Shown: piece after piece, positions 1 to 64,000 of the stretch
How positions within the stretch are numbered: position 1 is the stretch's first letter
Layout of the letters: each line of letters opens with the position of its first letter
Assembly (NCBI GenBank): GCA_021824345.1
Contig: JAKAKW010000004.1
Location: 11,019-75,018, forward strand
DNA from: a bacterium
GTDB taxonomy: Bacteria; Patescibacteriota; Minisyncoccia; Phycocordibacterales; UBA9973
DNA: 64,000 bases
Direction: 5' to 3'
The notes under the pieces: model-generated
The model's input: the letters and a program-made list of their open reading frames with translations, nothing else
What the model was told of the DNA's origin: nothing
Databases searched by the model: none
Position numbers and translations under genes: made by a program

Positions 1-1023
1 GACTATGTTTCCGAACTAGCATTCGGGGAGAATGGAGGAAACATGGACGAGATCCTGGACGAAGCGGAGCATAAGGTTTTCAGTATTGTTTCCTCCCCTA
101 TCAATCAGAAATTCATAACCATTAAGGATGCCTTGCCGGAAGCCTTTGAGCGCATAGAAAAATTGCACGAGCACAAGGGAGATATCCGCGGACTCTCCAC
201 CGGATTCCGCGATTTAGACAATACTCTTTCCGGCCTGCAGAATTCCGATTTGGTAATTTTGGCCGCCCGGCCTTCCATGGGAAAAACCACTTTGGCCTTG
301 GACATCGCCCGGCTGGCCGCCACCATACACAAGAAATCCGTCGGCATATTCTCTCTGGAAATGTCCGCCCAGCAATTGATTGATCGTATGCTTTCCGCCG
401 AATCTAGAGTGGATGCTTGGAAAATACGCACCGGGAAAAATCTGCATATTGAAAGCGACTTTGGACGCATCCGAGATGCCATGCATAGGCTTTCCCAATC
501 CAATATTTACATAGACGACCAGGCCGGAAACTCCATCATCCGAATGAAGGCGGCCGCCAGGCGCTGGAAGGCTGAAAAGGGCCTGGATCTCATCGTGGTG
601 GACTATCTCCAGCTCATGAGCACCTCCAAGAGCTATGACTCGATGGTGAACCAAGTTACGGATATTTCCCGCTCACTGAAAGCCCTGGCCAAGGAGCTGG
701 ACGTGCCGGTGCTCGCCCTTTCCCAGCTTTCTCGAGCGGTTGAGTCACGCGGAGGCAAGCCCAGGCTTTCAGACCTTCGCGATTCCGGATCAATTGAACA
801 GGATGCGGACGTGGTGATGTTCATTCATCGCCCGGACTTCGGCAAGGACGAATCGGAAAAGACGAACATCGCTGAAATCCTGATTGAAAAGCACCGCAAC
901 GGTCCGACCGGAAAAGTAGAGTTGTATTTTGACGAGAAGACCACCACTTTCCTGAATATTGAAAAAAGCAATTTGAACGAGTTCGCCGCTCCGAGCGCGG
1001 GCGCGGGGTTGGAAGAATTTTAA
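1..1023 (+). CDS. dnaB: Replicative DNA helicase DnaB, C-terminal RecA-like ATPase domain; 5' partial, frame open to window edge
   Basis: Translation has Walker A 'ARPSMGKTTLALDIA', 'LIVVDYLQLM', 'GSIEQDADVV' and the Arg-finger region typical of DnaB. There is no stop between position 1 and the listed ATG at 43; TAA stop at 1021-1023. Confidence 0.85.
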   Translation, partial: DYVSELAFGENGGNMDEILDEAEHKVFSIVSSPINQKFITIKDALPEAFERIEKLHEHKGDIRGLSTGFRDLDNTLSGLQNSDLVILAARPSMGKTTLALDIARLAATIHKKSVGIFSLEMSAQQLIDRMLSAESRVDAWKIRTGKNLHIESDFGRIRDAMHRLSQSNIYIDDQAGNSIIRMKAAARRWKAEKGLDLIVVDYLQLMSTSKSYDSMVNQVTDISRSLKALAKELDVPVLALSQLSRAVESRGGKPRLSDLRDSGSIEQDADVVMFIHRPDFGKDESEKTNIAEILIEKHRNGPTGKVELYFDEKTTTFLNIEKSNLNEFAAPSAGAGLEEF

Positions 1024-1038
1024 ATACGTCGCAAGGGA

Positions 1039-1076
1039 GGGCCTTGCTTCCGAAAGGAAGCAAGGCCCTATTTTTA
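1039..1076 (+). terminator. Rho-independent terminator hairpin after dnaB: 13-bp stem GGGCCTTGCTTCC/GGAAGCAAGGCCC, GAAA loop, T-run
   Basis: Perfect inverted repeat followed by ATTTTTAT directly after the dnaB stop. It overlaps the longer upstream-extended recR ORF, which argues that recR starts at the downstream ATG. Confidence 0.7.
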
Positions 1077-1097
1077 TGGTATGATATCCTTAATATC

Positions 1098-1775
1098 ATG
1101 GACACCGCGGACAAGCTGGCAGAAATATTCAAGGAGTTTCCGGGAATCGGAGAACGGCAGGCGCGCAGGTTCGTGTATTTCTTGATGGCCAGAAATCCCG
1201 CCTATGTGGAAGGCCTCGCCAAACTGCTTTCCGAACTAAAAAAGGAAACAAGGCGTTGCAAAGAATGCTTCCGCTTCTTTGCAGACAACCCGCGCCGTTC
1301 CCCCGCCGCAAAGAGCGTGGAAATCTGCGAATTGTGCTCCGATCCGAACGCGGACCCGGAGCTTCTAATGGTGGTTGAAAAAGATTCGGACCTTGAAAGC
1401 ATCCGAAAAAGCGGAACTTACGGAGGAAAATATTTCGTGCTGGGCGGGCTGGTGCCCATAGTGGAAAAGGATACTCCGAAATTCGTGCGGATAAAGGAGC
1501 TGAAGGAAAGAATGTCGAGAAAGTGGGAGGCCTTGCCTCCCACGGGTGGGAGGCAAGGCCTCCCACGGGGTAATTCCCTGAAAGAGGTAATCCTGGCCTT
1601 TTCCCTTTCCCCTCAGGGCGATCACACTGATTTTTACATAAGAAACGAGCTGAAGGAATCAGCGGAAAAATTCGGCATAAAAATTTCCTCGCTCGGCCGG
1701 GGGCTCTCCACAGGCACCGAGCTCGAATATTCTGACAATGATACAATAAAGAACGCGCTGAAGAACAGGCAGTAG
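1098..1775 (+). CDS. recR: Recombination protein RecR, carrying an in-frame palindromic-repeat insertion
   Basis: HhH motif 'EFPGIGERQARR', C4 zinc finger 'CKECFRF...CELC', Toprim 'LLMVVEKDSDLESI' and RecR C-terminus '...GTELEYSDNDTIKNAL'. Start chosen at ATG 1098 (MDTADKLAE), downstream of the terminator hairpin. Confidence 0.85.
   Translation: MDTADKLAEIFKEFPGIGERQARRFVYFLMARNPAYVEGLAKLLSELKKETRRCKECFRFFADNPRRSPAAKSVEICELCSDPNADPELLMVVEKDSDLESIRKSGTYGGKYFVLGGLVPIVEKDTPKFVRIKELKERMSRKWEALPPTGGRQGLPRGNSLKEVILAFSLSPQGDHTDFYIRNELKESAEKFGIKISSLGRGLSTGTELEYSDNDTIKNALKNRQ
1523..1566. repeat. Two abutting copies of palindromic hairpin repeat family 1 (GTGGGAGGCCTTGCCTCCCAC and GTGGGAGGCAAGGCCTCCCAC) inside the recR coding frame
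   Basis: Each copy has a 9-bp perfect stem GTGGGAGGC/GCCTCCCAC with a 3-nt loop. The two copies differ only in the loop (CTT versus AAG) and are separated by GG. They translate in frame as 'KWEALPPTGGRQGLPRGNS'. The same hairpin recurs intergenically at 47697-47717. Confidence 0.85.
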
Positions 1776-1783
1776 CGCTGAAA

Positions 1784-3052
1784 ATGCTGGAACATATTTT
1801 AAGGAAGTTCAAGACTGATGACGTATCGCGCGGAGCCAAGGTTTTAACGGCCGCCACGGCCATCCGCTGGATAGGCTGGGGCTTTGCGGAAAACCTTATC
1901 CCGGTTTTTATTTTTTCCTTTTCGGCAAATTACGCTCAAGCCGGACTGCTGAAGTCGTCTTATGACCTCACTCTTATTTTAATCATGCCAATTCTCGGAA
2001 TCCTTGCCGATCGTTTTCGGGCATCCACTTTGATCCTGATCGGATATGCAATATACATTATCACCGGTTTCAGTTATCTTTTTGCCGGCATTACCGGTTT
2101 GGCTCTTTTTATCATCCTGGCGCGGGTATCCAACGCCTTCGGCTACGGCCTGGACGGAGTGGGCCGAGACGCATATTACCGGCGCAGTAATCCTCCTTCA
2201 AAGCTCGCCACCGTTTTCGGATATTTTGACAGCATCTCCAATTTCTGGTGGATAGCCGCTTCTCTGGTTGGAATATTTTTGCTGAAATATTTTTCCATAC
2301 CTTGGCTTTTGTTTATGATAGTGCCGACGGTTATGATTTCATTCTGGGTTGTATGGAAATGGAGGAAGAAAGGAGAAGAAGTGAAGACCGTCCCGGTCAA
2401 GCGAAAGCTGAATTACCGGGAGGTGCTCAAGGAGTTCGGGACTTGGAATTACGAGCTTCGGATGATCATGGTGCTGAATTTTTTCCTGATGATGAGCTGG
2501 GCGGTAATCGGATTTTTCCTGCCAATACAAATGTTTACCGAAGGGGCGGGTTATACCGTGATAATTCTGTTCGGGGTATTCACCACTGTTCCTTTTCTTT
2601 TCGGCCTGCTTTGGGGAAAATTTTTCGACAAAAAGGGGCCGCGGGTTTTCATATACGGCCTGCTTTCATACAGCGTACTTTTGTTCTTGCTGAGCGTATA
2701 CAAATCATATTTCCTTGTTATCACTTTCGCGACGCTCATCAGCATTATTCAGGAATTTGTATCCGTCGGAAAGGAAGAATTGATCACGGTTTATGCCGAC
2801 CCGGAGCACTTCGGCCGAGTGGACGGATTGATGCGCAGCGTCATGAATATGGGCACAATGATTGGACCGCTTCTTGCGGGAGTGATAATTGACGCTACCG
2901 GCGGAGAGAAAACTGTGTTTCTGGGACTATCAGCATGTATGATGATACTGACCTTGGGTTTTGCATTGGAAGGCAGGCGCCTGCATATGCGCAAGCTGAA
3001 GGCGGCAGCCTCTATTCCCGTCTTTCCTGAAAGCCGGGCGGGAGGAGAATAA
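1784..3052 (+). CDS. Major facilitator superfamily (MFS) transporter
   Basis: 422-aa polytopic membrane protein with about 12 hydrophobic segments and an MFS-like loop motif 'GILADRFR'. Confidence 0.6.
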   Translation: MLEHILRKFKTDDVSRGAKVLTAATAIRWIGWGFAENLIPVFIFSFSANYAQAGLLKSSYDLTLILIMPILGILADRFRASTLILIGYAIYIITGFSYLFAGITGLALFIILARVSNAFGYGLDGVGRDAYYRRSNPPSKLATVFGYFDSISNFWWIAASLVGIFLLKYFSIPWLLFMIVPTVMISFWVVWKWRKKGEEVKTVPVKRKLNYREVLKEFGTWNYELRMIMVLNFFLMMSWAVIGFFLPIQMFTEGAGYTVIILFGVFTTVPFLFGLLWGKFFDKKGPRVFIYGLLSYSVLLFLLSVYKSYFLVITFATLISIIQEFVSVGKEELITVYADPEHFGRVDGLMRSVMNMGTMIGPLLAGVIIDATGGEKTVFLGLSACMMILTLGFALEGRRLHMRKLKAAASIPVFPESRAGGE

Positions 3053-3100
3053 AATATATTTATCAAGAAAGGCATTCCGCCTGATTTACCGCACTCATAC

Positions 3101-3128
3101 AAAAAAATCCGGCTGGCCGGATTTTTTT
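3101..3128. terminator. Bidirectional intrinsic terminator between the convergent MFS gene and rplU
   Basis: AAAAAAATCCGGC-TG-GCCGGATTTTTTT: a 7-bp stem flanked by an A7 run and a T7 run, so it can terminate either strand. Confidence 0.7.
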
Positions 3129-3134
3129 GTATGT

Positions 3135-3473
3135 TTATTTAATAGAAGTAATCTTCACCTTGAAGTACGGCTGGCGGTGCTGATTGCGTTTCAGATAGCG
3201 GGACTTTTGCTTGTATTTCATCACCAGCACTTTTCTGGTGCGGCCTATTTCCGCAATTTCCGCCTCCACCTTCGCGCCATCAATATAGGGAGTGCCGATA
3301 GTGGTATTCTTTCCGTCGTCCACCAAGAGGACCTTGTCAAACAGCACTTTGTCCCCTTTCTTGTATTCCTCGTTTTTCGGCGAAGCGGAAGCCTTTATTT
3401 TTTCAATAGAAAAAACGTCCCCTTCCGAGACTTTGTACTGTTTTCCGCCCGTTTGTATGACCGCGAATTCCAT
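3135..3473 (-). CDS. rplU: 50S ribosomal protein L21
   Basis: 'MEFAVIQTGGKQYKVSEGDV...' and the C-terminal 'RNQHRQPYFKVKI' match the L21 signature. Confidence 0.9.
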   Translation of the reverse strand: MEFAVIQTGGKQYKVSEGDVFSIEKIKASASPKNEEYKKGDKVLFDKVLLVDDGKNTTIGTPYIDGAKVEAEIAEIGRTRKVLVMKYKQKSRYLKRNQHRQPYFKVKITSIK

Positions 3474-3530
3474 ACTTCGGATATTACCCTATACTTTGCA
3501 AAAAAGCAAGATTATCTATATAATTTCCTT

Positions 3531-4550
3531 ATGCACGGGAAAAACACTGAACGGTATTTTTTCTTCGGCCTGCTTGTGGCAACCGTCATTTTTACCTTTT
3601 TCATCTTCCAGCCCTTCTGGATAGTAATTGTCCTGGGCGCGTGCTTTGCGGTGGTCCTGCGGCCGGTTTACGAGATGTTCCGAAAAGTAAAGTTTCCGTC
3701 CTGGCTCTCTTCGCTCCTGACTGTAATTCTTTTTACCATACTGATTTGCGGACCGCTTTTCGGCCTATCCGTAATCATTTTCAACCAGTCCCAAAGCCTG
3801 TACAGCAGCCTGGTGCACGGCGGAGGAGCTTCTTTCCTAGATTCATTGAATCGCTCTATTCAGGAAGTCTTGCCGCATGGAGTAAATCTTGATTTGAACC
3901 AGAAAGCGAACGATCTTGTGGGAGTATTGTCCAATAATCTGGGAGAAATATTCAGTACCACCCTTTCCACCATTTTCTCGTTTATCCTCACCCTGCTCGC
4001 CGTTTTTTACTTTTTGAAAGACGGGGCGGAATGGAAAAGGTCCATTGTAAACTTAAGCCCCCTTTCGGACTCGGACAACCTTAAAATAATAGACAAGCTT
4101 TCACATGCCATAAAGGGAGTGATTCTTGGGTATCTTTTCGTAGCCGCGGTGCAAGGCACCCTCATGGGAATCGGTTTGACTATTTTCGGAGTTCCCAGCC
4201 CCGCCTTGTGGGGAGTTGTGGCGGCAATCGGATCCCTTACCCCCACCCTGGGTACCGCCATAGTTTCCATTCCCGCCGTAATTTATCTTCTGGCCACAGG
4301 GCACCCGGCCATGGCCATAGGGCTGGCCATCTGGTCCACTATCATAGTCGGAACCATAGACAACCTGCTGAACCCGTACATCGTGGGAAATCGCATCAAT
4401 ATTCCGCCATTCCTTATATTATTCTCGGTTCTGGGCGGAGCGGCCCTCCTCGGGCCGGTAGGCATTCTGATCGGCCCGCTTTCCGTAAGCTTGCTCTACA
4501 TACTTGTTTCCATTTATCGAGACGAGTTTCAAAAACAAAATGCCGATTAA
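3531..4550 (+). CDS. AI-2E family transporter (PerM/UPF0118-like)
   Basis: The listed long ORF (3177-4550) overlaps rplU on the opposite strand, so it is trimmed to ATG 3531 (MHGKNTERYFF). About 8 TM segments and a C-terminal G/P-rich 'GVPSPALWGVVAAIGSLTPTLGTAIVSIPAVIY' region typical of AI-2E proteins. Confidence 0.6.
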   Translation: MHGKNTERYFFFGLLVATVIFTFFIFQPFWIVIVLGACFAVVLRPVYEMFRKVKFPSWLSSLLTVILFTILICGPLFGLSVIIFNQSQSLYSSLVHGGGASFLDSLNRSIQEVLPHGVNLDLNQKANDLVGVLSNNLGEIFSTTLSTIFSFILTLLAVFYFLKDGAEWKRSIVNLSPLSDSDNLKIIDKLSHAIKGVILGYLFVAAVQGTLMGIGLTIFGVPSPALWGVVAAIGSLTPTLGTAIVSIPAVIYLLATGHPAMAIGLAIWSTIIVGTIDNLLNPYIVGNRINIPPFLILFSVLGGAALLGPVGILIGPLSVSLLYILVSIYRDEFQKQNAD

Positions 4551-5898
4551 ATTTTTCAACACCCTGGGGAGAAAGAAAGAAGTTTTTGAACCCATCGATC
4601 CGAAAGAGGTCCGAATGTACACCTGCGGACCTACGGTGTACAACTATCCGCACATAGGAAACTACCGAGCGTATACTTTCGCGGACATAATTAAGAGAGT
4701 TTTGACGTACGAGGGATACAAAGTGAAGCAGATAATGAACTTGACCGACGTGGACGACAAGACCATCCGCGACTCGCAGAAAGAAGGAAAACCCCTCAAG
4801 GAATTTACCGAGTTTTACACCGAGGAGTTTTACAAGGATGAAAAAATGATGAACATTCTCCCCGCCTCAAAATTTACCAGGGCAACCGATTTCATAAGGG
4901 AAATGGTTGAGATAATCCAAAAGCTGTTGGACAAGGGGTTGGCATACAAAAGCGAGGACGGAAGCATATATTTCGACATCAGAAAATTCAAAAATTACGG
5001 AAAATTGTCGGGCGCGGTACTGGCAGAACAGAAGGAAAATGCCTCCGGGCGAATAAAATCCGACGAGTATGAAAAAGACAACATGCAGGATTTCGCCTTG
5101 TGGAAAGCGTGGGATGAAGGCGACGGGAACGTGTTTTGGGAGACAAAGCTCGGCAAAGGCAGGCCGGGATGGCATATAGAATGTTCGGCTATGTCCATGG
5201 CGAACTTGGGCGAGCAGATTGATATTCATACCGGCGGAGTGGACAACATGTTTCCTCACCATGAAAACGAGATCGCCCAATCTGAAGGCGCCACCGGAAA
5301 AAGCCCTTTTGTGAAATACTGGATGCACAACGAGTGGGTCCTGGTAGACAAGAAAAAAATGGCCAAATCCTTTAAGAATTTTTATACCTTGAGGGATCTA
5401 TCGGAGAAAGGTATAAATCCTCTGGCCTATCGCTTATGGCTTTTAATGGCTCACTACAGAAGCAAGGCTAATTTCACCTGGGATGCCCTGGAAGGCGCGG
5501 AAACGGCCCTCAGTCGGCTATATAGACAATATTTGGACCTAGGCGAGGATAATGGTTCCGTCAACGAGGCATACAAGCAAAAATTCAAAGAATACCTTGA
5601 GGATGATCTGGATACGCCCAGAGCGCTTACGGTGGTTTGGGATCTTTTGAAGGACGAGAAAGTTTCCCCCGCCAACAAGCGCTCCACTTTGCTCGATTTT
5701 GATAAGGTACTTGGGCTCGGTTTGGCGGAACTGAAGGAAGAAGAGGTGCCGGATGAAATTACAAAACTGGCCAAAGAACGCGAGATTGCCCGCAAGAACA
5801 AGGACTTTAAAAAGTCGGACGATTTACGAGAGAAAATAAAACAGTTGGGCTACGAGGTAAAAGACATAGAAGGGGGATATAAAATAAGCAAGCTATAA
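4540..5898 (+). CDS. cysS: Cysteinyl-tRNA synthetase
   Basis: 'CGPTVYNYPHIGN' (HIGH motif) and 'KMAKSFKN' (KMSKS motif); the zinc-binding Cys and Cys-recognition residues are present. Start at ATG 4540 (MPIKFFN), overlapping the upstream transporter by 11 nt. Confidence 0.9.
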   Translation: MPIKFFNTLGRKKEVFEPIDPKEVRMYTCGPTVYNYPHIGNYRAYTFADIIKRVLTYEGYKVKQIMNLTDVDDKTIRDSQKEGKPLKEFTEFYTEEFYKDEKMMNILPASKFTRATDFIREMVEIIQKLLDKGLAYKSEDGSIYFDIRKFKNYGKLSGAVLAEQKENASGRIKSDEYEKDNMQDFALWKAWDEGDGNVFWETKLGKGRPGWHIECSAMSMANLGEQIDIHTGGVDNMFPHHENEIAQSEGATGKSPFVKYWMHNEWVLVDKKKMAKSFKNFYTLRDLSEKGINPLAYRLWLLMAHYRSKANFTWDALEGAETALSRLYRQYLDLGEDNGSVNEAYKQKFKEYLEDDLDTPRALTVVWDLLKDEKVSPANKRSTLLDFDKVLGLGLAELKEEEVPDEITKLAKEREIARKNKDFKKSDDLREKIKQLGYEVKDIEGGYKISKL

Positions 5899-5903
5899 TA
5901 ATT

Positions 5904-6785
5904 ATGACCCAAGGAATAATAAACACAGAGAATATTGATGAGGCGGACGTTGTGCTCCTGGAAGCCCCGTATGAAAAAACGGCCTCCTCGCACAAAGGCA
6001 CCGCACAGGGACCTGAGAAGGTAACGGAGATGCTGGACACCCAGCTTGAATTTTTCAGCCGGAAATTCAAGACAAATGTCAATGAACATGTGAAGATTGC
6101 CAAAATGAACGCGGGCGACTTGGAAAAGCTTTCTCCCGAAGAAACTCTGGCCGTTGTCAAAAAGGCGTACTCGGAACTTTTAAAAAATGAAAAATTTGTT
6201 TTTCTTCTTGGAGGAGAGCATTCCGTTTCCATCGGCGCTTTTCAATCGCTCGCCGAGAAATACAAGCCTGAAGACGTGACCATACTGCAGATAGACGCGC
6301 ACTGCGATTTGCGCCAGGATGACAGCGATTACAGCGAGAACCCGTCTTCCCTCGCCCATTCCACCGTGATGAGGCATGCGAGCGGACTCGGATTTCCAAT
6401 CGTACAGGCCGGCATCCGCACCTATTCCAAAGAAGAATACGAGTATTTCAGCGATCCGAAAAACAAGGTCGCCGTTTTTGAATGGGAGCTTGAAAGAATT
6501 CCGGTGGAAAAGATATTGGACGCAATTAAAACTAAATATTTATACATTACGGTAGATGTGGACGGGTTTGATCCCGCTTATATGCCCGGCACCGGCACGC
6601 CGGTGCCGGGCGGCCTCGCCTGGTACTACGGCCTTGATTTGCTTGAGAAAGCAGCGGAAAAATGCGAGCTTATCGGCGCTGATATCGTGGAAGTTTCCCC
6701 ACAGCCTGATACCGTGCTCACCGAATACGGCGCAGCCGAACTCTGCTACCGCATCATCGCCGAAAAATTCAGAGACCGCTTTTAA
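5904..6785 (+). CDS. Arginase/agmatinase-family ureohydrolase
   Basis: Mn-binding motifs of the arginase fold: 'GGEHSVS', 'DAHCD', 'DVDGFDPAYMPGTGTPVPGGL'. Confidence 0.8.
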   Translation: MTQGIINTENIDEADVVLLEAPYEKTASSHKGTAQGPEKVTEMLDTQLEFFSRKFKTNVNEHVKIAKMNAGDLEKLSPEETLAVVKKAYSELLKNEKFVFLLGGEHSVSIGAFQSLAEKYKPEDVTILQIDAHCDLRQDDSDYSENPSSLAHSTVMRHASGLGFPIVQAGIRTYSKEEYEYFSDPKNKVAVFEWELERIPVEKILDAIKTKYLYITVDVDGFDPAYMPGTGTPVPGGLAWYYGLDLLEKAAEKCELIGADIVEVSPQPDTVLTEYGAAELCYRIIAEKFRDRF

Positions 6786-6790
6786 AAAAT

Positions 6791-7903
6791 CTAGATTCCT
6801 TCTTCTTTTAGTTTTTCCACCAGTTCTTTTTCTTTCCGAGAAAGCTTGTTCGGCATGTTTATATTAAGCTTAATAAGCAGGTCTCCCCGCTTCTTGCCCC
6901 CCATGGGGACTCCCTTGCCCTTTATCCGAAGAATTTCATTTATAGATACGCCCTCGGGAACTTTTACGCTGATCTTTCCGTCCAGGGCGTCAATCTCCCG
7001 TTCAGTGCCAAGCAGAGCGTCGGAAAGCTTCAGATCTAAATTCATTACAAGATTGTTTCCTTCACGCCTAAAAATCGGATGCGGAGCAACATTTATTTTT
7101 ACATACAGGTCTCCGGGTGTTCCTTTTGACACCGCTTCCCCCATGCCGGAAAGGCGCATCATTTCTCCGTCGCGGATTCCGGCCGGTATATTCAAGGATA
7201 TTTCCGTTTCATTGCGAACCACTCCGCTGCCTTTGCAGTCGGAGCATTTTTCCGCCGGGACTTTGCCGCTGCCGCCGCAATCTTCGCATACTTTTGTAGT
7301 GGAAAAAGCGCCCAGGAACGATCTTCTGGTTTCGTGAATTTTCCCCTGGCCGTTGCAATGCTTGCAAGTTTCCATCTTGGTCCCAGGCTTCCCGCCGGTT
7401 CCTTGGCAGGTTTTACAGACGGATGTCTTGGTCATCAAAAATTTCCTGGTAGTGCCGAAAACGGAATCGCTGAAAGTAATTTCCATCTCGGTGGAAATAT
7501 CCCTGCCTCTTTTGCTCCCGCCCCTCTGACGTCCCATTCCCCCGCCGAAAAATTCTCCGAAAATGTCATTCAAATTGCCAAAGTCGAATTCCACTCCTCC
7601 GTTGCCGAATCCGGCGTTCTGAAAACCGGAAAAATCAAAACCGCCGAAGCCTCCCGGCCCGTATTGGCCTCCGGCCTGCCCCTGGCGCATGTTTTCAAAA
7701 CCGGGCCCGAACTGATCGTAATTCTGCCGTTTCTGGTCATCGGAAAGCACCTGGTAGGCTTCGTTCACTTCTTTAAACTTGCTCTCATCTCCTCCCTTTT
7801 TGTCGGGATGGTATTTGTGCGCCAATTTGTAAAACGCTTTTTTGATATCGTCCTTGGAAGCGCTTTTTTCAACGCCTAAAATTTTGTAGTAATCTTTTCC
7901 CAT
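6791..7903 (-). CDS. dnaJ: Chaperone DnaJ (Hsp40)
   Basis: J-domain 'DYYKILGV...HPD', G/F-rich region and four CxxCxGxG repeats ([32 protein letters not shown]). Confidence 0.92.
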
Positions 7904-7941
7904 AGTGGAACTATTATACTTACGACCCGCTTGCGGTCAAG

Positions 7942-9393
7942 TTAGATCATAGGCTCGGCTTCCTGGACTGGTTTGACGGCCTCTCCGGGCTTTTTGCCTT
8001 CAATTATGGCCTTTTCCTCGGCGCTGCGTATAATGGTGGCCTCTTCCTCGGCAATAAGCTTGGCAGCATCTTCTTTGGATATGGTGTATTTCCGCCTGGA
8101 AGCTTCCACTATCTCATTCCTATACGACGGATGGGTGGGAGGCAGGACTTTCAGGGATTCCGCGGAGAAAGGGTCGTATGACTCGCCGTCTATGGTCATT
8201 TTTATGAAAAATTCGGTAATGGCCAGGTTGATCATGTCTTTGATGTCGAAGACGGGCGCAAACTCAGGCTTCATTTTTACCGCGTCCTCGCCGCCGATGC
8301 GGAAGGAAATAATGCTCCCGCAATTACCGAGTACGGCGTGATGCACCCGCTCAATGATCTGCCCCACGAATTGGTGGGCGATGGTAAGGCACAGGCCGTA
8401 TTTGCGCGCTTCCGACAGAATGTTTTCAAAAGTCTGGGTCACCACGTTCTGGAACTCGTCCACGTACAGATAGAAATCGGTGCGCTTGTCTTCCGGTATG
8501 CTCGCGCGTTCCATTCCAGCTTGCTTGATTTTGGTCAGGAAAATGGACCCAAGGAATGAAGAGTTTTCTTCGCCCAGCCGGCCTTTGGAAAGATTGATCA
8601 GAATTATTTTCTTTTCTTCCATCAGCTTATGAATATCAATTTTGTTCTGCTTCTGTCCGAAAATATTGCGCAGAAGCGGATCGGAAAGAAATTGTCCGAG
8701 CTTGTTCACCAGCGGGATGATGGCGTCGGTATCGAATTTTTCCGACCAGTCGGCGAATTCAATGGCAAAGAATCTTTTTACCATATCGTCGGTGATATAT
8801 TCCACCACTTTCTGGCGGTAGTTTCGGTCCGTGAGCATGGAAATCATTCCGCGCATGGTGGCATGCGGATAGTCCAGAAGCGCGAGGCAGGTAAAGCGGA
8901 AGACGTGCTCCAAGCGCGGGGTCCAACTGGCTCCGAACTGCTTTTGAAAGACTTCTATCAGTCCCTGGGTCAATTGGAACTTGAACATCGGATCCACGTT
9001 TTGCAGAGGATTAAAGGAAGCAGGGTGTTCAAGATCGGTCGGATCAATAATGCATACGTCTTCCATGCGCTCTTTGGGGATATAGTCCAGCATGGCTTCT
9101 ATGACGTCTCCGTGCGGGTCAATAAGGCACAGGCCGTGGCCATAAGTCACGTCCTGGCGCAAAAGGAGCTCCATGAGCTTGGTCTTCCCAACTCCGGATT
9201 TGCCGATGATATAAAGATGCCGCCTGCGGTCTACTCGCTTGATGCCGAAAATAAATTTCTTCTCTTCAAGCGCGGCCACGTAATTGGTACGCCCTATAAA
9301 GGAAACTTCAGCCGGATCAATCCTGCCAAATACCGGGAGCTCCGGCGGCGGGGGGGCGTATTTGATTATCTGTACTCGATTGCCTCTGGGCAT
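7942..9393 (-). CDS. FtsK/HerA-superfamily P-loop ATPase (DUF87/HerA-like or T4SS coupling-protein-like), copy 1
   Basis: Walker A 'IIGKSGVGKTKL' followed by 'LIDPHGD'; Walker B 'FYLYVDEFQN'; 'LTIAHQ' sensor-like motif. Paralogous over its whole length to 20010-22241. Confidence 0.6.
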   Translation of the reverse strand: MPRGNRVQIIKYAPPPPELPVFGRIDPAEVSFIGRTNYVAALEEKKFIFGIKRVDRRRHLYIIGKSGVGKTKLMELLLRQDVTYGHGLCLIDPHGDVIEAMLDYIPKERMEDVCIIDPTDLEHPASFNPLQNVDPMFKFQLTQGLIEVFQKQFGASWTPRLEHVFRFTCLALLDYPHATMRGMISMLTDRNYRQKVVEYITDDMVKRFFAIEFADWSEKFDTDAIIPLVNKLGQFLSDPLLRNIFGQKQNKIDIHKLMEEKKIILINLSKGRLGEENSSFLGSIFLTKIKQAGMERASIPEDKRTDFYLYVDEFQNVVTQTFENILSEARKYGLCLTIAHQFVGQIIERVHHAVLGNCGSIISFRIGGEDAVKMKPEFAPVFDIKDMINLAITEFFIKMTIDGESYDPFSAESLKVLPPTHPSYRNEIVEASRRKYTISKEDAAKLIAEEEATIIRSAEEKAIIEGKKPGEAVKPVQEAEPMI

Positions 9394-9401
9394 ATAATCT
9401 T

Positions 9402-9410
9402 ATTTTACCA
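9402..9410 (-). promoter_or_regulatory. Extended -10 element TGGTAAAAT, 8 nt upstream of the ATPase copy-1 ATG (candidate leaderless promoter)
   Basis: The minus strand reads ...TGGTAAAATaagattatATG. The same TGGTAAAGT box sits at the same spacing before two family-gene starts (14737-14745 and 33613-33621). Confidence 0.4.
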
Positions 9411-9430
9411 TTATTCCCATTATTTTTATA

Positions 9431-9453
9431 GGGCGGAGGGTTACCCTCAGCCC
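9431..9453. repeat. Palindromic hairpin repeat family 2 (GGGCGGAGGGTTACCCTCAGCCC) between array A and ATPase copy 1
   Basis: Inverted repeat GGGCGGAGGG/CCCTC(A)GCCC. Related copies lie at 14765, 33641, 44638 and 54594/54625. Confidence 0.7.
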
Positions 9454-9492
9454 TTACCTTTCTACCTCAAAGTCTGCTTAGTTTTGCCGAAA

Positions 9493-11214
9493 TTAATACA
9501 CTTCCTTGTTGTAGCACTCTTCGCAGTATACGGTTTCGGGGCGGTCGGGGGCGAATGCGGTATCAAATTCGTTCAAACATTTGCCAGCGTGGCTGTGGCC
9601 GGCTTTCTGGCACATGCAAGAACGGTGCCAGAGCCTGCGCGGATTGCGGAGCAAAAACCGCTCCTGCCGCCTGCAAGAAAAGCATTTGTCCGGTATCGGA
9701 ATGTTCAGAATCCTGTATAAGGAAAGTTCAAGCGGGGTAATCTTAAAGGCTGTGGTGCATAGAGGATAATTTTTTGCTTCTTCCGGCGAATTCTGTGAAG
9801 AACACCCTATTACTTCATTGATAATGCCATCATTTGCTTCTGTGATAGTTTTCGGCATATTCTCACCGGCAAGAGTGATTTTATAATCTCTCTCAGGCCT
9901 CTCATACCATGAATATCCGGCCTTCACGGCCTCTTCTTTTGTCAGCGGGAAATAGTCCTGAGCCATAGATTCATTATAGGCGAAAGGCGAAACCTCAGCC
10001 GGGAAATATTCTCCCCACTCCCCTGTTTTTCGCATATGCTCTATTATTTTCTCTTTCAGTTCCGCATATTCTTCTTTTGAGTACTGCTTGTTCAATATGC
10101 AGTACTTCCCCTTCTCTAATCCGAAACAGCCGAAGCAGTCGCTGGTGCTGAAACACATATCGCAATAGCAGGAATCCACGATAGTGTTGAAGCAGCTGCG
10201 GATAAACATAGATCTGTGAGGAGAATCTACTCCCTGTATCTCATAGCATCTCTCACCTACTATAATTTCCGTACAATCCATGCAATCTTGAGTATCAAGC
10301 CACGCATCTTGCATATAGGCAGTGTCTTTGTTTTCTTTGCAATTAAATACTTCTTTCGCTCGCTGGCAATTCTCAATATAATCCCCGGTGGAATCTTCCA
10401 CTTGCGATCCGTGGTAATATTTCACTGGAATTTTTAATCGCAGTTTGTTCCTTTTTTCCTTTGCTTCGCGCACAGAATTCCTATCAAATGAAAAATCGCT
10501 TAATTTTTTTTCATACTCTTCCTTATTAAGCTTTTCATTAAACCAGCAATATTGCTTCTTTCTCAAACCCACGCAGCCGAAACAGTCCAAACACCCCTTG
10601 CAATCGTCACAGAACCAGAGTGATACGGAATCTGCGCAATCTCGGCACCAAGCGCACTTGGAGCAATGGTCAAGATTAATGCATTCGTAACAGAATTCGC
10701 TCTTGAAAACCATATAGCAATCACCGCAGAAATGGCTGTTTTGATTCCAGCTTCCATACATGCATTTCTCACACATTCCGCTGGTCACCAGCATGTAACA
10801 CTCCTTGTTGTCCTGAGATTGATTAGTGTATTCGCTATTTACGCTTCTGGAATTTACCATCGCCAGATGGGGCGCTTCTCTGCGCAACTCTTCATATTGT
10901 TCAAAAAATGGCCGATTAAAATCAAAATTCCGCCAGTACTCTTTGGCCTCAAAAGCGTCCGATTTCCAATATTCCTGCTCGTATACCGGAAAGGGCGCAT
11001 CCTCCCGATAAATGGAAATTATGGATTTTCCGGTAGCATCGCATTTCCGCTTGTAAAAATTGTACTCGTTTCGGTCCAAAAGCCGGCGAAGATATCGGCA
11101 ATCCGGACACAGGGTCGGCGGAGGCACGCCGATCTTTCCATAAAACCCGAAATCGTCCGGCTTTATCGCGAAATCTTTTTGACAATTTTTGCACTGTCTT
11201 TTTTCTTCCTTCAT
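9493..11214 (-). CDS. Cysteine-rich multi-zinc-ribbon family protein, array A copy 1 (unknown function)
   Basis: 573 aa. N-terminal module 'CKNCQKDFAIKPDDFGFYGKIGVPPPTLCPDCR'; core 'CDDCKGCLDCFGCVGLRKKQYCWFNEKLNKEEY' and '...CFGCFGLEKGKYCILNKQYSKEEY'; C-terminal 'PIPDKCFSCR...WHRSCMCQKAGHSHAGKC...YCEECYNKEVY'. Confidence 0.85.
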   Translation of the reverse strand: MKEEKRQCKNCQKDFAIKPDDFGFYGKIGVPPPTLCPDCRYLRRLLDRNEYNFYKRKCDATGKSIISIYREDAPFPVYEQEYWKSDAFEAKEYWRNFDFNRPFFEQYEELRREAPHLAMVNSRSVNSEYTNQSQDNKECYMLVTSGMCEKCMYGSWNQNSHFCGDCYMVFKSEFCYECINLDHCSKCAWCRDCADSVSLWFCDDCKGCLDCFGCVGLRKKQYCWFNEKLNKEEYEKKLSDFSFDRNSVREAKEKRNKLRLKIPVKYYHGSQVEDSTGDYIENCQRAKEVFNCKENKDTAYMQDAWLDTQDCMDCTEIIVGERCYEIQGVDSPHRSMFIRSCFNTIVDSCYCDMCFSTSDCFGCFGLEKGKYCILNKQYSKEEYAELKEKIIEHMRKTGEWGEYFPAEVSPFAYNESMAQDYFPLTKEEAVKAGYSWYERPERDYKITLAGENMPKTITEANDGIINEVIGCSSQNSPEEAKNYPLCTTAFKITPLELSLYRILNIPIPDKCFSCRRQERFLLRNPRRLWHRSCMCQKAGHSHAGKCLNEFDTAFAPDRPETVYCEECYNKEVY

Positions 11215-11219
11215 TTATT

Positions 11220-12980
11220 TCAGTATACCTCTTTTCTATAGCACGGCTCGCAGTAAATTTTCAGGTTCTTGGACGGGTCATATGTGGTCAATATTTCCTT
11301 TCCGCATTTGGAACATATGCGCTTCCATATTTTATATGGACTCCGCTTATGAAAACGCTTCATCAGCCGCGCTCGGGGACTTTTCGCAGGTAAAGGAATG
11401 GAATTTCGGCGGTAAAAATCAAGTTCGCTTTTTATTATCCTGAAAGGCCGGCCGGACTCCTGGCAGATTATAGCCATATTAAGAATATCATCCGTTGCGT
11501 CTTTTATATCATCCGTAAGATCCTTGCCAGAAATAACCTTCATGCCTTTTACATCCATGCTCACTTCGTAATCCCGAAGACGAGCGCCCAGTTTCCCTGC
11601 TTTTTCTTTGGAAACCGGCATCATAGCATACCCGTAAGTGTCGTGGTAATAGAAGAAAGAATCCTCCAGCCGCAAGAACTCCCCGTAATTTCCATCTGAA
11701 AGCATCTTTACTTTTATCTTATCCACCAGCTTCCAATATTCTTCGGGAGAGTATTGCTTATTCAGCACGCAGAAATTCTTCTTCTTTAAGCCGGAACACC
11801 CGAAGCAGTATTTACAATCCGAACATTCAAAGCAATATTCCACCTGCCGGCAATTACTGACGAAATATGAGGCAATGGCAAGATTGGAAAAAAGCCCTTC
11901 GGCAACATTGTAGCAAAGCTCGCCGGGGCCGAATATGGTCACGTCCATGCAATCGTGCGTGCCAATTATGTCGGAACTGTGCCGCACATTCTCATTCCGA
12001 TAGAAAGTTATCAAATATTTCATGCCGGAGGCATTGTATACATCCACGCAGTTTTTACTGTCTGATATGTGACTGCCGAGCGATCCGGGAGAGTTGCGTA
12101 TAATAAGATCCCGATGGATAGAGTCTTTTTCTATCATTTCCGAAAATTTACGCTTGTATTCTTCTGCCACCGATCTCCTGCCAAGATCTATTTCAGAAAT
12201 TTTTTGCATATACTCTTCTTTGGAAAACTGTTTATTGAGAAAACAATATTGTTTGCTCCGCAAGTTTGCGCACATAAAGCAGTCGTGACAATCATGGCAG
12301 TCAAACAAAAATTTTGAATTTATACAGCTTTTGCAATTTTGAATATATTGAGACTCATAGATGCGGTCGGAATCTAATATATCGTAGCAATGCTCTAAAT
12401 GGTCCACTCGCAGGACGTCTACGCAATCCTTAGCATATGCCGCCCATAGTCCATAGGACACGTCTTCGGAAACGCCTATCACGGAAGAAACATAGCAGTT
12501 TTTGACGTCCATGCTCTCCACGCTGTAATCACTGTTTATGATGTTCTTGTTGTATCTGGATATAGCCATATGGGGTACGTCGTGGAGCAATTTGTTCAGC
12601 TGTTCATAGAAAGATTCATTTGCATCATATACGCGACCGAATCCTGTTGCGTCCCAAGCATTCACATCCCACCAGTATTTGTTGTCATAAATTTTATATT
12701 GGCTTTTCGCGTCCAACTGGGAAATCAGGCTTTCCCCAGAATGAGCGGAGCATTCTTTTTTATAGAACTGGAAAATATTGGCAAGCATGGCCATGCGCCT
12801 GCGCGCCCGGCATTCCGGACATTCATTGAGAGGAGGAACTCTCAATTTTTTTAAATACGATATGTCCTCAGCGCTGATATCAAAAGAATTCCCGCAAGTT
12901 TCACAAGTGCGTTTTTGCGGAGAAAGATTTTCATATATCTTTTCCAGGGCTTCATCAAATTTCGGAGTTTTTGTCTGCAT
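11220..12980 (-). CDS. Cysteine-rich multi-zinc-ribbon family protein, array A copy 2
   Basis: The listed ORF extends to 13055, but the family-conserved start is MQTKTPKF at 12980, 1 nt after the stop of copy 3. Motifs 'CETCGNSFDISAEDISYLKKLRVPPLNECPECR', 'CHDCHDCFMCANLRSKQYCFLNKQFSKEEY' and C-terminal 'CSKCGKE...YCEPCYRKEVY'. TGA stop. Confidence 0.8.
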   Translation of the reverse strand: MQTKTPKFDEALEKIYENLSPQKRTCETCGNSFDISAEDISYLKKLRVPPLNECPECRARRRMAMLANIFQFYKKECSAHSGESLISQLDAKSQYKIYDNKYWWDVNAWDATGFGRVYDANESFYEQLNKLLHDVPHMAISRYNKNIINSDYSVESMDVKNCYVSSVIGVSEDVSYGLWAAYAKDCVDVLRVDHLEHCYDILDSDRIYESQYIQNCKSCINSKFLFDCHDCHDCFMCANLRSKQYCFLNKQFSKEEYMQKISEIDLGRRSVAEEYKRKFSEMIEKDSIHRDLIIRNSPGSLGSHISDSKNCVDVYNASGMKYLITFYRNENVRHSSDIIGTHDCMDVTIFGPGELCYNVAEGLFSNLAIASYFVSNCRQVEYCFECSDCKYCFGCSGLKKKNFCVLNKQYSPEEYWKLVDKIKVKMLSDGNYGEFLRLEDSFFYYHDTYGYAMMPVSKEKAGKLGARLRDYEVSMDVKGMKVISGKDLTDDIKDATDDILNMAIICQESGRPFRIIKSELDFYRRNSIPLPAKSPRARLMKRFHKRSPYKIWKRICSKCGKEILTTYDPSKNLKIYCEPCYRKEVY

Positions 12981-12981
12981 A

Positions 12982-14730
12982 TTAATACACCTCCTTGTTG
13001 TAACAATCCTCGCAGTATACGGTTTCGGGGCGGTCGGGGGCGAATGCGGTATCAAATTCGTTCAAACATTTGCCAGCGTGGCTGTGGACGGCTTTCTGGC
13101 ACATGCAAGAACGGTGCCAGAGCTTCATGGGATTGCGTTTGGCAAGGCGCGCTTCGTGCCGGCAGAAGAAGCATAGATGCGGGAGCGGAACACCGAGTTT
13201 TTTATACAGCTTCAGTTCCCCGTCGGTTATCTTGAATGCCCCGCGGCAACGCCCGCCGGAATTATTCCGATTCGCGCATCCTATTACTTCGGAAAGAATC
13301 GAATCCCGCACATCGCCCAATCTGTCCGGCAGATCTTTCGCCTCAATGGTGAGGGAATACTCGTTCTGCTTTTTGTCCCGCCACCTGTACCCCCTCGAGA
13401 GAGCCTCCTCCTTGGTCAAAGGAAAATAATCCTGGGCCTGGGTTTCGTTATAACAGAATGGAGAAAGTTCCGCCGGGAAGAATTCGCCGTACTTGTATGT
13501 CAAACCATTCCTGTCCACATAAGGCATATTCATCATATGCTCTTTGATTTTTGGAACCAACGCTTCATACTCCTCCTTTGAATATTCCTTGTTTAAAATG
13601 CAATGCTTCTTATTCCTTATTCCAATACAGCCGAATAAATCGGAACAGCCGTGGCAATTGAACGAATATTCCACGTTATTTGAGCTGTACACCACGCTGG
13701 TGAATAAGTTGCGGTAATTTCCAATGCCGGTATCAAATGCTTCATACGCCAGCTCTGCGTCCCCCAGACCCGGTCCAATATCGTAGCCGTCTTTTACCAC
13801 ATGGGCCACCCAATGCGCGAACTTGCAGTCTTCTATGTTGCCATTTCCGTCAAAAATAATATGGCAATTTTTTACCCCGTCCAAATTATCTCCGGTGGAA
13901 TTTATACTCCTAATCTGGTTTGCAAATCTATTGACGGCTCCGAGTACAAGCTTGTCAAATTTTTCTTTTAATTTTGAAATTTCGGCATAGCTTGTGAGAT
14001 CGATTTCAGACAAGCGCTTAGTGTATTCTTCCTTGCTTAATGGTTCATTCCACATGCAATATGATTTGTTGCGCTGGTTTGTACAGCCCAAACAATTGGT
14101 ACAGCCATGGCAATCGTAAAGAAAATATGAATCCACGCAGGCCTTGCATTTCATGGAATACATAAGGCGATAGCAGTCTTCGCAAAACATATCCTCGTAA
14201 CAGAGTTCTGATTTGTGAGTCACATAAGTGTCTGAGCAGTCTTTGGTCTCGGAGATGCGATTGGAATAGAAAGTACGCTCAATTTTCCATGACCCGGAAG
14301 ACATGTAGCTTTCTCTTGAATCCTCCGCCACATTGCAGTAATCGCTGTTTACGGCATGGATGTTAGAAAGAGCCTGTTGGGGAAAATCCCTATATAACTC
14401 GCTCCATTGCTGAAAAAATGGTTTTGAAAAATCATAGTCCCGCCCGTAAGAAAGTTGGTCCCAATTGTCGCTCCACCAATAACTTGAATCATATGTTTTC
14501 AGCTTTTCATCCGGCGGATACATGCTGATTATGTCCTCGTCGTGCCCCGGCGCGTCACATTTGCGCCTGAAAAGAGACATTTCGTTGCGCCAGCTTATGC
14601 GTCGAACAGTACGGCAATCGGGGCAAAAAGTCGGCGGGGGCACGCCGATTTTCTTGTAGAAATTAAAATCCTCCGGCTCAATAGCGAAGCTCTGCTTGCA
14701 ATTCTGGCATTGCCGGGTTTCGGATTGCAT
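12982..14730 (-). CDS. Cysteine-rich multi-zinc-ribbon family protein, array A copy 3
   Basis: 582 aa with 'MQSETRQCQNCKQSFAIEPEDFNFYKKIGVPPPTFCPDCR'. Its C-terminus is nucleotide-identical over about 115 bp to copy 1. Confidence 0.85.
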   Translation of the reverse strand: MQSETRQCQNCKQSFAIEPEDFNFYKKIGVPPPTFCPDCRTVRRISWRNEMSLFRRKCDAPGHDEDIISMYPPDEKLKTYDSSYWWSDNWDQLSYGRDYDFSKPFFQQWSELYRDFPQQALSNIHAVNSDYCNVAEDSRESYMSSGSWKIERTFYSNRISETKDCSDTYVTHKSELCYEDMFCEDCYRLMYSMKCKACVDSYFLYDCHGCTNCLGCTNQRNKSYCMWNEPLSKEEYTKRLSEIDLTSYAEISKLKEKFDKLVLGAVNRFANQIRSINSTGDNLDGVKNCHIIFDGNGNIEDCKFAHWVAHVVKDGYDIGPGLGDAELAYEAFDTGIGNYRNLFTSVVYSSNNVEYSFNCHGCSDLFGCIGIRNKKHCILNKEYSKEEYEALVPKIKEHMMNMPYVDRNGLTYKYGEFFPAELSPFCYNETQAQDYFPLTKEEALSRGYRWRDKKQNEYSLTIEAKDLPDRLGDVRDSILSEVIGCANRNNSGGRCRGAFKITDGELKLYKKLGVPLPHLCFFCRHEARLAKRNPMKLWHRSCMCQKAVHSHAGKCLNEFDTAFAPDRPETVYCEDCYNKEVY

Positions 14731-14736
14731 ATATAA

Positions 14737-14745
14737 ACTTTACCA
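14737..14745 (-). promoter_or_regulatory. Extended -10 box TGGTAAAGT, 6 nt upstream of the copy-3 ATG (internal, leaderless-type promoter)
   Basis: The minus strand reads GGGCGGAGGGATACCCTCCGCCC-TAGAATTTTTACGCAAACG-TGGTAAAGT-TTATAT-ATG. The same cassette repeats upstream of array B at 33613-33663. Confidence 0.45.
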
Positions 14746-14764
14746 CGTTTGCGTAAAAATTCTA

Positions 14765-14787
14765 GGGCGGAGGGTATCCCTCCGCCC
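14765..14787. repeat. Palindromic hairpin repeat family 2 (GGGCGGAGGGTATCCCTCCGCCC) in the only sizeable intergenic gap of array A; on the minus strand it is followed by a T5 run (terminator-like)
   Basis: Perfect 10-bp stem. On the transcribed (minus) strand it is followed by TAGAATTTTTACG. Confidence 0.7.
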
Positions 14788-14834
14788 TCCCTCGGCCCTT
14801 CTCCGCCTTGGCTTCCAAATTAAAACCATTGCCG

Positions 14835-16577
14835 CTAATATACTTCTTTCTGATAGCAAGATTCGCAATACACTGTCTCCGGTTTATCGGGCGCATAGCT
14901 GGTTTCAAATTCATTTGGGCATTTGTCTCGGTGTCCGTGATTGGATTTTTCGCACATGCAAGAACGGCTCCAAAGCTTCATGGGATTGCGCTTGGCAAGC
15001 CTGCCGTAATGCCGGCAATTTGAACACAGGCGCGGAAGAGGCAAGCCGAGTCTGCGGTAAAATCCCAGCTCGTCCGGAATAATGCGAAACGCTTCGGTGC
15101 ACTGTTCGTTACATTTTCCTTTGTGCGCGCACTCAACAGACTTGTTTAATATATCGTCTTTTACATCGCTTATATCGTCCGGCAATTCCTCATTTTTTAT
15201 TTCAATTTCGTAGTTTTTCGATTCTTTTTCTTTCCATCCGTATCCCCTTTCCCGCGCCTCCTCTTGAGTCAAAGGGAAGTATTCTTGGGCAATGGTTTCG
15301 TTATATGCCCAGGGAGAAATTTCCATCGGGAAAAAATCGCCGTAGACATAAGCCCTGCCTTTCGCGTCAATATACGGCTTTTCCGCCATTTGCTTCACGA
15401 TTTCATCCTTTAGTTTGTTGTACTCCTCTTTTGTATATTGCTTGTTTAATATGCAGTATTCTTTTCCGCGCAATCCTATGCAACCGAACAAGTTCGAAGA
15501 TGCCTGACAAGAAAAACAATACGCGCAATTGTTGGAACTATAGGTGGTAATGATGGCAAGATCGTTCATTCCCACGTCGGTATCCACTCCTTCGTAGCAC
15601 AGCTCGGTTTTGTAATTGCCGTAAACGTCATAATTTTCCTTGATAAAAAGCGAATGAGCGGAAAATCGGCAATTTTCCGCCTCGTCTGATATATCAAAGC
15701 AATTATGGGAATTTTTGGATTTGGTAATGTTATGTCCCGTGCAATTCTCGCATTTTACGATGTTGGCATAGCGGCGAATGGCTTTTCCGCGTATTTCACT
15801 TTCATATTTTTCTCTTATTTTTTCTCTGTTTGCATAGCTGGATAGTTTCAAAGATTTTAGTTTGTTTTCATAATCATCTTTAGTCAGCTGTTCATTGAAA
15901 TAACAATATGACTTGCTGACCAGATTAGAACAGGCAAAGCAGTTATTGCAATTTCGGCATCCGTATAGATACGAAGAATTCACGCAAGAGGTGCAGCTTT
16001 CGCTCCCCATCACGCTGAAACATTCTTGGCAATCCAGAATATCGTAGCAGAGTTCATTGTGAGGAGAAGTAAGCATATCTTGAGAATCTTTTGAAAAATT
16101 GCTTCGGTTCGAATACCGTACGTTTTCGTCATATCCGCACCCGAACACGAGATAGCAATTCTTGTTACCGTCCACATAATTCGTGTATTGAGAGTTCACG
16201 GAATTGATGGTTTGGAGGGCCGGCAAGGGCGTTTTCTTCCACAACTTGTCATATTGCTCAAAGAAAGGTCTGGACGGGTCATATTCAATGCCGTAATCAG
16301 TCGGATCCCATTTGTCGCTCCACCAGTACTCCTTATCATACACAGTGTAGGGAGAATCCGGCGCGTACATGCTTAGCATCTCCTCGCTTCTGCCGGGCGC
16401 ATTGTTTTTTCTTTTATACAGCGACCGTTCATTCCGGAAAGCCATCCTCCTGACAATTCTGCATTCCGGACACCACGTCGGCGCCGGCACCTTTATGCGC
16501 TCGTAAAACCCGAAATCATCCGGCTCTATGACGAAGTCCTTTTTGCAATTTTGACATTGCCAGGTTTCGGATTGCAT
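14835..16577 (-). CDS. Cysteine-rich multi-zinc-ribbon family protein, array A copy 4
   Basis: 580 aa: 'MQSETWQCQNCKKDFVIEPDDFGFYERIKVPAPTWCPECR', 'CRNCNNCFACSNLVSKSYCYFNEQLTKDDY', 'CAYCFSCQASSNLFGCIGLRGKEYCILNKQYTKEEY', C-terminal '...YCESCYQKEVY'. Confidence 0.85.
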   Translation of the reverse strand: MQSETWQCQNCKKDFVIEPDDFGFYERIKVPAPTWCPECRIVRRMAFRNERSLYKRKNNAPGRSEEMLSMYAPDSPYTVYDKEYWWSDKWDPTDYGIEYDPSRPFFEQYDKLWKKTPLPALQTINSVNSQYTNYVDGNKNCYLVFGCGYDENVRYSNRSNFSKDSQDMLTSPHNELCYDILDCQECFSVMGSESCTSCVNSSYLYGCRNCNNCFACSNLVSKSYCYFNEQLTKDDYENKLKSLKLSSYANREKIREKYESEIRGKAIRRYANIVKCENCTGHNITKSKNSHNCFDISDEAENCRFSAHSLFIKENYDVYGNYKTELCYEGVDTDVGMNDLAIITTYSSNNCAYCFSCQASSNLFGCIGLRGKEYCILNKQYTKEEYNKLKDEIVKQMAEKPYIDAKGRAYVYGDFFPMEISPWAYNETIAQEYFPLTQEEARERGYGWKEKESKNYEIEIKNEELPDDISDVKDDILNKSVECAHKGKCNEQCTEAFRIIPDELGFYRRLGLPLPRLCSNCRHYGRLAKRNPMKLWSRSCMCEKSNHGHRDKCPNEFETSYAPDKPETVYCESCYQKEVY

Positions 16578-16589
16578 AAGATTATCTTG

Positions 16590-18296
16590 CTATAATACTT
16601 CTTTTATATAGCACTTGCTACAAAATATTCTTGGAGCGTCTTCCTTCCGGTAATGAGTTCTGAATATTACTCCGCAATTATCACACGATCTTTCCCCTAG
16701 CGTCATTTGCCACGCCCATCTTTTTATCTTTTCATCAATCCTGCAAAACGGACAACGCCGAGGCAATGGCAAATTGTGTTTCTTTAAAAATTGAATCTCC
16801 TGGTGGATTATCTTAAATCCCCGACTGCATGTAGCACATTGTATGGATTCTTCAGTTATATTTTCAGGCGCATCCTTAGAATTATCCGGCAAATCGCCTG
16901 ATTTCATAGTAATGGAATATTCCCTTGAATCAGGTTCCAGCCATGATAGATGCTTTTTAACTGTCTCCTCCTTTGATTTTGGAAAGAAAAGCGAAGCAAG
17001 GGTATCGTTATATGCGTGAGGAGACATGGTTATGGGAAAAAATTCCCCGTATCCATACTCTAAGCCATTCTCGCTTTTGTACGGCATTTCGGCCATCTGC
17101 TTAATTATTTTTTCCCTTATCTTAAAATATTCTTCTTTTGGATACTGCTTGTTTAATATGCAATATTTGCCGTTCCTTAAGCCCACGCACCCGAATAAAT
17201 CAGAGCCGCCAAAGCACAAGATTGTATAGTCCGAGGAATGCAATCCATGGCCTCCGTCCTGGCTGAATTTCACATTTTCTGTTTCAGAGCCGACAGTTAC
17301 GCATTCGTACATATTTTCTGCGGCTGTCCATCCATCCATATAGTCATATGAATTTTTCACTATTCCGTTTTTTATCAGCATTAGAAATTTAGAGTCCTCC
17401 GACAGTGTGACGTCGTAACATTCCCGGCAGTTTTTTGACTGGAAAACATAGTTGCCCGTGACGTTTTTGGAGAAATCGTCATAAATCGGGCGCGGCAGAT
17501 TTGATTTCCAGAAATCGCGCACTTTTTCTCGCATGGATTCGTAAGTGGAATATGAACCCAAATCTATTTCGCTTAATTTTTTCTCATACTCTTCTTTTGC
17601 AAGCTGTTCATTAAAAAAACAGTAGGACTTATTGCGCAAATTCACGCATCCAAAACAATTGTTGCAGTTGCGACAGTCTTTTATGAAATAGCAGTCCATA
17701 CAGCTGATAGTATTGCCCTCCGCGGTGAAAATGTTATAGCTTTTAAAACCATTCGTAACGTCAAACGTGTTTTCGCATTCCCAAGTCATGGAAGAATCAT
17801 ATATTCTTTTGCTTCTCTTTAAGAAGAAGCCGTAAGCCGTATCTTCGCACCCTTCGGTGAAAAATACGAGGTAGCAATTTTTGCACCATCCGGCAAAGTT
17901 GGTATATGGAGAAAGCTTGCGCGTAATCTGATCAATAGGCTGGGCTCTAAGAGGAACCTGTTCAAACAGTTTTGTAAATTGCTCAAAAAATGGCCTAGAG
18001 AAGTCGTATTCTATCGCATATTTTTTTGGATCCCATTTATCGCCCCACCAGCAATCATGGCAATAAATACGATATTTATTCTCCGGCGAGTACATGGAAA
18101 TGCCTTCCTCTCCGCATAAATCGCATTTGCGTTTGAAAAGTTTGGTGGATTTCATCCACACTAGGCGCCTTTGAAGACGACATCTCGGACAGAACGTCGG
18201 CGGAGGCACTTTGATTTTTTCGTAAAACCCGAAATCATCCGGCTCTATGACGAAGTCTTTCTTGCAGTTTTGGCATTGTTTGGTAGCGGATTCCAT
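16590..18296 (-). CDS. Cysteine-rich multi-zinc-ribbon family protein, array A copy 5
   Basis: The listed ORF extends to 18395; the conserved start MESATKQCQNC at 18296 lies 2 nt after the stop of copy 6. N-module with a second ribbon 'CDLCGEEGISMYSPENKYRIYCHDCWWGDKWD'; C-terminal 'CDNCGVIFRTHYRKEDAPRIFCSKCYIKEVL'. Confidence 0.8.
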   Translation of the reverse strand: MESATKQCQNCKKDFVIEPDDFGFYEKIKVPPPTFCPRCRLQRRLVWMKSTKLFKRKCDLCGEEGISMYSPENKYRIYCHDCWWGDKWDPKKYAIEYDFSRPFFEQFTKLFEQVPLRAQPIDQITRKLSPYTNFAGWCKNCYLVFFTEGCEDTAYGFFLKRSKRIYDSSMTWECENTFDVTNGFKSYNIFTAEGNTISCMDCYFIKDCRNCNNCFGCVNLRNKSYCFFNEQLAKEEYEKKLSEIDLGSYSTYESMREKVRDFWKSNLPRPIYDDFSKNVTGNYVFQSKNCRECYDVTLSEDSKFLMLIKNGIVKNSYDYMDGWTAAENMYECVTVGSETENVKFSQDGGHGLHSSDYTILCFGGSDLFGCVGLRNGKYCILNKQYPKEEYFKIREKIIKQMAEMPYKSENGLEYGYGEFFPITMSPHAYNDTLASLFFPKSKEETVKKHLSWLEPDSREYSITMKSGDLPDNSKDAPENITEESIQCATCSRGFKIIHQEIQFLKKHNLPLPRRCPFCRIDEKIKRWAWQMTLGERSCDNCGVIFRTHYRKEDAPRIFCSKCYIKEVL

Positions 18297-18298
18297 GA

Positions 18299-20005
18299 CT
18301 ATATTATTTCTTTCTGGTAACACTCTACGCAATATACTATTTCCGGCCTTTCGGGAGAATACGGAGTTTCCATTTCCTTTCCGCAATTGTCGCACTTGCG
18401 CTTGAAAAATTTTCTTGGAAGAGTTCTACCGATGCGAGTATTGTGTCTGGCAAGAGGAGCACTACGAGGTATCGGTAGGCCGACTTTTCTGTAAAAGGAA
18501 AGCTCCATTGGGATTATTTTATACGCCTTGCCTGTTTCTTCGCATTTTAAAACCTTGTCAAGAATATCGTCGCCTACATCTTTTATATCGTCCGGTATCA
18601 AATAATCAGAAAATTCATATGTGGTATCGGATTTGTAATCGCTCCAGACAAAGCCCCTTTCAATGGCCTCTTCTTTTGAAAGAGGAAAATATTCGCAGGC
18701 CGCAGTTTCATTGTATCCGTGAGGGGCGAAACCAGCCGGAAAAAATTCTCCGTATCCATATACCTTTCCAGATTCGTCAATAAAAGGCATATCGTTCATG
18801 TGTTTCTTTATTTTCGCCAACAGTTTATCATATTCCTCTTTAGAATATTTTTTATTTAGAATCACATATTCCCCTCCCCTTATCCCGGAACATCCGAAGC
18901 AATAGCTGGAACTGGTAGTCATATAAGAGTATTCCACATTGGCAATTGTCATTTTCTTCAACGGGTCGCTGGAAGTGCATCCGAGAAGGGCTTTAGAATT
19001 ATATGCTCCGCCGCTGTGGGCGGACTCGTACACCAGTTCGGCGGCGCCGAAGCAGGAGCAATCCCAGCAGTCTCGTATCCAGCCTCCAATATAGATATTC
19101 TTTGAATCCTCAATTTTTGTTACTTGCCAGCAATTCTTCGCATTTTTGCATTCTGAAAGCTCATTGCCGGTTGAATTTACCGTTTTAATTATAAAATTTT
19201 CCCTGTGAGGTTGCTTTTCCCAGACAAGACTGCTTTGTTTCTTCCACCATTCAAGGCCGTTATGGGAAGAATACGGATACTCCGCGATAAATTTTTCATA
19301 GGCTTCCTTTGAATATTGCTCGTTCATTATGCAATATTGCTTGTTCCGTAGGCCCGCACAAGCAATGCAGTTGCTGCAATTATGGCAGTCGTAACAAAGA
19401 ATTGAATTGAGGCAGTTCTCGCATTCTTCGGAGAAATGGGTAAAGTAACATCTTTCGCAATGTATATCAAAAGAGCAATATTCCGGATTTATCGCCCAGC
19501 AGTTGTCAAAACTATTTTTGCCGTAAAGCTCGTATGTATTGTATGCCGAATCTTCATTATAATGTCCTCCTACATTTAAATAGCAATTTTTGTCGTCCGC
19601 CTCCTGATTTACCCAATCGCTATTGACGCAATTCAAGTTATATATAGAGATATGAGGGACTTTGAAAAACAATTCTCTCCATTGCTCAAAAAATGGCCTT
19701 GAAAAATCGTATTCCTGTCCGTAAGAATAGGGATCCCATTTGTCGCCCCACCAGCAATTGGTGCAGTACATGGGATATTTTTTATCCGGAGAAACCCTTG
19801 ATACCACTTCCTTTCCGCACAAATCGCACTTGCGCTTGTACAAGTGCCTTTCATTGCGAAATGCCAGCCGGCGCTGTTCCCTGCAATCTACACAGAACGT
19901 CGGCGGAGGCACTTTGATTTTTTCGTAAAAAGATAAATCTTCCGGCTCAATAGCGAAGCTCTGCTTGCAGTTCTGGCATATTCGCTTCTCATTCTTATCA
20001 TCCAT
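18299..20005 (-). CDS. Cysteine-rich multi-zinc-ribbon family protein, array A copy 6
   Basis: 568 aa: 'CQNCKQSFAIEPEDLSFYEKIKVPPPTFCVDCR', second ribbon 'CDLCGKEVVSRVSPDKKYPMYCTNCWWGDKWD', core 'CYDCHNCSNCIACAGLRNKQYCIMNEQYSKEAY', C-terminal 'CDNCGKEMETPYSPERPEIVYCVECYQKEII'. Confidence 0.85.
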   Translation of the reverse strand: MDDKNEKRICQNCKQSFAIEPEDLSFYEKIKVPPPTFCVDCREQRRLAFRNERHLYKRKCDLCGKEVVSRVSPDKKYPMYCTNCWWGDKWDPYSYGQEYDFSRPFFEQWRELFFKVPHISIYNLNCVNSDWVNQEADDKNCYLNVGGHYNEDSAYNTYELYGKNSFDNCWAINPEYCSFDIHCERCYFTHFSEECENCLNSILCYDCHNCSNCIACAGLRNKQYCIMNEQYSKEAYEKFIAEYPYSSHNGLEWWKKQSSLVWEKQPHRENFIIKTVNSTGNELSECKNAKNCWQVTKIEDSKNIYIGGWIRDCWDCSCFGAAELVYESAHSGGAYNSKALLGCTSSDPLKKMTIANVEYSYMTTSSSYCFGCSGIRGGEYVILNKKYSKEEYDKLLAKIKKHMNDMPFIDESGKVYGYGEFFPAGFAPHGYNETAACEYFPLSKEEAIERGFVWSDYKSDTTYEFSDYLIPDDIKDVGDDILDKVLKCEETGKAYKIIPMELSFYRKVGLPIPRSAPLARHNTRIGRTLPRKFFKRKCDNCGKEMETPYSPERPEIVYCVECYQKEII

Positions 20006-20009
20006 TAAT

Positions 20010-22241
20010 TCAAGAATCGAGCATTTTCCTTAATATGTCTTCCGGCACCTCTTTCACCTTTTTGGAATACGGCGGAACGGGAATCTCATTTTTTCCCGAA
20101 GTAGAGATTGTTTCGATATCGTTTTCCGGAGTTGATTCCGATCCGGGATCACTCTGTATCGGTTCATCTTTCTGTTCCGGTTGCGGTTCCTGTTCCGGCT
20201 CTGATTCTGGTTCTGGTTCTGGTTCCGACATATCAGGTTCCGCCGGAGAAACCGGTTCCAAAACATCCTTGGCGGGTTCCTCCTCTTTTTTCTCCGGCAT
20301 TGCTTCAAAAATCAAATCTTTAAGCTTATTCATATCTTCTGCGCTGGCTGCCCGATCTTCTTTTTTAGGCTTTTCAGCTTCAGCGGAATGCTTTTCCTCT
20401 TTAAGAGATTCAAGTGAAATTGGTTCCGGCCCAGGATCCTTTGGGCGCTCTTCGCTTTGAATTTTTTCTTCTTTTGGAACAGGTGGAATATTGTCATTCA
20501 AGGTCTTGTTCAGTATTTCTCTCAAAGCAGAGGTATCTCTTTCTTTTTTTGCCGGCGGTTCCTCCTTCTTTTGCTGAAACTTTTTTCCGTTCTGGTTTTT
20601 CTTAAAAACCGCCTTAAGCGAAGAAAAGCCGTTTGTTTTTTTGCCATTGTTCGGCACAGAGCTCGGCTCTTCCTTGAATTCTATTCCCAAATCCGCCAGA
20701 GGCTTGAAAAACCTTCCTTCATCTCGGCCGGAGCCGGTATTGGAGGAGCCGGACAAGGGCTTCAATTCCCCCGCTTTTATTTTGGCAATGCAATCCCGGC
20801 AATATATGGGCCTGCCGGGCTCGGGTCTGAAAGGCACCTTGGTCGGCTGTCCGCATATCGAGCACACCGCGTCAAACTTCTCCACTCCGGTAGTGGAACC
20901 GGAAGAGCTTGCGTCATCTTCTCCAAGAGACATTCCGCTCCAGTCATTTATCTCCTTTTCAACCGTATCGCGAGGACGGCAGTACAGTTCCCTGGACTTT
21001 CTTATGACCTCCGCTTCCGCTTCCGGATTTTCGCCTATTTTCACCATGGGCGGAAGCGTCCGGGCAGAAAACGGGCGGGAGGTGACTCCGTCTATCATCA
21101 GCTTGATGTATATCTTGTAGTTCGGGAGATTCACTATGTCCTCGGGGGTGAATTCCGGTTCAAATTCTTTTTCCAGAAATTCAGCGTCGTCCGCTCCCAC
21201 TCGAAACACGATCATGGTGCCGATGTTGCCGAAAATGGCGTCCCGAACCGAAGAGCTTTCCTTGGTGACAAGCTGGGCGGTGTATTGGTGCGCCACGGTA
21301 AGGTTTAAGCGATATTTTCGCGCTTCGGAAAGAATGCCGGCGAAGGCATCGGTAACGAAGTTTTGAAATTCGTCTACGTACAAATAAAAGTCCTTGCGTT
21401 CTTCCTCGGGTATGCGCACCCGTTCCATGGCGGCCAGCTGGATTTTGGTAATGATCATTCCGCCGAGAAGCGCGGAGTTGTCTTCGCCTATGCGACCCTT
21501 GGAAACGTTCACCAGGAAAATTTTCCCTTGGTTCATTAAGTCAAAAATATTGATGGTGCTCTTGGACTGCCCCACGATATTGCGGATGATAGAGGTGGAA
21601 AGAAATTGGCCGACTTTGTTTTGAATGGGAGCAATGGCTTCATTGCGGAACTTATCCTGCCACTCTTCGTACTCGTGCACCCAGAAAGCCTTAATGACCG
21701 GATCTTTCAGGTTGCTGATGATTTTTTGCCGATAGTCTTTGTCCACCAGCATCCTGGGAATGCCGAGCATGGTTGTGCCGGGAGTATCAAGAAGCGCGAG
21801 AATTGCATTGTTCAAAATGTATTCCATTCGGGCGCTCCAGGCGTTGGCCCAAATTTTTGTGAAAATGCCCATGAGGCCGGATGCCACCAGGTGCTTGTAT
21901 TTCGGATCAGGCAATTCCAAAACATTGAATCCGATGTGATACTCGGTGTCCGCCGGGTTGAAATACACCACATCTTTCAAGCGATGCTGGGGAATGGCGG
22001 AAAGCACCGCTTCCACGTTTTCCCCGTGCGGGTCCACCAAGCAGACGCCGTCGCCGTTCTTGATGTTCTGAATGATCATGTTGAACATGAGCACCGATTT
22101 ACCGGTGCCGGACTTTCCGAGAATATACACGTGCTGGCGCCTATCCTTCCGCTTTATGCCGAAGAGCTTGTTTTGGTCGCGAAAAGTGGTTTGGCCCAGG
22201 TATGTTAAATCCTTGTTATATGGGAGTTCCGTAGCGTCCAT
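20010..22241 (-). CDS. FtsK/HerA-superfamily P-loop ATPase, copy 2, with a C-terminal zinc-ribbon and acidic low-complexity extension
   Basis: Walker A 'ILGKSGTGKSVL' then 'LVDPHGEN'; Walker B 'FYLYVDEFQNF'. The roughly 330-aa C-terminal tail carries 'CSICGQPTKVPFRPEPGRPIYCRDCIAKI' and a 'PEPEPESEPEQEPQPEQ' stretch. Its stop lies 4 nt from the start of array copy 6. Confidence 0.6.
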   Translation of the reverse strand: MDATELPYNKDLTYLGQTTFRDQNKLFGIKRKDRRQHVYILGKSGTGKSVLMFNMIIQNIKNGDGVCLVDPHGENVEAVLSAIPQHRLKDVVYFNPADTEYHIGFNVLELPDPKYKHLVASGLMGIFTKIWANAWSARMEYILNNAILALLDTPGTTMLGIPRMLVDKDYRQKIISNLKDPVIKAFWVHEYEEWQDKFRNEAIAPIQNKVGQFLSTSIIRNIVGQSKSTINIFDLMNQGKIFLVNVSKGRIGEDNSALLGGMIITKIQLAAMERVRIPEEERKDFYLYVDEFQNFVTDAFAGILSEARKYRLNLTVAHQYTAQLVTKESSSVRDAIFGNIGTMIVFRVGADDAEFLEKEFEPEFTPEDIVNLPNYKIYIKLMIDGVTSRPFSARTLPPMVKIGENPEAEAEVIRKSRELYCRPRDTVEKEINDWSGMSLGEDDASSSGSTTGVEKFDAVCSICGQPTKVPFRPEPGRPIYCRDCIAKIKAGELKPLSGSSNTGSGRDEGRFFKPLADLGIEFKEEPSSVPNNGKKTNGFSSLKAVFKKNQNGKKFQQKKEEPPAKKERDTSALREILNKTLNDNIPPVPKEEKIQSEERPKDPGPEPISLESLKEEKHSAEAEKPKKEDRAASAEDMNKLKDLIFEAMPEKKEEEPAKDVLEPVSPAEPDMSEPEPEPESEPEQEPQPEQKDEPIQSDPGSESTPENDIETISTSGKNEIPVPPYSKKVKEVPEDILRKMLDS

Positions 22242-22249
22242 ATGGGAAA

Positions 22250-22278
22250 ATTATACCCTTTCAAAGAGGTTTTATCAA
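22250..22278 (-). promoter_or_regulatory. Sigma-70-type promoter for ATPase copy 2 and the downstream array: -35 TTGATA, 17-bp spacer, -10 TATAAT, 8 nt before the ATG
   Basis: The minus strand reads TTGATAaaacctctttgaaagggTATAATtttcccATG; the short distance to the ATG implies a leaderless or near-leaderless transcript. Confidence 0.55.
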
Positions 22279-22280
22279 AC

Positions 22281-22307
22281 AAAAAACCGGCTCAAGACCG
22301 GTTTTTT
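22281..22307. terminator. Bidirectional intrinsic terminator downstream of dnaK
   Basis: AAAAAACCGG-CTCAAGA-CCGGTTTTTT: a 5-6-bp stem with flanking A and T runs. Confidence 0.6.
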
Positions 22308-22325
22308 GTCCACTTACGTGAATTT

Positions 22326-24263
22326 TTACTGTTTGGGCTGTTCCCCTTCGGGCTTATCCCCTTCCTTGAATTCCGCGTCGCGGACTTCGGGGCCTTGCTC
22401 TTCCGGAGTTTTAGCCTCTCCAGCGCCAGGGTTTGCTCCCGGCTGTCCGGCACCCGGCTGGCCTTGCTGATTCATGGCCTGGCCGATTTTGGACATCTCG
22501 CTGGAAAGCTCTTCTGTGGCCTTCTTGATTGCTTCGGCATCAGTGCCGTCTTTCACGCCTCGCAGGGCCGTAATCTTATCGTTTACGCTCTTCTTTACGT
22601 CTTCGGGAATCTTGGCCTCGTTGTCTTTCACAGCCTTCTCTGCGGTGTAAATCATCATTTCGGCGGTATTTTTTACATCCACGATTTCTTTCTTTTTCTT
22701 GTCTTCATCTGCGTGAGCTTCCGCATCAGCTTGCATTTTCTTAATGTCTTCATCCTTTAAGCCGGAACTTGCCTCTATGCGGATGGACTGCTCCTTGCCG
22801 GAAGCCTTGTCTTTGGCTTTTACGTTCAGAATACCATTGGCATCCACATCAAAAGTGACCTCCACCTGCGGAATTCCGCGAGGCGCCGGAGGAATGCCGT
22901 CCAATATGAACCGGCCGAGAGATTTGTTGTCGGCTGCCATAGGACGTTCCCCTTGCACGATGTGAATTTCAACGGAAGTTTGATTGTCTGCCGCAGTGGA
23001 AAATACCTGCGATTTGGAAGCCGGGATAGTGGTATTTTTATCAATCAGTTTTGTAGCTACGCCTCCCAGAGTCTCAATGCCCAAGGAAAGCGGAATAACA
23101 TCAAGAAGCAGAACATCGCGGACATCTCCCTGCAAAACTCCGGCCTGCACGGCGGCTCCGAGAGCCACCACCTCGTCGGGATTTATGGACATATTCGGCT
23201 GTCTGCCAAAAAGATTTTTTACCGCCTCAATAATGGCCGGCATGCGAGTTTGTCCGCCCACCATGATAATCTCGTTTATTTCGTTCATCTTAAACGGCGA
23301 CGCTTCAAGAGCGCGCTTGGTAATTTCAATGGAACGGTCGATAAGATCTTTGGCCAGAGTCTCCAAAGTGGCCCTGCTCATCTTCAGGAGCAGGTGTTTT
23401 GGACCGCTTGAATCGGAAGTGACGAATGGAATATTAATTTCCGCCTCAAGGGTGGTGGAAAGCTCATGTTTGGCCTTCTCGGCCGCTTCGCGCAAGCGCT
23501 GGTTGGCCAAAGGATCCTTGGTAACATCTATTCCGGATTCTTTCTTAAACTCATCCGCTATCCATTGCACCATTCTGCGGTCAATGTCGCCTCCTCCCAT
23601 GTGGCTGTCTCCGTCGGTAGATTTCACTTCAATCACATCTTCTCCGATTTCCAACACGGAAACGTCAAAAGTTCCGCCTCCGAAGTCGTATACCACTATC
23701 TTTTCATTTTTCTTTTTATCAAAACCGTATGCGAGAGCGGCGGCGGTGGGTTCATTTATGATGCGCTTCACATCCAAGCCCGCGATAGCTCCGGCGTCCT
23801 TAGTCGCTTTTCTCTGGGAATCGTTGAAGTAAGCCGGAACGGTAATCACCGCTTCAGTAATCTTTTCTCCAAGCTTAGCTTCCACATCGGACTTAATCTT
23901 CTGAAGAATCATGGCGGAAATTTCTTCCGGACGATAGAATTTGTCACCCATCTTTACCTGCACTCCGCCATCTTGTCCCGCTTGAATCTTGAATGAAGCG
24001 GACTTTAAGTCATTCTGCACTCCGGGATCGTCAAAGCGATGTCCCATGTAGCGCTTGATTTCAGAAATGGTATTTTCCGGGTTAGTTACCGCCTGGCGCT
24101 TGGCAAGAAGCCCCACGAGCCTATCGCCGTTTTTGGTCTGCGCAACCACCGAAGGAGTAGTGCGATTGCCCTCCACATTTTCAACAATCTTCGGCGCTCC
24201 GCCCTCAATTATTGCAACCGCAGAGTTTGTAGTTCCTAAGTCAATTCCTATAATTTTACTCAT
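22326..24263 (-). CDS. dnaK: Chaperone DnaK (Hsp70)
   Basis: '[14 protein letters not shown]', '[10 protein letters not shown]' and the substrate-binding domain with a charged lid; 645 aa. Confidence 0.95.
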
Positions 24264-24290
24264 GATATTAATTTAATTATTTGTAATGCT

Positions 24291-24465
24291 AAGTTCCTGA
24301 AAAAATATTCTTTGAGAAATGCCTTGCGCAGGAGCTTAGAAAATTAGGGAAGAAACATGACGGGTGTCATGTTTCCGACCATAATTTTCTTCGAGTGATG
24401 AGCAGAGCGGACGGCCAGCAGGCCGGAACGCGTGCATTTCGAGAAGAATGATTTTTCAGGAACTC
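24291..24465. repeat. Inverted repeat AAGTTCCTGAAAAA / TTTTTCAGGAACT bracketing about 150 bp of the dnaK-regulator divergent intergenic region
   Basis: Left arm 24291-24304 and right arm 24452-24465 are exact reverse complements over 13 nt. Confidence 0.6.
24352..24375. promoter_or_regulatory. Perfect 10-bp palindrome GAAACATGAC-N4-GTCATGTTTC upstream of dnaK (candidate operator; not a CIRCE or HAIR site)
   Basis: Exact dyad read from the sequence between the divergent dnaK and wHTH-regulator genes. Confidence 0.5.
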
Positions 24466-24527
24466 ACTATTCCGACATTATATACTAATGCTATAATTTT
24501 GACAAGTTTTTCGTGGTCGCAAAAAGC

Positions 24528-24555
24528 TTGTCAAAAGGTATAATAATGCTATAAT
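24528..24555 (+). promoter_or_regulatory. Sigma-70 promoter for the PaaX-like gene: -35 TTGTCA, extended -10 TGcTATAAT ending 6 nt before the ATG (leaderless)
   Basis: A second TGcTATAAT copy lies at 24489-24497, followed directly by TTGACA (24499-24504). Confidence 0.55.
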
Positions 24556-24561
24556 TCTTAT

Positions 24562-25080
24562 ATGTCAAGAAAACCGAGCTATTCCCAAAAAATCCTTAAA
24601 ATATTGGCTCAAAAACCGGCTATTTCTGTTAAATCTATAAAGGAAGATAAGAGCTCAAAGGAAAACTACGCATTGGCAAGATCGGTCAAGAGCCTCATAG
24701 ATTCCGGTTGTATTGAGGTGGTTTCCTCAGACAATCAAAAGTACTTAAAAATCACAAAAAAGGGTCGGAACAAGCTGAATTGTCTGAAGCTGGAAGGCCA
24801 GGAGGCGCTTGTGTCCTTTGCATGGGATGGATTGTGGAGATTTATAATTTTGGACTTGCCGGAAGAGCGGAAAAGCGAACGAGAAGCCTTGCGCTATCTC
24901 TTGAAAAAGGCGAATTTCGTATGCGTTAAAAACGCTGTGTGGGCCTCCCCCCACCCTTACGAGCACCTGTTCGGAAGCATTAAAAAGGACTTAGGGCTTG
25001 GCGCCGAGATGATGATAATGGTAACAGACTCGGTGGACGAAGACACCAAGAAACTTTTGTTTGAGTCCTTCGGAAAGTAA
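24562..25080 (+). CDS. PaaX-family-like transcriptional regulator (N-terminal winged helix plus PaaX_C-like domain)
   Basis: N-terminal wHTH-like 'ILKILAQKPAISVKSI...LIDSGCIE'. C-terminal 'WDGLWRFIILDLPEERKSEREALRYLLKKANFVCVKNAVWASPHP' resembles the PaaX C-terminal signature (W.G.W..V.F..PE..R..R..LR..L...GF..L...VW..P). Confidence 0.5.
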   Translation: MSRKPSYSQKILKILAQKPAISVKSIKEDKSSKENYALARSVKSLIDSGCIEVVSSDNQKYLKITKKGRNKLNCLKLEGQEALVSFAWDGLWRFIILDLPEERKSEREALRYLLKKANFVCVKNAVWASPHPYEHLFGSIKKDLGLGAEMMIMVTDSVDEDTKKLLFESFGK

Positions 25081-26793
25081 TCAATATACCTCCTTTTGGT
25101 AGCATGATTCGCAGTATACTATCTCCGGCCTCTCCGGCGCGTAGCTTGTCTCAAATTCGTTCGAACACTTTCCTTCGTGGCCGTGGTTTCCCTTGTCACA
25201 CATGCAGGAGCGGTGCCAGAGCCTTAGCGGCGTTTTCATTTTTATCCGTTCCATATGCCGGCAGAGCGGGCAAAGGCGTGGCAATGGAATTTTATTTTTC
25301 TTATAAAACTTAATTTCGGAATCTATCAGTCGGAATGCCGTCGCACACTGATCGTTGCACTTGCCTCTATGCGCACATTCAATAACTTCTTCGGTAAATG
25401 AATCCGGAACGTCTGATATATTGTCCGGGATTTCTTCCGTTCGGATCGAAATTTCATACTTTTTCTCTTCCGATTCGCGCCATTCGTAGCCTTTTTCCAG
25501 AATTTCCTCTTTTGATTTCGGAAAATAGTCCTGAGCCAAGGTTTCGTTATAGCAGAAAGGATAATCGCTTGTCGGGAAAAATTCCCCGTACTCCCCTACC
25601 TTTTTCATTGATTCAATAATTTTTTCGGTCAGTTTTGCGTATTCCTCCTTCGTATATTGCCTATTTAAAATGCAATATGATTTGTTCCGCAGGCCGATGC
25701 ACCCGAAAATATTGTTGCAATCGTAGCAATTATAGGAATATAGGACGTCAAAGCCTCCCCAAATGAAGGCAGAAAAGAATATCCTCTGCCCGGAAATGCT
25801 TACCGCTTCATAAAACACTTCAGCTTTATCCCAGGCAATAAAGGCGTCTTGGCCGTCTTTGGAATTATCATGAACCCGAAAAGAATACTTGCAGTCTTCA
25901 ACGTTGCCTCTTAAGTTAAAGCATTGCTTGCAATTTTTTGCTTCCATTATGTCGTCCCCGGTCACATTTACCGATTTATTGATTATCGCGTATTTCCTGG
26001 GAGTTTTAAGCTTTAGTTTCTCAAACTTTTCTTTTGCTTCCAAAAGCTTGGAATAACTGCCATTTCTATATTCCTCGATCTTTTCCGCATATTCCTCCTT
26101 ACTATATTGCGTATTGAAAATGCAATTATTTTTTCCCCGCAAGCCCACGCATCCGAAGCAATTTGTGCAATTCCGGCAATCATACATGAGCATAGAGTCT
26201 ACACACGCCTCACAGCTTTGTCCGAAAAAAAAGTGGTTTGATTTTTGGGAATCGACAAGTTCATAGCAAAATTCGCATTCGGGAGACTGATGCAAATCAA
26301 GGCAATTCTTTATTCTGAGAAGCCCGCCGAAAATGTAGGCATTGTCCTCGCCCGTGACGCAGCCGGCGCAAAAATAGCAGTTCTTCAGATTTACCGTGTA
26401 ATTTGAATATTTGCTGTTCACATTGTTCTTCTGCACAAGATTCGGGTGCGGAACGTCTGAAAACAGCTTTTTAAATTGCACAAAGAATTTTTTAGAAAAA
26501 TCATATTCTCTGCCGTGCTCCAAGGGATCCCAAGCGTCGCTCTTCCAATATTCGTTGTCGTACACTTTTAAGGGAGAATCGGCGGGATACATGGAAAGTA
26601 TTGATTGGCCTGTAGCATCGCATTTCCTGTGGTACCAATTGCGTTCGTTTCTCCATAAAAGCCTGCGAATGGTCCGGCATTCCGGGCACCATGTCGGCGG
26701 AGGAACTTTGATTTTCTCATAAAAAGAGAAATCTTCCGGCTCAATGGTAAAGTCCTTTTGGCAATTCTGACATTGTTTGGTTTCGGGTTGCAT
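25081..26793 (-). CDS. Cysteine-rich multi-zinc-ribbon family protein, array B copy 1
   Basis: 570 aa: 'MQPETKQCQNCQKDFTIEPEDFSFYEKIKVPPPTWCPECR', 'CRNCTNCFGCVGLRGKNNCIFNTQYSKEEY', 'CYDCNNIFGCIGLRNKSYCILNRQYTKEEY', C-terminal 'WHRSCMCDKGNHGHEGKCSNEFETSYAPERPEIVYCESCYQKEVY'. Its stop abuts the stop of the convergent PaaX-like gene. Confidence 0.85.
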   Translation of the reverse strand: MQPETKQCQNCQKDFTIEPEDFSFYEKIKVPPPTWCPECRTIRRLLWRNERNWYHRKCDATGQSILSMYPADSPLKVYDNEYWKSDAWDPLEHGREYDFSKKFFVQFKKLFSDVPHPNLVQKNNVNSKYSNYTVNLKNCYFCAGCVTGEDNAYIFGGLLRIKNCLDLHQSPECEFCYELVDSQKSNHFFFGQSCEACVDSMLMYDCRNCTNCFGCVGLRGKNNCIFNTQYSKEEYAEKIEEYRNGSYSKLLEAKEKFEKLKLKTPRKYAIINKSVNVTGDDIMEAKNCKQCFNLRGNVEDCKYSFRVHDNSKDGQDAFIAWDKAEVFYEAVSISGQRIFFSAFIWGGFDVLYSYNCYDCNNIFGCIGLRNKSYCILNRQYTKEEYAKLTEKIIESMKKVGEYGEFFPTSDYPFCYNETLAQDYFPKSKEEILEKGYEWRESEEKKYEISIRTEEIPDNISDVPDSFTEEVIECAHRGKCNDQCATAFRLIDSEIKFYKKNKIPLPRLCPLCRHMERIKMKTPLRLWHRSCMCDKGNHGHEGKCSNEFETSYAPERPEIVYCESCYQKEVY

Positions 26794-26797
26794 AACT

Positions 26798-28510
26798 CTA
26801 ATATACTTCTTTATTGTAATGTTCTGTGCAAACTACTTTTTCAGGGCCACCTTCGGAGACGGGAGGAAAAGTGGTATCCACTTCCTTGTCCCCAAAAAAG
26901 CACATGCGCTTATGCAACTTCATCGGATTGCGGATCCTGAGCCTGGCATTATGCCTCTCGTCTGGGTGGACAGATGGTAAAGGAAGATTCATCCTTTTAT
27001 AAAAAGAAAACTCTTGCTCTGTTATTCTGTATGGCCTGCCGGTAATTTCGCAAGCTATAGTTTTTTCCAGAATTGAATTGTCCGCTTCTAAAATGGTGTC
27101 AGGTAAATCCGATCCATTAATATCCGTTGTATATATTCCGGATTCATATTCCCGCCACAAGTATCCTTTTTCCTCCGCAGTCTCCTTTTTTAATGGAAAA
27201 TAGTCCTGTGCAACCGTTTCATTATAGGCATACGGCGATATTTCCGGCGGAAAATACTCTCCAAATCTATAAATTTTTCCCTTTTTATCTTCAAATGGCA
27301 CGTCCATCATATGCTGAATGACCTTCGGCAAAAGATTTTCATATTCTTCTTTTGTATATTGCTTGTTCAGTATGCAATATTGTTTTCCGTTTAGTTCCGC
27401 ACAGCCGAAGCAGTCCTTGCAATTATTCATCATGTAGCTGTAATGCACATTATTGGAATACCAAATTATGGAACCGAGCAGGCAATAATTGTTATGCACC
27501 CCTATACTTATCCCTTCATAAGTCAATTCCGATCCCCCTCCGGAACCCGGCCCGACGTCGTATGAATCTCGCAATCCTTTCGTGCCTCAATTTGCATATT
27601 TTACATTCTCAAAATCCCCTTCGGCGTCAAACACTTTGTAACAATTTTTTGAATTAAATACGTGGTCCCCCACTACATTCACGTCGTTTAATAATTTTAG
27701 GTCGCGGTGTATAGCATTTTCCCATACTTCCTTGAATTCTGCTTTTGCTGACGCCAGTCCTTTTATTGAATCCAGCCTTAACTTCTTCTTTTTTTCTTCG
27801 TATTCTTCTTTTGAATACTGTATATTTTTTATGCAGTAGTTTTTGTTCCTCAAATTGGAACATAAAATGCAATTGGAGCAATTTCTGCAATCATATAGAA
27901 AGTATGAATCAAGACAATTTTCGCTTTCCAGGGAAAAGAAAAGCCTACTTGAGTCCCGGCAATAAACATTTTCATATCCAAACTCCGTGTTGTAGCAAAC
28001 GTGCGAATCAACGGTGTATTTGCACCCTGATACCCTATTACAATACATGGAGTCTTCGCATGTCCAAGCCGCCGTCACCAAATAGCAGTTTTTCATTTCC
28101 ACTGTAATATTGCAAAACCTTGCATTGGATGATTTGGAATCGAAAAGAGTAATGTGTGGAACTCGTTCCATAAGCTCCTTGAACTGCAGAAAAAATGGTT
28201 TGGAAAAATCATATTCTCTTCCATACTCAAGCGGATTCCATTTATCGCTCCACCACATGTCCTTGTCGTAGACAGTCATCTTTGCGTCGGGGTGATATAT
28301 AGAAATCAAAGTTTCTTCCTCCTTTCCCGGAGCGCCGTTCGGGCAGCGAAAAAGAGAGTGCTCATTGCGCCACATTAATCTTCTAAGAAGCCGGCACTCC
28401 GGGCAAAACGTCGGCGCGGGAACCTTGATTTTCTCATAAAAAGAGAAATCATCCGGCTCGACGATGAAGCTCTTCTGGCAATTCTGGCATTTTCGGGTTT
28501 CGGGTTGCAT
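26798..28510 (-). pseudogene. Cysteine-rich family member, array B copy 2, interrupted by an in-frame TGA (the complement of 27587-27589)
   Basis: The two listed ORFs (27587-28546 and 26798-27574) are collinear with the family. The minus strand reads ...ENVKYAN-TGA-GTKGLRDSYDVGPG in one frame with no frameshift. The stop aligns with W in copy A3 ('KFAHWVAHVV'). TGA is a genuine stop in this genome (used by copy A2 at 11220). The C-terminal module has lost its conserved Cys pair ('PLPSVHPDERH'). Confidence 0.6.
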
Positions 28511-28512
28511 AA

Positions 28513-30207
28513 TCAATACACCTCTTTTTGATAGCAACTTTCGCAATATATTATCTCCGGCCTCTCCGGCGCGTAGCTTGTTTCAAATTCGTTCGAACAC
28601 TTTCCTTCGTGGCCGTGGTTTCCCTTGTCACACATGCACTGGCGAAACCACGACTGTCTTGGAAGACGAAGAGAAAATCTTCTTCGATATCTGCAATCAG
28701 GACATTTCCTGGGCAAAGGAATGTTTTCTCTCTTGTAGAAGGCAAGTTCGTCAGGGATAATGTTGTAGTTTTTAGAACATGAGACGCATTTCAAAGCGGC
28801 AGAAAATATATCTTCATTAACATCTTTAATATTGTCCGCCAAGTCCTCCGGCTGTATCGTTTCTTTCCCGAATATTCCGGGTATTTCATCCTCCCAAAGC
28901 CATCCCCTATCCAGCACTTCTTCTTTGGATAAGGGCATATAGTAATTTCCCTGGGTTTCGTTGTAACACACGGGGGCGATCGGGGGCGGAAAGAATTCTC
29001 CGTACTCCCCCGTTTTTTTCATATGTTCAATAATTTGATTTCGCAGTTTAATATACTCCTCCTTGCTGTATTTTCTGTTGAATATCATGTATTCTCCTTT
29101 TTTAATTGATATGCATCCGAATAGATTCTGGCTGTTCTGGCACGAATCGCAATATTGGATATGAGAATTGTCGTAACAAAGATGGGAAAAGAAAGCATCA
29201 TATACTCTTGTGCATCCGTGATCTTCATATGCCAGTTCAGTATTAAAGCCCACGTGATAGCAATCCATCACGCTTTTCATATCAACTGCTGAAAATATAT
29301 TCTTGGCGTCATACATTTTATTTACATCAAAGCAGTGTATCGTATTTTTGCTGTTAAATATGAAATTACCGGAAGAATTTACGCTTCTTTCGCTTACCAT
29401 ATATTTATGTATGGAGTTTTCCTGATATAATTTTGAAAATTCTTCCATAAACTTTTCCCTGGCCGCATGCGATCCGAGATTGCATTCCTCTATTTTCTTT
29501 GCGTACTCCTCCTTGCTGTATTGTTTATTTTTAAAACAGAAACTCTTATTCCTTAGGTTGGAACATAGGAAGCAATCATTGCAATTTCGACAATCGTATG
29601 AATAAAAACAGTTTACGCAATTCTCTAAAAGTACGGAAAATTGGCATCCGAAACCATTATTGGAATCTATGCATTCATAAAGCCTTTCTCCGTGTTTAAT
29701 TATATAAGAACAATCCATAGAACCTCTTGATTCCATCACATAAGTGGAATATGACACGTCTTCAGTGTCAAAACAGCAAAAAGACATATATGTATTCTTG
29801 TTGTCTCCGGAGTGATTGGTGTATTCCGATTTTACGCTGTTCTTGCTGAGCACTGCCATGCGGGGAACTTCCAGCATAAGTTCCTTGAATTGTTCAAAAA
29901 ACGGCCTGTTAAAATCAAAATCTCGCCCGTATTTTGCCGGGTCCCATCCGTCTCCCCACCAGCAAGACAGGCAATATACCTTGTATGGCTTATTCGGTGA
30001 ATATATTGTAACCGTGCTCTTTCCGCACAAGTCGCAGTTTCTTCTGTATAAAGTTCTTTCATTCCTCCATGCGTATCGTCTCTGCTGTCGGCATTCCACG
30101 CACAACGTCGGCGGAGGAACCTTGATTTTCTCATAAAAAGAGAAATCATCCGGCTCGACGATGAAGCTCTTCTGGCAATTCTGGCATTTTCGGGTTTCGG
30201 GTTGCAT
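28513..30207 (-). CDS. Cysteine-rich multi-zinc-ribbon family protein, array B copy 3
   Basis: 564 aa. Its 5' end (about 90 bp) is identical to copy B2 and its 3' end (about 88 bp) to copy B1. Second ribbon 'CDLCGKSTVTIYSPNKPYKVYCLSCWWGDGWD'. Confidence 0.85.
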   Translation of the reverse strand: MQPETRKCQNCQKSFIVEPDDFSFYEKIKVPPPTLCVECRQQRRYAWRNERTLYRRNCDLCGKSTVTIYSPNKPYKVYCLSCWWGDGWDPAKYGRDFDFNRPFFEQFKELMLEVPRMAVLSKNSVKSEYTNHSGDNKNTYMSFCCFDTEDVSYSTYVMESRGSMDCSYIIKHGERLYECIDSNNGFGCQFSVLLENCVNCFYSYDCRNCNDCFLCSNLRNKSFCFKNKQYSKEEYAKKIEECNLGSHAAREKFMEEFSKLYQENSIHKYMVSERSVNSSGNFIFNSKNTIHCFDVNKMYDAKNIFSAVDMKSVMDCYHVGFNTELAYEDHGCTRVYDAFFSHLCYDNSHIQYCDSCQNSQNLFGCISIKKGEYMIFNRKYSKEEYIKLRNQIIEHMKKTGEYGEFFPPPIAPVCYNETQGNYYMPLSKEEVLDRGWLWEDEIPGIFGKETIQPEDLADNIKDVNEDIFSAALKCVSCSKNYNIIPDELAFYKRENIPLPRKCPDCRYRRRFSLRLPRQSWFRQCMCDKGNHGHEGKCSNEFETSYAPERPEIIYCESCYQKEVY

Positions 30208-30211
30208 AACT

Positions 30212-31948
30212 CTAATATACCTCTTTATTATAGCAGTCTTCGCAATATACTATATCCGGCAAATTGGGACTGTAACTGGTTTCAAATTCGTTTGGGCATT
30301 TTCCTTTGTGATTATGGCCTTTCTCTTTGCACATGCAGGAACGGTGGTAGAACTTGCTGGAATGCCTGTGGGCAATTCTTCTCTCGTGCCGGCAATCCAC
30401 ACACAGGCGCGGCAGTGGCACATTCGTCTGCTTAAGAAAAGACAGTTCCGGCGCTATTATCCTGTAGGCCCTGCCGCAACCAGCGCAGGAAATGACCTCC
30501 CTCAATATGCTCCCCGTGACATCGCTGACAGAATCAGGAAGATCTGACGCGGAAATTGTTATATCATATTTGTTCGGATCAGAATCGTCAAAACGCATGC
30601 CGAGCTGTTCAGCCTCTTCCTTGCCTTTTGGAAAATGTTCCGAAGCGATTGTGTGGTTATAGGCAAAAGGAGAAAACTCCGGCGGAAAAAATTCTCCGTA
30701 TTTATAGACTCTTCCTTTCTTGTCAGTATACGGCATATCGTTCATATGCCTCTTTATTTTCTCCTTCAGGGCAAAATATTCCTCTTTTGAGTACTGTTTG
30801 TTCAAAATGCAATATTTCTGCTTCATTATTCCGATACAGCCGAAAAGATCGGACGCCATGTGTCCGCAAAACATGCAATATTCAAATCCGCTGCCCCCGT
30901 CCCAGCACTCCATGCAGAACCTCATATCGGAGCTTCGCCACCCGCAGACCGAGCATTCATACAAAAGTTCCGTCTTGTTTCCTATGATCGTCGCGTCCAT
31001 GCAATCCTTACTGGAAGGAACTTGGGAATATTGCACATATTTTAAATTTTCACACTCGCGAATGAGGTAGCTCTCTTTTACGTTTTTTGAATTGGATATA
31101 TACTCCCCCGTTACATTCTGGTTGTGAGTGCCTTCCATGAATTTATTCGGAAATTTAAGCCAGAACTCTTCGGCTTTTTTCCGCGCCAAAGAAAAATTGC
31201 TCCATTTTTTAAGTTCCATTTCTTCCAGTTTTTCCTCATATTCTTCCTTTGTATATTGCTCGTTCCAAATGCAATAGCTTTTAGAACGCAAGTTGGCACA
31301 GCCAAAGCAGTGTTGGCAATCCCGACAATTTTTCAAAAACCACGACGAAAGGCAATTTTCACACTGCGCGGAAAAATGGGTTTCATAGCAGTTGGTAAGC
31401 CAAAAGGAATCATAACACCGCTCGGATTTTTGAATGTGAGAAACATCAAAGCAGTTCCGGCAATAATCCACTCCATTGCCATACGAACAATCCTCCGTGA
31501 AGTTTGAATTAAACAACAAGTAACAATTCCGCAAGTCTTCGGCATTGGCTGAGTAATCGCTGTTTACCATTTTTGAAGCGGTTACGGCCCGGCTGTATTT
31601 TGGAACCTTTTTTGACAATTCAAATATTTGCTCAAAAAAAGTCCTGGCGGGATCAAAATCCATTCCATATGATAATGGATCCCATTTCTCTTGATTCCAC
31701 CAGTCGCTGTCATTGTAAATCGTATATCCTGATTCCGGAGAATAAAGGGAAAAAATAGTTTTGCCGGTAAGGCCTTCTTTTTGCCTAAAAAGCTTTCTTT
31801 CATTCCTGAAAACCATCCGCCTTTCCTTCCGGCATTCTGGGCACCATGTGGGAGCCGGCACTTTGAATCTTTCATATTGGGAGAAGTCTTCCGGCTCTAT
31901 CGTAAAGTCATTCTGGCAATTCTGACATTTTCGGGTTTCGGATTGCAT
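30212..31948 (-). CDS. Cysteine-rich multi-zinc-ribbon family protein, array B copy 4
   Basis: The listed ORF extends to 32050; the conserved start MQSETRKCQNC lies at 31948. Motifs 'CRDCQHCFGCANLRSKSYCIWNEQYTKEEY', 'CILNKQYSKEEY' and C-terminal 'CVDCRHERRIAHRHSSKFYHRSCMCKEKGHNHKGKCPNEFETSYSPNLPDIVYCEDCYNKEVY'. Confidence 0.8.
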   Translation of the reverse strand: MQSETRKCQNCQNDFTIEPEDFSQYERFKVPAPTWCPECRKERRMVFRNERKLFRQKEGLTGKTIFSLYSPESGYTIYNDSDWWNQEKWDPLSYGMDFDPARTFFEQIFELSKKVPKYSRAVTASKMVNSDYSANAEDLRNCYLLFNSNFTEDCSYGNGVDYCRNCFDVSHIQKSERCYDSFWLTNCYETHFSAQCENCLSSWFLKNCRDCQHCFGCANLRSKSYCIWNEQYTKEEYEEKLEEMELKKWSNFSLARKKAEEFWLKFPNKFMEGTHNQNVTGEYISNSKNVKESYLIRECENLKYVQYSQVPSSKDCMDATIIGNKTELLYECSVCGWRSSDMRFCMECWDGGSGFEYCMFCGHMASDLFGCIGIMKQKYCILNKQYSKEEYFALKEKIKRHMNDMPYTDKKGRVYKYGEFFPPEFSPFAYNHTIASEHFPKGKEEAEQLGMRFDDSDPNKYDITISASDLPDSVSDVTGSILREVISCAGCGRAYRIIAPELSFLKQTNVPLPRLCVDCRHERRIAHRHSSKFYHRSCMCKEKGHNHKGKCPNEFETSYSPNLPDIVYCEDCYNKEVY

Positions 31949-31950
31949 AA

Positions 31951-33606
31951 CTAATTTATATTCTGCTTGTAACACTCCTCGCAGGCAATGTTTTTGTATC
32001 CCCATTCGGGCGGGTAATATGCCATGATATCTTTCCGGCAGTAATGGCATTTATACGGAAAAGGGTGCAGAACGGTCAGGTATTTGAGCGCATTCCTGGT
32101 CCGCAGATCAAAATGCAGGCGCGGCAGAGGGATATTATTCTCTCTATGAAAAGAAAGTTCATTTTGGGCGATATTGAAACGCCAGCCGGTCTCCGGGCAG
32201 ACGAGCGGTTGGGTAATGATTGAATCTGGCGCGTCCTTGATATTGTCCGGCAATTCGCCGGCGGGCATGCCTTCCGCTTTTTCTGTGTTCGGATCTTCCC
32301 AATACCCGCCCAAAGCCAAGACATCTTCTTTTTTTGCTTCCGGAAAATACAATATGCTTGTGGAAAGGTTGAAAGGACCGGCGCTCATTGAATAGGGCAA
32401 GAATTGCCCGTATTCTCCCCGCTTTTTCATGTCAGACACTATTTCCATCCGGAGTTTTTCATATTCTTCTTTCTCATACTGTTTGTTCAGAATGCAATAT
32501 TTTTTCTTCTTCAGTCCTACGCAACCAAAACAATATTCGCATTCTATGCACAAGTCCAGATACTCGGAATACCTGGAGGATGACCAGTTGCTGTATTTCT
32601 GCGCATAAGCGTTAACGCAGCTGGCGCAATTGCCCAAGAGCTCGGAATACCAGCAACCATTCGCGTCAATGTCGGACTTGTGCCGAAGCCCGCGATTGCA
32701 GTTCCAAGAATCCTCAGAGTCGCTTATCGTGTTGCAATTATGGCAATTCTTCGTATCCATCAAGTAGTTTCCGTCGGAATCATATACCCTATAATTGAAA
32801 TTGGGCCGGTGCACCGCTTTGTCCTTGGCAATATTTTCAAATTTTTCCTTCAGCTTCTGTGCGGCGGAATACGAACCGAGATCGTATGATTCGAGTTTGG
32901 CCTCGTACTCTTCCTTGGAATATTGCACATTCTCTATGCAGTGCGTTTTTCCCCGAAGGTTCCAGCACATGAAGCAACTTTGGCAATTACGGCAATCGTA
33001 CAAAAAAGACGAATCAATGCAGTCTCGGCAGTGCCGAGAATAGAAAAGGCGGAAAGAATTGTAGCAGTCGCTCGAATCGTAGCATTTCTCCGAATCAAAC
33101 AGCACATGCACGTCTATGGAATTCCTGACCCGCAGGTTTCGATATGAATAATAAAGTTCTTCGCAATTTTCCATGGAGCGGGCCAGGTAACAGTTCTTTG
33201 AATTCCACACGTCGTCGCACCAGTCGCAATTCGTATTCTTGATCCCGTTCTGGTGCGGATGCGGCACTTTTTCCTGAAGTTCCTTAAGCTGATCAAAAAA
33301 AGGGCGGACGGGATCGTAATCCTGCCCGAATTCCATCGGATCCCATTTATCGCTGTACCATTCGGAAGTCTTGTAGATCGGGTACCGGCTATTTTCCGGC
33401 ATGACCGTGATCAGGCTTTCGCCGGACAAATCCGATTTCCCTTTTCGAAACCGGCCGAAGAGCCAGAACGAGAAATGTTGCTTCAGCCTGCAGTCGGAGC
33501 AAATGACCGGAATCTCAGTGCCGGTTTTTTCGTATAAAGCAAGTTCTCCAGGCTCTATGCTGAACTTTGACTTACAGTGCTCGCACGTGCGAGCTTCACT
33601 TTGCAT
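31951..33606 (-). CDS. Cysteine-rich multi-zinc-ribbon family protein, array B copy 5 (first gene of array B, divergent member)
   Basis: 551 aa: 'MQSEARTCEHCKSKFSIEPGELALYEKTGTEIPVICSDCR', 'CRNCQSCFMCWNLRGKTHCIENVQYSKEEY', 'CFGCVGLKKKKYCILNKQYEKEEY', C-terminal 'YKCHYCRKDIMAYYPPEWGYKNIACEECYKQNIN'. Confidence 0.8.
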   Translation of the reverse strand: MQSEARTCEHCKSKFSIEPGELALYEKTGTEIPVICSDCRLKQHFSFWLFGRFRKGKSDLSGESLITVMPENSRYPIYKTSEWYSDKWDPMEFGQDYDPVRPFFDQLKELQEKVPHPHQNGIKNTNCDWCDDVWNSKNCYLARSMENCEELYYSYRNLRVRNSIDVHVLFDSEKCYDSSDCYNSFRLFYSRHCRDCIDSSFLYDCRNCQSCFMCWNLRGKTHCIENVQYSKEEYEAKLESYDLGSYSAAQKLKEKFENIAKDKAVHRPNFNYRVYDSDGNYLMDTKNCHNCNTISDSEDSWNCNRGLRHKSDIDANGCWYSELLGNCASCVNAYAQKYSNWSSSRYSEYLDLCIECEYCFGCVGLKKKKYCILNKQYEKEEYEKLRMEIVSDMKKRGEYGQFLPYSMSAGPFNLSTSILYFPEAKKEDVLALGGYWEDPNTEKAEGMPAGELPDNIKDAPDSIITQPLVCPETGWRFNIAQNELSFHRENNIPLPRLHFDLRTRNALKYLTVLHPFPYKCHYCRKDIMAYYPPEWGYKNIACEECYKQNIN

Positions 33607-33612
33607 ACAATA

Positions 33613-33621
33613 ACTTTACCA
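33613..33621 (-). promoter_or_regulatory. Extended -10 box TGGTAAAGT, 6 nt upstream of the first array-B gene (leaderless-type promoter)
   Basis: The minus strand reads ...GGGCGGAGGGTACCCCTCCGCCC-TATATTTTTTACGCAAGTG-TGGTAAAGT-TATTGT-ATG, nearly identical to the cassette at 14737-14787. Confidence 0.45.
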
Positions 33622-33640
33622 CACTTGCGTAAAAAATATA

Positions 33641-33663
33641 GGGCGGAGGGGTACCCTCCGCCC
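33641..33663. repeat. Palindromic hairpin repeat family 2 (GGGCGGAGGGGTACCCTCCGCCC) between grpE and array B, followed by a partial extra half-copy
   Basis: 10-bp stem; on the minus strand it is followed by a T6 run, making it a plausible grpE terminator. Confidence 0.7.
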
Positions 33664-33683
33664 TACCTTCCGCCCTACAGGTT

Positions 33684-34289
33684 TTATTCTCCGCCCCCCG
33701 CTTCGTATTCAAACACGTTTACCCGGGCCGGGCGAAGAACTCGCTCGCCCAGTTTATAACCTTTTTGAATTACCTGCGCGATTTTATGGTCAAGATCCTT
33801 CTTGTCTGTCTTCATTGAATCCACGCTATGGTGTAAATTAGGATCAAAAGCGTCGCCGTCTTCTCCGAATTCCTTTACCCCGTATTCCTCAAAAACCGAA
33901 TTCATTTGCGAATGGATGTATTCCACTCCCTTGCGCCAATTTTCGTCCACCTTGTTCCAGGCATCTTTGTTGGCAAAAGCCATCTGAAAGCTGTCCATCA
34001 CTGACAAAAACCTGGTAAGAATCCTTTCCCGCACCGATTCGGAAAAACTGGCTCTGCGCATCTCCTCTTCTTTTTTGTAATTGGCGAAATCAGCCCGCTC
34101 TTTTTGCCAGCCTGTAAGGTATTCTTCTTTTTCCTTTTTGCAAATTTTGAGTTCCTCCCGAAGCTTTTTAACGGTCTTTTTCAGATCCTCTTCCCCGTCG
34201 GCATTATATTCAAATTCCAAGACCTCCGAATCGTCATTTTTCGGAAGCTCCGGCTCTTTATTTTCGTCTTTTTGCTCTTCGTCTTTCAT
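33684..34289 (-). CDS. grpE: Nucleotide exchange factor GrpE
   Basis: Coiled-coil N-terminus and C-terminal 'HHSVDSMKTDKKDLDHKIAQVIQKGYKLGERVLRPARVNVFE' (GrpE beta-sheet domain signature). Confidence 0.85.
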   Translation of the reverse strand: MKDEEQKDENKEPELPKNDDSEVLEFEYNADGEEDLKKTVKKLREELKICKKEKEEYLTGWQKERADFANYKKEEEMRRASFSESVRERILTRFLSVMDSFQMAFANKDAWNKVDENWRKGVEYIHSQMNSVFEEYGVKEFGEDGDAFDPNLHHSVDSMKTDKKDLDHKIAQVIQKGYKLGERVLRPARVNVFEYEAGGGE

Positions 34290-34506
34290 GCCAACATATT
34301 AGCATAGATTATTGATAATTTTAATGCCGGAGCCCGCTCACACTTCCGAGGACAGCCGAGGACTTGTCTGAGCACCCGGAAATTTCTGGATATTTTGCCG
34401 GCGTTATTGAGTTAGACCCGGCGACGGTGAAATATCCGTGAAATTCTCCGGGTGTGAGTTCCGCAGGCGTCCGAGGAAGTGGTGAGCGGGCGGAGGTTTT
34501 AGATGT

Positions 34507-34953
34507 TTATCGCTTGGACCACTGAGGAGCTTTGCGGGCCTTTTTCAATCCAAACTTCCGGCGCTCCTTGGAGCGGGGATCCCGTTTCAAAAATCCAAGT
34601 TCTTTCATGTTGTGGCGCAATTGTTCGTTGGAAGCCACAAGCGCTCTGGCCAGCCCGTGCCGGACCGCTTCCGCCTGGGAATGCATGCCTCCGCCGGACA
34701 CTTTTGCCTCCACTTTCCACTTTTCCGTCGTCTTCCCTTCCTCCGCATCAAGGCCCTTGGCCAGCGGATCGTGCGAAAGGAGACGCTCGTCTTCGGTCTG
34801 GAAGTACTCTTTTGCATCTTTGCCGTTTACGGTAAAGCTTGCTTTTCCTGCCGGAAAGATGCGCACTCGCGCTGTGGAAGTTTTTCTCCGCCCTACGGCC
34901 TCCACGTATTTTTCCTTCGATTTTTCCTTGGTATTTTTTATATCTTTCGGCAT
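34507..34953 (-). CDS. rpsI: 30S ribosomal protein S9
   Basis: 'VEAVGRRKTSTARVRI', 'SGGGMHSQAEAVRHGLARAL' and the C-terminal 'RKFGLKKARKAPQWSKR'. Confidence 0.92.
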   Translation of the reverse strand: MPKDIKNTKEKSKEKYVEAVGRRKTSTARVRIFPAGKASFTVNGKDAKEYFQTEDERLLSHDPLAKGLDAEEGKTTEKWKVEAKVSGGGMHSQAEAVRHGLARALVASNEQLRHNMKELGFLKRDPRSKERRKFGLKKARKAPQWSKR

Positions 34954-34958
34954 CTTGT

Positions 34959-35336
34959 TTATTCCTCTATTGTTAAATTTTTCATCATTTCTCTTCTGAG
35001 TTTATTGCCAGGAAGCATTTGATGAACGGCGTGCTTTACAAGCTCTTTATATCCCTTTTTTTCCGCCACCTCCGTTCCAGATAGTTCCTTAAGGCCTCCG
35101 GGATATCCGGAATACTTTTTATGCGTTATGCTTTCCAGTTTTTCTTCGGTTATGCGAATTTTTTTCACATTCACTATTTTTAAGGGGGAACCGGAATATA
35201 TATGCCTTTCGTACGAAGGATTGTCTTTCCCGGAGAGAATCACGGCAGCCATGCTCGCCAGGCGCCCCAATGTCTTCCCGCTCGCATCCAGCACTTTCTC
35301 TTCTTTCTTTTCTTTTGTATTTTTGGCTTTTTTCAT
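34959..35336 (-). CDS. rplM: 50S ribosomal protein L13
   Basis: 'VLDASGKTLGRLAS', 'KYSGYPGGLK' and 'AVHQMLPGNKL'. Confidence 0.85.
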   Translation of the reverse strand: MKKAKNTKEKKEEKVLDASGKTLGRLASMAAVILSGKDNPSYERHIYSGSPLKIVNVKKIRITEEKLESITHKKYSGYPGGLKELSGTEVAEKKGYKELVKHAVHQMLPGNKLRREMMKNLTIEE

Positions 35337-35356
35337 AAAAAATTTCTTCCTTTCGC

Positions 35357-35716
35357 TTATTTCTCCAGAAACTCAATCCTCGCCATTTCCGCGCCGTCTG
35401 AAACTCGCGGACCGAGCTTAAATATTCTGGTGTATCCGCCGTTCCTTTCTTCGTATCGCGGGGCAATTACCTCGAAAAGCTTCTTTGTGCACTTCTTGTC
35501 GTTGAAAAGGCGCGCGGAAATTATTTTTCTTGAGGATAGGTTGTCTTTTTTCGCCCTGGTAACCAATTTTTCCACGTAGGGGCGCAACTCCTTCGCCTTG
35601 GGCAAAGTGGTCTTTATCTTCTCCCGGACAATCAGATTCATCGCCAAAGACTTCAAGAGAGCATTTCTCTGATTCTTTGACCTTCCGAATTTTCTGTTCG
35701 CGTTATGGTGTCTCAT
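35357..35716 (-). CDS. rplQ: 50S ribosomal protein L17
   Basis: 'MRHHNANRKFGRSKNQRNALLKSLAMNLI', 'GGYTRIFKLGPR'. Confidence 0.9.
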   Translation of the reverse strand: MRHHNANRKFGRSKNQRNALLKSLAMNLIVREKIKTTLPKAKELRPYVEKLVTRAKKDNLSSRKIISARLFNDKKCTKKLFEVIAPRYEERNGGYTRIFKLGPRVSDGAEMARIEFLEK

Positions 35717-35722
35717 CTCAAG

Positions 35723-36703
35723 TTATTCCTTCAGATTAAGCCCGAAAGAAGCAAGCACTTTCTTTATTTCGGAAATTCCTTTCTCGCCAATGCCTTCCAC
35801 CTCCAAAAGGTCTTCCATCTTCTTCCGAGCCAATCCTCCGAGAGTCCGGATATTGGCCGCAGAAAGGGCATTTTGAGTCCTGGTGGAAAGATTCAGCATG
35901 TCAGTGCGAGTCTTCAAGGCTTCCGTGAGGTCTTCCGTTTTTTTGCCTTCTTCTTTCTTCCCTTTTACTTCAATCTCCTCTTCTGTCTTTTCCTCTTCCT
36001 CTTCCGGTTCTTTGAAATCAATGATGCCGGAAAGTTGGTTTATCATTATCTCTATGGATTGAAGAAACGCCTGGCGCGGCGTAAGCGTGCCGTCCGTTTC
36101 AATGGTCATGCGCAGGCGATTGTAGTTTATTTTGTCGCCTACTCGCATGTTCTCAACTTCGTACGCCACCCGGCGAATGGGAGTAAAGATCGCATCCACC
36201 GCAATGGTTCCGATATCCACTTTTTCTTTCTGTACGATTTCCTTCGGCACGAATCCAAGGCCTTTTTCAAGGCGCATTTCAATGTTTAAATTGGTCTTTC
36301 CGGTAATTGAAGCGATATGCACTTCCGGAGTAAGTATTTCAACCTGTCCGCCGGCCTTTATGTCAGCGGCGGTCACATCCTTGGGTCCTTTTACGGAAAG
36401 AGTGACGGTTTGCGGGTCGTCGGAAAGCATTTTGAAGCGGATCTTTTTTAGATTCAGGATGATCATGATCACATCCTCCTTGATACCTTCCACTGTCTCG
36501 AATTCATGGGAAACCCCTTCTATTTTCACATGGGTAATGCTTGCTCCCGGCAAGGAAGAAAGAATTATTCTGCGCAGGCTGTTGCCGAGAGTATGCCCAT
36601 AGCCTGGATACAGGCCGTCTATTTCAAACACGCCCTTGTCGCCATCCTCGGAAACGATACGGGGCTTGGAAGGCGTTATTATTTTATATTTGTTTTCGGG
36701 CAT
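35723..36703 (-). CDS. rpoA: DNA-directed RNA polymerase alpha subunit
   Basis: N-terminal domain 'GHTLGNSLRRILLSSLPGASIT' and a C-terminal domain with an HhH; 326 aa; it sits in the alpha-operon context. Confidence 0.92.
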   Translation of the reverse strand: MPENKYKIITPSKPRIVSEDGDKGVFEIDGLYPGYGHTLGNSLRRIILSSLPGASITHVKIEGVSHEFETVEGIKEDVIMIILNLKKIRFKMLSDDPQTVTLSVKGPKDVTAADIKAGGQVEILTPEVHIASITGKTNLNIEMRLEKGLGFVPKEIVQKEKVDIGTIAVDAIFTPIRRVAYEVENMRVGDKINYNRLRMTIETDGTLTPRQAFLQSIEIMINQLSGIIDFKEPEEEEEKTEEEIEVKGKKEEGKKTEDLTEALKTRTDMLNLSTRTQNALSAANIRTLGGLARKKMEDLLEVEGIGEKGISEIKKVLASFGLNLKE

Positions 36704-36757
36704 ATCTTTAAAAAATTAATTATTAAAATTTATAAAAAAAATTAAAGCGCATTTAAA

Positions 36758-37363
36758 TCAGCGGCTGTAGAACTCAAGCACCGCATTCAAATCAAAAAAG
36801 GTGTCAGTTTTTTTCGGTTTGGCAAGAATCTTGCCCCGCATGGCGGACGGATCAAAGTTGACCCAACCCGGGAACACATAATCCTTCATCTTATCGGGAA
36901 GCCCGTTCCATATTTTTTTGCCCTTTGATCCCTCGCGGATTTCGATTGCATCGCCGGGCTTCACGGTAAAGGATGGCACGGTTACCTTTCGGCCGTTCAC
37001 CATGAAATGTCCGTGAGAGACCATCTGCCTGGCAGCTCTCCTGGAGGGCGCAAGCCCCATGCGGTAAACGGAATTGTCAAGGCGAAGCTCAAGTTCCTCG
37101 TAGAATTTTTCCGCCGCGCCGGATCCTTTGACCAATTCTGCCTTGCGCACGTAATTGGACAGCTGGCGCTCCGTAATGCCGTAGGAAAAACGGACTTTCT
37201 GTTTTTCTATCAGCTGGGTGCCGTATTCAGAGAGCCCTCTCGGGCGCCGCCCTCTCGCGGCGCCGAATTTACCGGAAGCGGCCGAAAACTTCGGGGTCTG
37301 GCACTTGTCGTACACTCCCGCTCCCAGTCTTCTGCCTATTTTAAATTTTGGTTTGGAAATCAT
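36758..37363 (-). CDS. rpsD: 30S ribosomal protein S4
   Basis: 'RLDNSVYRMGLAPSRRAARQMVSHGHFMVNGRKVTVPSFTVKPGD' (S4 domain). Confidence 0.9.
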   Translation of the reverse strand: MISKPKFKIGRRLGAGVYDKCQTPKFSAASGKFGAARGRRPRGLSEYGTQLIEKQKVRFSYGITERQLSNYVRKAELVKGSGAAEKFYEELELRLDNSVYRMGLAPSRRAARQMVSHGHFMVNGRKVTVPSFTVKPGDAIEIREGSKGKKIWNGLPDKMKDYVFPGWVNFDPSAMRGKILAKPKKTDTFFDLNAVLEFYSR

Positions 37364-37389
37364 AATTTAAATCAATTTAATCAAACGAC

Positions 37390-37857
37390 TTATACTCTGC
37401 GCGGCTTCTTGGGTTTGGGCCCGTTATGCGGGACCGGCGTCCTGTCTTTGACGGAGGTTATCTCCATGCCGTGCGCCATTATTGCTCGAATGGTGGGTTC
37501 TCTGCCGGACCCGATTCCTTTAACTATTACATCAATGTCTTTCACTCCCATCGCTTCCATTTTAGTTCCGATTATGTCCCCCACTTTCGAAGCGGCAAAG
37601 GGCGTGCCCTTCTTCGCTCCCTTGAATCCCAGAGCTCCGGAGCTTCCTGAAAAAAGCGCGTTGCCCAGCTTGTCTGTGAAAAGAACTTTGGTATTGTTAA
37701 AAGTCGCTTCAATGTGCACAATGCCGGAAGTGATCTTTTTCTTGGACGACCTGCCGGCCGTTTTCTTTTCCTTGCTTTCTTCCTCATGCAAAGCTTCCTC
37801 GGTTTTTGTTCCGTTCTCGGCTTCGTCCTCTTTGATTGTAATTTTTGTCTTTCCCAT
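37390..37857 (-). CDS. rpsK: 30S ribosomal protein S11 with a charged N-terminal extension
   Basis: 'GIVHIEATFNNTKVLFTDKLGNALFSGSSGALGFKGAKKGTPFAA', 'GSGREPTIRAI'. Confidence 0.9.
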   Translation of the reverse strand: MGKTKITIKEDEAENGTKTEEALHEEESKEKKTAGRSSKKKITSGIVHIEATFNNTKVLFTDKLGNALFSGSSGALGFKGAKKGTPFAASKVGDIIGTKMEAMGVKDIDVIVKGIGSGREPTIRAIMAHGMEITSVKDRTPVPHNGPKPKKPRRV

Positions 37858-37860
37858 ATT

Positions 37861-38241
37861 TTATGTCTTGCTTTCTTTCCTTCTGCCGGAGGACATCGTT
37901 TTGCGAACGTTGCCTCTGATGGTTCTTGAATTTGTCTTGGTCCGCTGTCCGCGCACAGGCAGGCGCTTCATGTGCCTGGTTCCGCGATAAGATTTGATGT
38001 CTTTCAGGCGCTTGATGTTTCCGGCGATCTCCCGCTTCAAGTTTCCTTCAATTTTCATGCTCTCGATGATGCCTCTGATTTTGTTTTCTTCCTCCTCGCT
38101 CAGGTCTGGGGCTTTCTTGCCGCGCGGAACATTCACCTGGTCCAGAATCTTTCGGGCAGTGGAAATGCCTATGCCGTAGAGGCAAGTAAGGGCGATTTCC
38201 AGTCTTTTTTCGTTTGGTACGGTGATTCCTAAAACTCTCAT
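37861..38241 (-). CDS. rpsM: 30S ribosomal protein S13
   Basis: 'MRVLGITVPNEKRLEIALTCLYGIGISTARKIL', 'YRGTRHMKRLPVRGQRTKTNSRT'. Confidence 0.9.
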   Translation of the reverse strand: MRVLGITVPNEKRLEIALTCLYGIGISTARKILDQVNVPRGKKAPDLSEEEENKIRGIIESMKIEGNLKREIAGNIKRLKDIKSYRGTRHMKRLPVRGQRTKTNSRTIRGNVRKTMSSGRRKESKT

Positions 38242-38243
38242 AA

Positions 38244-38354
38244 TTATTGTTTCTGCTTATGCTTAGGGTTTTCGCAAATCACCCGCAGATGTTTTCCGCG
38301 CTTCACTATTTTGCATTTTGCGCAAATCTTTTTTACGGATGCTTTTATCTTCAT
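38244..38354 (-). CDS. rpmJ: 50S ribosomal protein L36
   Basis: Not in the ORF track because it is under 60 aa. The reverse complement translates to [36 protein letters not shown] (the CxxC...C...H zinc-ribbon signature of L36). It sits between rpsM and infA as in canonical operons. Confidence 0.8.
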
Positions 38355-38486
38355 ATCTTTGATAATTTTATAAAAAAATGCCGGCCCGTTCCGCAACAAG
38401 ACAAAAACAAGGGGAAAACCCTTATTTTTCTCTCGTTATCTGGTTATGGCAAACAGTACTGTGTATTATACACGACCCAAAAAAAA

Positions 38487-38720
38487 TTACAACCTCCGGG
38501 TAATTCTCCCCTTTCCTCCATAAGGATCAAGAAGGACTTCCACTTTGTCGCCCACGAGCACCTTTATGCGGTGCATTCTCATTTTGCCCGACAAGTAGGC
38601 CAGGATTTCTTTTTCCTCCGGTCCCTCTCCGACGTGAATTCGCACACGAAAGAGCGTGGAAGGTAGAGCCTCGCTGACCATTCCGCGAACCGTAGGGTTT
38701 TCGTTTTCCTGACCGCTCAT
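38487..38720 (-). CDS. infA: Translation initiation factor IF-1
   Basis: S1-like 'VRGMVSEALPSTLFRVRIHVGEGPEEKEILAYLSGKMRMHRIKVLVGDKVEV'. Confidence 0.9.
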   Translation of the reverse strand: MSGQENENPTVRGMVSEALPSTLFRVRIHVGEGPEEKEILAYLSGKMRMHRIKVLVGDKVEVLLDPYGGKGRITRRL

Positions 38721-38758
38721 CTTAAATCAGAGTAACTATATCAAATGAAACGCTAAAG

Positions 38759-40114
38759 TCAATTGGAAGCGGGGTAATTTACCTTTACCGTTATCTCTGA
38801 CGCTCTTTCCGGGAAACTTTGCCGCCAGACCGGCTGGATAGACAAATCCGCGGAAGCCACGTGCGGATACTTGGACATTATTTGTTTAAAGTCGCTCTTG
38901 TTCCTTCCAAGAACGTCCGATATCAGTTTGTTTGAATCAAATTTGTACACCGCCGAAGGCGACCCGGAAAGAGAAAATGAAATGGTGCCGGCTGTGGCAA
39001 AGTCCACGCTTCCGGCATTGGCAAGAGAAAATGACAGATCCTTCAGATTTGAAATATTCACATCGCTCCCGTCGTAATCAGACATGGTTTTTTGCACGAT
39101 TTCTTTGGTGATTTCCGCTTCCGGAAACAGGAATCCGTACAATGTTCCGTGAAGGGTGTATGTTGCGGATCCCTGGCTGTCCGCAGGCTTCAGGTCTTCG
39201 CCCGTTTCCTCCAAGAAAACCGCGTCTTTCCATAATATGAATCCAGCCGGGATTTGCCCGCTCGCCTTCTTCAATAGGCTCGCCTTGAGCGAATCTTTCA
39301 TCTCCGCCAAGGCGGCGGATTTTTGTCCGTCGGAAATCGCAACGGAGGTTCCTTGGAAACCGCCGGATATTTGGCCTTTGGATCGGCCGTAAAATTTGTC
39401 ATATTTCGGACTTCCTTTGAATCCCACTATTTTGAAATCAAGCGGGGAACTGTTGTAATCGGCGCCCGGCATAGAAGCATGAATGCCCACTTCCACGCTG
39501 CCGGGAGCGCCTGCAGACAAGCCCGGAACTGTGATTTTTTTGTCCGTTTTATATATCTTGCCATTGGACCCTTCAAGGCGCGTGTTTACATCAAGAGTTT
39601 GAGGAGACGCGCTGTAATCGTTATAAATTAGCACGGTTCCCGCAGCCGGAACGGAAACCTGCTTTTCTTCACCTCCTTGGAGAACCTTGCTCTCGTCACC
39701 GGACAAGCTGACCAGGTCAAAGGAAAGTCCGGCGGCAGACTTATCTTTGGAAGCTGAGAAATTCCCGTTCAAGGAAAGAGTTTCCGTTTCAGGCTTTATG
39801 GTAATTTCAGCCTTGGAAAAAAGAAGCGAAACCGCGAAAAAAAGGAAAATCAGCGCAATTCCGGCCAGCAGCCAAAGCCCGTAGCGTGAACGCGCTTTTT
39901 TTCGGGAAGAAAAGCCGCGCTTCTTGAATTTCTTTTCGGTTTTTTCTATCTCGGGAATCCATTCCGGGGATATTTCCATCTCTTCCGGCTCTTCTTCCTC
40001 CGGAGGGCGGCGAAGCGGGGCGGCGGGGCGCTCCGGGCTAACGGAAACCCTGCCCGGCGTCATGCGCTGACTGCGTTTCCCTTTCGCCATATCTTCAAAA
40101 AATTTCTTTGGCAT
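38759..40114 (-). CDS. Hypothetical single-pass membrane protein with a basic/Pro-rich cytoplasmic N-terminus and a large extracytoplasmic domain
   Basis: 451 aa with one TM ('LWLLAGIALIFLFFAVSLLF') about 90 aa from the N-terminus. It lies immediately downstream of the PilM/FtsA-like gene; PilN/PilO-like topology, but no recognisable motifs. Confidence 0.5.
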   Translation of the reverse strand: MPKKFFEDMAKGKRSQRMTPGRVSVSPERPAAPLRRPPEEEEPEEMEISPEWIPEIEKTEKKFKKRGFSSRKKARSRYGLWLLAGIALIFLFFAVSLLFSKAEITIKPETETLSLNGNFSASKDKSAAGLSFDLVSLSGDESKVLQGGEEKQVSVPAAGTVLIYNDYSASPQTLDVNTRLEGSNGKIYKTDKKITVPGLSAGAPGSVEVGIHASMPGADYNSSPLDFKIVGFKGSPKYDKFYGRSKGQISGGFQGTSVAISDGQKSAALAEMKDSLKASLLKKASGQIPAGFILWKDAVFLEETGEDLKPADSQGSATYTLHGTLYGFLFPEAEITKEIVQKTMSDYDGSDVNISNLKDLSFSLANAGSVDFATAGTISFSLSGSPSAVYKFDSNKLISDVLGRNKSDFKQIMSKYPHVASADLSIQPVWRQSFPERASEITVKVNYPASN

Positions 40115-40128
40115 AGTACTTTATTTTA

Positions 40129-41277
40129 TCAAACAAAACGGCGCAGATAAAGCGAGTGCAGCGCTTCCTTGCTGAAAAAAACGGTTTTGAACTTTGATTC
40201 AGACCAGTCATATTGATGCGATTGTTCCCTGCCTATAGCGCGCTGGAAAAATCCGCTGTATCTTGGATCGGTAACAACCACCACCGAGGATGGGGCGGCC
40301 ACGTCGTCGGAAATGTCGGACAACGCCCGCTCGAATTCGGAAAGCCAGGCATCACCGGCTCCCTTTAAGGCCGGCGCCATGCGCCTGCCGAGCAATCTTT
40401 CGGCGTGTCCTCGAACATGCAATGACACCAAGGAAGCCGCTTCTATGCGGGAAGAGCCGAAATTTCTGGCCAAATGTCGGGAAAGGAATCCGGAACCGAT
40501 GGGAAAAGACAGAAAACCGGAAAGTTCTCCTTTCTTTACCATGGATAAATCGGTTGTTTCTCCGCCGATTTCCACAAGAAGATAGTCGTTTTCAGAAAAC
40601 AAATCCCGGGTTGCCGAAAATGAGGCGAAACACGAGGACATGAATTTTAAGCTCGGATTGTGAAAATATCCATTTACCGCGCTTCTCATTTTTTCAAGGA
40701 TATCACTCGGAGCAGCGGAAATGTAAACTGAGACCTCGAGCTCTTTGGCTTTTTTGCCGAGAGGCGAAGCGGCCGCATAACCGTTCAACAAAGTTCTCAT
40801 GGTTTTGAGTTCGATCGGTTCCATTCCTTCTCCGGATCGGTTTCCGTATTCCGCCATATATCGGCTTTCCAAGAGCTCCGCTTCCTTGCGCAGAAGTTCA
40901 TCCGCCAATTTGGCGGTAAAGACGAAAGGAACATTCTTTGCCATTTTAATTTTTCGGATTTCAGAAACATACCATGGAGAAGAGAGAAGGCAAAAAATTT
41001 TGTCCGGGGCGGGCATGTGCAGGGCAAATACCTCGCCGAGGGCCGCCTTTAGGGAGCGAAGGGTGGCGGCAAGGAAGCGTTCAGGGTCTCCTTCTTCCAT
41101 GTCTATCGGCTCTCGAACGGAAAAAACATCTCTAGTGCCCGCTTCGCTTGATTCAAGAACCGAAGCTCCTATGAAAGAAGAATCTATATCCAATATCAGT
41201 ACCCTCTCCGTATCCTTTTTTTCCCGAGAAAAAATTCCCATGGAAGTATTATACAACAGATGCACAGAGGCGGGCAA
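40129..41277 (-). CDS. Actin-fold (ASKHA) protein, PilM/FtsA-like
   Basis: Phosphate-1-like 'VLILDIDSSFIGASVLE' and phosphate-2-like 'LLVEIGGETTDLSMV' motifs. Confidence 0.5.
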   Translation of the reverse strand: MPASVHLLYNTSMGIFSREKKDTERVLILDIDSSFIGASVLESSEAGTRDVFSVREPIDMEEGDPERFLAATLRSLKAALGEVFALHMPAPDKIFCLLSSPWYVSEIRKIKMAKNVPFVFTAKLADELLRKEAELLESRYMAEYGNRSGEGMEPIELKTMRTLLNGYAAASPLGKKAKELEVSVYISAAPSDILEKMRSAVNGYFHNPSLKFMSSCFASFSATRDLFSENDYLLVEIGGETTDLSMVKKGELSGFLSFPIGSGFLSRHLARNFGSSRIEAASLVSLHVRGHAERLLGRRMAPALKGAGDAWLSEFERALSDISDDVAAPSSVVVVTDPRYSGFFQRAIGREQSHQYDWSESKFKTVFFSKEALHSLYLRRFV

Positions 41278-41382
41278 TGAACACTGGTCGAAGGGGGTTT
41301 CGAGCGCGACGGCGAGAGAACTTCAGGGATTTTTTCAGCAGAAAAAATCCCGTACCCGGAGACCCGTGTTTATTGCCCGCCT

Positions 41383-43044
41383 TTAGGATTGTTGCGAAAG
41401 AGAAGCTTTTATGCGGCGCACTCCGGCAGAAACAGCTTCTTCTTTCAGTATCTTAAACACGCCCAGTTCTCCGGTGTTATCCGCATGGGGCCCGCCGCAG
41501 AATTCTTTTGAAATAATATTCCCTTCATTATCTTGAATGAAATACACGGAAACTACTTCAGGATATTTGGCGCCGAATTCCATTTCCGCTCCGAGCTTTT
41601 CGGCTTCGGCAAGGGGCATTTTCTTTCGTATCACCGACAATTTATTGCCAATTTGCTCATTCACCCATTCTTCCGTTTTTTTCTTTTCCTCATCCGTAAG
41701 CTTGTGATCGCATACGAAGTCCATGCGCAGGCGCTCATGGTTTATATTGCTGCCCCGTTGTTTTACGGACGGCCCCACCACGCGCTGGAGAGCGGCCAAA
41801 AGCAAGTGGTGCGCGGTGTGCAATTTTACGGTTTCCGGTTCATGGTCGGCCAACCCCCCTTTGAACATTCCGGCGGCGGCCGTCTGGGAAAGCTTTTGAT
41901 GTTCAGCCATTTTTCTATCGAATTCCTCCCGGTTGATTTTTTGCCCTTTCTCCGCAGCCAATTCCTCCGTAAGTTCTATCGGGAATCCGTAAGTGGTAAA
42001 GAGAATGAAAGGATCGGTCCCCTTTTCAAATTCTTTCATCCCCCTGGAGAGGGTTTCTCTGAATTTTTCTTCTTCTCTTTTTATTTCTCCCTTGTCATCA
42101 AGTTCATATACGCCTTCGTATACTTTCTTTATTTTCCGGATCAGATCCTCAAGCGGTTCATTGGAAAAGCGCACTGCCCGGCGGATCAGCCTGCGCACTA
42201 TATATCCCCTGCCGGTGTTGTCGGGCTTGGCGCCGTCCGAAATCATAAAAAGGGCCGCTTTCACGTGATCAGCGACAATTCTTTTCTCCTTGGTGTTTTC
42301 TTCAAAAAATACGTCCGTATCAAAAATGCTTTTTTTATTCTGTACCGTCGCCAGCAGGCGCTCAAAGCCCATGCCGGTATCTATCCCGAGAGTCTCAAGC
42401 TTTCGAAGGTTCGCCTCTCCCCGGTCAAGTTTTTCTCTTGATCCGTCGCAAAAGAATTCGTTAAAAACGATGTTCCATATTTCCACATCCTCACCGGAAG
42501 CGTTCTTGCAATAAACCTCCGTGGTCGGCCCGCACGGACCGTTATCTCCGGTTGGGCCCCAAAATACCGCATCCATGCCTTCTTCCCTTATGTCTCCAAC
42601 TCCGAGATCCTTCCAGTATTTTTTTGATTCTTCATCCTTCGGCACGGCATCAGACCCTTCAAAAACCGTTACGTAAGAAATGGCCAGGCCCAGCTCCTTT
42701 GTAATAAATTCATAAGCGTATTTTATGGCCTCCTTCTTGCCGTATCCTCCGAAGGAAAAATTTCCGAGCATTTCAAAAAAAGTAAGGTGCGTGTTGTCCC
42801 CCACCTCTTCTATGTCCGGCGTGCGAATGCACTTCTGCACCGTAACGGTATTTTTGCCTCCAAAATCACGAACGGCGTTATTCGGAGCGGTATAGTACGG
42901 CTTGAACTGCTGCATGCCGGCGGTAGTAAAAAGAACCGTCGGATCATTCTCCGGCACCAAGGAAGAAGAAGCCACCTTTTTGTGGCCGTTCTTTTCAAAA
43001 TATTCCAGAAATTTTTTCCTAAGTTCTCTTGAATCCATATCCAT
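41383..43044 (-). CDS. alaS: Alanyl-tRNA synthetase, short form (553 aa, lacking the C-terminal C-Ala domain)
   Basis: Class II catalytic core 'FTTAGMQQFKPYY', 'GNFSFGGYGKKEAI', 'TGMGFERL'; editing-domain 'HTAHHLLLAALQRV' and 'CGGPHADNTGELG'. It ends shortly after the editing domain. Confidence 0.85.
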   Translation of the reverse strand: MDMDSRELRKKFLEYFEKNGHKKVASSSLVPENDPTVLFTTAGMQQFKPYYTAPNNAVRDFGGKNTVTVQKCIRTPDIEEVGDNTHLTFFEMLGNFSFGGYGKKEAIKYAYEFITKELGLAISYVTVFEGSDAVPKDEESKKYWKDLGVGDIREEGMDAVFWGPTGDNGPCGPTTEVYCKNASGEDVEIWNIVFNEFFCDGSREKLDRGEANLRKLETLGIDTGMGFERLLATVQNKKSIFDTDVFFEENTKEKRIVADHVKAALFMISDGAKPDNTGRGYIVRRLIRRAVRFSNEPLEDLIRKIKKVYEGVYELDDKGEIKREEEKFRETLSRGMKEFEKGTDPFILFTTYGFPIELTEELAAEKGQKINREEFDRKMAEHQKLSQTAAAGMFKGGLADHEPETVKLHTAHHLLLAALQRVVGPSVKQRGSNINHERLRMDFVCDHKLTDEEKKKTEEWVNEQIGNKLSVIRKKMPLAEAEKLGAEMEFGAKYPEVVSVYFIQDNEGNIISKEFCGGPHADNTGELGVFKILKEEAVSAGVRRIKASLSQQS

Positions 43045-43536
43045 TCAACTGTCTCCGCCGTCCCTGATAACTCGGCTGGAATCTCTGTTGTCTATCCTTC
43101 TGCGAAGCGGTTTCTCAAGCATGTTTATTATAATAATTACCAAGAGCACCAGCACGGTGGAAATAGAGGCAAGAATTAAAAGTCCGAAGCCGGCCGCTGT
43201 GCCAATGCCGGCCGTGACCCAAAGCCCGCCGGCGGTCGTCAGACCGGACAGTTTACCGCCGTGCACAATGATCGTTCCGGCTCCAAGAAAGCCTATACCC
43301 ACCACTATCTGCGACGCTATCTTGGACGGATCAAGACTTGAGACCCCCGCATATTTTTGAGTAAGAATTTCGGAAACGATCACGAAAAGAGCGGAACCCA
43401 TTGCCACCATGGCGTGCGTACCCATGCCGGCTTCTTTATGGGCAAAAACCCGTTCCGCGCCGATAAGCATTCCAAGGAGAAGAGCCACTACCAATCTCCA
43501 TATTATCCCGCCGTTTTGTATAAGAAAATCTTGCAT
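43045..43536 (-). CDS. MgtC/SapB-family membrane protein
   Basis: 'RLVVALLLGMLIGAER', 'GMGTHAMVAMGSALF', 'AGGLWVTAGIGTAAGFG'. Confidence 0.8.
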   Translation of the reverse strand: MQDFLIQNGGIIWRLVVALLLGMLIGAERVFAHKEAGMGTHAMVAMGSALFVIVSEILTQKYAGVSSLDPSKIASQIVVGIGFLGAGTIIVHGGKLSGLTTAGGLWVTAGIGTAAGFGLLILASISTVLVLLVIIIINMLEKPLRRRIDNRDSSRVIRDGGDS

Positions 43537-43543
43537 TTAATGA

Positions 43544-44590
43544 TTATACGATAACGCCTCCGCCCATGCAAACATCTCCGTCATATATAACGCAGGATTG
43601 TCCCGATGCGAATGCCGCTTCCTTATCAAGCAAAATACAGGCGGTTCCGCGCTTATGGACGGCCGCTTTGCACGGCAGAAATTCCCCATGATACCTGATC
43701 TGGGCTGAATATTTTTTTTCTTTCTTGGGGGTTTGGAAAATCCAATTTACATCGCGCAAATAAATATTTTTCCCCGACGGTTTTTTTTGAGAAGATACCG
43801 TCAGGGTATTTTTTTTAGCGTTCTTTCCTATAACATAATATCTTCCGTCATCCGGGCTTTTCTCGGTAATGACAAACCCGTGACGTTCCCCCAGCGTATA
43901 TAAATTGGCTCCTTTATGCCAGCCGATTGTTTTCCCCTCTTCATTCAGCACCTTGCCTTTTTGGGGCTTAATGTAATGTTCCAAAAATTTTTTCAAATCC
44001 ACTTCGCCCAAGAAGCAAATGCCTTGGCTGTCCTTCTTATCCGCCACCGGCAAATTAAATTTTTTCGCCAAAGCGCGCACCTCCGATTTTTTCATTTCTC
44101 CCACCGGAAACAAAATTTTTGAAAGCTGTTTTTTCGTCAGCGTCCAAAGAAAATAACTTTGGTCCTTTGCCGGGTCTGCGCCTTTTTTCAGATTCCCATT
44201 TTCATTTATGGCATAATGCCCGGTTGCCACGCGGTCCGCTCCCATGGAAACGGCCTTGTTTAGAAATGCGCCGAATTTCACTTCTTTATTGCACATTACG
44301 TCCGGGTTCGGGGTCCGGCCGGCCCGGTATTCCCGAATCATATAGTCTGCTACCGCCTTTTTGTATTCACTCTCAAAATCAAAGGTAAGGAAAGGAATGC
44401 CCAGGCGCGCCGCGACGCGCATGGCATCGCGGCGCTCTTCCTCTTCCGTGCAGGGAAGAAAATCAGGATGCCAGGTGCGCATAAATACTCCCGCCACCTC
44501 ATATCCCTGTCTTTTGAGCAAAGCGGCGCTAAGCGCCGAGTCCACTCCGCCTGAAAGGCCGACAAATACGGTTTTGCCGTTCTTTTTCAT
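43544..44590 (-). CDS. mnmA: tRNA-specific 2-thiouridylase MnmA
   Basis: PP-loop 'VFVGLSGGVDSALSA', 'MCNKEVKFGAFL', 'ATGHYA', catalytic Cys 'SQGICFLG'. Confidence 0.88.
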   Translation of the reverse strand: MKKNGKTVFVGLSGGVDSALSAALLKRQGYEVAGVFMRTWHPDFLPCTEEEERRDAMRVAARLGIPFLTFDFESEYKKAVADYMIREYRAGRTPNPDVMCNKEVKFGAFLNKAVSMGADRVATGHYAINENGNLKKGADPAKDQSYFLWTLTKKQLSKILFPVGEMKKSEVRALAKKFNLPVADKKDSQGICFLGEVDLKKFLEHYIKPQKGKVLNEEGKTIGWHKGANLYTLGERHGFVITEKSPDDGRYYVIGKNAKKNTLTVSSQKKPSGKNIYLRDVNWIFQTPKKEKKYSAQIRYHGEFLPCKAAVHKRGTACILLDKEAAFASGQSCVIYDGDVCMGGGVIV

Positions 44591-44637
44591 AAAGAAATAC
44601 TATATCATTTTTATCTAATCGGAAAAGCCTAAGGAAG

Positions 44638-44661
44638 GCGGAGGGGCACCCTCCGCTTTTT
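44638..44661. terminator. Family-2-type hairpin GCGGAGGG-GCA-CCCTCCGC with a T5 run, between mnmA and the exonuclease gene
   Basis: 8-bp perfect stem followed by TTTTT, with an A/G-rich stretch on the other side. Confidence 0.55.
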
Positions 44662-45226
44662 ATAACTCCATTAGCTTCTTATAAAGTTCAAAGGTGGCCC
44701 TGGCGTCGGAAAGAGCAGTGTGAGCGTTCTTATTTTCAATGCCGAATTCTTCGCAAAGGCTGCGAAGGGAAAAATGATTAATGTCCTCCCGTCCGTGCAG
44801 CTTGGCAAAAGCGATGGAAATGGTGTCCAGCTTATGGTAATGCATTTTGTTTTCCACTCCGGCGGAGCGAAAGGCCTTTTCCAAAAACATGTAATCGAAA
44901 GCGATATTGTGGGAAACCATGATGGCATCCTTTGTCTTATTGGAAAGAATTTTCATGGCCTCCGGCAAGCTGTATGCGAATACCCAGTCGGCAGGGTCAT
45001 ACTTGTTTACCCGCAAAGACACCGGATCGGCGTCTTTAATCCGTTCCGGCTTTATCTTCAGTTCAAATTCTTCGGTTGTTTCAAAAACAGGATGTTCTTT
45101 TGTCCAATCCTGGCTTACTAGAACCACTCCGACAGAAATCAGTTCATGCCTGTCGGGATCCAGGCCGGTTGACTCGGTATCAATAAAAGCCAAGACATGC
45201 TTCTTCATATTATTGCATTGTACCAC
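44660..45226 (-). CDS. DEDDh 3'-5' exonuclease (DNA polymerase III epsilon-like)
   Basis: 'FIDTESTGLDP' (Exo I), 'MVSHNIAFDYMFL' (Exo II), 'HTALSDARAT' (Exo III). The true start may be MKKHVLAF at 45208. Confidence 0.8.
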   Translation of the reverse strand: MVQCNNMKKHVLAFIDTESTGLDPDRHELISVGVVLVSQDWTKEHPVFETTEEFELKIKPERIKDADPVSLRVNKYDPADWVFAYSLPEAMKILSNKTKDAIMVSHNIAFDYMFLEKAFRSAGVENKMHYHKLDTISIAFAKLHGREDINHFSLRSLCEEFGIENKNAHTALSDARATFELYKKLMEL

Positions 45227-45268
45227 AACAGGCAGAGAGGCGTGATCTGTTCCGGAACCGGCGCGCTT

Positions 45269-46189
45269 TTATTTGAGATATTTTCTTATATTCGCCTCGT
45301 GTTCGGAAAAAGTGGCGGCAAAATGCGCTATCCCTTCTTTGTCGTGCAAATAGTAAAGATACGGGGAGCTCTCCGGATAAATGGCATCCTTTATGGATCC
45401 CAATCCCGGATTCCCTATCGGTTCGGAAGGCAAGCCTTTCCTCTTGTACGTACCCGGCGCCACATCCGCCTGCAAAGGCATGCCCATTGAAAGGCGTTTC
45501 CAAAGAATGCCGGAAATTATCGGCCTGTCTTCTTTTCCTTTGGCTTCTTTCTCCAAAAGCGATGCCATTATGATTATATCTCCCTCCGAATGCCCGGAAG
45601 ATTTAATGGCGGGAAGCAGCGAACTTATCCGTTTTGAAAAATTTTCCTCCATCGCCCTCAGTACGTCTTCTTCGGTATCCGGACTGAAAAAAAAGTATGT
45701 GTCCGGAAAAAGATATCCTTCTTTATCGGAGGCTTCTGCCAAAAATTTTGTCTTGTCAAAATTTGGAAGCTTGGCGGAAAAAATTTCCGCAATCTGTTTA
45801 AGATTCGTGCCTTCAGGAATCGTGATTTTTTCCGGAACAAGATGCCTGTCCCCCATGGCCAGCCGCAGGCTGATGTTATAAACCGGAGTCTTTCTGTCAA
45901 ACAGATAATACCCATCCTTGATGCGTCGATCCCCTCCGGATAGAGTAACAAAAAATTCAAAGGCGGAGCGCGAACGGATCAGATGAAGATCATAAAGATC
46001 GGCGGATATTTTTTCCAGAGAGCTCCCTTCTGCCACCTTGTAAAGAGTGTTGGGCGGAAAATTATCAGGCGCGGGAAAAACAAAAAAGAAAAGCCATGCA
46101 AAAACAGCCGCCGCCGCGGGCAAAACCCAAAAAACCGGCCGGCGGACGGTTTTTAGGAATTTTCCAAAAAAAGAAGCGGAACTTTCCAT
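45269..46189 (-). CDS. mltG: Endolytic murein transglycosylase MltG (YceG-like)
   Basis: N-terminal TM; 'LLEKEAKGKEDRPIISGILWKRLSMGMPLQADV' with the catalytic Glu context; 'YLYYLHDKEGIAHFAATFSEHEANIRKY'. Confidence 0.8.
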   Translation of the reverse strand: MESSASFFGKFLKTVRRPVFWVLPAAAAVFAWLFFFVFPAPDNFPPNTLYKVAEGSSLEKISADLYDLHLIRSRSAFEFFVTLSGGDRRIKDGYYLFDRKTPVYNISLRLAMGDRHLVPEKITIPEGTNLKQIAEIFSAKLPNFDKTKFLAEASDKEGYLFPDTYFFFSPDTEEDVLRAMEENFSKRISSLLPAIKSSGHSEGDIIIMASLLEKEAKGKEDRPIISGILWKRLSMGMPLQADVAPGTYKRKGLPSEPIGNPGLGSIKDAIYPESSPYLYYLHDKEGIAHFAATFSEHEANIRKYLK

Positions 46190-46195
46190 AAGTTA

Positions 46196-47623
46196 TTAAA
46201 TAGGCAGATTCGGAGGAGGCGAAGCTTCTTTCGATTCGATGCGTTCGAGAGTGGGCACCCGAAGAATTCGGCCCGGGAAATGCCACAGAGTGGCCAGCTC
46301 TTCGGTATTCATTACCATGGTGTGATGGTGAAAGAAGTTAGGGAATACCAAAGGAGAAATCGGCCAGGGAAGCTTTATCCTATGGCGCATCGGGGGGTGA
46401 AAAAATTCCCTCTCGCGGTATTCCTGGAGCATGCGGTCAGCCAAGCGCAATATTTTCTTTTGAGAAAGAGGAAAGAAGCTGGCAATTTTATTCACCCCGA
46501 AGGCATCCGCTTGAGTCGAATTAAAGCGCCAAAGCTGATTGGACATAGGAGCCGCGTACTGCCGCCAAATGAGGCGAAGATTTCGGCGATGCCCCATATC
46601 GAAGTTTTCTTTCTTTGCGACATAAATCACTCTTATGCCCGTATCAAAACCGACTTTCATCATTTTTTTTGAAGCGCTTTTGGTGGATTCGCCCAAGAAA
46701 TCCGGGGGGCGTATTTCTTTTCCAAAACCTCCGGCCGGATCACCCGGGGCCCTGGCTCTCGAACCCGTAAATTCCTTTAGAAGCTCTCTGATCGTCAACT
46801 CGCTTTCTTTGACCCAATCATGCCACTTAAACCATTTTTCTCCGGTTCTGAATTTCTTTTTGGACGGCGTAATAACTATTTGTGACCACATTTGTTCTCC
46901 CTTGCCTAAAGAGCCGAAAAGTTCTATGACCGGAGCAATAGGATCCACCTTCTCTTCTTCTTTCGGATTCTTGTCCAGTCCGAAATCCACATACGTCTTA
47001 ATCGGAAACGCGTCCGGTTCCTTGTATTTAAATTCGCATCCCCACAAGTTCCACTTGCTGTCCGGAGTAATCTTGTCCACCGCAAGGGTATAATCTTCCA
47101 CTTCCCTGATCTGAGCTTGGGGATATTGGGAATACATCTCCACTTCTATCAGTTCTTTTACTCGAGACGGCGCGTGAATGTAAAAATGCACTTGCCCTTC
47201 TATGGAAGCGATTTCAAGGGAAAACCAAAACCATACCGCTCCCTGCCAATATGTCTCCAATCCGGATTTCTCGCTCCAGTGATATAGGGCATTCGTCAGA
47301 AAAAGTTCCATTGCTTGAGGAGATCGGAGAACTTCCCGCGGGGGTATTATTTCAAGCGTCACCCAAGTAATGCCGGAAATGAAGCGAGCCTGCACATAGT
47401 GCAGCCAGAACATGTGGGCGGTGTAGACCAAAACAATGGCGGCCGCCACCGGCAAAAGAGTGAGCAGCCCCTTGTACAAATAATAGAATACGAAGCTTAT
47501 TACATTGGCGTCGCTGGATAACACCACCGCCAGTGATGGAAAAATAGAGGACAAAAACAAGTAAGCCAGAAGCGCGACAATTAAAACCTCAAACCATTTG
47601 AACGGCTTTTGCTCGTGTTCCAT
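46196..47623 (-). CDS. Hypothetical membrane protein (475 aa, 2-3 N-terminal TM helices plus a large soluble domain)
   Basis: Long ORF with no recognisable motifs and hydrophobic N-terminal segments. Confidence 0.5.
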   Translation of the reverse strand: MEHEQKPFKWFEVLIVALLAYLFLSSIFPSLAVVLSSDANVISFVFYYLYKGLLTLLPVAAAIVLVYTAHMFWLHYVQARFISGITWVTLEIIPPREVLRSPQAMELFLTNALYHWSEKSGLETYWQGAVWFWFSLEIASIEGQVHFYIHAPSRVKELIEVEMYSQYPQAQIREVEDYTLAVDKITPDSKWNLWGCEFKYKEPDAFPIKTYVDFGLDKNPKEEEKVDPIAPVIELFGSLGKGEQMWSQIVITPSKKKFRTGEKWFKWHDWVKESELTIRELLKEFTGSRARAPGDPAGGFGKEIRPPDFLGESTKSASKKMMKVGFDTGIRVIYVAKKENFDMGHRRNLRLIWRQYAAPMSNQLWRFNSTQADAFGVNKIASFFPLSQKKILRLADRMLQEYREREFFHPPMRHRIKLPWPISPLVFPNFFHHHTMVMNTEELATLWHFPGRILRVPTLERIESKEASPPPNLPI

Positions 47624-47691
47624 GCTTGTATTTTAATATATATGGCCGATAAAGAAAAGCGCAAACGGAAAAAGCTCTAAAATATGGGAGT

Positions 47692-47722
47692 AAAAAGTGG
47701 GAGGCAAGGCCTCCCACTTTTT
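47692..47722. repeat. Palindromic hairpin repeat family 1 (GTGGGAGGCAAGGCCTCCCAC) flanked by an A5 run and a T5 run: bidirectional terminator between the convergent 3' ends of the preceding and following features (the 46196-47623 membrane protein and the 47767-48807 HTH gene)
   Basis: The same 21-mer appears in inverted form twice within recR (1523-1566). Confidence 0.7.
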
Positions 47723-47766
47723 ACTCTCGCTTGCCTCCCGCTTTTGAACCAAGCGCTTTTGAGTAT

Positions 47767-48807
47767 TTACGCCAAAGAATAAAGCCCCGCCTTCGTCCGC
47801 TTGAAATATTTTGAATTCACCAGATTTACCAAAATAGTGTTCCGTTTGAAATAGCGCTCTTTCATTACCCGTTCTATTATGTCTTCCTTGGAAAGAGGGC
47901 CTTCTTTCTTTAAGATGTCGCGTATAACTTCCCGGGCAATGCCGGCCTTGTATCCCCATTCAGCCAGAGCATACAGCCCTCTGCCCACCAATACGAATCG
48001 GGGGTCCTTGATCAATTCATTGTGGCAAGTGGCATAATGAGTCTTCTTTCCGAACTGCTTGGTAATGGCATCCGCCACTTCACGAAAATGCATAGGCGAA
48101 CCGTGCTTGCGCATAATGAGGTACGCGTAATCCTTCACTCCGCGGGTGCGGATATTGTGCGAAGTATATTTTCCCCATTCGCCCAGCGGATTCTTGGCTA
48201 TGGTCTTGGATATCGCGAGCCATCTCTTGGCGATTTCCTCATCGCGGTAACTGTCGGAAATATCCTTCATGCGTTCCAGGAATTTTTTTACCATCTCGCT
48301 TTCGGGAATAATATCTTCGTCATTCAAACTGGCATAAAGATTCTTCAGAGCCTCGTGCACCTTGTCCGCCATTTTGTCGTCCACGCTCCAGCGCGACTTG
48401 AAATGGTGATCTTCGGAATGTTTTTTAAAGTAGTCTCCAAGCTCCAAGAAAAACTGGACGTGGTTCTGCACCGACTTGTCCTTGGAAATATGATGCAGAA
48501 GATCGTGCTCCGAAACAATGGCTCCCAGGGAATGGATAAGCTCTTTCAGTTCATCAAAAACCTCCACTTCCTCTTTGAAAGCGTCGGATTTCTTTATCAT
48601 ATTCAAAGCCACATTCTCTATTTGGCGCACCCGCTCCCGGGTAATCCCGTATTTTTTCCCTATCTCTTCAAGAGTTTTCTTTTTGGCATCTGAAGTCAGG
48701 CCGTAACGATTCAAGATTACGTCCTTAACGCGATCTCCCAGATGTGAAGTTATTTTCTTTGTAACTTGCTTGGGTTTGAAAGATATATTTGACATAAAAT
48801 TGCTCAA
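47767..48807 (-). CDS. DNA-binding protein with an N-terminal sigma-70 region-4-type HTH and a C-terminal HARE-HTH-like winged helix
   Basis: 'LNRYGLTSDAKKKTLEEIGKKYGITRERVRQIENVALNMI' has the classic region 4.2 pattern. C-terminal 'PRFVLVGRGLYALAEWGY' resembles the HARE-HTH motif (G.YgL.eW). Confidence 0.5.
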   Translation of the reverse strand: MSNFMSNISFKPKQVTKKITSHLGDRVKDVILNRYGLTSDAKKKTLEEIGKKYGITRERVRQIENVALNMIKKSDAFKEEVEVFDELKELIHSLGAIVSEHDLLHHISKDKSVQNHVQFFLELGDYFKKHSEDHHFKSRWSVDDKMADKVHEALKNLYASLNDEDIIPESEMVKKFLERMKDISDSYRDEEIAKRWLAISKTIAKNPLGEWGKYTSHNIRTRGVKDYAYLIMRKHGSPMHFREVADAITKQFGKKTHYATCHNELIKDPRFVLVGRGLYALAEWGYKAGIAREVIRDILKKEGPLSKEDIIERVMKERYFKRNTILVNLVNSKYFKRTKAGLYSLA

Positions 48808-48864
48808 AAAAGATATGCGTGTTTGTATATTTTATACGTTTCCCGGGCGCTTGTCAAACAAGGT

Positions 48865-50670
48865 TCATTTCTCCCTGTTTGCCCGCACTCGGTCAAGCTC
48901 AGTCAGGTATTTTTTGCGCAAACGCACCGAATGAGGGGTAATTTCCAGATATTCATCCTCGTTCATTACCTCCAAACCCCTTTCTATATTCAACACAAAA
49001 ACGGGATTCAGATATATGGCCTCGTCGCTCCCGGAGGCGCGCATGTTTGAAAGCTGCTTGCCTTTGGTGGGGTTTACTGCCATTTCATCCCCCTTTAAAA
49101 CATTGCCGACGACCATTCCTTCGTAAACTTCCGTACCGTGACCTATGTATAATATACCACGTTCTTGTAAATTTGCAAGAGCAAAAGCCACCGCCTTGCC
49201 GCTGGTCATTGAAGCCATGGATCCATACTCCTTTCTCTTTACCTCCCCGGCGTATTCTCTGAACCCTATAAAGCGGGAGGAAAGGATCCCTTCGCCTTTG
49301 GTATCAACGATAAATTCGTTTCTGTAGCCCAAAAGGCCGCGGGTCGGAATCTCAAAAACGATCCGCGCGGTATTTTCTTTCTGGGACATATCTTTCATAA
49401 TTCCTCGGCGTTTCCCCAGCTTTTCTATCACCGTTCCTGAATACTCGTTGGGCACATCAATGATTGTTTCCTCATAAGGCTCCTTTTTAACGCCTGCCTC
49501 TTCTTTGATTATCACCTCCGGCTGAGATACTTGCATTTCGAATCCTTCCCGGCGCATGTTTTCCAAAAGCACCGCCAGGTGCAGTTCGCCCCGGCCGTAT
49601 ATTTTGAAAAAGGACGGGCCGGAATGCGTTCCTTGTTCCGGAGAAAAATCCACTTTCAGCCCGACGTTCACCTCCAGCTCCTTTTCCAACCGCTCTTTCA
49701 GCTGGCGGGAAGTGACAAACTTTCCTTCCCTGCCGGCGAAGGGTGAATCGTTCACCAACAGATTCAGCGACATGGTCGGCTCGTCTATGGCGATGGCCGG
49801 CATGGCGAGGACTGATTCGTCTTCACATACCGTTTCTCCGATAAAAATATCCGGAATGCCGGCTATCATGACTATGTCCCCGGATTCGGCGGAGGGAACC
49901 TCCTTTCGGCTCACTCCCTCAAAACTGAACAATTTTGTAATCTTTCCCTTTCTGGATCCTTTTTCATTTTTTATATAAACTTGAGAACCGGACAGAATTT
50001 TCCCGGAATATATCCGGACTATCGCCATGCGTCCGAGAAAGTTATCATATGCCAAATTAAAAACCTGGGCGGACATTTTTTCATCCTCCCTCCCGGAAGC
50101 AGGCGGAACTTTTTTCAGTATTGAATCCAAGAGAGGAGAAAGATCCGTTGAGGCATCTTCCAGCTTCCGCTTGGCAATGCCGTCCCTCCCGACGGCATAA
50201 ACCGTTTCAAAATCAGCCTGCTCGTCAGTGGCGCCAAGCTCCAAAAACAGTTCGAAAATCTCTTCGTGCACTCTGGCCGGGTCCGCCGCGGGCTTGTCTA
50301 TTTTATTTATTACGACTATCGGCTTAATGCCCAGCTCCAGAGATTTCTTAAGCACGAAACGGGTTTGAGGCATGGGGCCCTCCGCCGCATCCACCAAAAG
50401 GAGAACAGAGTCTATTGCTCGCAGCACTCGTTCCACCTCCGAGCCGAAATCCGCGTGCCCCGGGGTATCTACTATGTTTATCTTGGTGCCTTTGTAATAT
50501 ATTGAAGTGTTTTTGGAATAAATGGTGATGCCGCGTTCCTTTTCCAAAGCATTTGTGTCCATGGTAAAACCCTCTTCTTCGGTTGCGCCGTTTTGGCGCA
50601 TTAAAGCGTCGGTCAAGGTTGTCTTGCCGTGATCCACGTGCGCAATTATTGCGATGTTTCTGATTTCCAT
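48865..50670 (-). CDS. typA: Translational GTPase TypA/BipA
   Basis: '[22 protein letters not shown]', 'DTPGHADF', 'NKIDKP', EF-G-like domains. The listed ORF extends to 50718; start chosen at MEIRNIAII. Confidence 0.9.
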
Positions 50671-50741
50671 GCTTGCTAAATAGAAAAAGCCTTCCGGCTT
50701 TTTCTCATAATAACACAATTGAAGAAAAAATAATAGCTTTG

Positions 50742-50813
50742 TGACTCCGGCAGGAATCGGACCTGCATCATAAGTTCCGGAAACTTACGTTCTATCCATT
50801 GAACTACGGAGCC
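50742..50813 (-). tRNA. tRNA-Arg (anticodon CCG), 72 nt, no encoded CCA, unusual T-loop TCCGATT
   Basis: Hand-folded from the reverse complement: acceptor GGCTCCG/CGGAGTC, D-arm GTTC-AATGGATA-GAAC, anticodon arm TAAGT-TTCCGGA-ACTTA, T-arm GCAGG-TCCGATT-CCTGC. Confidence 0.6.
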
Positions 50814-50823
50814 GGGATGCTTG

Positions 50824-50907
50824 TGCGCCGGGTAGGATTCGAACCTACGTAGCCCGAAGGGCGATTGATTTACAGTCAATTGCAATTGACCACTCTGCCA
50901 CCGACGC
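50824..50907 (-). tRNA. tRNA-Tyr (anticodon GTA), class II with a long variable arm
   Basis: Acceptor GCGTCGG/CCGGCGC, anticodon arm ATTGA-CTGTAAA-TCAAT, variable arm CGCCCTTCGGGCTAC, T-arm GTAGG-TTCGAAT-CCTAC. Confidence 0.75.
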
Positions 50908-50968
50908 ATTATCCGCCGTTTTAAAGGACGGATATAAAATACCACAAAAAATGTTTTCTAACAATCCA

Positions 50969-53668
50969 CTAAGGAATTGATTTTATCGGAATGGCGCTTT
51001 TGGTGCGCCCGTGTTTCGCTTCAATTGAGAGCTCCCCTCCGCGTACGTGCACGAATATAGTATCACCGCTTGCTACTCCGTTTGAAATGATATAGGAAGC
51101 CACCGGGTTCAGAATCTTGTTCTGAATCAGGCGGTTCAACGGCCTGGCCCCGTAATGAGGATCGTATCCTTCCTTGGCCAGAAGCGACAGCGCTTCTTCT
51201 GAAATCTTCAGACCGATGCCTTTCTGCCCCAGCCGGTCTCCCACCACCTTGATGCGCAAGCCGACGATTTCCTTGATTGATTTTTCCGACAAGAGGTCAA
51301 AGACAATGGTCTCGTCTATGCGGTTCAAAAACTCCGGGCGGAAATGGTCTTTAAGCGTTTCTAAAATTTTGTCTTTCATCTGATTGTAGTCCTGCTCCGC
51401 TTTGTTGTTGGAAAAACCGATGGACTCCATCCTTTCCACGAAGTGAGAACCTATATTGGAGGTCAGAATGATAATGGCATTCTTGAAGTTCACCATCCTC
51501 CCTTTGCCGTCCGTCAAACGGCCTTCGTCTATCACCTGAAGGAGCATATTAAAAACTTCCGGATGGGCTTTTTCAATTTCGTCAAAAAGCACCACGGCAT
51601 ACGGGCGATGGCGGATTGCTTCGGTCAGCTGGCCGGATTCTTCGTAACCCACGTATCCGGGAGGAGAACCGATTAGTTTGGAAACGGAATGGCGTTCCAT
51701 GTACTCGGACATGTCCACCCGAATCAGGGCGCTTTCGTCGTTAAACATGAATTGAGCCAGCGCTTTGGTAAGCTCTGTCTTGCCAACTCCCGTCGGACCC
51801 AAGAAGATGAAGGAGCCGATGGGCCTGTTCGGATCCGAAATGCCGGCCCTGGAACGCCGGATTACATCCGAGATCCGCTTAATGGCGTTGTCCTGTCCGA
51901 CAACTCTCTTTCCGAGCTCATCTTCCATGTGCTCGAGCTTGGCTCTGTCTTCTTCAAGCATCTTGGTTAGAGGAATTCCGGTCCAGCGCGAAACCACTTC
52001 CGCCACATCTTCGGAATTCACTTCTTCCTTCAGCACTCGGTGGGATTTCTGAAGTTTCTTTAATCGAGAAAGCTTGATGTCGAGCTCCTTCTTCAAGGAA
52101 GGTATCTTTCCATAGCGTATTTCCGCCGCTTTGGACAGATCTGAACGCATCTCCGCGTTTTCCGCCTCAAGGCGCATGGATTCCAGCTCTTTCTTTATGG
52201 AACGTATTTCCATCACTATTCCCTTTTCGTTTTGCCACTTCAGCTCAAGCTCTTTCGTCTTTTCCCGCAGATCGGCAATTTCTTTGTCGATATTTTTCAC
52301 TCTTTCCTTAATTACCTTTTGTTTGTGCTTTTCCTCCGCGGTCAAGATTCCGCTAAAAGCGGAAATTTCATTTTTTAACGCTTCCTTTTCCACTTCAAGC
52401 CGCATGATCTTCCGGTGGGTTTCTTCCAAAACCGGCGGCTTGTTTTCAAGAGCAATTTTCAGAGAAGAAGAAGCTTCGTCAATAAGGTCCACCGCTTTAT
52501 CCGGCAAAAACCTGTTGGTAATATAGCGGGTGGAAAGATTCACCGCCGCCACAATAGCATCGTCCGTAATGCGTACGCCATGGAAAAGCTCGTACTTTTC
52601 CTTTAATCCGCGCAAAATGGTAATCGTATCTTCAATGTTCGGCTCATCTATGTAAACGGGCTGAAAACGCCTGGCCAAAGCGGGGTCCTTTTCAATGTAT
52701 TTCTGATATTCGCGCAAAGTGGTGGCGCCAATGGCCCGCAGTTCCCCCCGGGAAAGAGCAGGCTTTAACATATTGGAAGCATCCATGGTGCCTTCGGTCC
52801 CTCCGGCTCCCACTATCGTATGTATTTCGTCGATAAAAAGAATGACTTTCCCTTCGGCGCGCTCTATTTCCTTCATGATACCTTTCAGTCTCTCTTCAAA
52901 TTCTCCGCGGTATTTTGTGCCGGCGATAAGAAGCCCGAGGTCAAGGGATACTATCTCCTTGTCTTTCAAAGATTCGCTTACATTGCTTTTGACGATGCGC
53001 TCTGCCAGGCCTTCCACTACCGCCGTCTTGCCGGTACCCGCTTCTCCTATCAGAATCGGATTATTTTTTGTGCGCCGGGAAAGAATCTGCATTATGCGGG
53101 TAATTTCATTGTCCCGCCCGATTACCGGGTCAAGCTTGTCCTCCTTGGCAAGCTTGGTCAAGTTGCGAGTATATTTTTGGAGGAGGCGGAATTTTTTCGG
53201 TTCGCTCACATCGGTAATATTTTGATTGCGCAGCTCTTCCAGCACTTTCATCACCGCATCCTTTTGGATTCGATACCTTGAAAGAACTTCCCTCGCTTCG
53301 CTTGGAACTTCCAACATGGCTATGAACAAATGTTCGGTAGACACAAAGTCATCCTTCATGAATTCGGCCAGTTTTACCGAGTGCTCAATGACCTGGGCCA
53401 AATCGGGATTCAGATATATCTGGTAAGAGGGAGTGAGAGTGCTGTGGGCCTCCGGCAACTCTATGGCCTCCAATATGGAGTCTGACAGCAACACCGTGTC
53501 CACTTCCAACTTGTCCAGGATGGAATTCACCATGCTTTCTTCCTGCAAAAGCAGAGCGGCAAGAAGATGCGCCGAAGAAACGTGGTTTTGTCCGCGCTCT
53601 ATGGCCAGCTCGTGAGCTTTTTTGATGGCCTCCCTTGATTTGGCTGTAAATTTGTGAAGTGGTGGCAT
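50969..53668 (-). CDS. clpB: Chaperone ClpB (Hsp100 disaggregase)
   Basis: Two AAA+ modules ('[15 protein letters not shown]', '[15 protein letters not shown]'), a middle coiled-coil domain and a Clp N-domain; 899 aa. Confidence 0.92.
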
Positions 53669-53689
53669 AAATTTGTATAAATTAAATTG

Positions 53690-54466
53690 TTATATGTTTT
53701 GTATCGAATTAAGGACGCTATTCACCGCCGAAAGAGGAACAAATCCGGCCCCGGGAAAAGCAAAACCGATAACTTCCCCGTTTAAATCCAAGACTATCGA
53801 ATCCCCGAAGCTTCCCGCTTGTCCGAAACCGTCGGCGCCCATATCCAGGCTGGGGCTTCCGTTATATATGAAAGAAGAAATATTATCCCCCAAAAGCACT
53901 ATTTTTTGTCCGGCTTTCAAGCTGCTCAAATCAGCTTGTTTCATCTTTGGAAAAGAAAGCTTGTCCGTTCCATTTACCGGCGCCCCTATTTTCAAAAGAG
54001 AAAATTTGTTCTGGCCGCTGGGAATGAAACTTGCCGTAAATTTTCCGCTCTGGTTTTCCACGAAATATGTTCCGTCACTGGGCACCTCTGAAGCGTTTGC
54101 CGCTATTATTCCCTTGTCCGACACTGCGAATCCGTCTCCGAGTCTCGTTTCAATAATTTTTCCGTCAGCGCCGGACGTTCCCATGCTGATGGAAAACATT
54201 TCCGGCTTGTTGTCCGCCACGGCGCTTACCACCAAGTCTTCCTCCTTTACCACTACGGTATTGACCACCGGCTTCCCGTCCTGCGGCACTATTTTGTCCA
54301 CCGTCTCTCTCACTACCCGGTTTATGGGAACCGTAACCGACTGCGGGGCCTGCTGCATCAGAGTGACGGTGGTAATACCCGTGGCCAGCGAGGTCACAAA
54401 CGACAGAAGAAGCGCCAGGAGTATCAGCTGGGATCTGCTTAAATCTTTTATGTCCATTGGGGTCAA
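53690..54466 (-). CDS. Membrane-anchored trypsin-like (HtrA/S1C-like) domain protein, possibly catalytically degenerate
   Basis: N-terminal TM. 'GFAVSDKGIIAANASEV' and 'GSFGDSIVLDLNGEVIGFAF' resemble HtrA 'GSGF...TNAHV' and 'GNSGGPL.N..GEVIGIN', but the GNSGG serine box reads GSFGDS. The opposite-strand ORF 53673-54512 was rejected. Confidence 0.45.
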   Translation of the reverse strand: MTPMDIKDLSRSQLILLALLLSFVTSLATGITTVTLMQQAPQSVTVPINRVVRETVDKIVPQDGKPVVNTVVVKEEDLVVSAVADNKPEMFSISMGTSGADGKIIETRLGDGFAVSDKGIIAANASEVPSDGTYFVENQSGKFTASFIPSGQNKFSLLKIGAPVNGTDKLSFPKMKQADLSSLKAGQKIVLLGDNISSFIYNGSPSLDMGADGFGQAGSFGDSIVLDLNGEVIGFAFPGAGFVPLSAVNSVLNSIQNI

Positions 54467-55665
54467 TTATACCACTTTTTCAGTTTTTTCAAAACTTCTG
54501 AAACCGCTTTAAAGGCATAATCAACTTCTCCTTTTTTTACTCCGGGTCCGAAGGAAAAACGCAGGGATCCCATATTGGCCGCACCGGCAGTATGAGCGGA
54601 GGGTAACCCTCCGCCTCTTTTAACGAGCGGAGGGTTACCCTCCGCTTTGCGTATCGCCCGGATCACGTGCGACGCTTTTTTATCGCCCGATTTGCAAGCG
54701 CTCTTCTCCGAAACCATTACTCCGCGTTCGGATAGCTCTATCACCATAAGATCGCTCGGCATATTCGGAAAAGTGACATTTAAATTGTTCGGCAATCTGT
54801 TTTCAATGCTTCCGTTCACTATTACGTCCTTTCCGAGAATATCTTTCGCGGATTTGGCGATTCCGCGCAGAAAATAATCGCGAAGGCCTGCGATCCGCTT
54901 CGCCTCTTTTTTCGATCTGCCTCGCGCGGACTCAAGAGCCTTCGCAAACTTTGATATTTCAAAAAGGTTCTCCGTTCCCGGACGCAAGCCGTGCTCTTGC
55001 CCGCCCCCGCCAAAAACCGGAGAAAGAGGCGTTGATTTTCTCTTAAAAAGAACTCCAATTCGCCCGGCTCCGGAAATCTTTGCTCCGGAAACGGTCATCA
55101 TGTCCACGCCGAGGCGTTCCACATTCAAATCCAAATAGTTTGCAGCCTGCACTGCATCCGTATGAAAATACGGAAGAAGGCTTTTTTCACGCTTGCGCCA
55201 ATGCCTTATTTCCTTGGCGATTTCCCGGATAGGCTCCACTGTGCCTATTTCATTGTTTGCATACATGACTGAGACGAGAACGGTGTTTTTTTTGATCGCT
55301 TTCTTCACTTTTTTCGGATCTATCCTTCCATCCGCCTCCGCCGGAACGACTGAAACCTCCGCTAACTTTCTTTTCTTCAACATATCGGCGGTCTCAAGCA
55401 CGGAAGGATGCTCAATATTCGTGGTAACGATATGCGGCATCTTTTTGGAAAAAGCCAATACTGCCCCCTGTACCGCCAGATTATTGCTTTCGGTTCCTCC
55501 GCTCGTGAATATTATTTCTTCCTCCCTCGCCCCCAAAATACCCGCCGTAATTTTCCTGGCTTTCTTCAGTTTCTTCTTCGCTTCACTGCCGGCCTCATGA
55601 ATGGAACTCGGATTCGGTTCGGCGGAGGAAGCGTAATCCATATATATTTTCCTTGATTTGGGCAT
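54463..55665 (-). CDS. Cysteine desulfurase (IscS/NifS-like class V aminotransferase) carrying an in-frame double palindromic-repeat insertion
   Basis: 'IYMDYASSAEPNP', 'FTSGGTESNNLAV', 'SGAKISGAGRIG' (PLP-Lys region) and C-terminal '...LRFSFG'. Start chosen at MPKSRKIY (the listed ORF extends to 55707). Confidence 0.85.
   Translation of the reverse strand: MPKSRKIYMDYASSAEPNPSSIHEAGSEAKKKLKKARKITAGILGAREEEIIFTSGGTESNNLAVQGAVLAFSKKMPHIVTTNIEHPSVLETADMLKKRKLAEVSVVPAEADGRIDPKKVKKAIKKNTVLVSVMYANNEIGTVEPIREIAKEIRHWRKREKSLLPYFHTDAVQAANYLDLNVERLGVDMMTVSGAKISGAGRIGVLFKRKSTPLSPVFGGGGQEHGLRPGTENLFEISKFAKALESARGRSKKEAKRIAGLRDYFLRGIAKSAKDILGKDVIVNGSIENRLPNNLNVTFPNMPSDLMVIELSERGVMVSEKSACKSGDKKASHVIRAIRKAEGNPPLVKRGGGLPSAHTAGAANMGSLRFSFGPGVKKGEVDYAFKAVSEVLKKLKKWYN
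54594..54645. repeat. Two direct copies (31-bp period) of hairpin repeat family 2 (GAGCGGAGGGTAACCCTCCGC and GAGCGGAGGGTTACCCTCCGC) inside the cysteine desulfurase reading frame
   Basis: On the coding strand they translate in frame as 'AEGNPPLVKRGGGLPSAH', lying between the conserved 'SHVIRA' and 'SLRFSFG' segments, where canonical IscS/NifS has only a short loop. Confidence 0.85.
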
Positions 55666-55689
55666 GGAAATAGTATATATTGAACCAGC

Positions 55690-56145
55690 ATGAATACAAA
55701 ACTCCAAATCGTTCTTTTCGCCGTTCTTGCCCTGATAATTCTTCTGGAGACCGGCTGGATGATAAAGACGGAAAAGCGCCTGAAGCGGATTTTCCTTGGA
55801 AAGAAAGGAAAAGATTTAGAAGAATCGATTGAAGACATGCAAAGAAAGATTTCCGTTCTTGAAGAAGCGAAGAAAAATCTAGAAAAAGAAACCGGGACGA
55901 TCAACGCGAAGTTGAAGAAAAGCATCCGAGGGCTAGAGACCGTGCGCTTCACTCCTTTTCGGGGCGAAGGCGGCAATCAAAGTTTTGCCATCGGCATGTT
56001 GGACGAAGAAGGAGACGGAGTGGTTATTTCCAGCCTGTATTCCCGCGAACGTATGAGCGTGTTCGCCAAGCCCGTAAAAAAGGGGCGCGCGGAATATGAA
56101 TTGACAGCGGAAGAAAAAGAAGCGCTGGAAAAAGCGAAAGTGTAG
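55690..56145 (+). CDS. DUF4446-like protein (N-terminal TM, coiled coil, conserved C-terminal domain)
   Basis: 'VRFTPFRGEGGNQSFAIGMLDEEGDGVVISSLYSRERMSVFAKPV' resembles the DUF4446 core from memory. Confidence 0.35.
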   Translation: MNTKLQIVLFAVLALIILLETGWMIKTEKRLKRIFLGKKGKDLEESIEDMQRKISVLEEAKKNLEKETGTINAKLKKSIRGLETVRFTPFRGEGGNQSFAIGMLDEEGDGVVISSLYSRERMSVFAKPVKKGRAEYELTAEEKEALEKAKV

Positions 56146-56205
56146 CGAACCCCGGGGGCTCCGTACCCGGAAAAGATTATACCAAAGGGAGCGTCCCGTA
56201 TTTTT

Positions 56206-57768
56206 TTGTTAAGAGCTTCAAAGAAAGCCATGGAAAAGAAAAGCGACAATTTAATAGAGCGTCCGCCGGTTGTGGCCGTGATGGGACACATTGACCACGG
56301 CAAAAGCACCCTGCTTGACTATATAAGGAAAACGAATGTGGTGGAAAAAGAAGCGGGCGGCATAACTCAGGCTATTTCCGCATACGAGGTAATGCACAAG
56401 GATGAAGAAGGCAAGGACAGGAAAATAACTTTTCTGGATACTCCCGGCCATGCGTCCTTTTCAAAGATGCGCGAACGCGGCGCCCAGGTGGCGGATATAG
56501 CCATTCTTATTGTCTCGGCCGAGGACGGAGTGAAGCCCCAGACCATAGAGGCAAAGAATACCATTGAGGAAAGCGGAACCCCCTACCTTGTGGTCATCAA
56601 TAAAATAGACAAGCCGGGCGCCAACATAGAAAAAACCAAACAAGAGCTTGCGGAAAACGAAGTATATCTTGAAAACTATGGCGGAAAGATTCCTTGCGCC
56701 GAAATCTCCGCAAAAACGGGCGAAGGAGTGGACAATCTTCTTTCCCTTATCAACATTATGGCTTTGATGGAAAATTTTACCGGCGATCCCGGGAAGGAAG
56801 CTGCCGGATTCGTGATAGAAGCGAATTTGGATCCGAGACGAGGAATAGAAGCCACCCTGATCATTAAGGACGGCACTTTAAGGAAAGGAATGTGCGCTGC
56901 TTGCGGAGAAAGCGTGGGATCTACCAATATCATGGAAAATTTCCTGGGGAAATCTGTAAGCGAAGCGAGCTTCTCTTCCCCTGTCCGCCTTGTGGGTTGG
57001 AGCAAACTGCCGGCGGTTGGATCCCAATTCAAATCCTTCTCCAGCAAGCGGGAAGCGGAAAAATGCGCCACGGAGGAAAAAAGCAAGATGGACGAGGCGA
57101 GAAAAAAAGAAAACGGCCTGGCCGCTTCTTCTGAAACGGAAGAAGGCGCGGACGCGTCGAATAAAAAAATCATTCCAATCGTCTTAAAAGCCGATACGCT
57201 CGGAAGCATAGAAGCGATAGAGAAAGAAATCGCCGGCATCAAGCGGGACGGCGCAGAGTTTAGAATAGTGCAAAAAGGAGTGGGGCCGATATCCGAATTC
57301 GATATCAAAACGGTATCATTTCCGGAAAATACTTTAGTGGTCGGATTCAATGTAAAAACGGACAAAAGCGCCATGGAGATATCCCAGCAAAAAGGAATAA
57401 AAATTTCCCTTTTTGACATAATTTACAAGCTTACCGAATGGCTGGAAACGGAAATTAGCGAGAGAGAACCCAAAAAAGACGCGGAAGAAATACTCGGCAG
57501 GGCTAAGGTGCTGAAAATTTTCAGCCGGACCAAAGAAAAGCAAGTGCTGGGCGGCAAGGTATTGGAAGGAAAAATTTCCGCGAACGGCGCGATTCGGATC
57601 ATGCGCCGAGATTTTGAAATCGGACGGGGAAGAGTGGCCAACCTGGAGAAAAACAGGGCAAAAACGGGCGAGGTGGAGGAAGGAGCGGAATTCGGAATGA
57701 TGCTCGATTCAAAAACGGAAATCGCTTCGGGAGATATTTTGGAATTTTTCTCCGTTAACGCCAGATAA
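56206..57768 (+). CDS. infB: Translation initiation factor IF-2, short form lacking the N-terminal domains
   Basis: G-domain '[17 protein letters not shown]', 'DTPGHASF', 'NKIDK', beta-barrel domains. 520 aa; the start may be MEKKSDN at 56230. Confidence 0.88.
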
Positions 57769-57775
57769 AAAATAC

Positions 57776-58099
57776 ATGCCAGGAAAAAGAAATGAAAAAA
57801 TGGCCAGTTTTGTAAAAAGCGCCGGCGCGGAGCTTTTGGAAACAGAAAGCAACGGCGAGGCTCTGATCACGGTAACCTCCTGCAACGTATCCCCCGACCT
57901 CAAAAACGCTACTCTGTACATAAGCGTACTGCCGGAGGAGAAGGAAAACGCCGCTCTCGGGTTTTGCAAGCGCCGGCGGGCGAAGCTGCGCCAGGCGCTG
58001 AAAAAGAATCTCCATACTAAAGTCGTCCCTTTCGTGGACATTGAGCTCGATATGGGAGAAAAAAACCGCAGGAGAATTGACGAACTCTTGCGGGATTAG
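57776..58099 (+). CDS. rbfA: Ribosome-binding factor A
   Basis: KH-like 'ITVTSCNVSPDLKNATLYISVL' with a C-terminal basic region; its position after infB is canonical. Confidence 0.8.
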   Translation: MPGKRNEKMASFVKSAGAELLETESNGEALITVTSCNVSPDLKNATLYISVLPEEKENAALGFCKRRRAKLRQALKKNLHTKVVPFVDIELDMGEKNRRRIDELLRD

Positions 58100-58152
58100 T
58101 TATTTTTACTTTTTTCTTGCAAGATAGGATTTTACCACTTATAATTTAATAT

Positions 58153-58893
58153 GTGGGAGTTAAATATAATGTAAATGAAAAGTTTTTTGAAAAATGGTCT
58201 TCAAGCATGGCTTATGTATTAGGGTATATATACGCTGACGGAACTTTGATAAATGCTCCTTATATGAGAGGAAAATATATAAGCCTAACAAGCAAAGATA
58301 AGGATTCTTTACTAAGAGTTAGGGGATGGCTGGACTCCGAGCATAGAATTGTAAAAAAAAGGACTTCCGGTTTCATAAAAATGAACGTTATATATTTACT
58401 GAGAATAGGAAGCCACAAAATATATGACGATTTGGTAAAACGAGGTCTATTTCAAAATAAATCCTTAACAGTAGGTTTTCCCAAGGTTCCCCAAAAATAT
58501 TTAGGGCATTTCGTAAGAGGATATTTTGACGGAGATGGGTGCATTAATTTTCAGAAAGGGATTGGCAGTAAGAATCAAGTAATTATAAAAAGGATTCGAA
58601 CTATATTTACATGCGGAAGTAAAAAATTTTTAACAGGATTAATGGAAAATCTTGAAGAAAATGGAGTTAAGAATGGAAAAATTTATTTCAGTCAGAGAGC
58701 TTATCAATTAAAGTACCCAAATGGCGATTCTATAAACCTTTTTAAGGTAATGTATGGAAATGCTGGCACAAATTCATTTTTTATGCGAAAATTCAGCATA
58801 TTCAAAGAATACTTTGAATTAAGACCGCAAAGGGTTGATTTAAAAATAAAAAAAATATTAAGTTATCATTCAAATGGCCACGTGGTGAAGTAG
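58153..58893 (+). CDS. Free-standing double-motif LAGLIDADG homing endonuclease
   Basis: Two LAGLIDADG motifs, 'YVLGYIYADGTL' and 'FVRGYFDGDGCI'. The gene and its flanks are markedly AT-rich relative to the rest of the window. Its last 18 nt overlap the downstream tRNA-like gene. Confidence 0.8.
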   Translation: MGVKYNVNEKFFEKWSSSMAYVLGYIYADGTLINAPYMRGKYISLTSKDKDSLLRVRGWLDSEHRIVKKRTSGFIKMNVIYLLRIGSHKIYDDLVKRGLFQNKSLTVGFPKVPQKYLGHFVRGYFDGDGCINFQKGIGSKNQVIIKRIRTIFTCGSKKFLTGLMENLEENGVKNGKIYFSQRAYQLKYPNGDSINLFKVMYGNAGTNSFFMRKFSIFKEYFELRPQRVDLKIKKILSYHSNGHVVK

Positions 58894-58948
58894 CTAACAC
58901 AGCGGTCTGCAAAACCGTCATTCGCGGGTGCAAATCCCGCCGTGGCCT
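58876..58948 (+). tRNA. tRNA-Cys-like (anticodon GCA) with atypical D-loop and T-loop (TGCAAAT); possibly degenerate
   Basis: Acceptor GGCCACG/CGTGGCC, anticodon arm GCGGT-CTGCAAA-ACCGT, T-arm GCGGG-TGCAAAT-CCCGC; the D-loop lacks the canonical GG. It overlaps the 3' end of the endonuclease ORF. Confidence 0.45.
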
Positions 58949-58973
58949 CATGTGCCCGGTAATTTGAAAATCC

Positions 58974-59057
58974 GCTCGAGTGCCGGAACTGGTATACGGA
59001 ATCGACTTAAAATCGATCGGGCGAAAGCCCTTGTGGGTTCGACTCCCACCTCGAGCA
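58974..59057 (+). tRNA. tRNA-Leu (anticodon TAA), class II
   Basis: Acceptor GCTCGAG/CTCGAGC, anticodon arm ATCGA-CTTAAAA-TCGAT, long variable arm CGGGCGAAAGCCCTT, T-arm GTGGG-TTCGACT-CCCAC. Confidence 0.75.
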
Positions 59058-59112
59058 CAGAAAGATTGTTGAAGCAATCTTTTAAAAATGATATAAATTG
59101 TCAGTGACATAT

Positions 59113-59185
59113 CCGCCCATAGCTCAGCTGGTAGAGCACTCGCCTCTTAAGCGATTGGTCCCAGGTTCGAACCCTGGTGGGCGGA
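59113..59185 (+). tRNA. tRNA-Lys (anticodon CTT)
   Basis: Acceptor CCGCCCA/TGGGCGG, D-arm GCTC-AGCTGGTA-GAGC, anticodon loop CTCTTAA, T-arm CCAGG-TTCGAAC-CCTGG. Confidence 0.75.
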
Positions 59186-59215
59186 CAAGGAAAAGGTTAG
59201 ACAGGAAATATTCTT

Positions 59216-59297
59216 GCTGGGGTGGTGAAATTGGTAGACACGTCAGTTTTAGGAACTGATGCCGAAAGGCTTGGGAGTTCAAGTCTCCCCCCCAGCA
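59216..59297 (+). tRNA. tRNA-Leu (anticodon TAG), class II
   Basis: Acceptor GCTGGGG/CCCCAGC, anticodon arm TCAGT-TTTAGGA-ACTGA, variable arm TGCCGAAAGGCTT, T-arm GGGAG-TTCAAGT-CTCCC. Confidence 0.75.
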
Positions 59298-59366
59298 CAA
59301 AATCGCCAAATATGAAAAAGTTCATCATGACTTGACAATTTTGTTCAAAAGTGCTATACTGGCGCA

Positions 59367-60263
59367 ATGAATAAAATTATGAAAAACCAAATAAATAAAG
59401 GATGGAATGCGGTTCTGGGAATCATTGGAATTTTGGCCTTATCGGCCGTTATTCTGGCGGGCATCCCTAACACTGCAAGCGCCTATATGACTTTTTACTC
59501 TCCGGCGCCTTTTTCCAACACTGTTGATTACACCAACAGCTACGGCACTTATAACAACGGCTATAGTTATAACAATAACTACAACAACGGCAATCAGGGA
59601 AACAATTACAACAGCAATTACAATAATTATAATAACAATTACAATAATCCCTCCCCTTACATCAACAGCATAACCCCTAGCACCACCACCGCTGGCGCGG
59701 GAGGCGCGGTAATTACCATTAAAGGAAACGGCTTTGTCTCCACTTCCATCGCTCAGTTTGACGGAACAAACTATCCGACTACTTACGTAAGCTCCAGCGA
59801 GCTTCGGATGGATGTTTCTTCCGCTGCCATCAGCAATTCCGGGCGCTATTATGTTTCCGTCAGCAACCCCGCTCCGGGCGGAGGATTCTCCAATCCTGTT
59901 CCTTTTACGGTAAATAAGCCGGTCGCGGTAAATTCTTCCGCTTCATCTTATACCGGATCTTCCACCGCCGGGTATGCCAATACTTCGTCTTATAATTCTT
60001 CCAATAATTCATATTACGGAGCCAGCGCCGGAACCGCTTATCGCAATAACTATGGATATGCCGGAACGAACTTCGCGGATACCTCCGGAGAAAGCGCGGC
60101 GGCTCTGACCTCCAACGCCATCTTCGGATCCGACAGTTTCTTGCCTACCGGAATTCTACAGTGGATACTTTTCATCATCCTGGTACTGGCCATCATCTTC
60201 ATTTGGCGCCGATTTTTCGGAAGCACGGCCAAATACCACGCCACTCCCTTGAAGCACGCGTAA
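59367..60263 (+). CDS. Cell-surface protein: signal peptide, Asn/Tyr-rich low-complexity region, IPT/TIG-like Ig domain, Ser/Thr/Asn-rich stalk, C-terminal TM anchor
   Basis: Signal-peptide-like 'AVLGIIGILALSAVILAGIPNTASA'; 'NNGYSYNNNYNNGNQGNNYNSNYNNYNNNYNN'; IPT-like 'ITPSTTTAGAGGAVITIKGNGFVS...YVSVSNPAPGGGFSNPVPFTV'; C-terminal 'ILQWILFIILVLAIIFIWRRF'. Confidence 0.6.
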   Translation: MNKIMKNQINKGWNAVLGIIGILALSAVILAGIPNTASAYMTFYSPAPFSNTVDYTNSYGTYNNGYSYNNNYNNGNQGNNYNSNYNNYNNNYNNPSPYINSITPSTTTAGAGGAVITIKGNGFVSTSIAQFDGTNYPTTYVSSSELRMDVSSAAISNSGRYYVSVSNPAPGGGFSNPVPFTVNKPVAVNSSASSYTGSSTAGYANTSSYNSSNNSYYGASAGTAYRNNYGYAGTNFADTSGESAAALTSNAIFGSDSFLPTGILQWILFIILVLAIIFIWRRFFGSTAKYHATPLKHA

Positions 60264-60338
60264 GAAAAACGTAGAATGTAAAAAGAAAAACCATCTTATG
60301 AAAGATGGTTTTTCTTTCATAAGATGGTTTTATTGATT

Positions 60339-60923
60339 TTATTTTTCCGCCTTTTTCCTTAAGAGATATTCTTTATTATAGCTCTTTAAAGGCTCTACCT
60401 GGCTGAAATGGGGCAATCTACTTTCTAATTCTGGCAATACCTGCAACGCAAATTTTCTATATTCTGACCAGGTTAGTTTGCAATCATGAGCAGCTTCATC
60501 CCAATCATCAGGAAAATACCCTGAAGGCGAAAAATAATAATGGTATTTATGAGTATCAAGACTTGAAACTTTTACATTTCTATTTTTTTTGTCCTGATTT
60601 ACACAAGCCTCTGCCGTAAAATACGCTAACAAGTTTACTATCCGCACAATTTCATCTTGGGAATGACTTTCATGTATTGAATCTAAGCTTACTCCAAATT
60701 TTTTTTTGCAAAAGTAATCTAATTTTTTTGTCGTTTTTTGCTCCATTTGTTGCTCAAAAGAATTTTCACTTTTTTTCATTATCTTCTCCCATTCTAATCT
60801 TTTCCTGGAAGAAAATGGACGCAAAAGATATACTCTTTCCCTTGGACCACCAAGTAGAAAAGACAAGGCGTACATTAATGCAAAAAAAAGTATTAATGGA
60901 ATAATAATTGCTATTATTTCCAT
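60339..60923 (-). CDS. Hypothetical protein with an N-terminal TM helix (AT-rich gene)
   Basis: 194-aa ORF with no recognisable motifs; low GC like its neighbours. Confidence 0.4.
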   Translation of the reverse strand: MEIIAIIIPLILFFALMYALSFLLGGPRERVYLLRPFSSRKRLEWEKIMKKSENSFEQQMEQKTTKKLDYFCKKKFGVSLDSIHESHSQDEIVRIVNLLAYFTAEACVNQDKKNRNVKVSSLDTHKYHYYFSPSGYFPDDWDEAAHDCKLTWSEYRKFALQVLPELESRLPHFSQVEPLKSYNKEYLLRKKAEK

Positions 60924-61362
60924 AACATTTTTCCTTTCCGATGTTCAACATCGAATTTCTGTATCTGAATTGGTACAGGCCTGGAAATGTTCTTCATTGC
61001 CAGGCATAAAGCACAGATGCCTTATGTCTGGCAATGAATTATATTGTCAAGTTGCTTATTGTTAATACAATACAATTTTTAATGATTAGTCAATAGCTTG
61101 ACTTATTTATATTTTATGTTATACTACCTATTAAATTAAGCTCACTGACAAAAGTTATTTTTCAGTTTGTTTATTTGCGACATAAGGCGAGAGAAATATA
61201 TAAGCTTGCTTATATATTTCCTAGCCGAGGAACGAATATAGTTTCCGCAGCAATGCGCAAATCTAAAATTTTGTTGTCTGTGATTTGCTGCGGGAACTAT
61301 ATTATAGCGCCCGAAAAGTTTAAATAAAAAACTAAAATAATAACAAATAAAAGGAACGCAAA

Positions 61363-62406
61363 ATGGTAACTGCATTGATAATACTAGGAATTGTCCTGGC
61401 AGTAATGTTCTGGGCGGCTGGTACTATTCTCGAAATCAAAAAACTAGCCAAAAAAGACACGCACCTTACCACAATCATGCCCGAAACGGGCAAATTGGTA
61501 AAATTAGGGGAAGACATAGTAAAAGTCCTAACCAATATGAGAGACGGACACTATAACGATAAGGGAGACTGGCGTCCGGTACCTAAATCACTCGGTCATC
61601 TTTTTAAAGAACTTGGAGTAGTATTTTTTGGAATATCACCTATATACGAGATATATAAATTTGATTTCCGGTTTTCTGAATACGTCGAAAAAGAATCTCA
61701 GGAAGTGACGGGAATGACGTATAAAATCGTACACAGGAAGGAGACGGTTGATTCTTTCAAAAGATACTATACTCACGCAGTGGAAAATAAAAAGATTGAA
61801 CTCAATGACGGATCAAAAATAGATATGGTTGTATTGGTAACTTTTGAAATCTTAAATATCATAAAAGTTATATTTAAGATAAAACCTGATGGTATTATTC
61901 TTGCCCAAGCTGAGGCAGGCATTCAGTCGGCGATAAATGATGAGATGAGAAAAGAAAGCTATCAGACTTTTCGAAATACTCTTGATAAAAGCAATCCTGA
62001 TTCAGGGTTCGTGAAAGAGGTTATTAGCAGGGCTAATAATATCATTGAGAGAGAGTTCCATCTCCGTGTTCTTTTAATTGAAGTTAAGTATTACGATTTA
62101 TCTGAGGGAGAACCTGGGGATAAAGAATTCATCCAGGCTCAAAAATCAGTGGAACTTGCAAGATTAACAGGGGAAGCAAAAGTTGAAGCAGCAAAACAAA
62201 GACTGCAAGCTAGAACTATTGATGCAGCGGCCGACGCACATTACTTTGATTCAATTAAAAAAATAGTTGGAGAAAAAAACATAGGAGAATATGCAAACTT
62301 GGAACAGGTAAAAAATACAAAGCTCCTTGTTTATAATTCTCCAGAAACTGCCCTGGTATTAGACCCAAGTAAAGCAAGCGGAGGTCAAGATGATAAAATT
62401 TCTTAA
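61363..62406 (+). CDS. SPFH/band-7-like membrane protein (tentative)
   Basis: N-terminal TM; central beta-rich region; C-terminal Ala/Glu-rich coiled coil 'VELARLTGEAKVEAAKQRLQARTIDAAADA', as in stomatin/flotillin-type proteins. Confidence 0.4.
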   Translation: MVTALIILGIVLAVMFWAAGTILEIKKLAKKDTHLTTIMPETGKLVKLGEDIVKVLTNMRDGHYNDKGDWRPVPKSLGHLFKELGVVFFGISPIYEIYKFDFRFSEYVEKESQEVTGMTYKIVHRKETVDSFKRYYTHAVENKKIELNDGSKIDMVVLVTFEILNIIKVIFKIKPDGIILAQAEAGIQSAINDEMRKESYQTFRNTLDKSNPDSGFVKEVISRANNIIEREFHLRVLLIEVKYYDLSEGEPGDKEFIQAQKSVELARLTGEAKVEAAKQRLQARTIDAAADAHYFDSIKKIVGEKNIGEYANLEQVKNTKLLVYNSPETALVLDPSKASGGQDDKIS

Positions 62407-62968
62407 ATTCTTGGCATATATTCCAAATGTGATTATTGGAATATTTTCCAACGGTTCTTCAACAAAAGGAGAAGAAACTGGAGAGCAGGAAAAGAAGGAT
62501 ATTACCCACTCTTCTGGCAAGCACACAAAAAAATCCAAGCTCGGAACTACTGTAACAATATTCGGCATCATCGCCGGCATTCTATTCATTATATGGTTGG
62601 GAACCGGCGTAGTAAGTTTTGTTAAATACATACTGACTCCTTCTCCAAAATACTGTTTTGAGGAGCAGTATGTTCCAGTAGATTCAGGGTTTGTAAAACC
62701 TGGCACTAGCTGGATTACTTCCGAAATAAACTACAAATTCAGGTTCGGAAGCACGGGGAATGCTCACAACTTTTTCGTCCAGTTCACCTCCCAAAAAGGC
62801 GGCTGGACAGATTCATTATTGCTAAGGGCGCATGAATTCAATCCAAACATGCTAGCGCCCTACATGACTCAAGGTCCCGCCAGAGTGACCGCGGGACCGG
62901 AAGAAAAAGAAGGTTTTATGGTCACATTGTACAAACAGACCGTGGTCCGAGTGGCCGCGGTAAAATAG
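62390..62968 (+). CDS. Hypothetical membrane protein (N-terminal hydrophobic segment, internal TM, Cys-containing ectodomain)
   Basis: 192-aa ORF overlapping the upstream gene by 17 nt; no known motifs. Confidence 0.4.
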   Translation: MIKFLKFLAYIPNVIIGIFSNGSSTKGEETGEQEKKDITHSSGKHTKKSKLGTTVTIFGIIAGILFIIWLGTGVVSFVKYILTPSPKYCFEEQYVPVDSGFVKPGTSWITSEINYKFRFGSTGNAHNFFVQFTSQKGGWTDSLLLRAHEFNPNMLAPYMTQGPARVTAGPEEKEGFMVTLYKQTVVRVAAVK

Positions 62969-63051
62969 AAAGGAAAAATTAAACGCAAGAGGGAAATTTT
63001 GCTAAAGCAAAATTTCCCTCTTTTTTATTTCCGTACTTTTTCCCGAACCTT

Positions 63052-63405
63052 CTAAGGCGTCCCGACCGGCGGAATCTGGGGATTATAGCTGTTCAGATGA
63101 ACTGTCCCCTGCTCCGGGGTAATTCCCTGGATACTGAAAGTATTCAGAATTATGTTCATAATTGCCCACACGCCGATCATAATAGTCATTCCAATTATTC
63201 CCCAAAGCACATGGTTCTTTCCTTCGGTCCTTTTTTCTTCATTGTCCGCATTCGCCACGAACTGAAATACCCCATAGAGGAAGAAAACCGTAGCCAGCGC
63301 GAAAAGAAGCACTATCAGCGGATTTATGATCAAGGTATCCACCTTGGTCATGAAATCGCCCAGCTTGTCGGCATAAGCCACGTTCGGGGAAAAAAGGTCA
63401 AACAT
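63052..63405 (-). CDS. Small two-TM membrane protein, paralog 1 (pilin/TrbC-like topology)
   Basis: 117 aa: 'LIVLLFALATVFFLYGVFQFV...EEKRTEGKNHVLWGIIGMTIMIGVWAIMNIILNTF'. Same pattern as the adjacent gene. Confidence 0.5.
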   Translation of the reverse strand: MFDLFSPNVAYADKLGDFMTKVDTLIINPLIVLLFALATVFFLYGVFQFVANADNEEKRTEGKNHVLWGIIGMTIMIGVWAIMNIILNTFSIQGITPEQGTVHLNSYNPQIPPVGTP

Positions 63406-63417
63406 GTATAAAGTCTT

Positions 63418-63798
63418 TTAGTAAGGCAGGGCCGGAGGAGCTACTGTTGCGGAAGTGTTCAATCCGAAAGTATTGGTAACGATTCTAACGATTCCCCACA
63501 AGGCGATAATAACCGCCAAGCCGATGATGCCGTAGATCATTTTGTCCCTTCCGCGAGTCTTTGCCTCTTCATCTTGAGAAATCACGAACTGCACCACGCC
63601 CCAGACGAACAGAATCACGCCTAATGCGATCAATACAGGAAGAAGAACTCCCAGGATATTGCTCACAACGCAGATGATTGACTGAATGGTGCTAGGCTGA
63701 ATGCTCGGATCAGAACAAGATATCTGCGCCGAAGCGGCGAATGGAATCACGCTCAAACCGACCAAAGAAGCTGATAATACTGCTAATTTGCTTTTCAT
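63418..63798 (-). CDS. Small secreted two-TM membrane protein, paralog 2 (pilin/TrbC-like topology)
   Basis: Signal peptide 'AVLSASLVGLSVIPFAASA', then 'VLLPVLIALGVILFVWGVVQFV...EEAKTRGRDKMIYGIIGLAVIIALWGIVRIVTNTF'. Confidence 0.5.
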   Translation of the reverse strand: MKSKLAVLSASLVGLSVIPFAASAQISCSDPSIQPSTIQSIICVVSNILGVLLPVLIALGVILFVWGVVQFVISQDEEAKTRGRDKMIYGIIGLAVIIALWGIVRIVTNTFGLNTSATVAPPALPY

Positions 63799-64000
63799 AA
63801 TTATTCCCTAATTAAGGGATTAATGATAATGTCCGCCGGCATTTGCCGTAGCGGAAAGCGACCTTATAACTTCACTTATTAATTTCAAAGCCCTGTTTAA
63901 GCTTTTTACAATTATATCATAAAAATAAGGACGGAAGCGAATGCTGTGGATTACTCTCAGATGCTTTTACTGGTTTTTTACTTGCGGTAAGGCATATTCA

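Follow-up and report, generated by a model that had tools for sequence, protein, structure and literature searches.

Probable short gene conversion between the 3' ends of diverged tandem zinc-ribbon paralogs in a Patescibacterium

Results

A1 and A3 share a near-identical 3' tract

Two same-strand tandem paralogs, A1 and A3, located 3.5 kb apart, are nearly identical over the last 46 codons and strongly diverged elsewhere, and this pattern is very probably the product of short ectopic (interlocus) gene conversion between anciently diverged genes. The window (the whole 64,000-nucleotide stretch of DNA that was analysed) contains eleven tandem paralogs in two arrays, A and B. Each of the 11 is a full-length gene that starts with ATG and has a coupled Shine-Dalgarno sequence, and an internal TGA is present only in B2. 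A1 (9493–11214, minus strand) is an ORF of 573 aa, and A3 (12982–14730, minus strand) is an ORF of 582 aa that is the first gene after a hairpin-plus-promoter-like module. Between them lies A2 (11220–12980, minus strand, 586 aa), which is outside the tract and carries an alternative short C-terminal zinc ribbon, in agreement with the original prediction that its C-terminus differs.

The tract extends over 9492–9634 in A1 and 12981–13123 in A3 (both minus strand), with a constant offset of 3489 nt between the two copies. Each copy comprises the last 46 codons (LWHRSCMCQKAGHSHAGKC...YCEECYNKEVY in A1) and the stop codon, and corresponds exactly to the C-terminal zinc-ribbon module of 46 aa. The copies are equal at 138 of 143 nt (96.5%), and the longest exact run is ~78 nt. 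The five differences, all of them inside the genes, are G/T, A/G, G/T, C/T and A/G on the coding strand. One of these falls in the core of the A1 tract, 9521–9634 (C at 9599 versus A at 13088, plus strand), and four fall in the final 29 nt, where the identity is 86%. The copied stretch may in fact end at ~9521, or two separate events may have occurred. The block had initially been placed at 9520–9632 and 13011–13123, with a single mismatch. The mismatch count and the A3 range are correct, but the A1 string is located at 9522–9634, and the stretch of high identity is longer, at 143 nt.

The tract begins at the conserved LWHR codons, and identity between A1 and A3 falls abruptly at 9635. Upstream of the tract, the two genes agree at only 784 of 1562 nt (50.2%), with 41% identity at the protein level, which bears out the expectation that the remainder of the pair would be far more diverged. 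Motifs of the A1 lineage extend in the A1 body up to ...CRRQERFLLRNPRR. At the other end, the tract stops where the homology stops, at the stop codon, and the flanks of A1 and A3 downstream of it are non-homologous. The start codon of A2 lies 1 nt past the A3 tract, and the last codons of A3 serve as the Shine-Dalgarno sequence AAGGAGGT for A2. A recent whole-gene tandem duplication of A1 and A3 was considered and is excluded, because the identity is patchy, with 50% DNA and 41% protein identity outside the tract.

Excess identity at synonymous sites

The excess identity between A1 and A3 sits at synonymous sites and is not due to chance. Among codons specifying the same amino acid in both genes, 39 of 42 were identical within the tract, compared with 107 of 209 in the remainder of the pair (Fisher p = 8e-8), and third codon positions were identical at 43 of 47 sites within the tract versus 196 of 520 outside. 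The tract was chosen after viewing the data, and the choice was corrected for by permutation of synonymous-informative codons across all 55 paralog pairs, which gave a global p of 0.0005; the tract was the best-scoring segment among these pairs. Other paralogs with the same type of tail lack a shared nucleotide block, and 40–76% of the same-amino-acid codons are identical in those pairs.

Ortholog series and direction of copying

A1 and A3 belong to separate ortholog series present in many Patescibacteria, with identities of 66–74% overall (66–74% for A1 and 66–71% for A3). The existence of separate series indicates that the duplication is old, and by this comparison of sequences A1 and A3 are ancient paralogs. 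The bodies of the two proteins are ~70–74% identical to their own orthologs, versus 41% to each other. The tails follow a different pattern: those of A1 and A3 agree at 44 of 46 residues, whereas the best agreement with other genomes among 238 orthologs was 33 of 46 (A1 orthologs) and 36 of 46 (A3 orthologs). Since A1 and A3 each have their own ortholog series, the shared tail would be a recent, non-reciprocal copy. The gene-conversion reading of the original prediction is thus upheld by patchy identity, synonymous excess and phylogenetic incongruence.

The lineage-diagnostic residues of the tract gave a log-likelihood ratio of 31–33, compared with a maximum of 25.4 for 18 same-length A1-ortholog tails, and a mean of 20.3 and maximum of 32.7 for A3 orthologs. 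An example of the A1-lineage type of tail is ...EFETSYAPDRPEIVYCEKCYQQEVY. Because the tract residues resemble the A3 lineage, A3 is the probable donor and A1 the probable acceptor. We therefore consider copying from A3 to A1 to be the likely direction, an estimate that depends on a small set of diagnostic residues and on just 18 A1 orthologs suitable for comparison. Unconverted alleles were sought among JGI metagenome contigs with two exact patterns, a 24-mer of the A1 body situated ~7 nt before the upstream edge of the tract and a 28-mer from the tract itself, and each scan returned 0 hits. The protein collection contained no close relatives of A1 or A3, whose 90% clusters consist of one sequence each. 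As neither an unconverted allele nor a close relative was found in these searches, the age and polarity of the event can be inferred only indirectly.

Further tracts in arrays A and B

Judging from the tracts in array B, the same process has acted at least two more times, at the 5' ends of B2 and B3 and at the 3' ends of B1 and B3. The 5'-end tract of B2 (28407–28512, minus strand) matches the 5' end of B3 (30104–30209, minus strand) at 102 of 104 nt in the coding sequence, with 95 nt that are 100% identical through the ATG (global p = 0.002). The tract near the 3' end of B1 (25108–25206, minus strand) matches B3 (28540–28638, minus strand) at 96 of 99 nt (global p = 0.0095), and, like the A1/A3 tract, covers the C-terminal zinc-ribbon region.

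Two 5' blocks in array A gave weaker signals. A shared 5'-end block of A3 and A6 had also been proposed, and the similarity is real (43 of 45 nt, 14666–14710 on the minus strand versus 19935–19979), but the ranges first assigned to it were of unequal length (63 versus 44 nt) and conversion is not significant, with a p of 0.16 for synonymous identity in the pairwise test and 1.0 globally. This block lies within the most conserved segment of the protein. The 5' block shared by A5 and A6 (18189–18227, minus strand; 39 of 39 nt versus 19892–19930) is a possible micro-conversion of borderline significance (pairwise p = 0.002, global p = 0.21).

Terminal bias across the family

In 48 loci of other genomes, conversion-like tracts again lay almost exclusively at the gene ends. 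The distribution of tracts was examined in 254 paralog pairs, drawn from the window together with 47 other loci. With the exception of one long 3' tract, all tracts with p ≤ 0.001 were located at model positions 1–39 or 523–559. The nearest neighbour was a sequence of the same locus in 14% of N-terminal and 13% of C-terminal regions, compared with 1–4% of internal ones. A central conserved block equals the N-terminus in DNA conservation (0.60–0.64), yet contains no tracts, and homology alone is therefore insufficient to explain the terminal bias. We infer that purifying selection probably protects the paralog-specific gene middles from conversion.

Discussion

Mechanism and alternative explanations

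In the proposed mechanism, the last ~114–143 bp of one paralog, most likely A3, would have templated the repair or replacement of the homologous stretch of A1. The outcome would be a chimeric A1, whose body belongs to the A1 lineage and whose C-terminal zinc-ribbon module of 46 aa comes from the A3 lineage. Homologous repair of the RecA type is one possible molecular route, and a template switch at a replication fork another. Nothing about the mechanism is unusual, and it is well documented; the protein family itself has yet to be characterised.

An exchange other than classical conversion is improbable, whether by RecA-independent template switching or by reciprocal recombination, in which either unequal crossing-over was followed by loss or a partial duplicate of the A3 tail took the place of the A1 tail. 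The direct tandem orientation and the 3.5 kb spacing would favour unequal exchange and replication slippage, and one boundary of the tract is the end of homology. However, had A3 and A1 undergone one unequal crossover, A2 and the A1 body would have been lost or doubled, and A2 is present once in the array, with no segment duplicated. Conversion is, in any case, defined by its product, a short patch between two retained flanks, irrespective of the enzymes involved. Of the two outcomes that the original prediction had named as counting against conversion, uniform identity along the gene pair is not observed. The other, an assembly or binning artefact in which reads from A3 were wrongly joined on as the A1 tail or two strains were collapsed into one, is highly unlikely, even though the source is a metagenome-assembled genome and tandem paralogs are a classic site of mis-assembly. 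A de Bruijn assembler can only mis-connect flanks at a pre-existing block, and can never create a shared block. The two copies of the tract have five private differences and unique flanks, and their longest exact run (~78 nt) is shorter than the k of 141. The locus is 100% identical in ENA ERZ27237541 k141_1314830 (224 kb) and in the NCBI GCA_027428315.1 MAG contig, two assemblies that possibly derive from the same reads. Twelve contigs hold both exact proteins, A1 and A3, and comparable terminal tracts are present in independent genomes of other projects.

The codon usage of the remaining paralogs bears on whether selection at the nucleotide level could have kept the block identical with no copying, for example by acting on an RNA structure, a small-RNA or regulatory target, a translational-coupling signal or an antisense gene. 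A4, B1, B3 and B4 have the same type of tail and similar peptides, but use other codons, sharing 41–61% of same-amino-acid codons with A1 or A3, and orthologs so far share only the peptide of the tract, not its nucleotides. Rfam gave no matches for the tract at E ≤ 1, and the tract RNA folded no better than shuffled sequences (z = −0.40). Some nucleotide constraint does exist at the gene end, where the last codons in this family double as the Shine-Dalgarno sequence of the next gene (AAGGAGGT in A3), but it is precisely in the Shine-Dalgarno part that A1 and A3 differ. Likewise, a plus-strand ORF (8629–9720) overlaps the A1 tract, but has no antisense counterpart of similar extent at A3. We regard such selection as a very improbable cause of the identity. 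It is more doubtful still that the tract is a snapshot of frequent switching in a programmed system of cassette switching or diversity generation. The eleven tandem paralogs, the presence of at least three tracts, and the recurrence of terminal homogenisation across genomes could be read in this way. However, there are no silent truncated cassettes among the copies, all of which are full-length with their own starts (one with a stop codon), and every paralog has conserved orthologs in other genomes. The protein collection contains no allelic variants (one sequence in each of the A1 and A3 90% clusters), the mismatches in the tract are not adenine-specific, unlike those of diversity-generating retroelement repeats, and the proteins begin with a zinc ribbon and carry no signal peptide.

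Comparison with known systems

Gene conversion between A1 and A3 resembles several known bacterial systems in part. Classical conversion between duplicated housekeeping genes, as in tufA/tufB and the rRNA operons, involves copies that are near-identical over their whole length. The A1/A3 event would share with these a non-reciprocal exchange between homologous sequences that makes the duplicates of a genome more alike, but its partners are ~50% identical in DNA sequence and the exchange is confined to a short conserved module. In the cassette-based antigenic variation of Neisseria pilE/pilS and Borrelia vlsE, short conversion tracts are transferred between clustered homologous segments. Short tracts copied between tandem or clustered segments are seen here as well; unlike in those systems, there is no expression site with silent cassettes, no surface protein, and no heterogeneity at the assembly and protein-cluster level.

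The babA/babB, homA/homB and sabA/sabB outer-membrane paralogs of Helicobacter pylori undergo segmental concerted evolution by RecA-dependent intragenomic gene conversion (review PMC3960876, citing Pride & Blaser 2002). As in H. pylori, the paralogs studied here have divergent middles, a 3' segment that is closer within than between genomes, and chimeric genes (PMC3960876). The H. pylori genes encode surface adhesins at dispersed loci, whereas those described here lie in direct tandem arrays of a Patescibacterium and encode zinc-ribbon proteins that look cytoplasmic. The tracts are also much shorter (~100–140 bp) than those of H. pylori and affect both termini, and no phenotypic switching or within-population variation was seen. 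In Mycobacterium tuberculosis, gene-conversion hotspots are reported in multigene families (PE/PPE and others) in a preprint (PMC13061034). Short tracts among multicopy paralogs were reportedly detected from assemblies there too, but the M. tuberculosis tracts are polymorphisms among many strains (PMC13061034), whereas ours represent the state of a single genome.

Implications

If conversion produced these tracts, homologous recombination would still operate in reduced genomes at ~50% overall identity, seeded by short conserved modules, and phylogenies and ortholog assignments within this large, unannotated family of Patescibacteria would be misleading at the gene termini. The repeated finding of tracts at the two zinc-ribbon termini, and almost nowhere else, points to interchangeable zinc-ribbon modules encoded by the 5' and 3' ends, which could be swapped between paralogs while the middles could not, and this offers a testable clue to the function of the family.

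A more speculative and rather unlikely reading is module-specific concerted evolution, in which the conversions would be more than neutral accidents and the terminal zinc ribbons would be kept alike within a genome by docking to a shared, co-evolving partner. The adjacent TrwB/HerA-like ATPases, or the DnaK/DnaJ/GrpE machinery, may be candidates for such a partner, and the paralog middles would then diversify for different clients or substrates. Were this the case, the family would constitute a modular adaptor set of a Patescibacteria-specific system, and docking would open a first route to the function of a very large protein family that lacks annotation.

Genomic context of the arrays

The paralogs received no family assignment from Pfam, NCBIfam, PADLOC or PHROGs, with only weak matches of the C-terminus to zinc fingers (zf_Tbcl_2, TIGR04272), and a literature search found nothing relevant on the family or on gene conversion in Patescibacteria. 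The proteins have no signal peptide, and a zinc ribbon is located at the N-terminal start. A protein 62% identical to A1 (P0234) was considered as part of a third array of the same genome and rejected, since its GC content (29.5% versus 45.8%) indicates a different organism. The source of the window is a tiny, uncultured groundwater-type bacterium.

A scan of the genes flanking the arrays revealed chaperones, TrwB/HerA-like ATPases and a PaaX-like regulator. In the window, the arrays are located in a DnaK/DnaJ/GrpE operon. Chaperone linkage was rejected as a general trait of the family, as DnaK, DnaJ or GrpE was within reach in only 18 of 80 loci. A TrwB/HerA-like ATPase was found near 28 of the 80 loci of the family, and one such ATPase adjacent to the arrays carries a zf_Tbcl_2 finger, as the paralogs do.

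Array structure and the A1/A3 tract

Array A comprises six complete paralogs of an uncharacterised protein family, A1 (9493-11214), A2 (11220-12980), A3 (12982-14730), A4 (14835-16577), A5 (16590-18296) and A6 (18299-20005), and array B contains five more, B1 (25081-26793), B2 (26798-28510, with one in-frame TGA), B3 (28513-30207), B4 (30212-31948) and B5 (31951-33606), all on the minus strand. The eleven together occupy ~19 kb, and show 29-49% protein identity and 43-57% DNA identity among themselves.

Comparison of positions 9492-9634 with 12981-13123, at a fixed offset of 3489 nt, showed that 138 of 143 positions are alike, confirming the near-identity of A1 and A3 noted in the original prediction. 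A core at 9521-9634 has only one mismatch, and identity falls away abruptly at 9635. The first range predicted for this block was off by 2 nt (the quoted string begins at 9522). With both genes on the minus strand, the block is indeed their 3' end, covering the last 46 codons and the stop. Outside this tract A1 and A3 are, as predicted, far more diverged (50.2% DNA identity, 41% protein identity).

The two copies of the tract differ at five positions within the genes, without adenine specificity. Four of the five are within the final 29 nt, including one in a Shine-Dalgarno-like AAGGAGGT located 9 nt ahead of the A2 start in A3; A1, which has no coupled downstream gene, reads AAGGAAGT at this position. 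The tract is also overlapped by an unsupported antisense ORF (8629-9720, plus strand, 363 aa), opposite an ATPase gene and the A1 tail, which is probably spurious.

Statistical tests and other tracts in the arrays

All 55 paralog pairs were scanned for segments of high identity. The top score was that of A1/A3, followed by two tracts in array B, both on the minus strand: the 5' ends of B2 and B3 (28407-28510 versus 30104-30207, 102/104, including an identical run of 95 nt that extends through the ATG), and the 3' ends of B1 and B3 (25108-25206 versus 28540-28638, 96/99). When the comparison of A1 with A3 was limited to codons for the same amino acid in both copies, the codon was identical in 39/42 cases in the tract, compared with 107/209 elsewhere in the genes (Fisher p=8e-8). 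Third-position identity was 43/47 in the tract versus 196/520 outside. Permutation of the order of synonymous-informative codons, with correction over all pairs, gave global p values of 0.0005 for A1/A3, 0.002 for B2/B3 and 0.0095 for B1/B3. A block shared by the 5' ends of A3 and A6 had also been proposed; the similarity is present (43/45 nt, 14666-14710 versus 19935-19979), but conversion is not significant (pairwise p=0.16). A 39/39 nt block in A5/A6 was borderline (pairwise p=0.002, global p=0.21).

The TGA of B2 (27587-27589, minus strand) is the only one in frame, and the reading frame is unchanged across it. Among 83 family sequences, the corresponding column has W 38 times and D 38 times, and A3 has TGG. 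The TGA is probably either a recent TGG-to-TGA nonsense mutation, making B2 a young pseudogene, or a sequencing error. Despite it, 95 nt of the 5' tract of B2 match B3 perfectly.

Origin of the A1/A3 tract

Orthologs of A3 (66-71% identity) and A1 (66-74%) are present in many Paceibacterota, Nomurabacteria and other Patescibacteria, at identities far exceeding the 41% between A1 and A3. By this comparison A1 and A3 are old paralogs, and the tract is young. Upstream of the tract, each protein carries the motif of its own lineage (CRRQ.RF.LRNPR[KR] in A1 and its orthologs, CRHE.RL.KRNPMK in A3 and its orthologs). From LWHR on, the two proteins match each other at 44/46 residues, versus 36/46 at best with any ortholog. 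Such incongruence between tail and body is the pattern that conversion would predict.

Several other origins were considered. Family-wide nucleotide constraint could not account for the block, because A4, B1, B3 and B4, which have the same tail type, encode similar peptides with other codons (41-61% of same-amino-acid codons in common with A1 or A3). Had a single unequal crossover taken place, A2 would now be duplicated or missing, which it is not. An assembly chimera, the artefact against which the original prediction had cautioned, was not upheld: the same locus, at 100% identity, is present in a MEGAHIT contig from ENA (ERZ27237541 k141_1314830, 224 kb) and in NCBI GCA_027428315.1 (DAICBQ010000012.1), and both exact proteins occur on twelve contigs. 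The longest exact run in the tract is ~78 nt, shorter than k=141, and both copies retain private differences. Blocks of this kind are not something that an assembler can create. The features examined for cassette-type antigenic variation (silent truncated cassettes, sequence heterogeneity) and for a diversity-generating retroelement (adenine-specific differences) were absent, and no variant alleles were found in a 15-billion-protein collection or in JGI metagenome contigs. The tract had no Rfam match and no unusual RNA fold (z=-0.40). The patchy identity, synonymous excess and ortholog incongruence support the predicted origin, and the tract is very probably a product of gene conversion.

The direction of conversion was assessed using ortholog tails of the same length (A3 lineage, n=58; A1 lineage, n=18). 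Several tract residues occur among the A3-lineage tails and seldom or never among those of the A1 lineage: A25 (29% versus 0%), F26 (12% versus 0%), T33 (10% versus 0%), D23 (7% versus 0%), K42 (71% versus 17%) and S4 (31% versus 6%). The log-likelihood ratio of the tract, 31-33, is higher than that of any A1 ortholog (maximum 25.4) and falls within the upper part of the A3 range. These residues and this ratio favor A3 as the donor and A1 as the acceptor, with moderate confidence.

The process behind the tract is ordinary. In the babA/babB and homA/homB genes of H. pylori, RecA-dependent intragenomic conversion makes the 3' segments of one strain resemble each other more than those of other strains, and gives chimeras (PMC3960876). 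This segmental concerted evolution is the closest parallel to A1/A3, which differs in gene type, tandem arrangement and tract length, and in having no evidence for switching. The tract calls for caution in the phylogeny of the family.

Terminal tracts in other genomes

A survey of 79 related loci from other genomes gave 49 with at least two family genes, the window counted, and 245 pairs. Tracts of at least 90% nucleotide identity over at least 45 bp, shared by paralogs that have diverged elsewhere, occurred in loci L009, L032 (four pairs), L060, L068, L077 and L037. They are confined to the extreme 5' end (nt 1-128) or extreme 3' end except in L037 (7223-8926, 10001-11734), where two paralogs have a 676-bp tract of 90% identity that takes in the 3' 40% of the gene. 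Three paralogs of L032 (11012-17861) are 90-95% identical over their first ~125 bp. Locus L068 (4199-5953, 5956-7659) contains an adjacent A3 ortholog and A1 ortholog whose last 71 bp are alike at 90%. From these alignments, L037 and L032 appear to display the same kind of exchange as the window, and L068 is no more than suggestive of it.

In a synonymous-codon permutation over 254 pairs, the short tracts that reached p<=0.001 mapped to model positions 1-39 or 523-559. The nearest neighbor of a protein was in its own locus for 14% of N-terminal 40-residue and 13% of C-terminal 47-residue segments, versus 1-4% for internal regions and 4% for the central conserved block (N-terminus versus central block, Fisher p=0.002; C-terminus versus central block, p=0.004; pooled termini versus pooled internal regions, p=1e-11). 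DNA conservation of the central block in the window (0.60-0.64) equals that of the N-terminus, so local homology is not enough to account for the terminal bias. Terminal modules may be interchangeable between paralogs, while conversions in the paralog-specific middle would be removed by selection.

Protein family

The paralogs encode cysteine-rich proteins of ~570 aa without a signal peptide, with a zinc ribbon at the N-terminus and a treble-clef-like finger at the C-terminus. Matches to PF23477 and TIGR04272 were weak, and searches gave no family assignment in Pfam, NCBIfam or PADLOC, and no informative PHROG. Thousands of Patescibacteria proteins belong to the family, which lacks a Pfam or NCBIfam model. 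An AlphaFold2 model of A3 (m6dafa56e15b4), from an 83-sequence alignment, was confident (pLDDT 83.7, pTM 0.86). It had no significant fold match in the PDB by Foldseek, and A3 had no PDB sequence match; the best Foldseek matches (E about 4-8) were of left-handed beta-helix proteins to the Cys-rich middle, which is low in secondary structure. In the model, the A1/A3 tract is predicted to be a discrete terminal module of three short strands and a helix (A3 residues 537-582). The B2/B3 tract encodes the first N-terminal zinc ribbon, and the tracts hint that the zinc-ribbon termini are interchangeable modules.

Inspection of the A3 sequence also revealed an internal repeat (residues 8-45 versus about 495-535), with the N-terminal motif C..C..F.I.PEDF.FYKKIGVPPPTFCPDCR..RR and a near-C-terminal counterpart C...AFKITDGELKLYKKLGVPLPHLCFFCRHEARL.KR. 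This suggests that a zinc-ribbon-plus-helix module is duplicated at both ends of the protein.

Genomic setting and regulation

Both arrays sit within an hsp70 operon (6791-34289). In minus-strand order, GrpE (33684-34289) is followed by B5 to B1, a PaaX_M-like regulator (24562-25080, plus strand), DnaK (22326-24263), a TrwB/DUF87-type ATPase with a zf_Tbcl_2 finger (20010-22241), A6 to A1, a second TrwB/DUF87-type ATPase (7942-9393) and DnaJ (6791-7903). Array A is flanked by these two HerA/VirD4-like ATPases, one of which has the zf_Tbcl_2 finger also present at the paralog tails. The linkage is not general: chaperone genes were within reach in 18/80 related loci, and an ATPase in 28/80.

Three copies of a GC-rich palindrome of 25 nt, AGGGCGGAGGG-N3-CCCTCCGCCCT, are present (9430-9454, 14764-14788 and 33640-33664), versus a chance expectation of none. 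Each copy is intergenic, and is followed by TTTTTACGCAA..GTGGTAAAGTT (or TGGTAAAAT) with an ATG within ~10 nt; the copies precede the ATPase gene at 7942-9393, A3 and B5. The module looks like a terminator or operator with an extended -10 promoter, possibly with leaderless starts for its genes, and may mark a common regulon of the arrays and chaperone genes.

The conserved last codons, (K/Q)-E-V-Y and stop, form a Shine-Dalgarno-like AAGGAGGT or AAAGAGGT at the 3' ends of A2, A3, B1, B3 and B4 (e.g. 12982-13000), and spacers to the ATG of the next paralog are only 1-5 nt. The same codons thus seem to serve both as the end of one protein and as the ribosome-binding site for the following gene, in translational coupling. 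Between dnaK and the divergently oriented gene for the PaaX-like regulator (24264-24561) lie an inverted repeat, TTGACAAGCTTTTT...AAAAACTTGTCAA, and two occurrences of AATTATAGCATTA, which are possible operator sites.

Follow-up and report, generated by a model that had tools for sequence, protein, structure and literature searches.

The closest described counterparts of the genes considered here are of several kinds: small zinc fingers, repetitive β-solenoid proteins, and ATPases of the T4CP (VirD4/TrwB/TraD) and HerA/FtsK type. Among the fingers, the PF23477/TIGR04272 domain (‘zf_Tbcl_2’) occurs in small proteins of Methanosarcina and at the C-termini of some helicases and ATPases; PF13451 (‘zf_Tbcl’) displays a C-x2-C ... 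C-x2-C-R pattern; classical zinc ribbons combine two CxxC pairs and a small size with a first pair on a β-hairpin knuckle; and LIM/CRP proteins carry tandem treble-clef-type zinc fingers. Cys-laddered β-helices with a 12-residue repeat are exemplified by the antifreeze protein of Tenebrio molitor, and the wider class of β-solenoids includes the pentapeptide-repeat proteins and the RP2/TBCC/CAP β-helix. Small proteins of M. mazei with the spacing CxxC-x17-CxxC have been found by ICP-MS to bind Zn (PMC12704099). Finally, Patescibacteria encode about two VirD4-like genes per genome, which are rarely found near virB4 (only 148 of 5,713 T4CP homologues are) and for which exaptation has been raised as possible; their T4SS is important for epibiotic growth, and the T4CP is not essential for it (PMC12102498).

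The focal gene of the locus described here (copy A6, with 568 aa and 36 Cys according to the ORF list and translation) is one of 11 paralogs, every one of them on the minus strand, that occupy ~19 kb (30%) of the window (the whole 64-kb stretch of DNA that was analyzed). The paralogs and their neighbours are as follows, in order of coordinate:

6791..7903, minus strand: DnaJ (Pfam), closing the same-strand run
7942..9393, minus strand: ATPase 2, soluble, VirD4/TrwB/HerA-like, 483 aa, downstream of the A array (Pfam TrwB_AAD_bind, DUF87, TraG-D_C)
9493-20005, minus strand: the A1-A6 array
9493-11214, minus strand: paralog A1
11220-12980, minus strand: paralog A2
12982-14730, minus strand: paralog A3
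14835-16577, minus strand: paralog A4
16590-18296, minus strand: paralog A5
18299-20005, minus strand: paralog A6, the focal gene
20010..22241, minus strand: ATPase 1, soluble, VirD4/TrwB/HerA-like, 743 aa (Pfam and NCBIfam)
22326..24263, minus strand: DnaK (Hsp70), directly upstream of ATPase 1 (Pfam HSP70, E=1e-245)
24562..25080, plus strand: PaaX-like regulator, between the arrays (Pfam PaaX_M)
25081-33606, minus strand: the B1-B5 array
25081-26793, minus strand: paralog B1
26798-28510, minus strand: paralog B2, with an in-frame TGA at 27587-27589
28513-30207, minus strand: paralog B3
30212-31948, minus strand: paralog B4
31951-33606, minus strand: paralog B5
33684..34289, minus strand: GrpE (Pfam), directly upstream of the B array

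The resulting gene order is GrpE, five copies, DnaK, an ATPase, six copies, a second ATPase and DnaJ. Copies A1-A5 are arranged in tandem, nearly abutting one another, and are 34-44% identical to A6 by alignment; B2 is split by a single in-frame TGA and has one intact Cys4 site left. The A6 protein, in whose translation all of the strings quoted in a preliminary description of the locus were found, has an exact match among public metagenome assemblies. It has neither a TM segment nor a signal peptide and is therefore predicted to be soluble, as are all of the family proteins, for which a membrane or secreted location is thereby ruled out.

A6 belongs to a large, uncharacterised family that is specific to Patescibacteria (CPR). 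The family comprises 5,088 matches and 3,741 representatives at 50% identity, each ~550-600 aa in length, and all of the representatives come from Parcubacteria/Paceibacteria-type MAGs and are annotated ‘hypothetical’. An apparent non-CPR member in a ‘Burkholderiales’ locus (L030) proved to reside on a mis-labelled CPR contig (31% GC). No description of the family was found in the literature, PADLOC gave no match for its proteins, and PHROGs gave one marginal match (E=0.002), to an entry whose function is listed there as unknown. Arrays are the usual arrangement of these genes: of 49 long loci, 39 contain at least two copies and none more than 12, and 170 of 172 adjacent family gene pairs lie on the same strand, separated by a median gap of 24 nt.

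From its N- to its C-terminus, the protein consists of two fingers (A and B), a short linker, two core repeats that each end in a cap helix, an acidic linker and a second pair of fingers (A' and B'). In A6, these parts are encoded as follows:

Residues 5-50, 19856..19993, minus strand: N-terminal finger A, modelled by AF2 with C10/C13 in a β-hairpin knuckle and C38/C41 at a helix start
Residues 55-90, 19736..19843, minus strand: N-terminal finger B, C60-x2-C63-x17-C81-x2-C84
Residues 107-243, 19277..19687, minus strand: core repeat 1, a 12-residue Cys/Ser ladder of ~8 coils
Residues 256-399, 18809..19240, minus strand: core repeat 2, a degenerate copy of core 1
Residues 407-486, 18548..18787, minus strand: conserved acidic linker, YGEFFP...YNET...YFPL.KEEA...G..W...PDDI.D
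Residues 487-530, 18416..18547, minus strand: C-terminal finger A', Cys-less in A6 apart from C488, with A516/A519 in place of the second pair
Residues 531-568, 18302..18415, minus strand: C-terminal finger B', C538-x2-C541-x17-C559-x2-C562, short form

The internal symmetry of this arrangement is evident at several levels of comparison. When a 39-sequence profile was aligned to itself with hhalign, the N-terminal module (residues 9-85) matched the C-terminal module (487-563) with E~2e-15, and the two halves of the core matched one another with E~1e-23; profiles built from the 11 paralogs gave E=2.6e-22 over 81 columns and E=3.7e-28 over 89 columns for the same two comparisons. Both repeats can also be found by single-sequence BLASTP within A6 (35.5% identity over 76 aa, E=3.6e-17, for the terminal modules, and 42% over 38 aa, E=1.7e-9, for the core). 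The hhalign matches survived the masking of every Cys to X (E=2e-14 for the modules and E=7.5e-22 for the core), and the negative controls (module against core, and reversed sequences) gave E values of at least 0.006; the repeat therefore exceeds generic CxxC spacing, and chance similarity of CxxC motifs is ruled out as its source. Finger A resembles A' (E=4e-16) and finger B resembles B' (E=1.3e-10), but homology between A and B is ruled out (E>0.001), and so the A+B unit must have been duplicated as a whole. The plan was built by two separate internal duplications, one of the two-finger unit and the other of the core. The preliminary description had claimed two homologous terminal modules, with the same order of fingers at both ends, around a duplicated Cys-rich core; the alignment of the 11 copies and the self-alignments, with hhalign E values in the range of 1e-15 to 1e-28 across the repeats, bear out each of these points. 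It had also described two core copies of the motif C..C..C..C.GLR.K.YCI.N.QYSKEEY, of which the duplication is real but the second motif in A6 is degenerate (SYCFGCSGIRGGEYVILNKKYSKEEY, with 2 Cys), the full C..C..C..C form being present there in other paralogs. We regard this account of the architecture and its evolution as highly probable.

The fingers themselves had been described as double zinc ribbons, a designation that does not fit the structural model. In the AF2 model of A6 (pTM 0.87), the first CxxC of every site is placed in a β-hairpin knuckle and the second where a helix begins (residues 39-47 for C38/C41, 82-86 for C81/C84 and 560-566 for C559/C562); the predicted topology is therefore that of a treble clef rather than a zinc ribbon, for which the AF2 secondary structure offers no second β-hairpin. 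The sole Pfam matches of the family’s fingers, to PF13451 and PF23477, both designated ‘probable treble clef’, point in the same direction. BFVD matches to phage proteins with a ‘putative zinc-ribbon domain’ were weak (best E=3e-3, none at or below 1e-3) and confined to the small fingers, although two of them fit closely (rmsd 0.5-0.6 Å over ~40 columns).

Fingers B and B' are the more readily classified. Residues 531-566 of A6 match PF23477 with 31.3 bits (above the Pfam cutoff of 27) and TIGR04272 with 30.6 bits (E=2e-7, under the stricter NCBIfam cutoff of 36), paralog B3 matches both families at residues 51-83, and the sequence of A6 displays their exact CxxC-x17-CxxC spacing in both B and B'. 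The four Cys of finger B' are invariant in 39 of 39 sequences, and the finger B site is 100% conserved among 30 A6 orthologs. Unlike previously described examples of the domain, these belong to proteins of 570 aa with four fingers, in which each is invariably accompanied by an A-type finger, and in half of the family B' harbors a long insert (CxC...HxH...C), as in B3, for which four sites are predicted. Fingers A and A' appear from their sequences to be, at best, divergent relatives of PF13451: they share its Cys pattern, but A6 has no match to it at E<=1 (gathering cutoff 24 bits), B3 scores 18.5 bits, below that cutoff, several orthologs carry weak or precomputed matches, and finger A bears a family-specific signature, F-x-I-x-P-x-D-x2-FY-x-K-x3-P-x-P. 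Its four Cys are invariant in 39 of 39 aligned sequences (with the site intact in 224 of 229 homologues), and its C38/C41 helix is rich in Arg (CR-x2-RR-x3-RN). Profile searches against PDB sequences returned insignificant LIM/CRP matches only (E=0.4-0.7, aligned to finger B'), with no Pfam LIM match and a different ligand spacing. By analogy with the small M. mazei proteins, the Cys4 sites of the family probably bind structural Zn, a view to which the joint loss of both Cys pairs, described below, lends indirect support in the CxxC-x17-CxxC fingers.

The core has no such relatives. Residues 90-486 match nothing in Pfam or NCBIfam at E<=1, and a Foldseek search of PDB with the full A6 model produced no match (best E=5); the core is an undescribed domain with no counterpart in either Pfam or PDB. 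Its sequence is periodic at a lag of 12 residues, with harmonics (z=5.7-6.6 in core 1, compared to z=3.7 in core 2), a signal that is lacking in the control linker, and Cys or Ser recur at positions 3 and 9 of the coil (i, i+6) and at position 12. The ladder Cys of the core include residues 183/186/195/198 and 207/210/213/216. Core 1 ends in CxxCxxCxxCxGLRxKxYCIxNxQYSKEEY and core 2 in FGCxGhxxxxY(C/V)ILNKxYSKEEY, each followed by its cap helix (residues 389-405 in core 2). AF2 placed strands at residues 355, 361, 367, 373, 379 and 385 of core 2, with pLDDT 93-98 over approximately residues 360-400; core 1 was modelled at pLDDT 60-70 only. A model of the core alone, computed from 10 paralogs, was β-rich but poor (pLDDT 65.7, pTM 0.44), and its Foldseek matches in PDB, all of them sub-threshold, were all β-helix proteins (best E=0.098). 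These models, together with the periodicity and the ladder, suggest that each half of the core looks like a Cys-laddered β-solenoid in the manner of the Tenebrio molitor protein, from which it would differ in the tandem placement of two solenoids, each with a conserved ‘GLRxKxYCILNxQYSKEEY’ cap, and in the lack of any significant match in sequence or structure.

Because the family proteins are cytoplasmic, the ladder is more likely to represent a metal or packing ladder than a series of disulfides. Another possibility is that the CxxCxxCxxC runs in the core serve as ligands of iron-sulfur clusters instead of Zn, or otherwise have a role that is not purely structural. CPR bacteria are mostly anaerobes, the Cys of the core are dense and spaced three residues apart, and C207, C210 and C216 of core 1 are invariant or nearly so, all of which would suit a cluster. 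However, no Fer4 or other Fe-S family in Pfam is matched at E<=1, the spacing lacks the CxxCxxCxxxCP pattern of ferredoxins and its Pro, and at C213, C225 and C198 Cys is exchanged for Ser, Val, Ile, Tyr or His among orthologs; such exchanges at ladder positions are better accommodated by a packing ladder than by obligate cluster ligands, and we consider an Fe-S core very improbable. The acidic linker that follows the core is modelled with high confidence (pLDDT of ~90 or above, 87-96 per 10-residue block), carries a net charge of -9 in the family median and -12 in A6, and contains a set of near-invariant residues (Y418, G419, E420, F421, F422, P423, Y431, N432, G451, W454, P471 and D472).

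Individual paralogs have lost particular Cys4 sites. The preliminary description had assigned the loss of N-terminal site B to A1, B1 and B4; all three do lack it, but so do five further copies, for a total of 8 of 11 (A1-A4, B1, B2, B4 and B5), which leaves A5, A6 and B3 as the only copies with a complete site. C-terminal site A was correctly said to be disrupted in A6, B2 and B5, but it is also lost in A2, and in all four copies both Cys pairs, rather than the first pair alone, are gone, with the first Cys (C488) alone kept. The observation that different copies lack different sites had been attributed to relaxed or shifting constraint on individual metal sites; on such a reading, the paralogs would be losing Cys pairs slowly and haphazardly, as members of a redundant family in partial decay. 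The reconstruction of at least 12-14 changes of state per site on the family tree, implying repeated loss or gain, is compatible with such decay, and B2, with its in-frame TGA and single intact site, may truly be decaying. Nevertheless, among 229 complete homologues half-sites are absent for N-terminal site B (both pairs in 121, neither in 108) and found in only 7 for C-terminal site A (both in 181, neither in 41). The states are furthermore fixed within clades: on a tree for which residues 87-486 alone were used, N-terminal site B changes 14 times, compared to 76 for shuffled tips, and C-terminal site A 12 times, compared to 44.

The A6 orthogroup illustrates the same behaviour. Its 30 sequences, at 53-70% identity, share a common site complement (N-A, N-B and C-B' present, C-A' absent), with the loss of Cys from finger A' fixed in 27-29 of 30; finger A' is nonetheless still predicted to fold at high pLDDT, and its mean identity (0.65) is on a par with that of the Zn-site finger N-A (0.68) and above that of the protein as a whole (0.59). 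The arrays of distant genomes, moreover, contain the same mix of site types, and A6, B3, B5 and A5 each have reciprocal-best orthologs in such arrays that are closer to them than is any paralog in the window, so that several of the paralogs are ancient orthogroups. The Cys4 sites thus behave as units that are kept or lost in an all-or-none manner, and the complement is a stable, anciently fixed trait of each paralog type. The comparisons show the loss of sites to be an ancient differentiation of paralog types, stably inherited, rather than ongoing decay, and the notion of relaxed constraint on individual sites, which they do not bear out, has little left to recommend it.

The two flanking ATPases match TrwB_AAD_bind (39.3 and 35 bits, cutoff 20.5), T4SS-DNA_transf, TraG-D_C and DUF87, and correspond to the T4CP homologues that number about two per Patescibacteria genome (PMC12102498). 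In contrast to a canonical T4CP, they have no N-terminal TM anchor (maximum KD(19) hydropathy 1.13 and 1.04, with Walker A from about residue 40) and lie away from virB4, amid housekeeping and chaperone genes; ATPase 1 is in addition fused to a zf_Tbcl_2 finger of its own (residues 455-487, 50 bits) and a ~250-aa tail rich in E, K and P. Its stop precedes the A6 start by 4 nt. In locus L030, which serves as a proxy for the paralogy of ATPases 1 and 2, the two ATPase types are ~45% identical to each other. Such ATPases are the commonest neighbour family, found within 10 kb in 29 of 81 loci (~36%, the loci being phylogenetically non-independent), compared to a rough chance expectation of ~4%, for which a genome of ~1 Mb was assumed to carry two copies. 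Of 38 ATPase genes, 37 share the strand of the closest family gene, and 31 are no more than 1 kb away from it. The arrays thus repeatedly form operons with one or two such ATPases, although the association, common as it is, is not a strict one.

The chaperone genes of the window suggest a different role, in which the family proteins would be Zn- or redox-dependent holdases or co-chaperones (comparable to the zinc centre of DnaJ, or to Hsp33) that are co-expressed with GrpE, DnaK and DnaJ. The arrays do sit inside a chaperone operon, DnaK and DnaJ recur in 9 of 81 loci each (a PaaX-like homologue recurs in 7), and the proteins are very rich in Cys (30-43 each). The association with ATPases, however, is ~3 times more frequent, and in other lineages several of the larger arrays (L001, L007, L008, L014, L029, L034 and L081) lack the chaperone genes, so that the presence of these genes here looks like lineage-specific synteny. 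In Pfam, moreover, the family resembles neither DnaJ_CXXCXGXG nor any other family of chaperones; PF00684 matches the neighbouring DnaJ and none of the family proteins. A function in proteostasis is accordingly an improbable one.

The relationship of the ATPases to T4CPs raises a further alternative, namely that the family proteins are effectors which the VirD4-like coupling proteins next to them recognise and which the Patescibacteria T4SS exports to host cells. The operonic position of the ATPases and the basic character of the C-terminal modules are in keeping with this idea, as is the importance of the T4SS for epibiotic growth. Against it stand the missing TM anchors, the absence of any virB4-like gene among the recurrent neighbours of the 81 loci, and the published rarity of T4CP homologues near virB4 and dispensability of the T4CP for epibiotic growth (PMC12102498). 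Ancient, conserved orthogroups are also unlike fast-evolving effectors, and tightly Zn-folded proteins of 570 aa would probably be poor candidates for export; the chance that they are secreted in this way seems slight.

The reading that we prefer instead places the family in the cytoplasm, as Zn-stabilised, two-headed adaptors or clients of the ATPases. The terminal finger modules are basic (+4 to +6 each) and have conserved Arg-rich helices, features of charge and sequence from which they could be nucleic-acid binding. A rigid double solenoid of acidic character would keep two such ‘heads’ apart, allowing each protein to bind nucleic acid, the neighbouring hexameric ATPase or both, and different paralog types would supply different specificities. 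This functional part of the explanation is tentative; the explanation as a whole, with architecture, evolution and function taken together, we hold with moderate confidence. It is also conceivable, though doubtful at present, that the arrays, with their five to a dozen anciently diverged multi-zinc solenoid proteins, and the two highly conserved, soluble VirD4/HerA-class ATPases constitute an undescribed, CPR-specific cytoplasmic machine, in which orphan T4CPs have been exapted as the motor and the paralog types, which differ in their fingers, confer specificity as adaptors or serve as substrates, for example in the handling of nucleic acid.

CPR genomes are only ~1 Mb in size, and yet 11 genes are given over here to one uncharacterised family, of which relatives keep the same mix of paralogs; if true, the existence of such a machine would explain the expenditure of ~19 kb out of 64 kb on this family in reduced genomes. 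Cys4 sites are lost as wholes and in a clade-fixed manner while the predicted fold and the conservation of the sequence persist, which amounts to a natural experiment in how zinc fingers can turn metal-independent. The family also represents a genomic partner for the ~2 VirD4-like proteins that each Patescibacteria genome encodes apart from its T4SS genes (PMC12102498).

Copy A6 (18299-20005, minus strand; 568 aa) is a genuine reading frame, and every string that the preliminary description had quoted from it is present in its translation. It stands in the first of two arrays, whose members (A1-A6 and B1-B5) show identities to A6 of 34-44%:

9493-20005, minus strand: array A, six tandem paralogs, the sixth of which is A6
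25081-33606, minus strand: array B, five paralogs, the second of which is split by one in-frame TGA

From the N- to the C-terminus, A6 consists of an N-module (fingers A and B), two core halves (core 1 and core 2), an acidic linker and a C-module (fingers A' and B'); the Cys4 sites of the four fingers are termed N-A, N-B, C-A' and C-B'. The claim that repeats are visible within single proteins was upheld in every test run. In profile-profile comparison using the 11-paralog alignment, the N-module matched the C-module (E=2.6e-22, 81 columns) and core 1 matched core 2 (E=3.7e-28, 89 columns); self-alignment of a 39-sequence profile paired residues 9-85 with 487-563 (E~2e-15) and 107-243 with 256-399 (E~1e-23); and single-sequence BLASTP of A6 alone recovered both the modules (35.5% over 76 aa, E=3.6e-17) and the core halves (42% over 38 aa, E=1.7e-9). 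The similarity exceeds generic CxxC spacing, since it persisted when all Cys were masked to X (E=2e-14 between modules and 7.5e-22 between core halves), while module-versus-core and reversed-sequence controls were null. Finger A resembles A' (E=4e-16) and finger B resembles B' (E=1.3e-10), whereas no relationship between fingers A and B was detectable; thus, the two-finger unit was duplicated whole. Because the order module-core-core-module is not obtainable from one tandem duplication, we infer that at least two separate duplications lie behind this plan.

The terminal modules had been described as ‘double zinc ribbons’, a term that should now be replaced. Both finger types are known domains, one above and the other below its Pfam cutoff. 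Finger B/B' is a known CxxC-x17-CxxC domain: the C-terminus of A6 matches Pfam PF23477 (zf_Tbcl_2) at 31.3 bits (cutoff 27), and TIGR04272 at E=2e-7, which falls under that model’s stricter cutoff. Finger A/A' is weakly like PF13451 (zf_Tbcl), to which A6 gives no match, paralog B3 scores 18.5 bits (cutoff 24) and some orthologs do match; Pfam labels each of the two families ‘probable treble clef’. In an AlphaFold2 model of A6 (39-sequence alignment; mean pLDDT 84.5, pTM 0.87), the first CxxC of each finger lies between two short strands and the second at a helix start (C38/C41 at H39-47, C81/C84 at H82-86 and C559/C562 at H560-566), so that the predicted topology is that of a treble clef rather than a zinc ribbon. 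The helices directly following the second CxxC are rich in Arg (C-x2-C-R-x2-RR-x3-RN, with R42 invariant and R45, R46, R50 and N51 each at 90% or more), and the Cys4 sites presumably hold structural zinc. In finger B' of A1, A3, A4, B1, B3 and B4 (for example at 9493-9640), an internal insert of variable length, ‘C-x-C-x(4-25)-H-x-H-x(3-4)-C’, supplies a Cys and two His in addition to the Cys4 site, perhaps as a second metal site; it is found in 114/229 complete homologues, and A6 represents the short form without it.

The core, in contrast to the fingers, is an undescribed domain: residues ~107-399 gave no Pfam or NCBIfam match at E<=1, and no match in PDB sequences or in PDB and BFVD structures. 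Core 1 displays a strong 12-residue periodicity (z=5.7-6.6 at lag 12, with harmonics at 24), which is weaker in core 2 (z=3.7) and absent from the control linker. When the 12-mers are stacked, Cys or Ser fall at coil positions 3, 9 and 12 (for example 183/186, 195/198 and 207/210), and each core half ends in the motif CxxCxxCxxCxGLRxKxYCIxNxQYSKEEY, which leads into a cap helix. In the AlphaFold2 model, residues ~360-400 are the confident part (pLDDT 93-98), and short strands recur every 6 residues (355, 361, 367, 373, 379 and 385). A model of the core alone had low confidence (pLDDT 66), and its PDB matches were all sub-threshold (best E=0.098); all were beta-helix proteins (RP2/TBCC/CAP, tailspikes, pentapeptide-repeat proteins and SufBD). 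The periodicity, the modelled strands and these weak, exclusively beta-helical matches lead us to read each core half, with moderate confidence, as a Cys-laddered, beta-solenoid-like domain. The putative domain may resemble beta-helices with a 12-residue Cys ladder, such as the beetle antifreeze protein. That these are Fe-S or redox proteins is very unlikely, given that no Fe-S motif or HMM match was found and that the ladder Cys are often swapped for Ser, Val or Tyr.

Losses of individual Cys pairs among the paralogs had been attributed to ‘relaxed or shifting constraint’ on the metal sites. The losses listed at that time (N-B in A1, B1 and B4; the first pair of C-A' in A6, B2 and B5) do stand, but the first list was incomplete, and the second omitted A2 and the loss of the other pair.

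Table. Cys4 sites in the window copies and among 229 complete homologues from 81 loci
N-A: intact in 11/11 window copies; both pairs in 224/229 homologues
N-B: intact in window copies A5, A6 and B3 only; both pairs in 121 homologues, neither in 108, half-site in 0
C-A': lost in window copies A2, A6, B2 and B5 (both pairs absent, C488 alone kept); both pairs in 181 homologues, neither in 41, half-site in 7
C-B': intact in all window copies except B2; both pairs in 222/229 homologues

The perfect co-loss of both pairs indirectly supports the view that the four Cys of a set make up one site. On a neighbor-joining tree built from residues 87-486 alone, and thus independent of the fingers, N-B changes state 14 times (76 with shuffled tips) and C-A' 12 times (44 with shuffled tips). 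C60, C63, C81 and C84 are kept in 30/30 A6 orthologs, while C516 and C519 are absent in 27-29 of the 30; the Cys-less C-A' module of this orthogroup is nonetheless conserved (0.65, against 0.68 for the Cys-bearing N-A and a whole-protein mean of 0.59). The mixture of site types is also alike among large arrays of different genomes. All-or-none loss, few changes on the tree and a conserved Cys-less module point to an old, fixed differentiation of paralog types, and make the decay of individual sites quite improbable. A possible exception is B2 (26798-28510, minus strand), the copy with the fewest Cys4 sites (N-A alone), which is one reading frame with a single in-frame TGA at 27587-27589 (‘VKYAN*GTKGLRDSYDV’). 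Since the aligned position is Trp in A6, A1 and A3, the change looks like TGG>TGA, and B2 is probably either a pseudogene of recent origin or the result of an error in sequencing.

Homologues of A6 number 5,088 in a 90%-clustered database, where those that are named all belong to Patescibacteria MAGs (Paceibacteria, Nomura-, Jorgensen-, Wolfe-, Brenner-, Gribaldo-, Kuenen-, Giovannoni-, Staskawicz-, Sungii- and Moraniibacteria) and are annotated throughout as ‘hypothetical’ or generically as ‘zinc-ribbon domain containing’. A search of 1.84 billion proteins with a core-only profile retrieved 3,741 representatives at 50% identity, of which 1,650 reached E<=1e-30; they have one common architecture of ~550-600 aa. 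One contig labelled ‘Burkholderiales’ (L030, JAMPXW010000002.1) was considered as a non-CPR source and rejected: with ~31% GC (30.6%) and the window-like order ATPase1-array-ATPase2-DnaJ, it is a mis-labelled or mis-binned Patescibacteria contig. A6 orthologs from distant lineages are 50-70% identical to A6, as against at most 43% for the window paralogs; of 6 distant arrays, 3-5 contain a reciprocal-best ortholog of each of A6, B3, B5, A5, A3 and B4, and A4, B2 and B1 belong to a more recently expanded subgroup. No publication treating the whole family came to light, and we class its members as putative zinc proteins that combine several treble clefs with a novel solenoid core.

Along the minus strand, the gene order is GrpE, B5 to B1, a PaaX-like gene (on the opposite strand), DnaK, ATPase 1, A6 to A1, ATPase 2 and DnaJ; elsewhere, the window carries housekeeping genes (DnaB, CysRS, AlaRS, RpoA, S4, ClpB and BipA). 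The two ATPases and other neighbours are:

7942-9393, minus strand: ATPase 2
20010-22241, minus strand: ATPase 1
24562-25080, plus strand: PaaX-like putative regulator (Cas2-like middle domain) between the arrays, with homologues beside the family in 7/81 loci
38759-41277 and 46196-47623, minus strand: three large ORFs (451, 382 and 475 aa) without Pfam match at E<=0.001, bearing no relation to the present finding

The mechanical ORF of A5 (16590-18395) takes an upstream GTG start and overlaps A6 by 97 nt. Its true start is almost certainly the Met at 18296, giving 568 aa as in public assemblies (locus L083); A5 then opens 2 nt past the A6 stop codon, a spacing that suggests translational coupling along the array. 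Among loci of at least 15 kb, 39/49 hold at least two family copies (maximum 12), and 170/172 adjacent pairs lie on one strand, the median distance within a pair being 24 nt. When all neighbours were clustered without bias, the ATPase was by far the commonest (29/81 loci, against ~4% expected from a rough calculation with 2 copies in a genome of ~1 Mb), followed by an ABC ATPase (11), DnaK (9) and DnaJ (9), all as raw counts that ignore kinship. The DnaK operon context of the window would suit a chaperone-linked holdase, but its conservation is limited to one lineage, and such a role is unlikely. The ATPase link is operonic: 37/38 ATPase genes lie on the same strand as the nearest family gene and 31/38 no more than 1 kb from it, upstream or downstream of the array, and in the window 4 nt separate the stop codon of ATPase 1 from the A6 start. 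In a distant CPR genome (L001/L002, 1-4097), genes for a sigma70_r4/HARE-HTH protein (recurring in 7 loci), a DUF8128 protein and a small ORF precede the ATPase upstream of the array, and two unrelated ORFs (414 and 561 aa) without Pfam match follow the array.

Both window ATPases match TrwB_AAD_bind, T4SS-DNA_transf, TraG-D_C and DUF87(HerA). ATPase 1 carries a zf_Tbcl_2 finger followed by a low-complexity tail of ~250 aa (20010-20770), in which E, K, P and S abound (of 253 residues, 43 are E, 34 K and 32 P). Other loci repeatedly have long-form ATPases as well (600-1000 aa), and a CxxC-x15-19-CxxC finger is present in 12/38. The ATPases of the window and L030 share 84-86% identity, as against 59% for DnaJ and ~43% for the L030 family member matched to A6; unusually strong constraint acts on these ATPases. 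The two L030 types (1289-2611 and 7608-9074) are ancient paralogs, ~45% identical to each other. A survey of 2,918 Patescibacteria genomes counted 5,713 VirD4-like ‘T4CP’ genes, 148 of them near virB4, and its authors brought up a possible exaptation to a different role (PMC12102498); the survey makes no mention of the Cys-rich family. Type IV secretion substrates are a quite unlikely identity for the family, as neither window ATPase has a TM segment, linkage to virB4 is lacking and the family’s conservation is too high for effectors.

All components are soluble. The family members combine basic terminal modules (+4 to +6 each) with an acidic core and C-linker (median -5 and -9; -11 and -12 in A6), which suggests two basic heads held apart by a rigid acidic spacer. 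On a minority reading, the arrays and ATPases would constitute a new CPR-specific machine. Our tentative proposal is that the family members would serve as adaptors or clients with two heads, binding nucleic acid, the neighbouring hexameric ATPases or both, and that the paralog types would supply differing specificities.

Follow-up and report, generated by a model that had tools for sequence, protein, structure and literature searches.

Near-identical terminal tracts shared by tandem zinc-finger paralogs in the dnaK gene cluster of a Patescibacteria genome

Two arrays of paralogs within a grpE-dnaK-dnaJ cluster

The only recognisable Hsp70 gene cluster of the window (by which we mean the whole stretch of 64,000 nucleotides analysed) houses a family of paralogous genes filling about 19 kb of a small genome (Table 1). 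Array B is made of five tandem, full-length paralogs of about 560 amino acids on the minus strand, with 33-46% amino acid identity and spacers of 2-4 nt between the genes; six further paralogs form array A. Every one of the 11 copies spans the full length and starts with an ATG of its own, preceded by a Shine-Dalgarno-like (SD-like) sequence, and the sole defect among them is a single nonsense codon in B2. This TGA stands where a conserved Trp is expected and the same stop is found in both other assemblies (described below), so that B2, as far as the sequence tells, is probably a recent pseudogene.

Table 1. Genes and near-identical tracts at the locus (positions in the window)
Feature	Position	Strand	Description
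dnaJ	6791-7903	-	end of cluster
Second HerA/TraD-like ATPase	7942-9393	-	483 aa, downstream of array A
Array A	9493-20005	-	six further paralogs; ORFs and alignment
A1	9493-11214	-	array A paralog
Tract 3, A1 copy	9521-9634	-	same C-terminal module as tract 2, in the sister array
A2	11220-12980	-	array A paralog
A3	12982-14730	-	array A paralog
Tract 3, A3 copy	13010-13123	-	113/114 identical to 9521-9634
A4	14835-16577	-	array A paralog
A5	16590-18296	-	array A paralog
A6	18299-20005	-	array A paralog
HerA/FtsK/TraD-like ATPase	20010-22241	-	PF23477 / TIGR04272 CxxC-x17-CxxC finger, then long low-complexity tail; 743 aa
dnaK (Hsp70)	22326-24263	-	E = 1e-245
PaaX-like winged-helix protein	24562-25080	+	convergent with B1, divergent from dnaK
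B1	25081-26793	-	570-aa Cys-rich zinc-finger paralog, last of array B; ORF and alignment
Tract 2, B1 copy	25120-25206	-	codons for CMCDKGNHGHEGKCSNEFETSYAPERPEI, C-terminal zinc finger
B2	26798-28510	-	paralog with in-frame TGA at 27587-27589
Tract 1, B2 copy	28419-28512	-	2 nt of spacer and codons 1-31, N-terminal zinc finger
B3	28513-30207	-	564-aa paralog, partner in both array B tracts; ORF
Tract 2, B3 copy	28552-28638	-	86/87 identical to 25120-25206
Tract 1, B3 copy	30116-30209	-	94/94 identical to 28419-28512
B4	30212-31948	-	paralog; ORF and alignment
B5	31951-33606	-	paralog, first gene after grpE; ORF
grpE	33684-34289	-	upstream of array B

The termini of the paralogs are best read as zinc fingers of the PF13451 (zf_Tbcl) and PF23477 (zf_Tbcl_2) / TIGR04272 CxxC-x17-CxxC types, and these two Pfam models account for no more than some 35-45 residues at either end. 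At E <= 0.01, PF23477 is matched by 31 of 49 aligned family members and PF13451 by 20 of 49. With 18.5-18.6 bits, B3 remains under the two cut-offs (24 and 27); A6 passes that of PF23477 with 31.3 bits. Profile searches of Pfam, NCBIfam, PADLOC and PDB returned no match to the 400-residue core. Read directly from the sequence, the N-terminus (MQPETRKCQNCQK...) is polar, a zinc finger rather than a signal peptide. The family is very large, with no fewer than 2,338 clusters (50% identity, E <= 1e-30) and all members of about 540-600 amino acids, and its copy number differs between genomes, from a single gene to 10 or more at a locus. Our literature searches on the family, on its Pfam/TIGRFAM names and on the dnaK context in Patescibacteria found nothing relevant, a candidate paper having proved unrelated, and those on gene conversion between bacterial tandem paralogs gave general papers only.

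Orthologues of B3 and B5 (55-75% identity) occur in dozens of other Patescibacteria, B3 having many (60-71%) and those of B5 (52-75%) occupying the same position in other genomes; B1 orthologues are 55-69% identical. The gene order GrpE-B5-...-B3-...-PaaX-DnaK is conserved across genomes, the place of the PaaX-like gene included, and the arrangement in which 11 paralogs and two HerA/FtsK-like ATPases sit within the grpE-dnaK-dnaJ cluster is conserved in many Paceibacteria. By these comparisons the cores of the arrays are ancient paralogs, not shuffled cassettes. The (hrcA-)grpE-dnaK-dnaJ operon is the canonical heat-shock operon of Gram-positive bacteria. The order and the strand of grpE, dnaK and dnaJ are the same here; unlike in that operon, the three genes are separated by the 11 paralogs, the two ATPases and, on the other strand, a PaaX-like gene. 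An Rfam scan of the window detected tRNAs, away from the locus, and no other structured RNA.

Three near-identical tracts at the ends of the genes

We found three tracts in which two paralogs of the same genome are 97-100% identical, synonymous sites included, versus 46-53% in the flanks. For each of them we calculated a site-aware probability P, in which the match probability of every site is taken from the other paralog pairs, to be compared with the approximately 8e7 possible tracts. Codons specifying the same amino acid in both genes are identical in 85-97% of cases inside the tracts vs about 50% gene-wide, and the median for other pairs in the same regions is about 0.52-0.61. The tracts have discrete boundaries in codon alignments.

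Tract 1 (log10 P = -20.6) begins, in B2 and B3 alike, 2 nt ahead of the start codon and breaks off after the second base of codon 31. The earlier note had reported 28421-28512 as matching 30118-30209 over about 92 bp, and these are indeed identical at 92 of 92 positions within a full exact block of 94 nt. Beyond it, identity between B2 and B3 drops to 53% in the 40 codons that follow and to 46% in the remainder.

Tract 2 (log10 P = -26.8) is shared by B1 and B3 at an offset of 3432 nt, as 30 exact positions, one mismatch and 56 exact positions. The match between the 3' ends of these genes, with its one mismatch, had been noticed before; its B3 coordinates, given as 28542-28629, were wrong by 11 nt, and in that register (against 25121-25208) only 21 of 88 positions are identical. 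Tract 2 does not reach the stop codon: across the 36 nt (12 codons) that separate the two, identity falls to 78%, and 7 of the 8 differences are synonymous. In the 40 codons which precede the tract, B1 and B3 are 46% identical. Hence the claim that the central regions differ holds outside the tracts for both pairs. Tract 3 (log10 P = -35) joins A1 and A3 and, like tract 2, has discrete breakpoints on both sides. Smaller 5' matches are present in array A between A4 and A5 (38 nt), A5 and A6 (39 nt) and A3 and A6 (29 nt). With log10 P of about -8 to -9 against 8e7 possible tracts, they are borderline after correction for multiple tests and only suggestive.

The two members of a converted pair always belong to the same array and are never more than two genes apart. 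The cores behave differently from the tracts: for B1 and B3, the core has its nearest relatives among orthologues of other genomes (55-71%), while the C-terminal tracts match each other, and we found neither a core segment shared between paralogs nor a duplicated core in arrays A and B. The earlier note took this pattern for conserved termini shuffled onto variable cores. This cannot be maintained, as the cores have orthologues of 55-75% identity in conserved order; by sequence comparison, it is the ends which appear to have been homogenised rather than the cores swapped. B3 was also described there as a mosaic. It does have one tract in common with B2 and another with B1, yet its role as recipient does not follow: it might just as well have donated both.

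The direction of tract 1 was sought in the orthologues, and the N-terminal 31 residues are too alike across all orthologue groups to polarise it. For tract 2, a transfer from B3 to B1 was first suggested by three B1-like genes with a short C-terminal form. A dedicated search of B1 orthologues then found both the long and the short forms of the C-terminal module among the closest ones, and therefore we abandoned this direction. Among B1 orthologues and among B3 orthologues alike, the two forms have a scattered distribution, which repeated exchange of the module would produce. We also looked for an allele predating the conversions: the sole near-identical variant (P0121, locus L082) carries these tracts too and has an additional SNP at 25129. 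As the best relative is otherwise at 68-71% amino acid identity, the conversion events are deduced from the paralogs of one genome.

The same kind of match recurs in other genomes. We compared 326 pairs of paralogs, each pair from one locus, over 80 other loci of Patescibacteria: 2.8% of the pairs contain an exact match of at least 45 nt and 1.2% one of at least 60 nt, vs 0 of 6000 between-genome pairs. Of the 46 matches of at least 25 nt, 42 fall within the opening or closing 10% of the gene. The closest relative at the DNA level is a paralog of the same genome for 21% of genes over codons 1-31, 11% over codons 522-551 and 18% over codons 552-564, vs 3% for the core and 1-2% for equally short adjacent control segments.

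Probable gene conversion and the alternatives

Near-identical synonymous sites, sharp boundaries and the restriction to conserved termini all support recombination or gene conversion as the class of explanation, which was also that of the earlier note. More precisely, we hold it quite likely, on sequence grounds, that short (about 90-115 nt), recent, non-reciprocal gene conversion between paralogs one or two genes apart explains the tracts. The pairs involved would be B2-B3 at the N-terminal finger and B1-B3 and A1-A3 at the C-terminal finger, in predicted cytosolic proteins whose diverged Cys-rich core is flanked on both sides by paired zinc fingers. Homologous pairing would nucleate in the finger-coding ends, where runs of identity reach 20-26 nt even in unconverted pairs. 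The cores being merely about 50% identical, strand exchange would start and resolve only in the ends. Every conversion would increase the local identity and so ease the next one; with such a self-reinforcing process, one would expect concerted evolution of the termini inside each genome and, for the cores, divergence that follows orthology. We infer from this a homology-dependent mechanism, in an argument on homology thresholds which uses RecA values from E. coli, another organism.

The tracts could instead be the scars of reciprocal unequal crossing-over at the conserved gene junctions, producing chimeric genes and changes of copy number. The substrate exists, in the form of direct repeats of 140-220 nt with 86-87% identity (3' finger, spacer of 2-4 nt, 5' finger), and the range of copy numbers requires that whole units be duplicated or deleted. 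However, a single crossover would leave one whole side of the breakpoint identical to a parent, and the B1/B3 tract is bordered by 46% identity upstream and 78% downstream; the duplicated core is absent as well. Unequal crossing-over probably operates in this family, yet we think it unlikely that it explains the three tracts.

A tandem array with conserved ends and divergent middles also resembles programmed cassette systems of the pilE/pilS, vls or MgPar type, in which conserved ends are the handles for moving variable cores into an expression site. All the copies here are full-length with ATG and SD-like sequence, with no silent, truncated or promoterless cassettes feeding one locus; the cores have stable orthologues (55-75%) in conserved order and are not shared between paralogs; the N-terminus reads as a zinc finger without signal peptide, and the scanned array and flanking genes include no recombinase or reverse transcriptase. 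This makes a cassette system very improbable.

Purifying selection alone, acting on residues of the zinc fingers or, at the junctions, on an RNA or ribosome-binding signal, would dispense with recombination. Conservation in the protein is highest at the termini, and the KEVY codons (AAAGAGGTATAT) contain an SD-like AAAGAGGT located 10-13 nt before the next ATG. But where other paralog pairs agree in the amino acid of a column, their codons differ about 40-50% of the time. The mean column identity of the gene-junction alignment is 69%, near-identity being restricted to specific pairs, and the site-aware probability already allows for conservation. The analysis of synonymous sites thus effectively refutes selection as sole cause, to which we leave hardly any chance.

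An assembly artefact, by which a metagenome assembler joined or collapsed paralogs into chimeric ends, might be feared in a metagenome-assembled genome with tandem paralogs, and is just as improbable: the exact repeats do not exceed 94 nt, below both typical reads and the k-mer to which the contig name points (k141), and flanks with only some 50% identity leave nothing to collapse. Moreover, the same order and tracts are found in ENA ERZ27237541 (0 differences over 21.7 kb) and NCBI GCA_027428315.1 (3 SNPs), two assemblies deposited separately whose underlying data may overlap; 12 contigs encode the exact B3 protein, and dozens of unrelated assemblies have the same pattern of terminal matches. 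The concern is largely answered at the assembly level.

Related systems and a possible role of the ends

Neisseria pilE/pilS, Borrelia vlsE and Mycoplasma genitalium MgPar are cassette-based systems of antigenic variation. They share with this locus conserved flanks, divergent middles and gene conversion; they differ from it in that here there is no silent cassette, single expression site or hypervariable core, and the product is predicted not to be surface-exposed. There is a likeness with the babA/babB/babC and hop genes of Helicobacter pylori and with tufA/tufB of Salmonella, where paralogs of one genome also have near-identical 5' and/or 3' segments around divergent middles, with tracts that are short, bounded, non-reciprocal and dependent on existing homology. 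The bab and hop genes are dispersed genes for outer-membrane adhesins, in which conversion alters the phenotype. Unlike them, the genes studied here are in tandem, have predicted cytosolic products, lie in a chaperone cluster and combine old, stable cores with tracts of about 90-115 nt, and no phenotypic switch is implied. The tracts are best seen as a case of segmental gene conversion, or concerted evolution, a process already known in bacterial paralogs, in a gene cluster which is unusual and unstudied.

As a recombination event, the mosaic is ordinary, textbook concerted evolution. It is useful as a pointer to a large uncharacterised family with two evolutionary compartments, homogenised ends and separate cores, and the tracts offer a handle on what the paralogs bind via their ends and on why many copies are retained. 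As a tentative idea, which we regard as rather unlikely, the 11 paralogs and the two HerA/FtsK-like ATPases might form an undescribed, Paceibacteria-wide machine linked to Hsp70. The terminal fingers, which the earlier note regarded as putative recognition modules, would be docking modules kept compatible with a shared partner, their homogenisation would be selected and the solenoid-like cores would specialise. The HerA/FtsK/TraD-like ATPase gene at 20010-22241 encodes a finger of the same type as the termini of the paralogs (PF23477 at 50 bits), which would fit a shared partner.

Identical tracts at the ends of tandem paralogs

Array B consists of five minus-strand ORFs arranged head to tail (25,081-33,606), separated by only 2-4 nt, and six further paralogs, A1-A6, are found in the same window. 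Amino-acid identity among the 11 paralogs is 29-49% and nucleotide identity 43-57%, and all 11 proteins begin with a pair of CxxC...CxxC zinc fingers. In the family alignment, the core is Cys-rich and holds two internally similar segments, each closing with "...LRNKxYCxxNxQYSKEEY", while the C-terminus carries a second zinc-finger pair terminating in "CxxCYxKEVY". The Pfam matches are confined to the fingers (PF13451 zf_Tbcl and PF23477 zf_Tbcl_2). This, together with the tandem ORFs, means that what the earlier note called conserved termini correspond to the 5' and 3' ends of the coding sequences in tandem genes, seen from the opposite strand.

Coordinates of the zinc-finger paralogs and of the chaperone and ATPase genes around them
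Feature	Coordinates	Strand	Description
dnaJ	6791-7903	-	
Second ATPase	7942-9393	-	HerA/FtsK/TraD-like
A1-A6	9493-20005		six further paralogs
ATPase	20010-22241	-	HerA/FtsK/TraD-like, with PF23477 finger
dnaK	22326-24263	-	
B1	25081-26793	-	ORF
B2	26798-28510	-	ORF
B3	28513-30207	-	ORF
B4	30212-31948	-	ORF
B5	31951-33606	-	ORF
grpE	33684-34289	-	

The repeats reported in that note are real, with one coordinate error. The match of 28421-28512 with 30118-30209 is identical at 92 of 92 positions and belongs to an exact block of 94 nt (28419-28512 = 30116-30209), made of 2 nt of spacer and codons 1-31 of B2 and B3. A match between B1 and B3 near their 3' ends also exists; where it had been placed only 21 of 88 positions agree, and its true alignment is 25120-25206 = 28552-28638 (86/87 identical). 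It ends before the stop codon is reached: across the final 12 codons identity is 78%, with seven synonymous differences and one non-synonymous. Discrete block boundaries, on which the earlier note had staked its reading, are sharp in both pairs: identity drops from 99% to 53% at the edge of the B2/B3 tract, and in B1/B3 the codons TGC ATG TGT mark a jump from 46% to 99%. A third tract of the same architecture (9521-9634 = 13010-13123, 113/114 nt) links A1 and A3, and covers the same C-terminal finger module as the B1/B3 tract with nearly the same boundaries.

Probable copying between paralogs

In the tract columns, codons for the same amino acid are identical in 85-97% of cases for the converted pairs, and in only about 50-60% for other paralog pairs. 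We used a site-aware test, in which the probability of a match between two paralogs at each column is estimated from pairs outside the test. It gave log10 P values of -20.6 (B2/B3), -26.8 (B1/B3) and -35 (A1/A3), to be set against about 8e7 possible choices of pair and interval. The identity of the tracts exceeds what conservation gives.

We surveyed 221 full-length genes of the family, taken from loci fetched from other Patescibacteria genomes. Among 326 same-locus paralog pairs, exact matches of at least 25, 45 and 60 nt occur in 13%, 2.8% and 1.2%, with a maximum of 141 nt; the corresponding values for 6000 between-genome pairs are 1.9%, 0 and 0. Of the 46 same-locus matches, 42 fall within the terminal tenth at either end of the gene. 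In a nearest-neighbour test on 228 codon-aligned genes, we also asked whether the most similar DNA is that of a same-genome paralog: this is so for 21% of genes at codons 1-31, 11% at 522-551 and 18% at 552-564, for 3% in the core and for 1-2% in two equally short adjacent control segments. The control values rule out a codon-usage effect common to a genome as the cause of the terminal similarity. Moreover, the orthologue sets of B1 and of B3 each contain scattered members with and without a "CxKxxHxHxxxC" insert in their C-terminal finger, as expected from repeated module exchange between paralogs. Terminal tracts between paralogs occur in other genomes too: L060 has an even longer one, with 141 identical nt at the 3' end (4316-6251, 8045-9839), and L046 has one of 80 identical nt starting at the ATG (13792-15523, 17931-19656).

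Homology-dependent gene conversion over short tracts, between paralogs that lie close together, is the best-supported mechanism: the tracts are bounded, their synonymous identity is in excess, they are confined to the ends and they recur across genomes. On this account it is ordinary gene conversion, of a known kind, in a new gene family. The converted pairs all belong to the same array and are adjacent or one gene apart. Unconverted paralogs have identity runs of 20-26 nt at their ends only, their cores being about 50% identical; exchange would be restricted to the ends because only there are such runs kept. This length is near the minimum for RecA-dependent pairing in E. coli. B3 had been called a mosaic: its tracts in common with B2 and B1 stand, but not its role as recipient of both, since the data are symmetrical and our attempt to polarise the events did not tell donor from recipient.

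Reciprocal unequal crossing-over at the junction repeats (140-220 nt, 86-87% identical) probably explains the differences in copy number between genomes, but is at odds with tracts bounded on both sides. Selection on the junctions at the nucleotide level cannot account for pair-specific identity. The codons of the conserved C-terminal residues KEVY (AAAGAGGTATAT) do hold a Shine-Dalgarno-like AAAGAGGT, 10-13 nt 5' of the ATG of the next paralog (e.g. 28511-28530, 30208-30227), so that the protein tail and the next ribosome-binding site overlap. The eight gene junctions have a mean alignment identity of only 69%, and Rfam found no RNA family there. Finally, an assembly artefact is argued against by the repeats being shorter than a read between flanks only about 50% identical, which leaves no reason for a mis-join, by the exact B3 protein being recorded on 12 contigs, and by two assemblies: ENA ERZ27237541, identical to the window across 21,695 bp, and NCBI GCA_027428315.1, with three differences in 21,713 bp and the same gene order, tracts and B2 stop codon.

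That stop is an in-frame TGA at codon 308 of B2 (27587-27589, minus), found in all three assemblies, where the orthologue in L029 has Trp (YASWGA vs YAN*GT). In B1, elsewhere in the window, TGA is an ordinary stop codon; the in-frame TGA of B2 probably arose by a recent nonsense mutation from TGG that makes B2 a pseudogene. The Cys/His insert of the C-terminal finger is 8-10 residues long (CMCxKxxHxHxxKC vs CMKEGC; e.g. B1 residues 529-545) and comes and goes inside single orthologue groups (L003, L004, L023, L070), and some members have much longer inserts (L029, L052, L081).

A gene family within the chaperone cluster

Hundreds of proteins from Patescibacteria (Paceibacteria, Nomurabacteria, Staskawiczbacteria and others) are homologous to B3 and B1, and none carries an annotation beyond hypothetical protein. 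A family profile search gave 2,338 clusters (50% identity) at E <= 1e-30, with a length of 540-600 aa in nearly all of them. Best matches in other genomes reach 60-71% identity for B3 and 55-69% for B1, against 33-46% for same-genome paralogs. This means that the paralogs are older than the divergence of these lineages; the cores are not shuffled, as had been proposed, but follow a conserved orthologue backbone.

Read along the minus strand, the genes are grpE, B5-B1, dnaK, ATPase, A6...A1, second ATPase, dnaJ, with a PaaX-like gene on the opposite strand between B1 and dnaK; the grpE-dnaK-dnaJ genes (6791-34289) are thus split by 11 zinc-finger paralogs, two ATPases and the PaaX-like gene. 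Many of the 80 loci fetched have the same layout, with 1 to 10 or more zinc-finger genes each (Paceibacteria loci L007, L011, L013, L016, L032, L035, L061, L070 and others), B5 directly following grpE and B3 lying between B5 and the PaaX-like gene. Hence these are not hypervariable cassettes but a multigene family that is stable and linked to the Hsp70 cluster. The mosaic is low on surprise; the more interesting by-product is the expansion of zinc-finger and ATPase genes within the dnaK cluster of Patescibacteria, a conserved arrangement that has gone unstudied.

The reading of the ends as recognition modules is plausible: zinc fingers form them, and a finger of the same type occurs in the neighbouring ATPase. 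Our working guess, of low confidence, is that the paralogs would bind metal in the cytosol and act together with both ATPases and the DnaK system, given the conservation of gene order, the finger domain in common and no secretion signal seen by eye in the zinc-finger proteins. PADLOC gave only weak HerA/mad8-type matches for the ATPases and no match for the zinc-finger proteins.

In its C-terminal third (20010-20900) the 743-aa ATPase has a low-complexity Lys/Glu/Pro-rich tail of about 250 residues, without domain match, after its CxxC-x17-CxxC finger. Between the divergent dnaK and PaaX-like genes, a 38-nt inverted repeat (24285-24322 and 24434-24471, 79% complementary, arms 111 nt apart) adjoins sigma-70-like promoter sequences at 24477-24568 (three strong matches, 11/12); the repeat may serve as an operator, and is unlike the CIRCE consensus. 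The 77-nt gap between grpE and B5 contains a strong terminator-like hairpin (33638-33666, minus; 13-bp stem, nine GC pairs, T-run), a hint that array B does not simply share a transcript with grpE, or that attenuation controls it. Between the ribosomal-protein genes flanking grpE and alaS, ORFs of 451 and 382 aa lie side by side (38759-41277, minus), both without Pfam match. The stretch 58000-62500 is low in GC (35-38% vs about 47% elsewhere), adjoins four tRNA genes (Cys, Leu, Lys, Leu; 58876-59298) and may be an island or integration hotspot.
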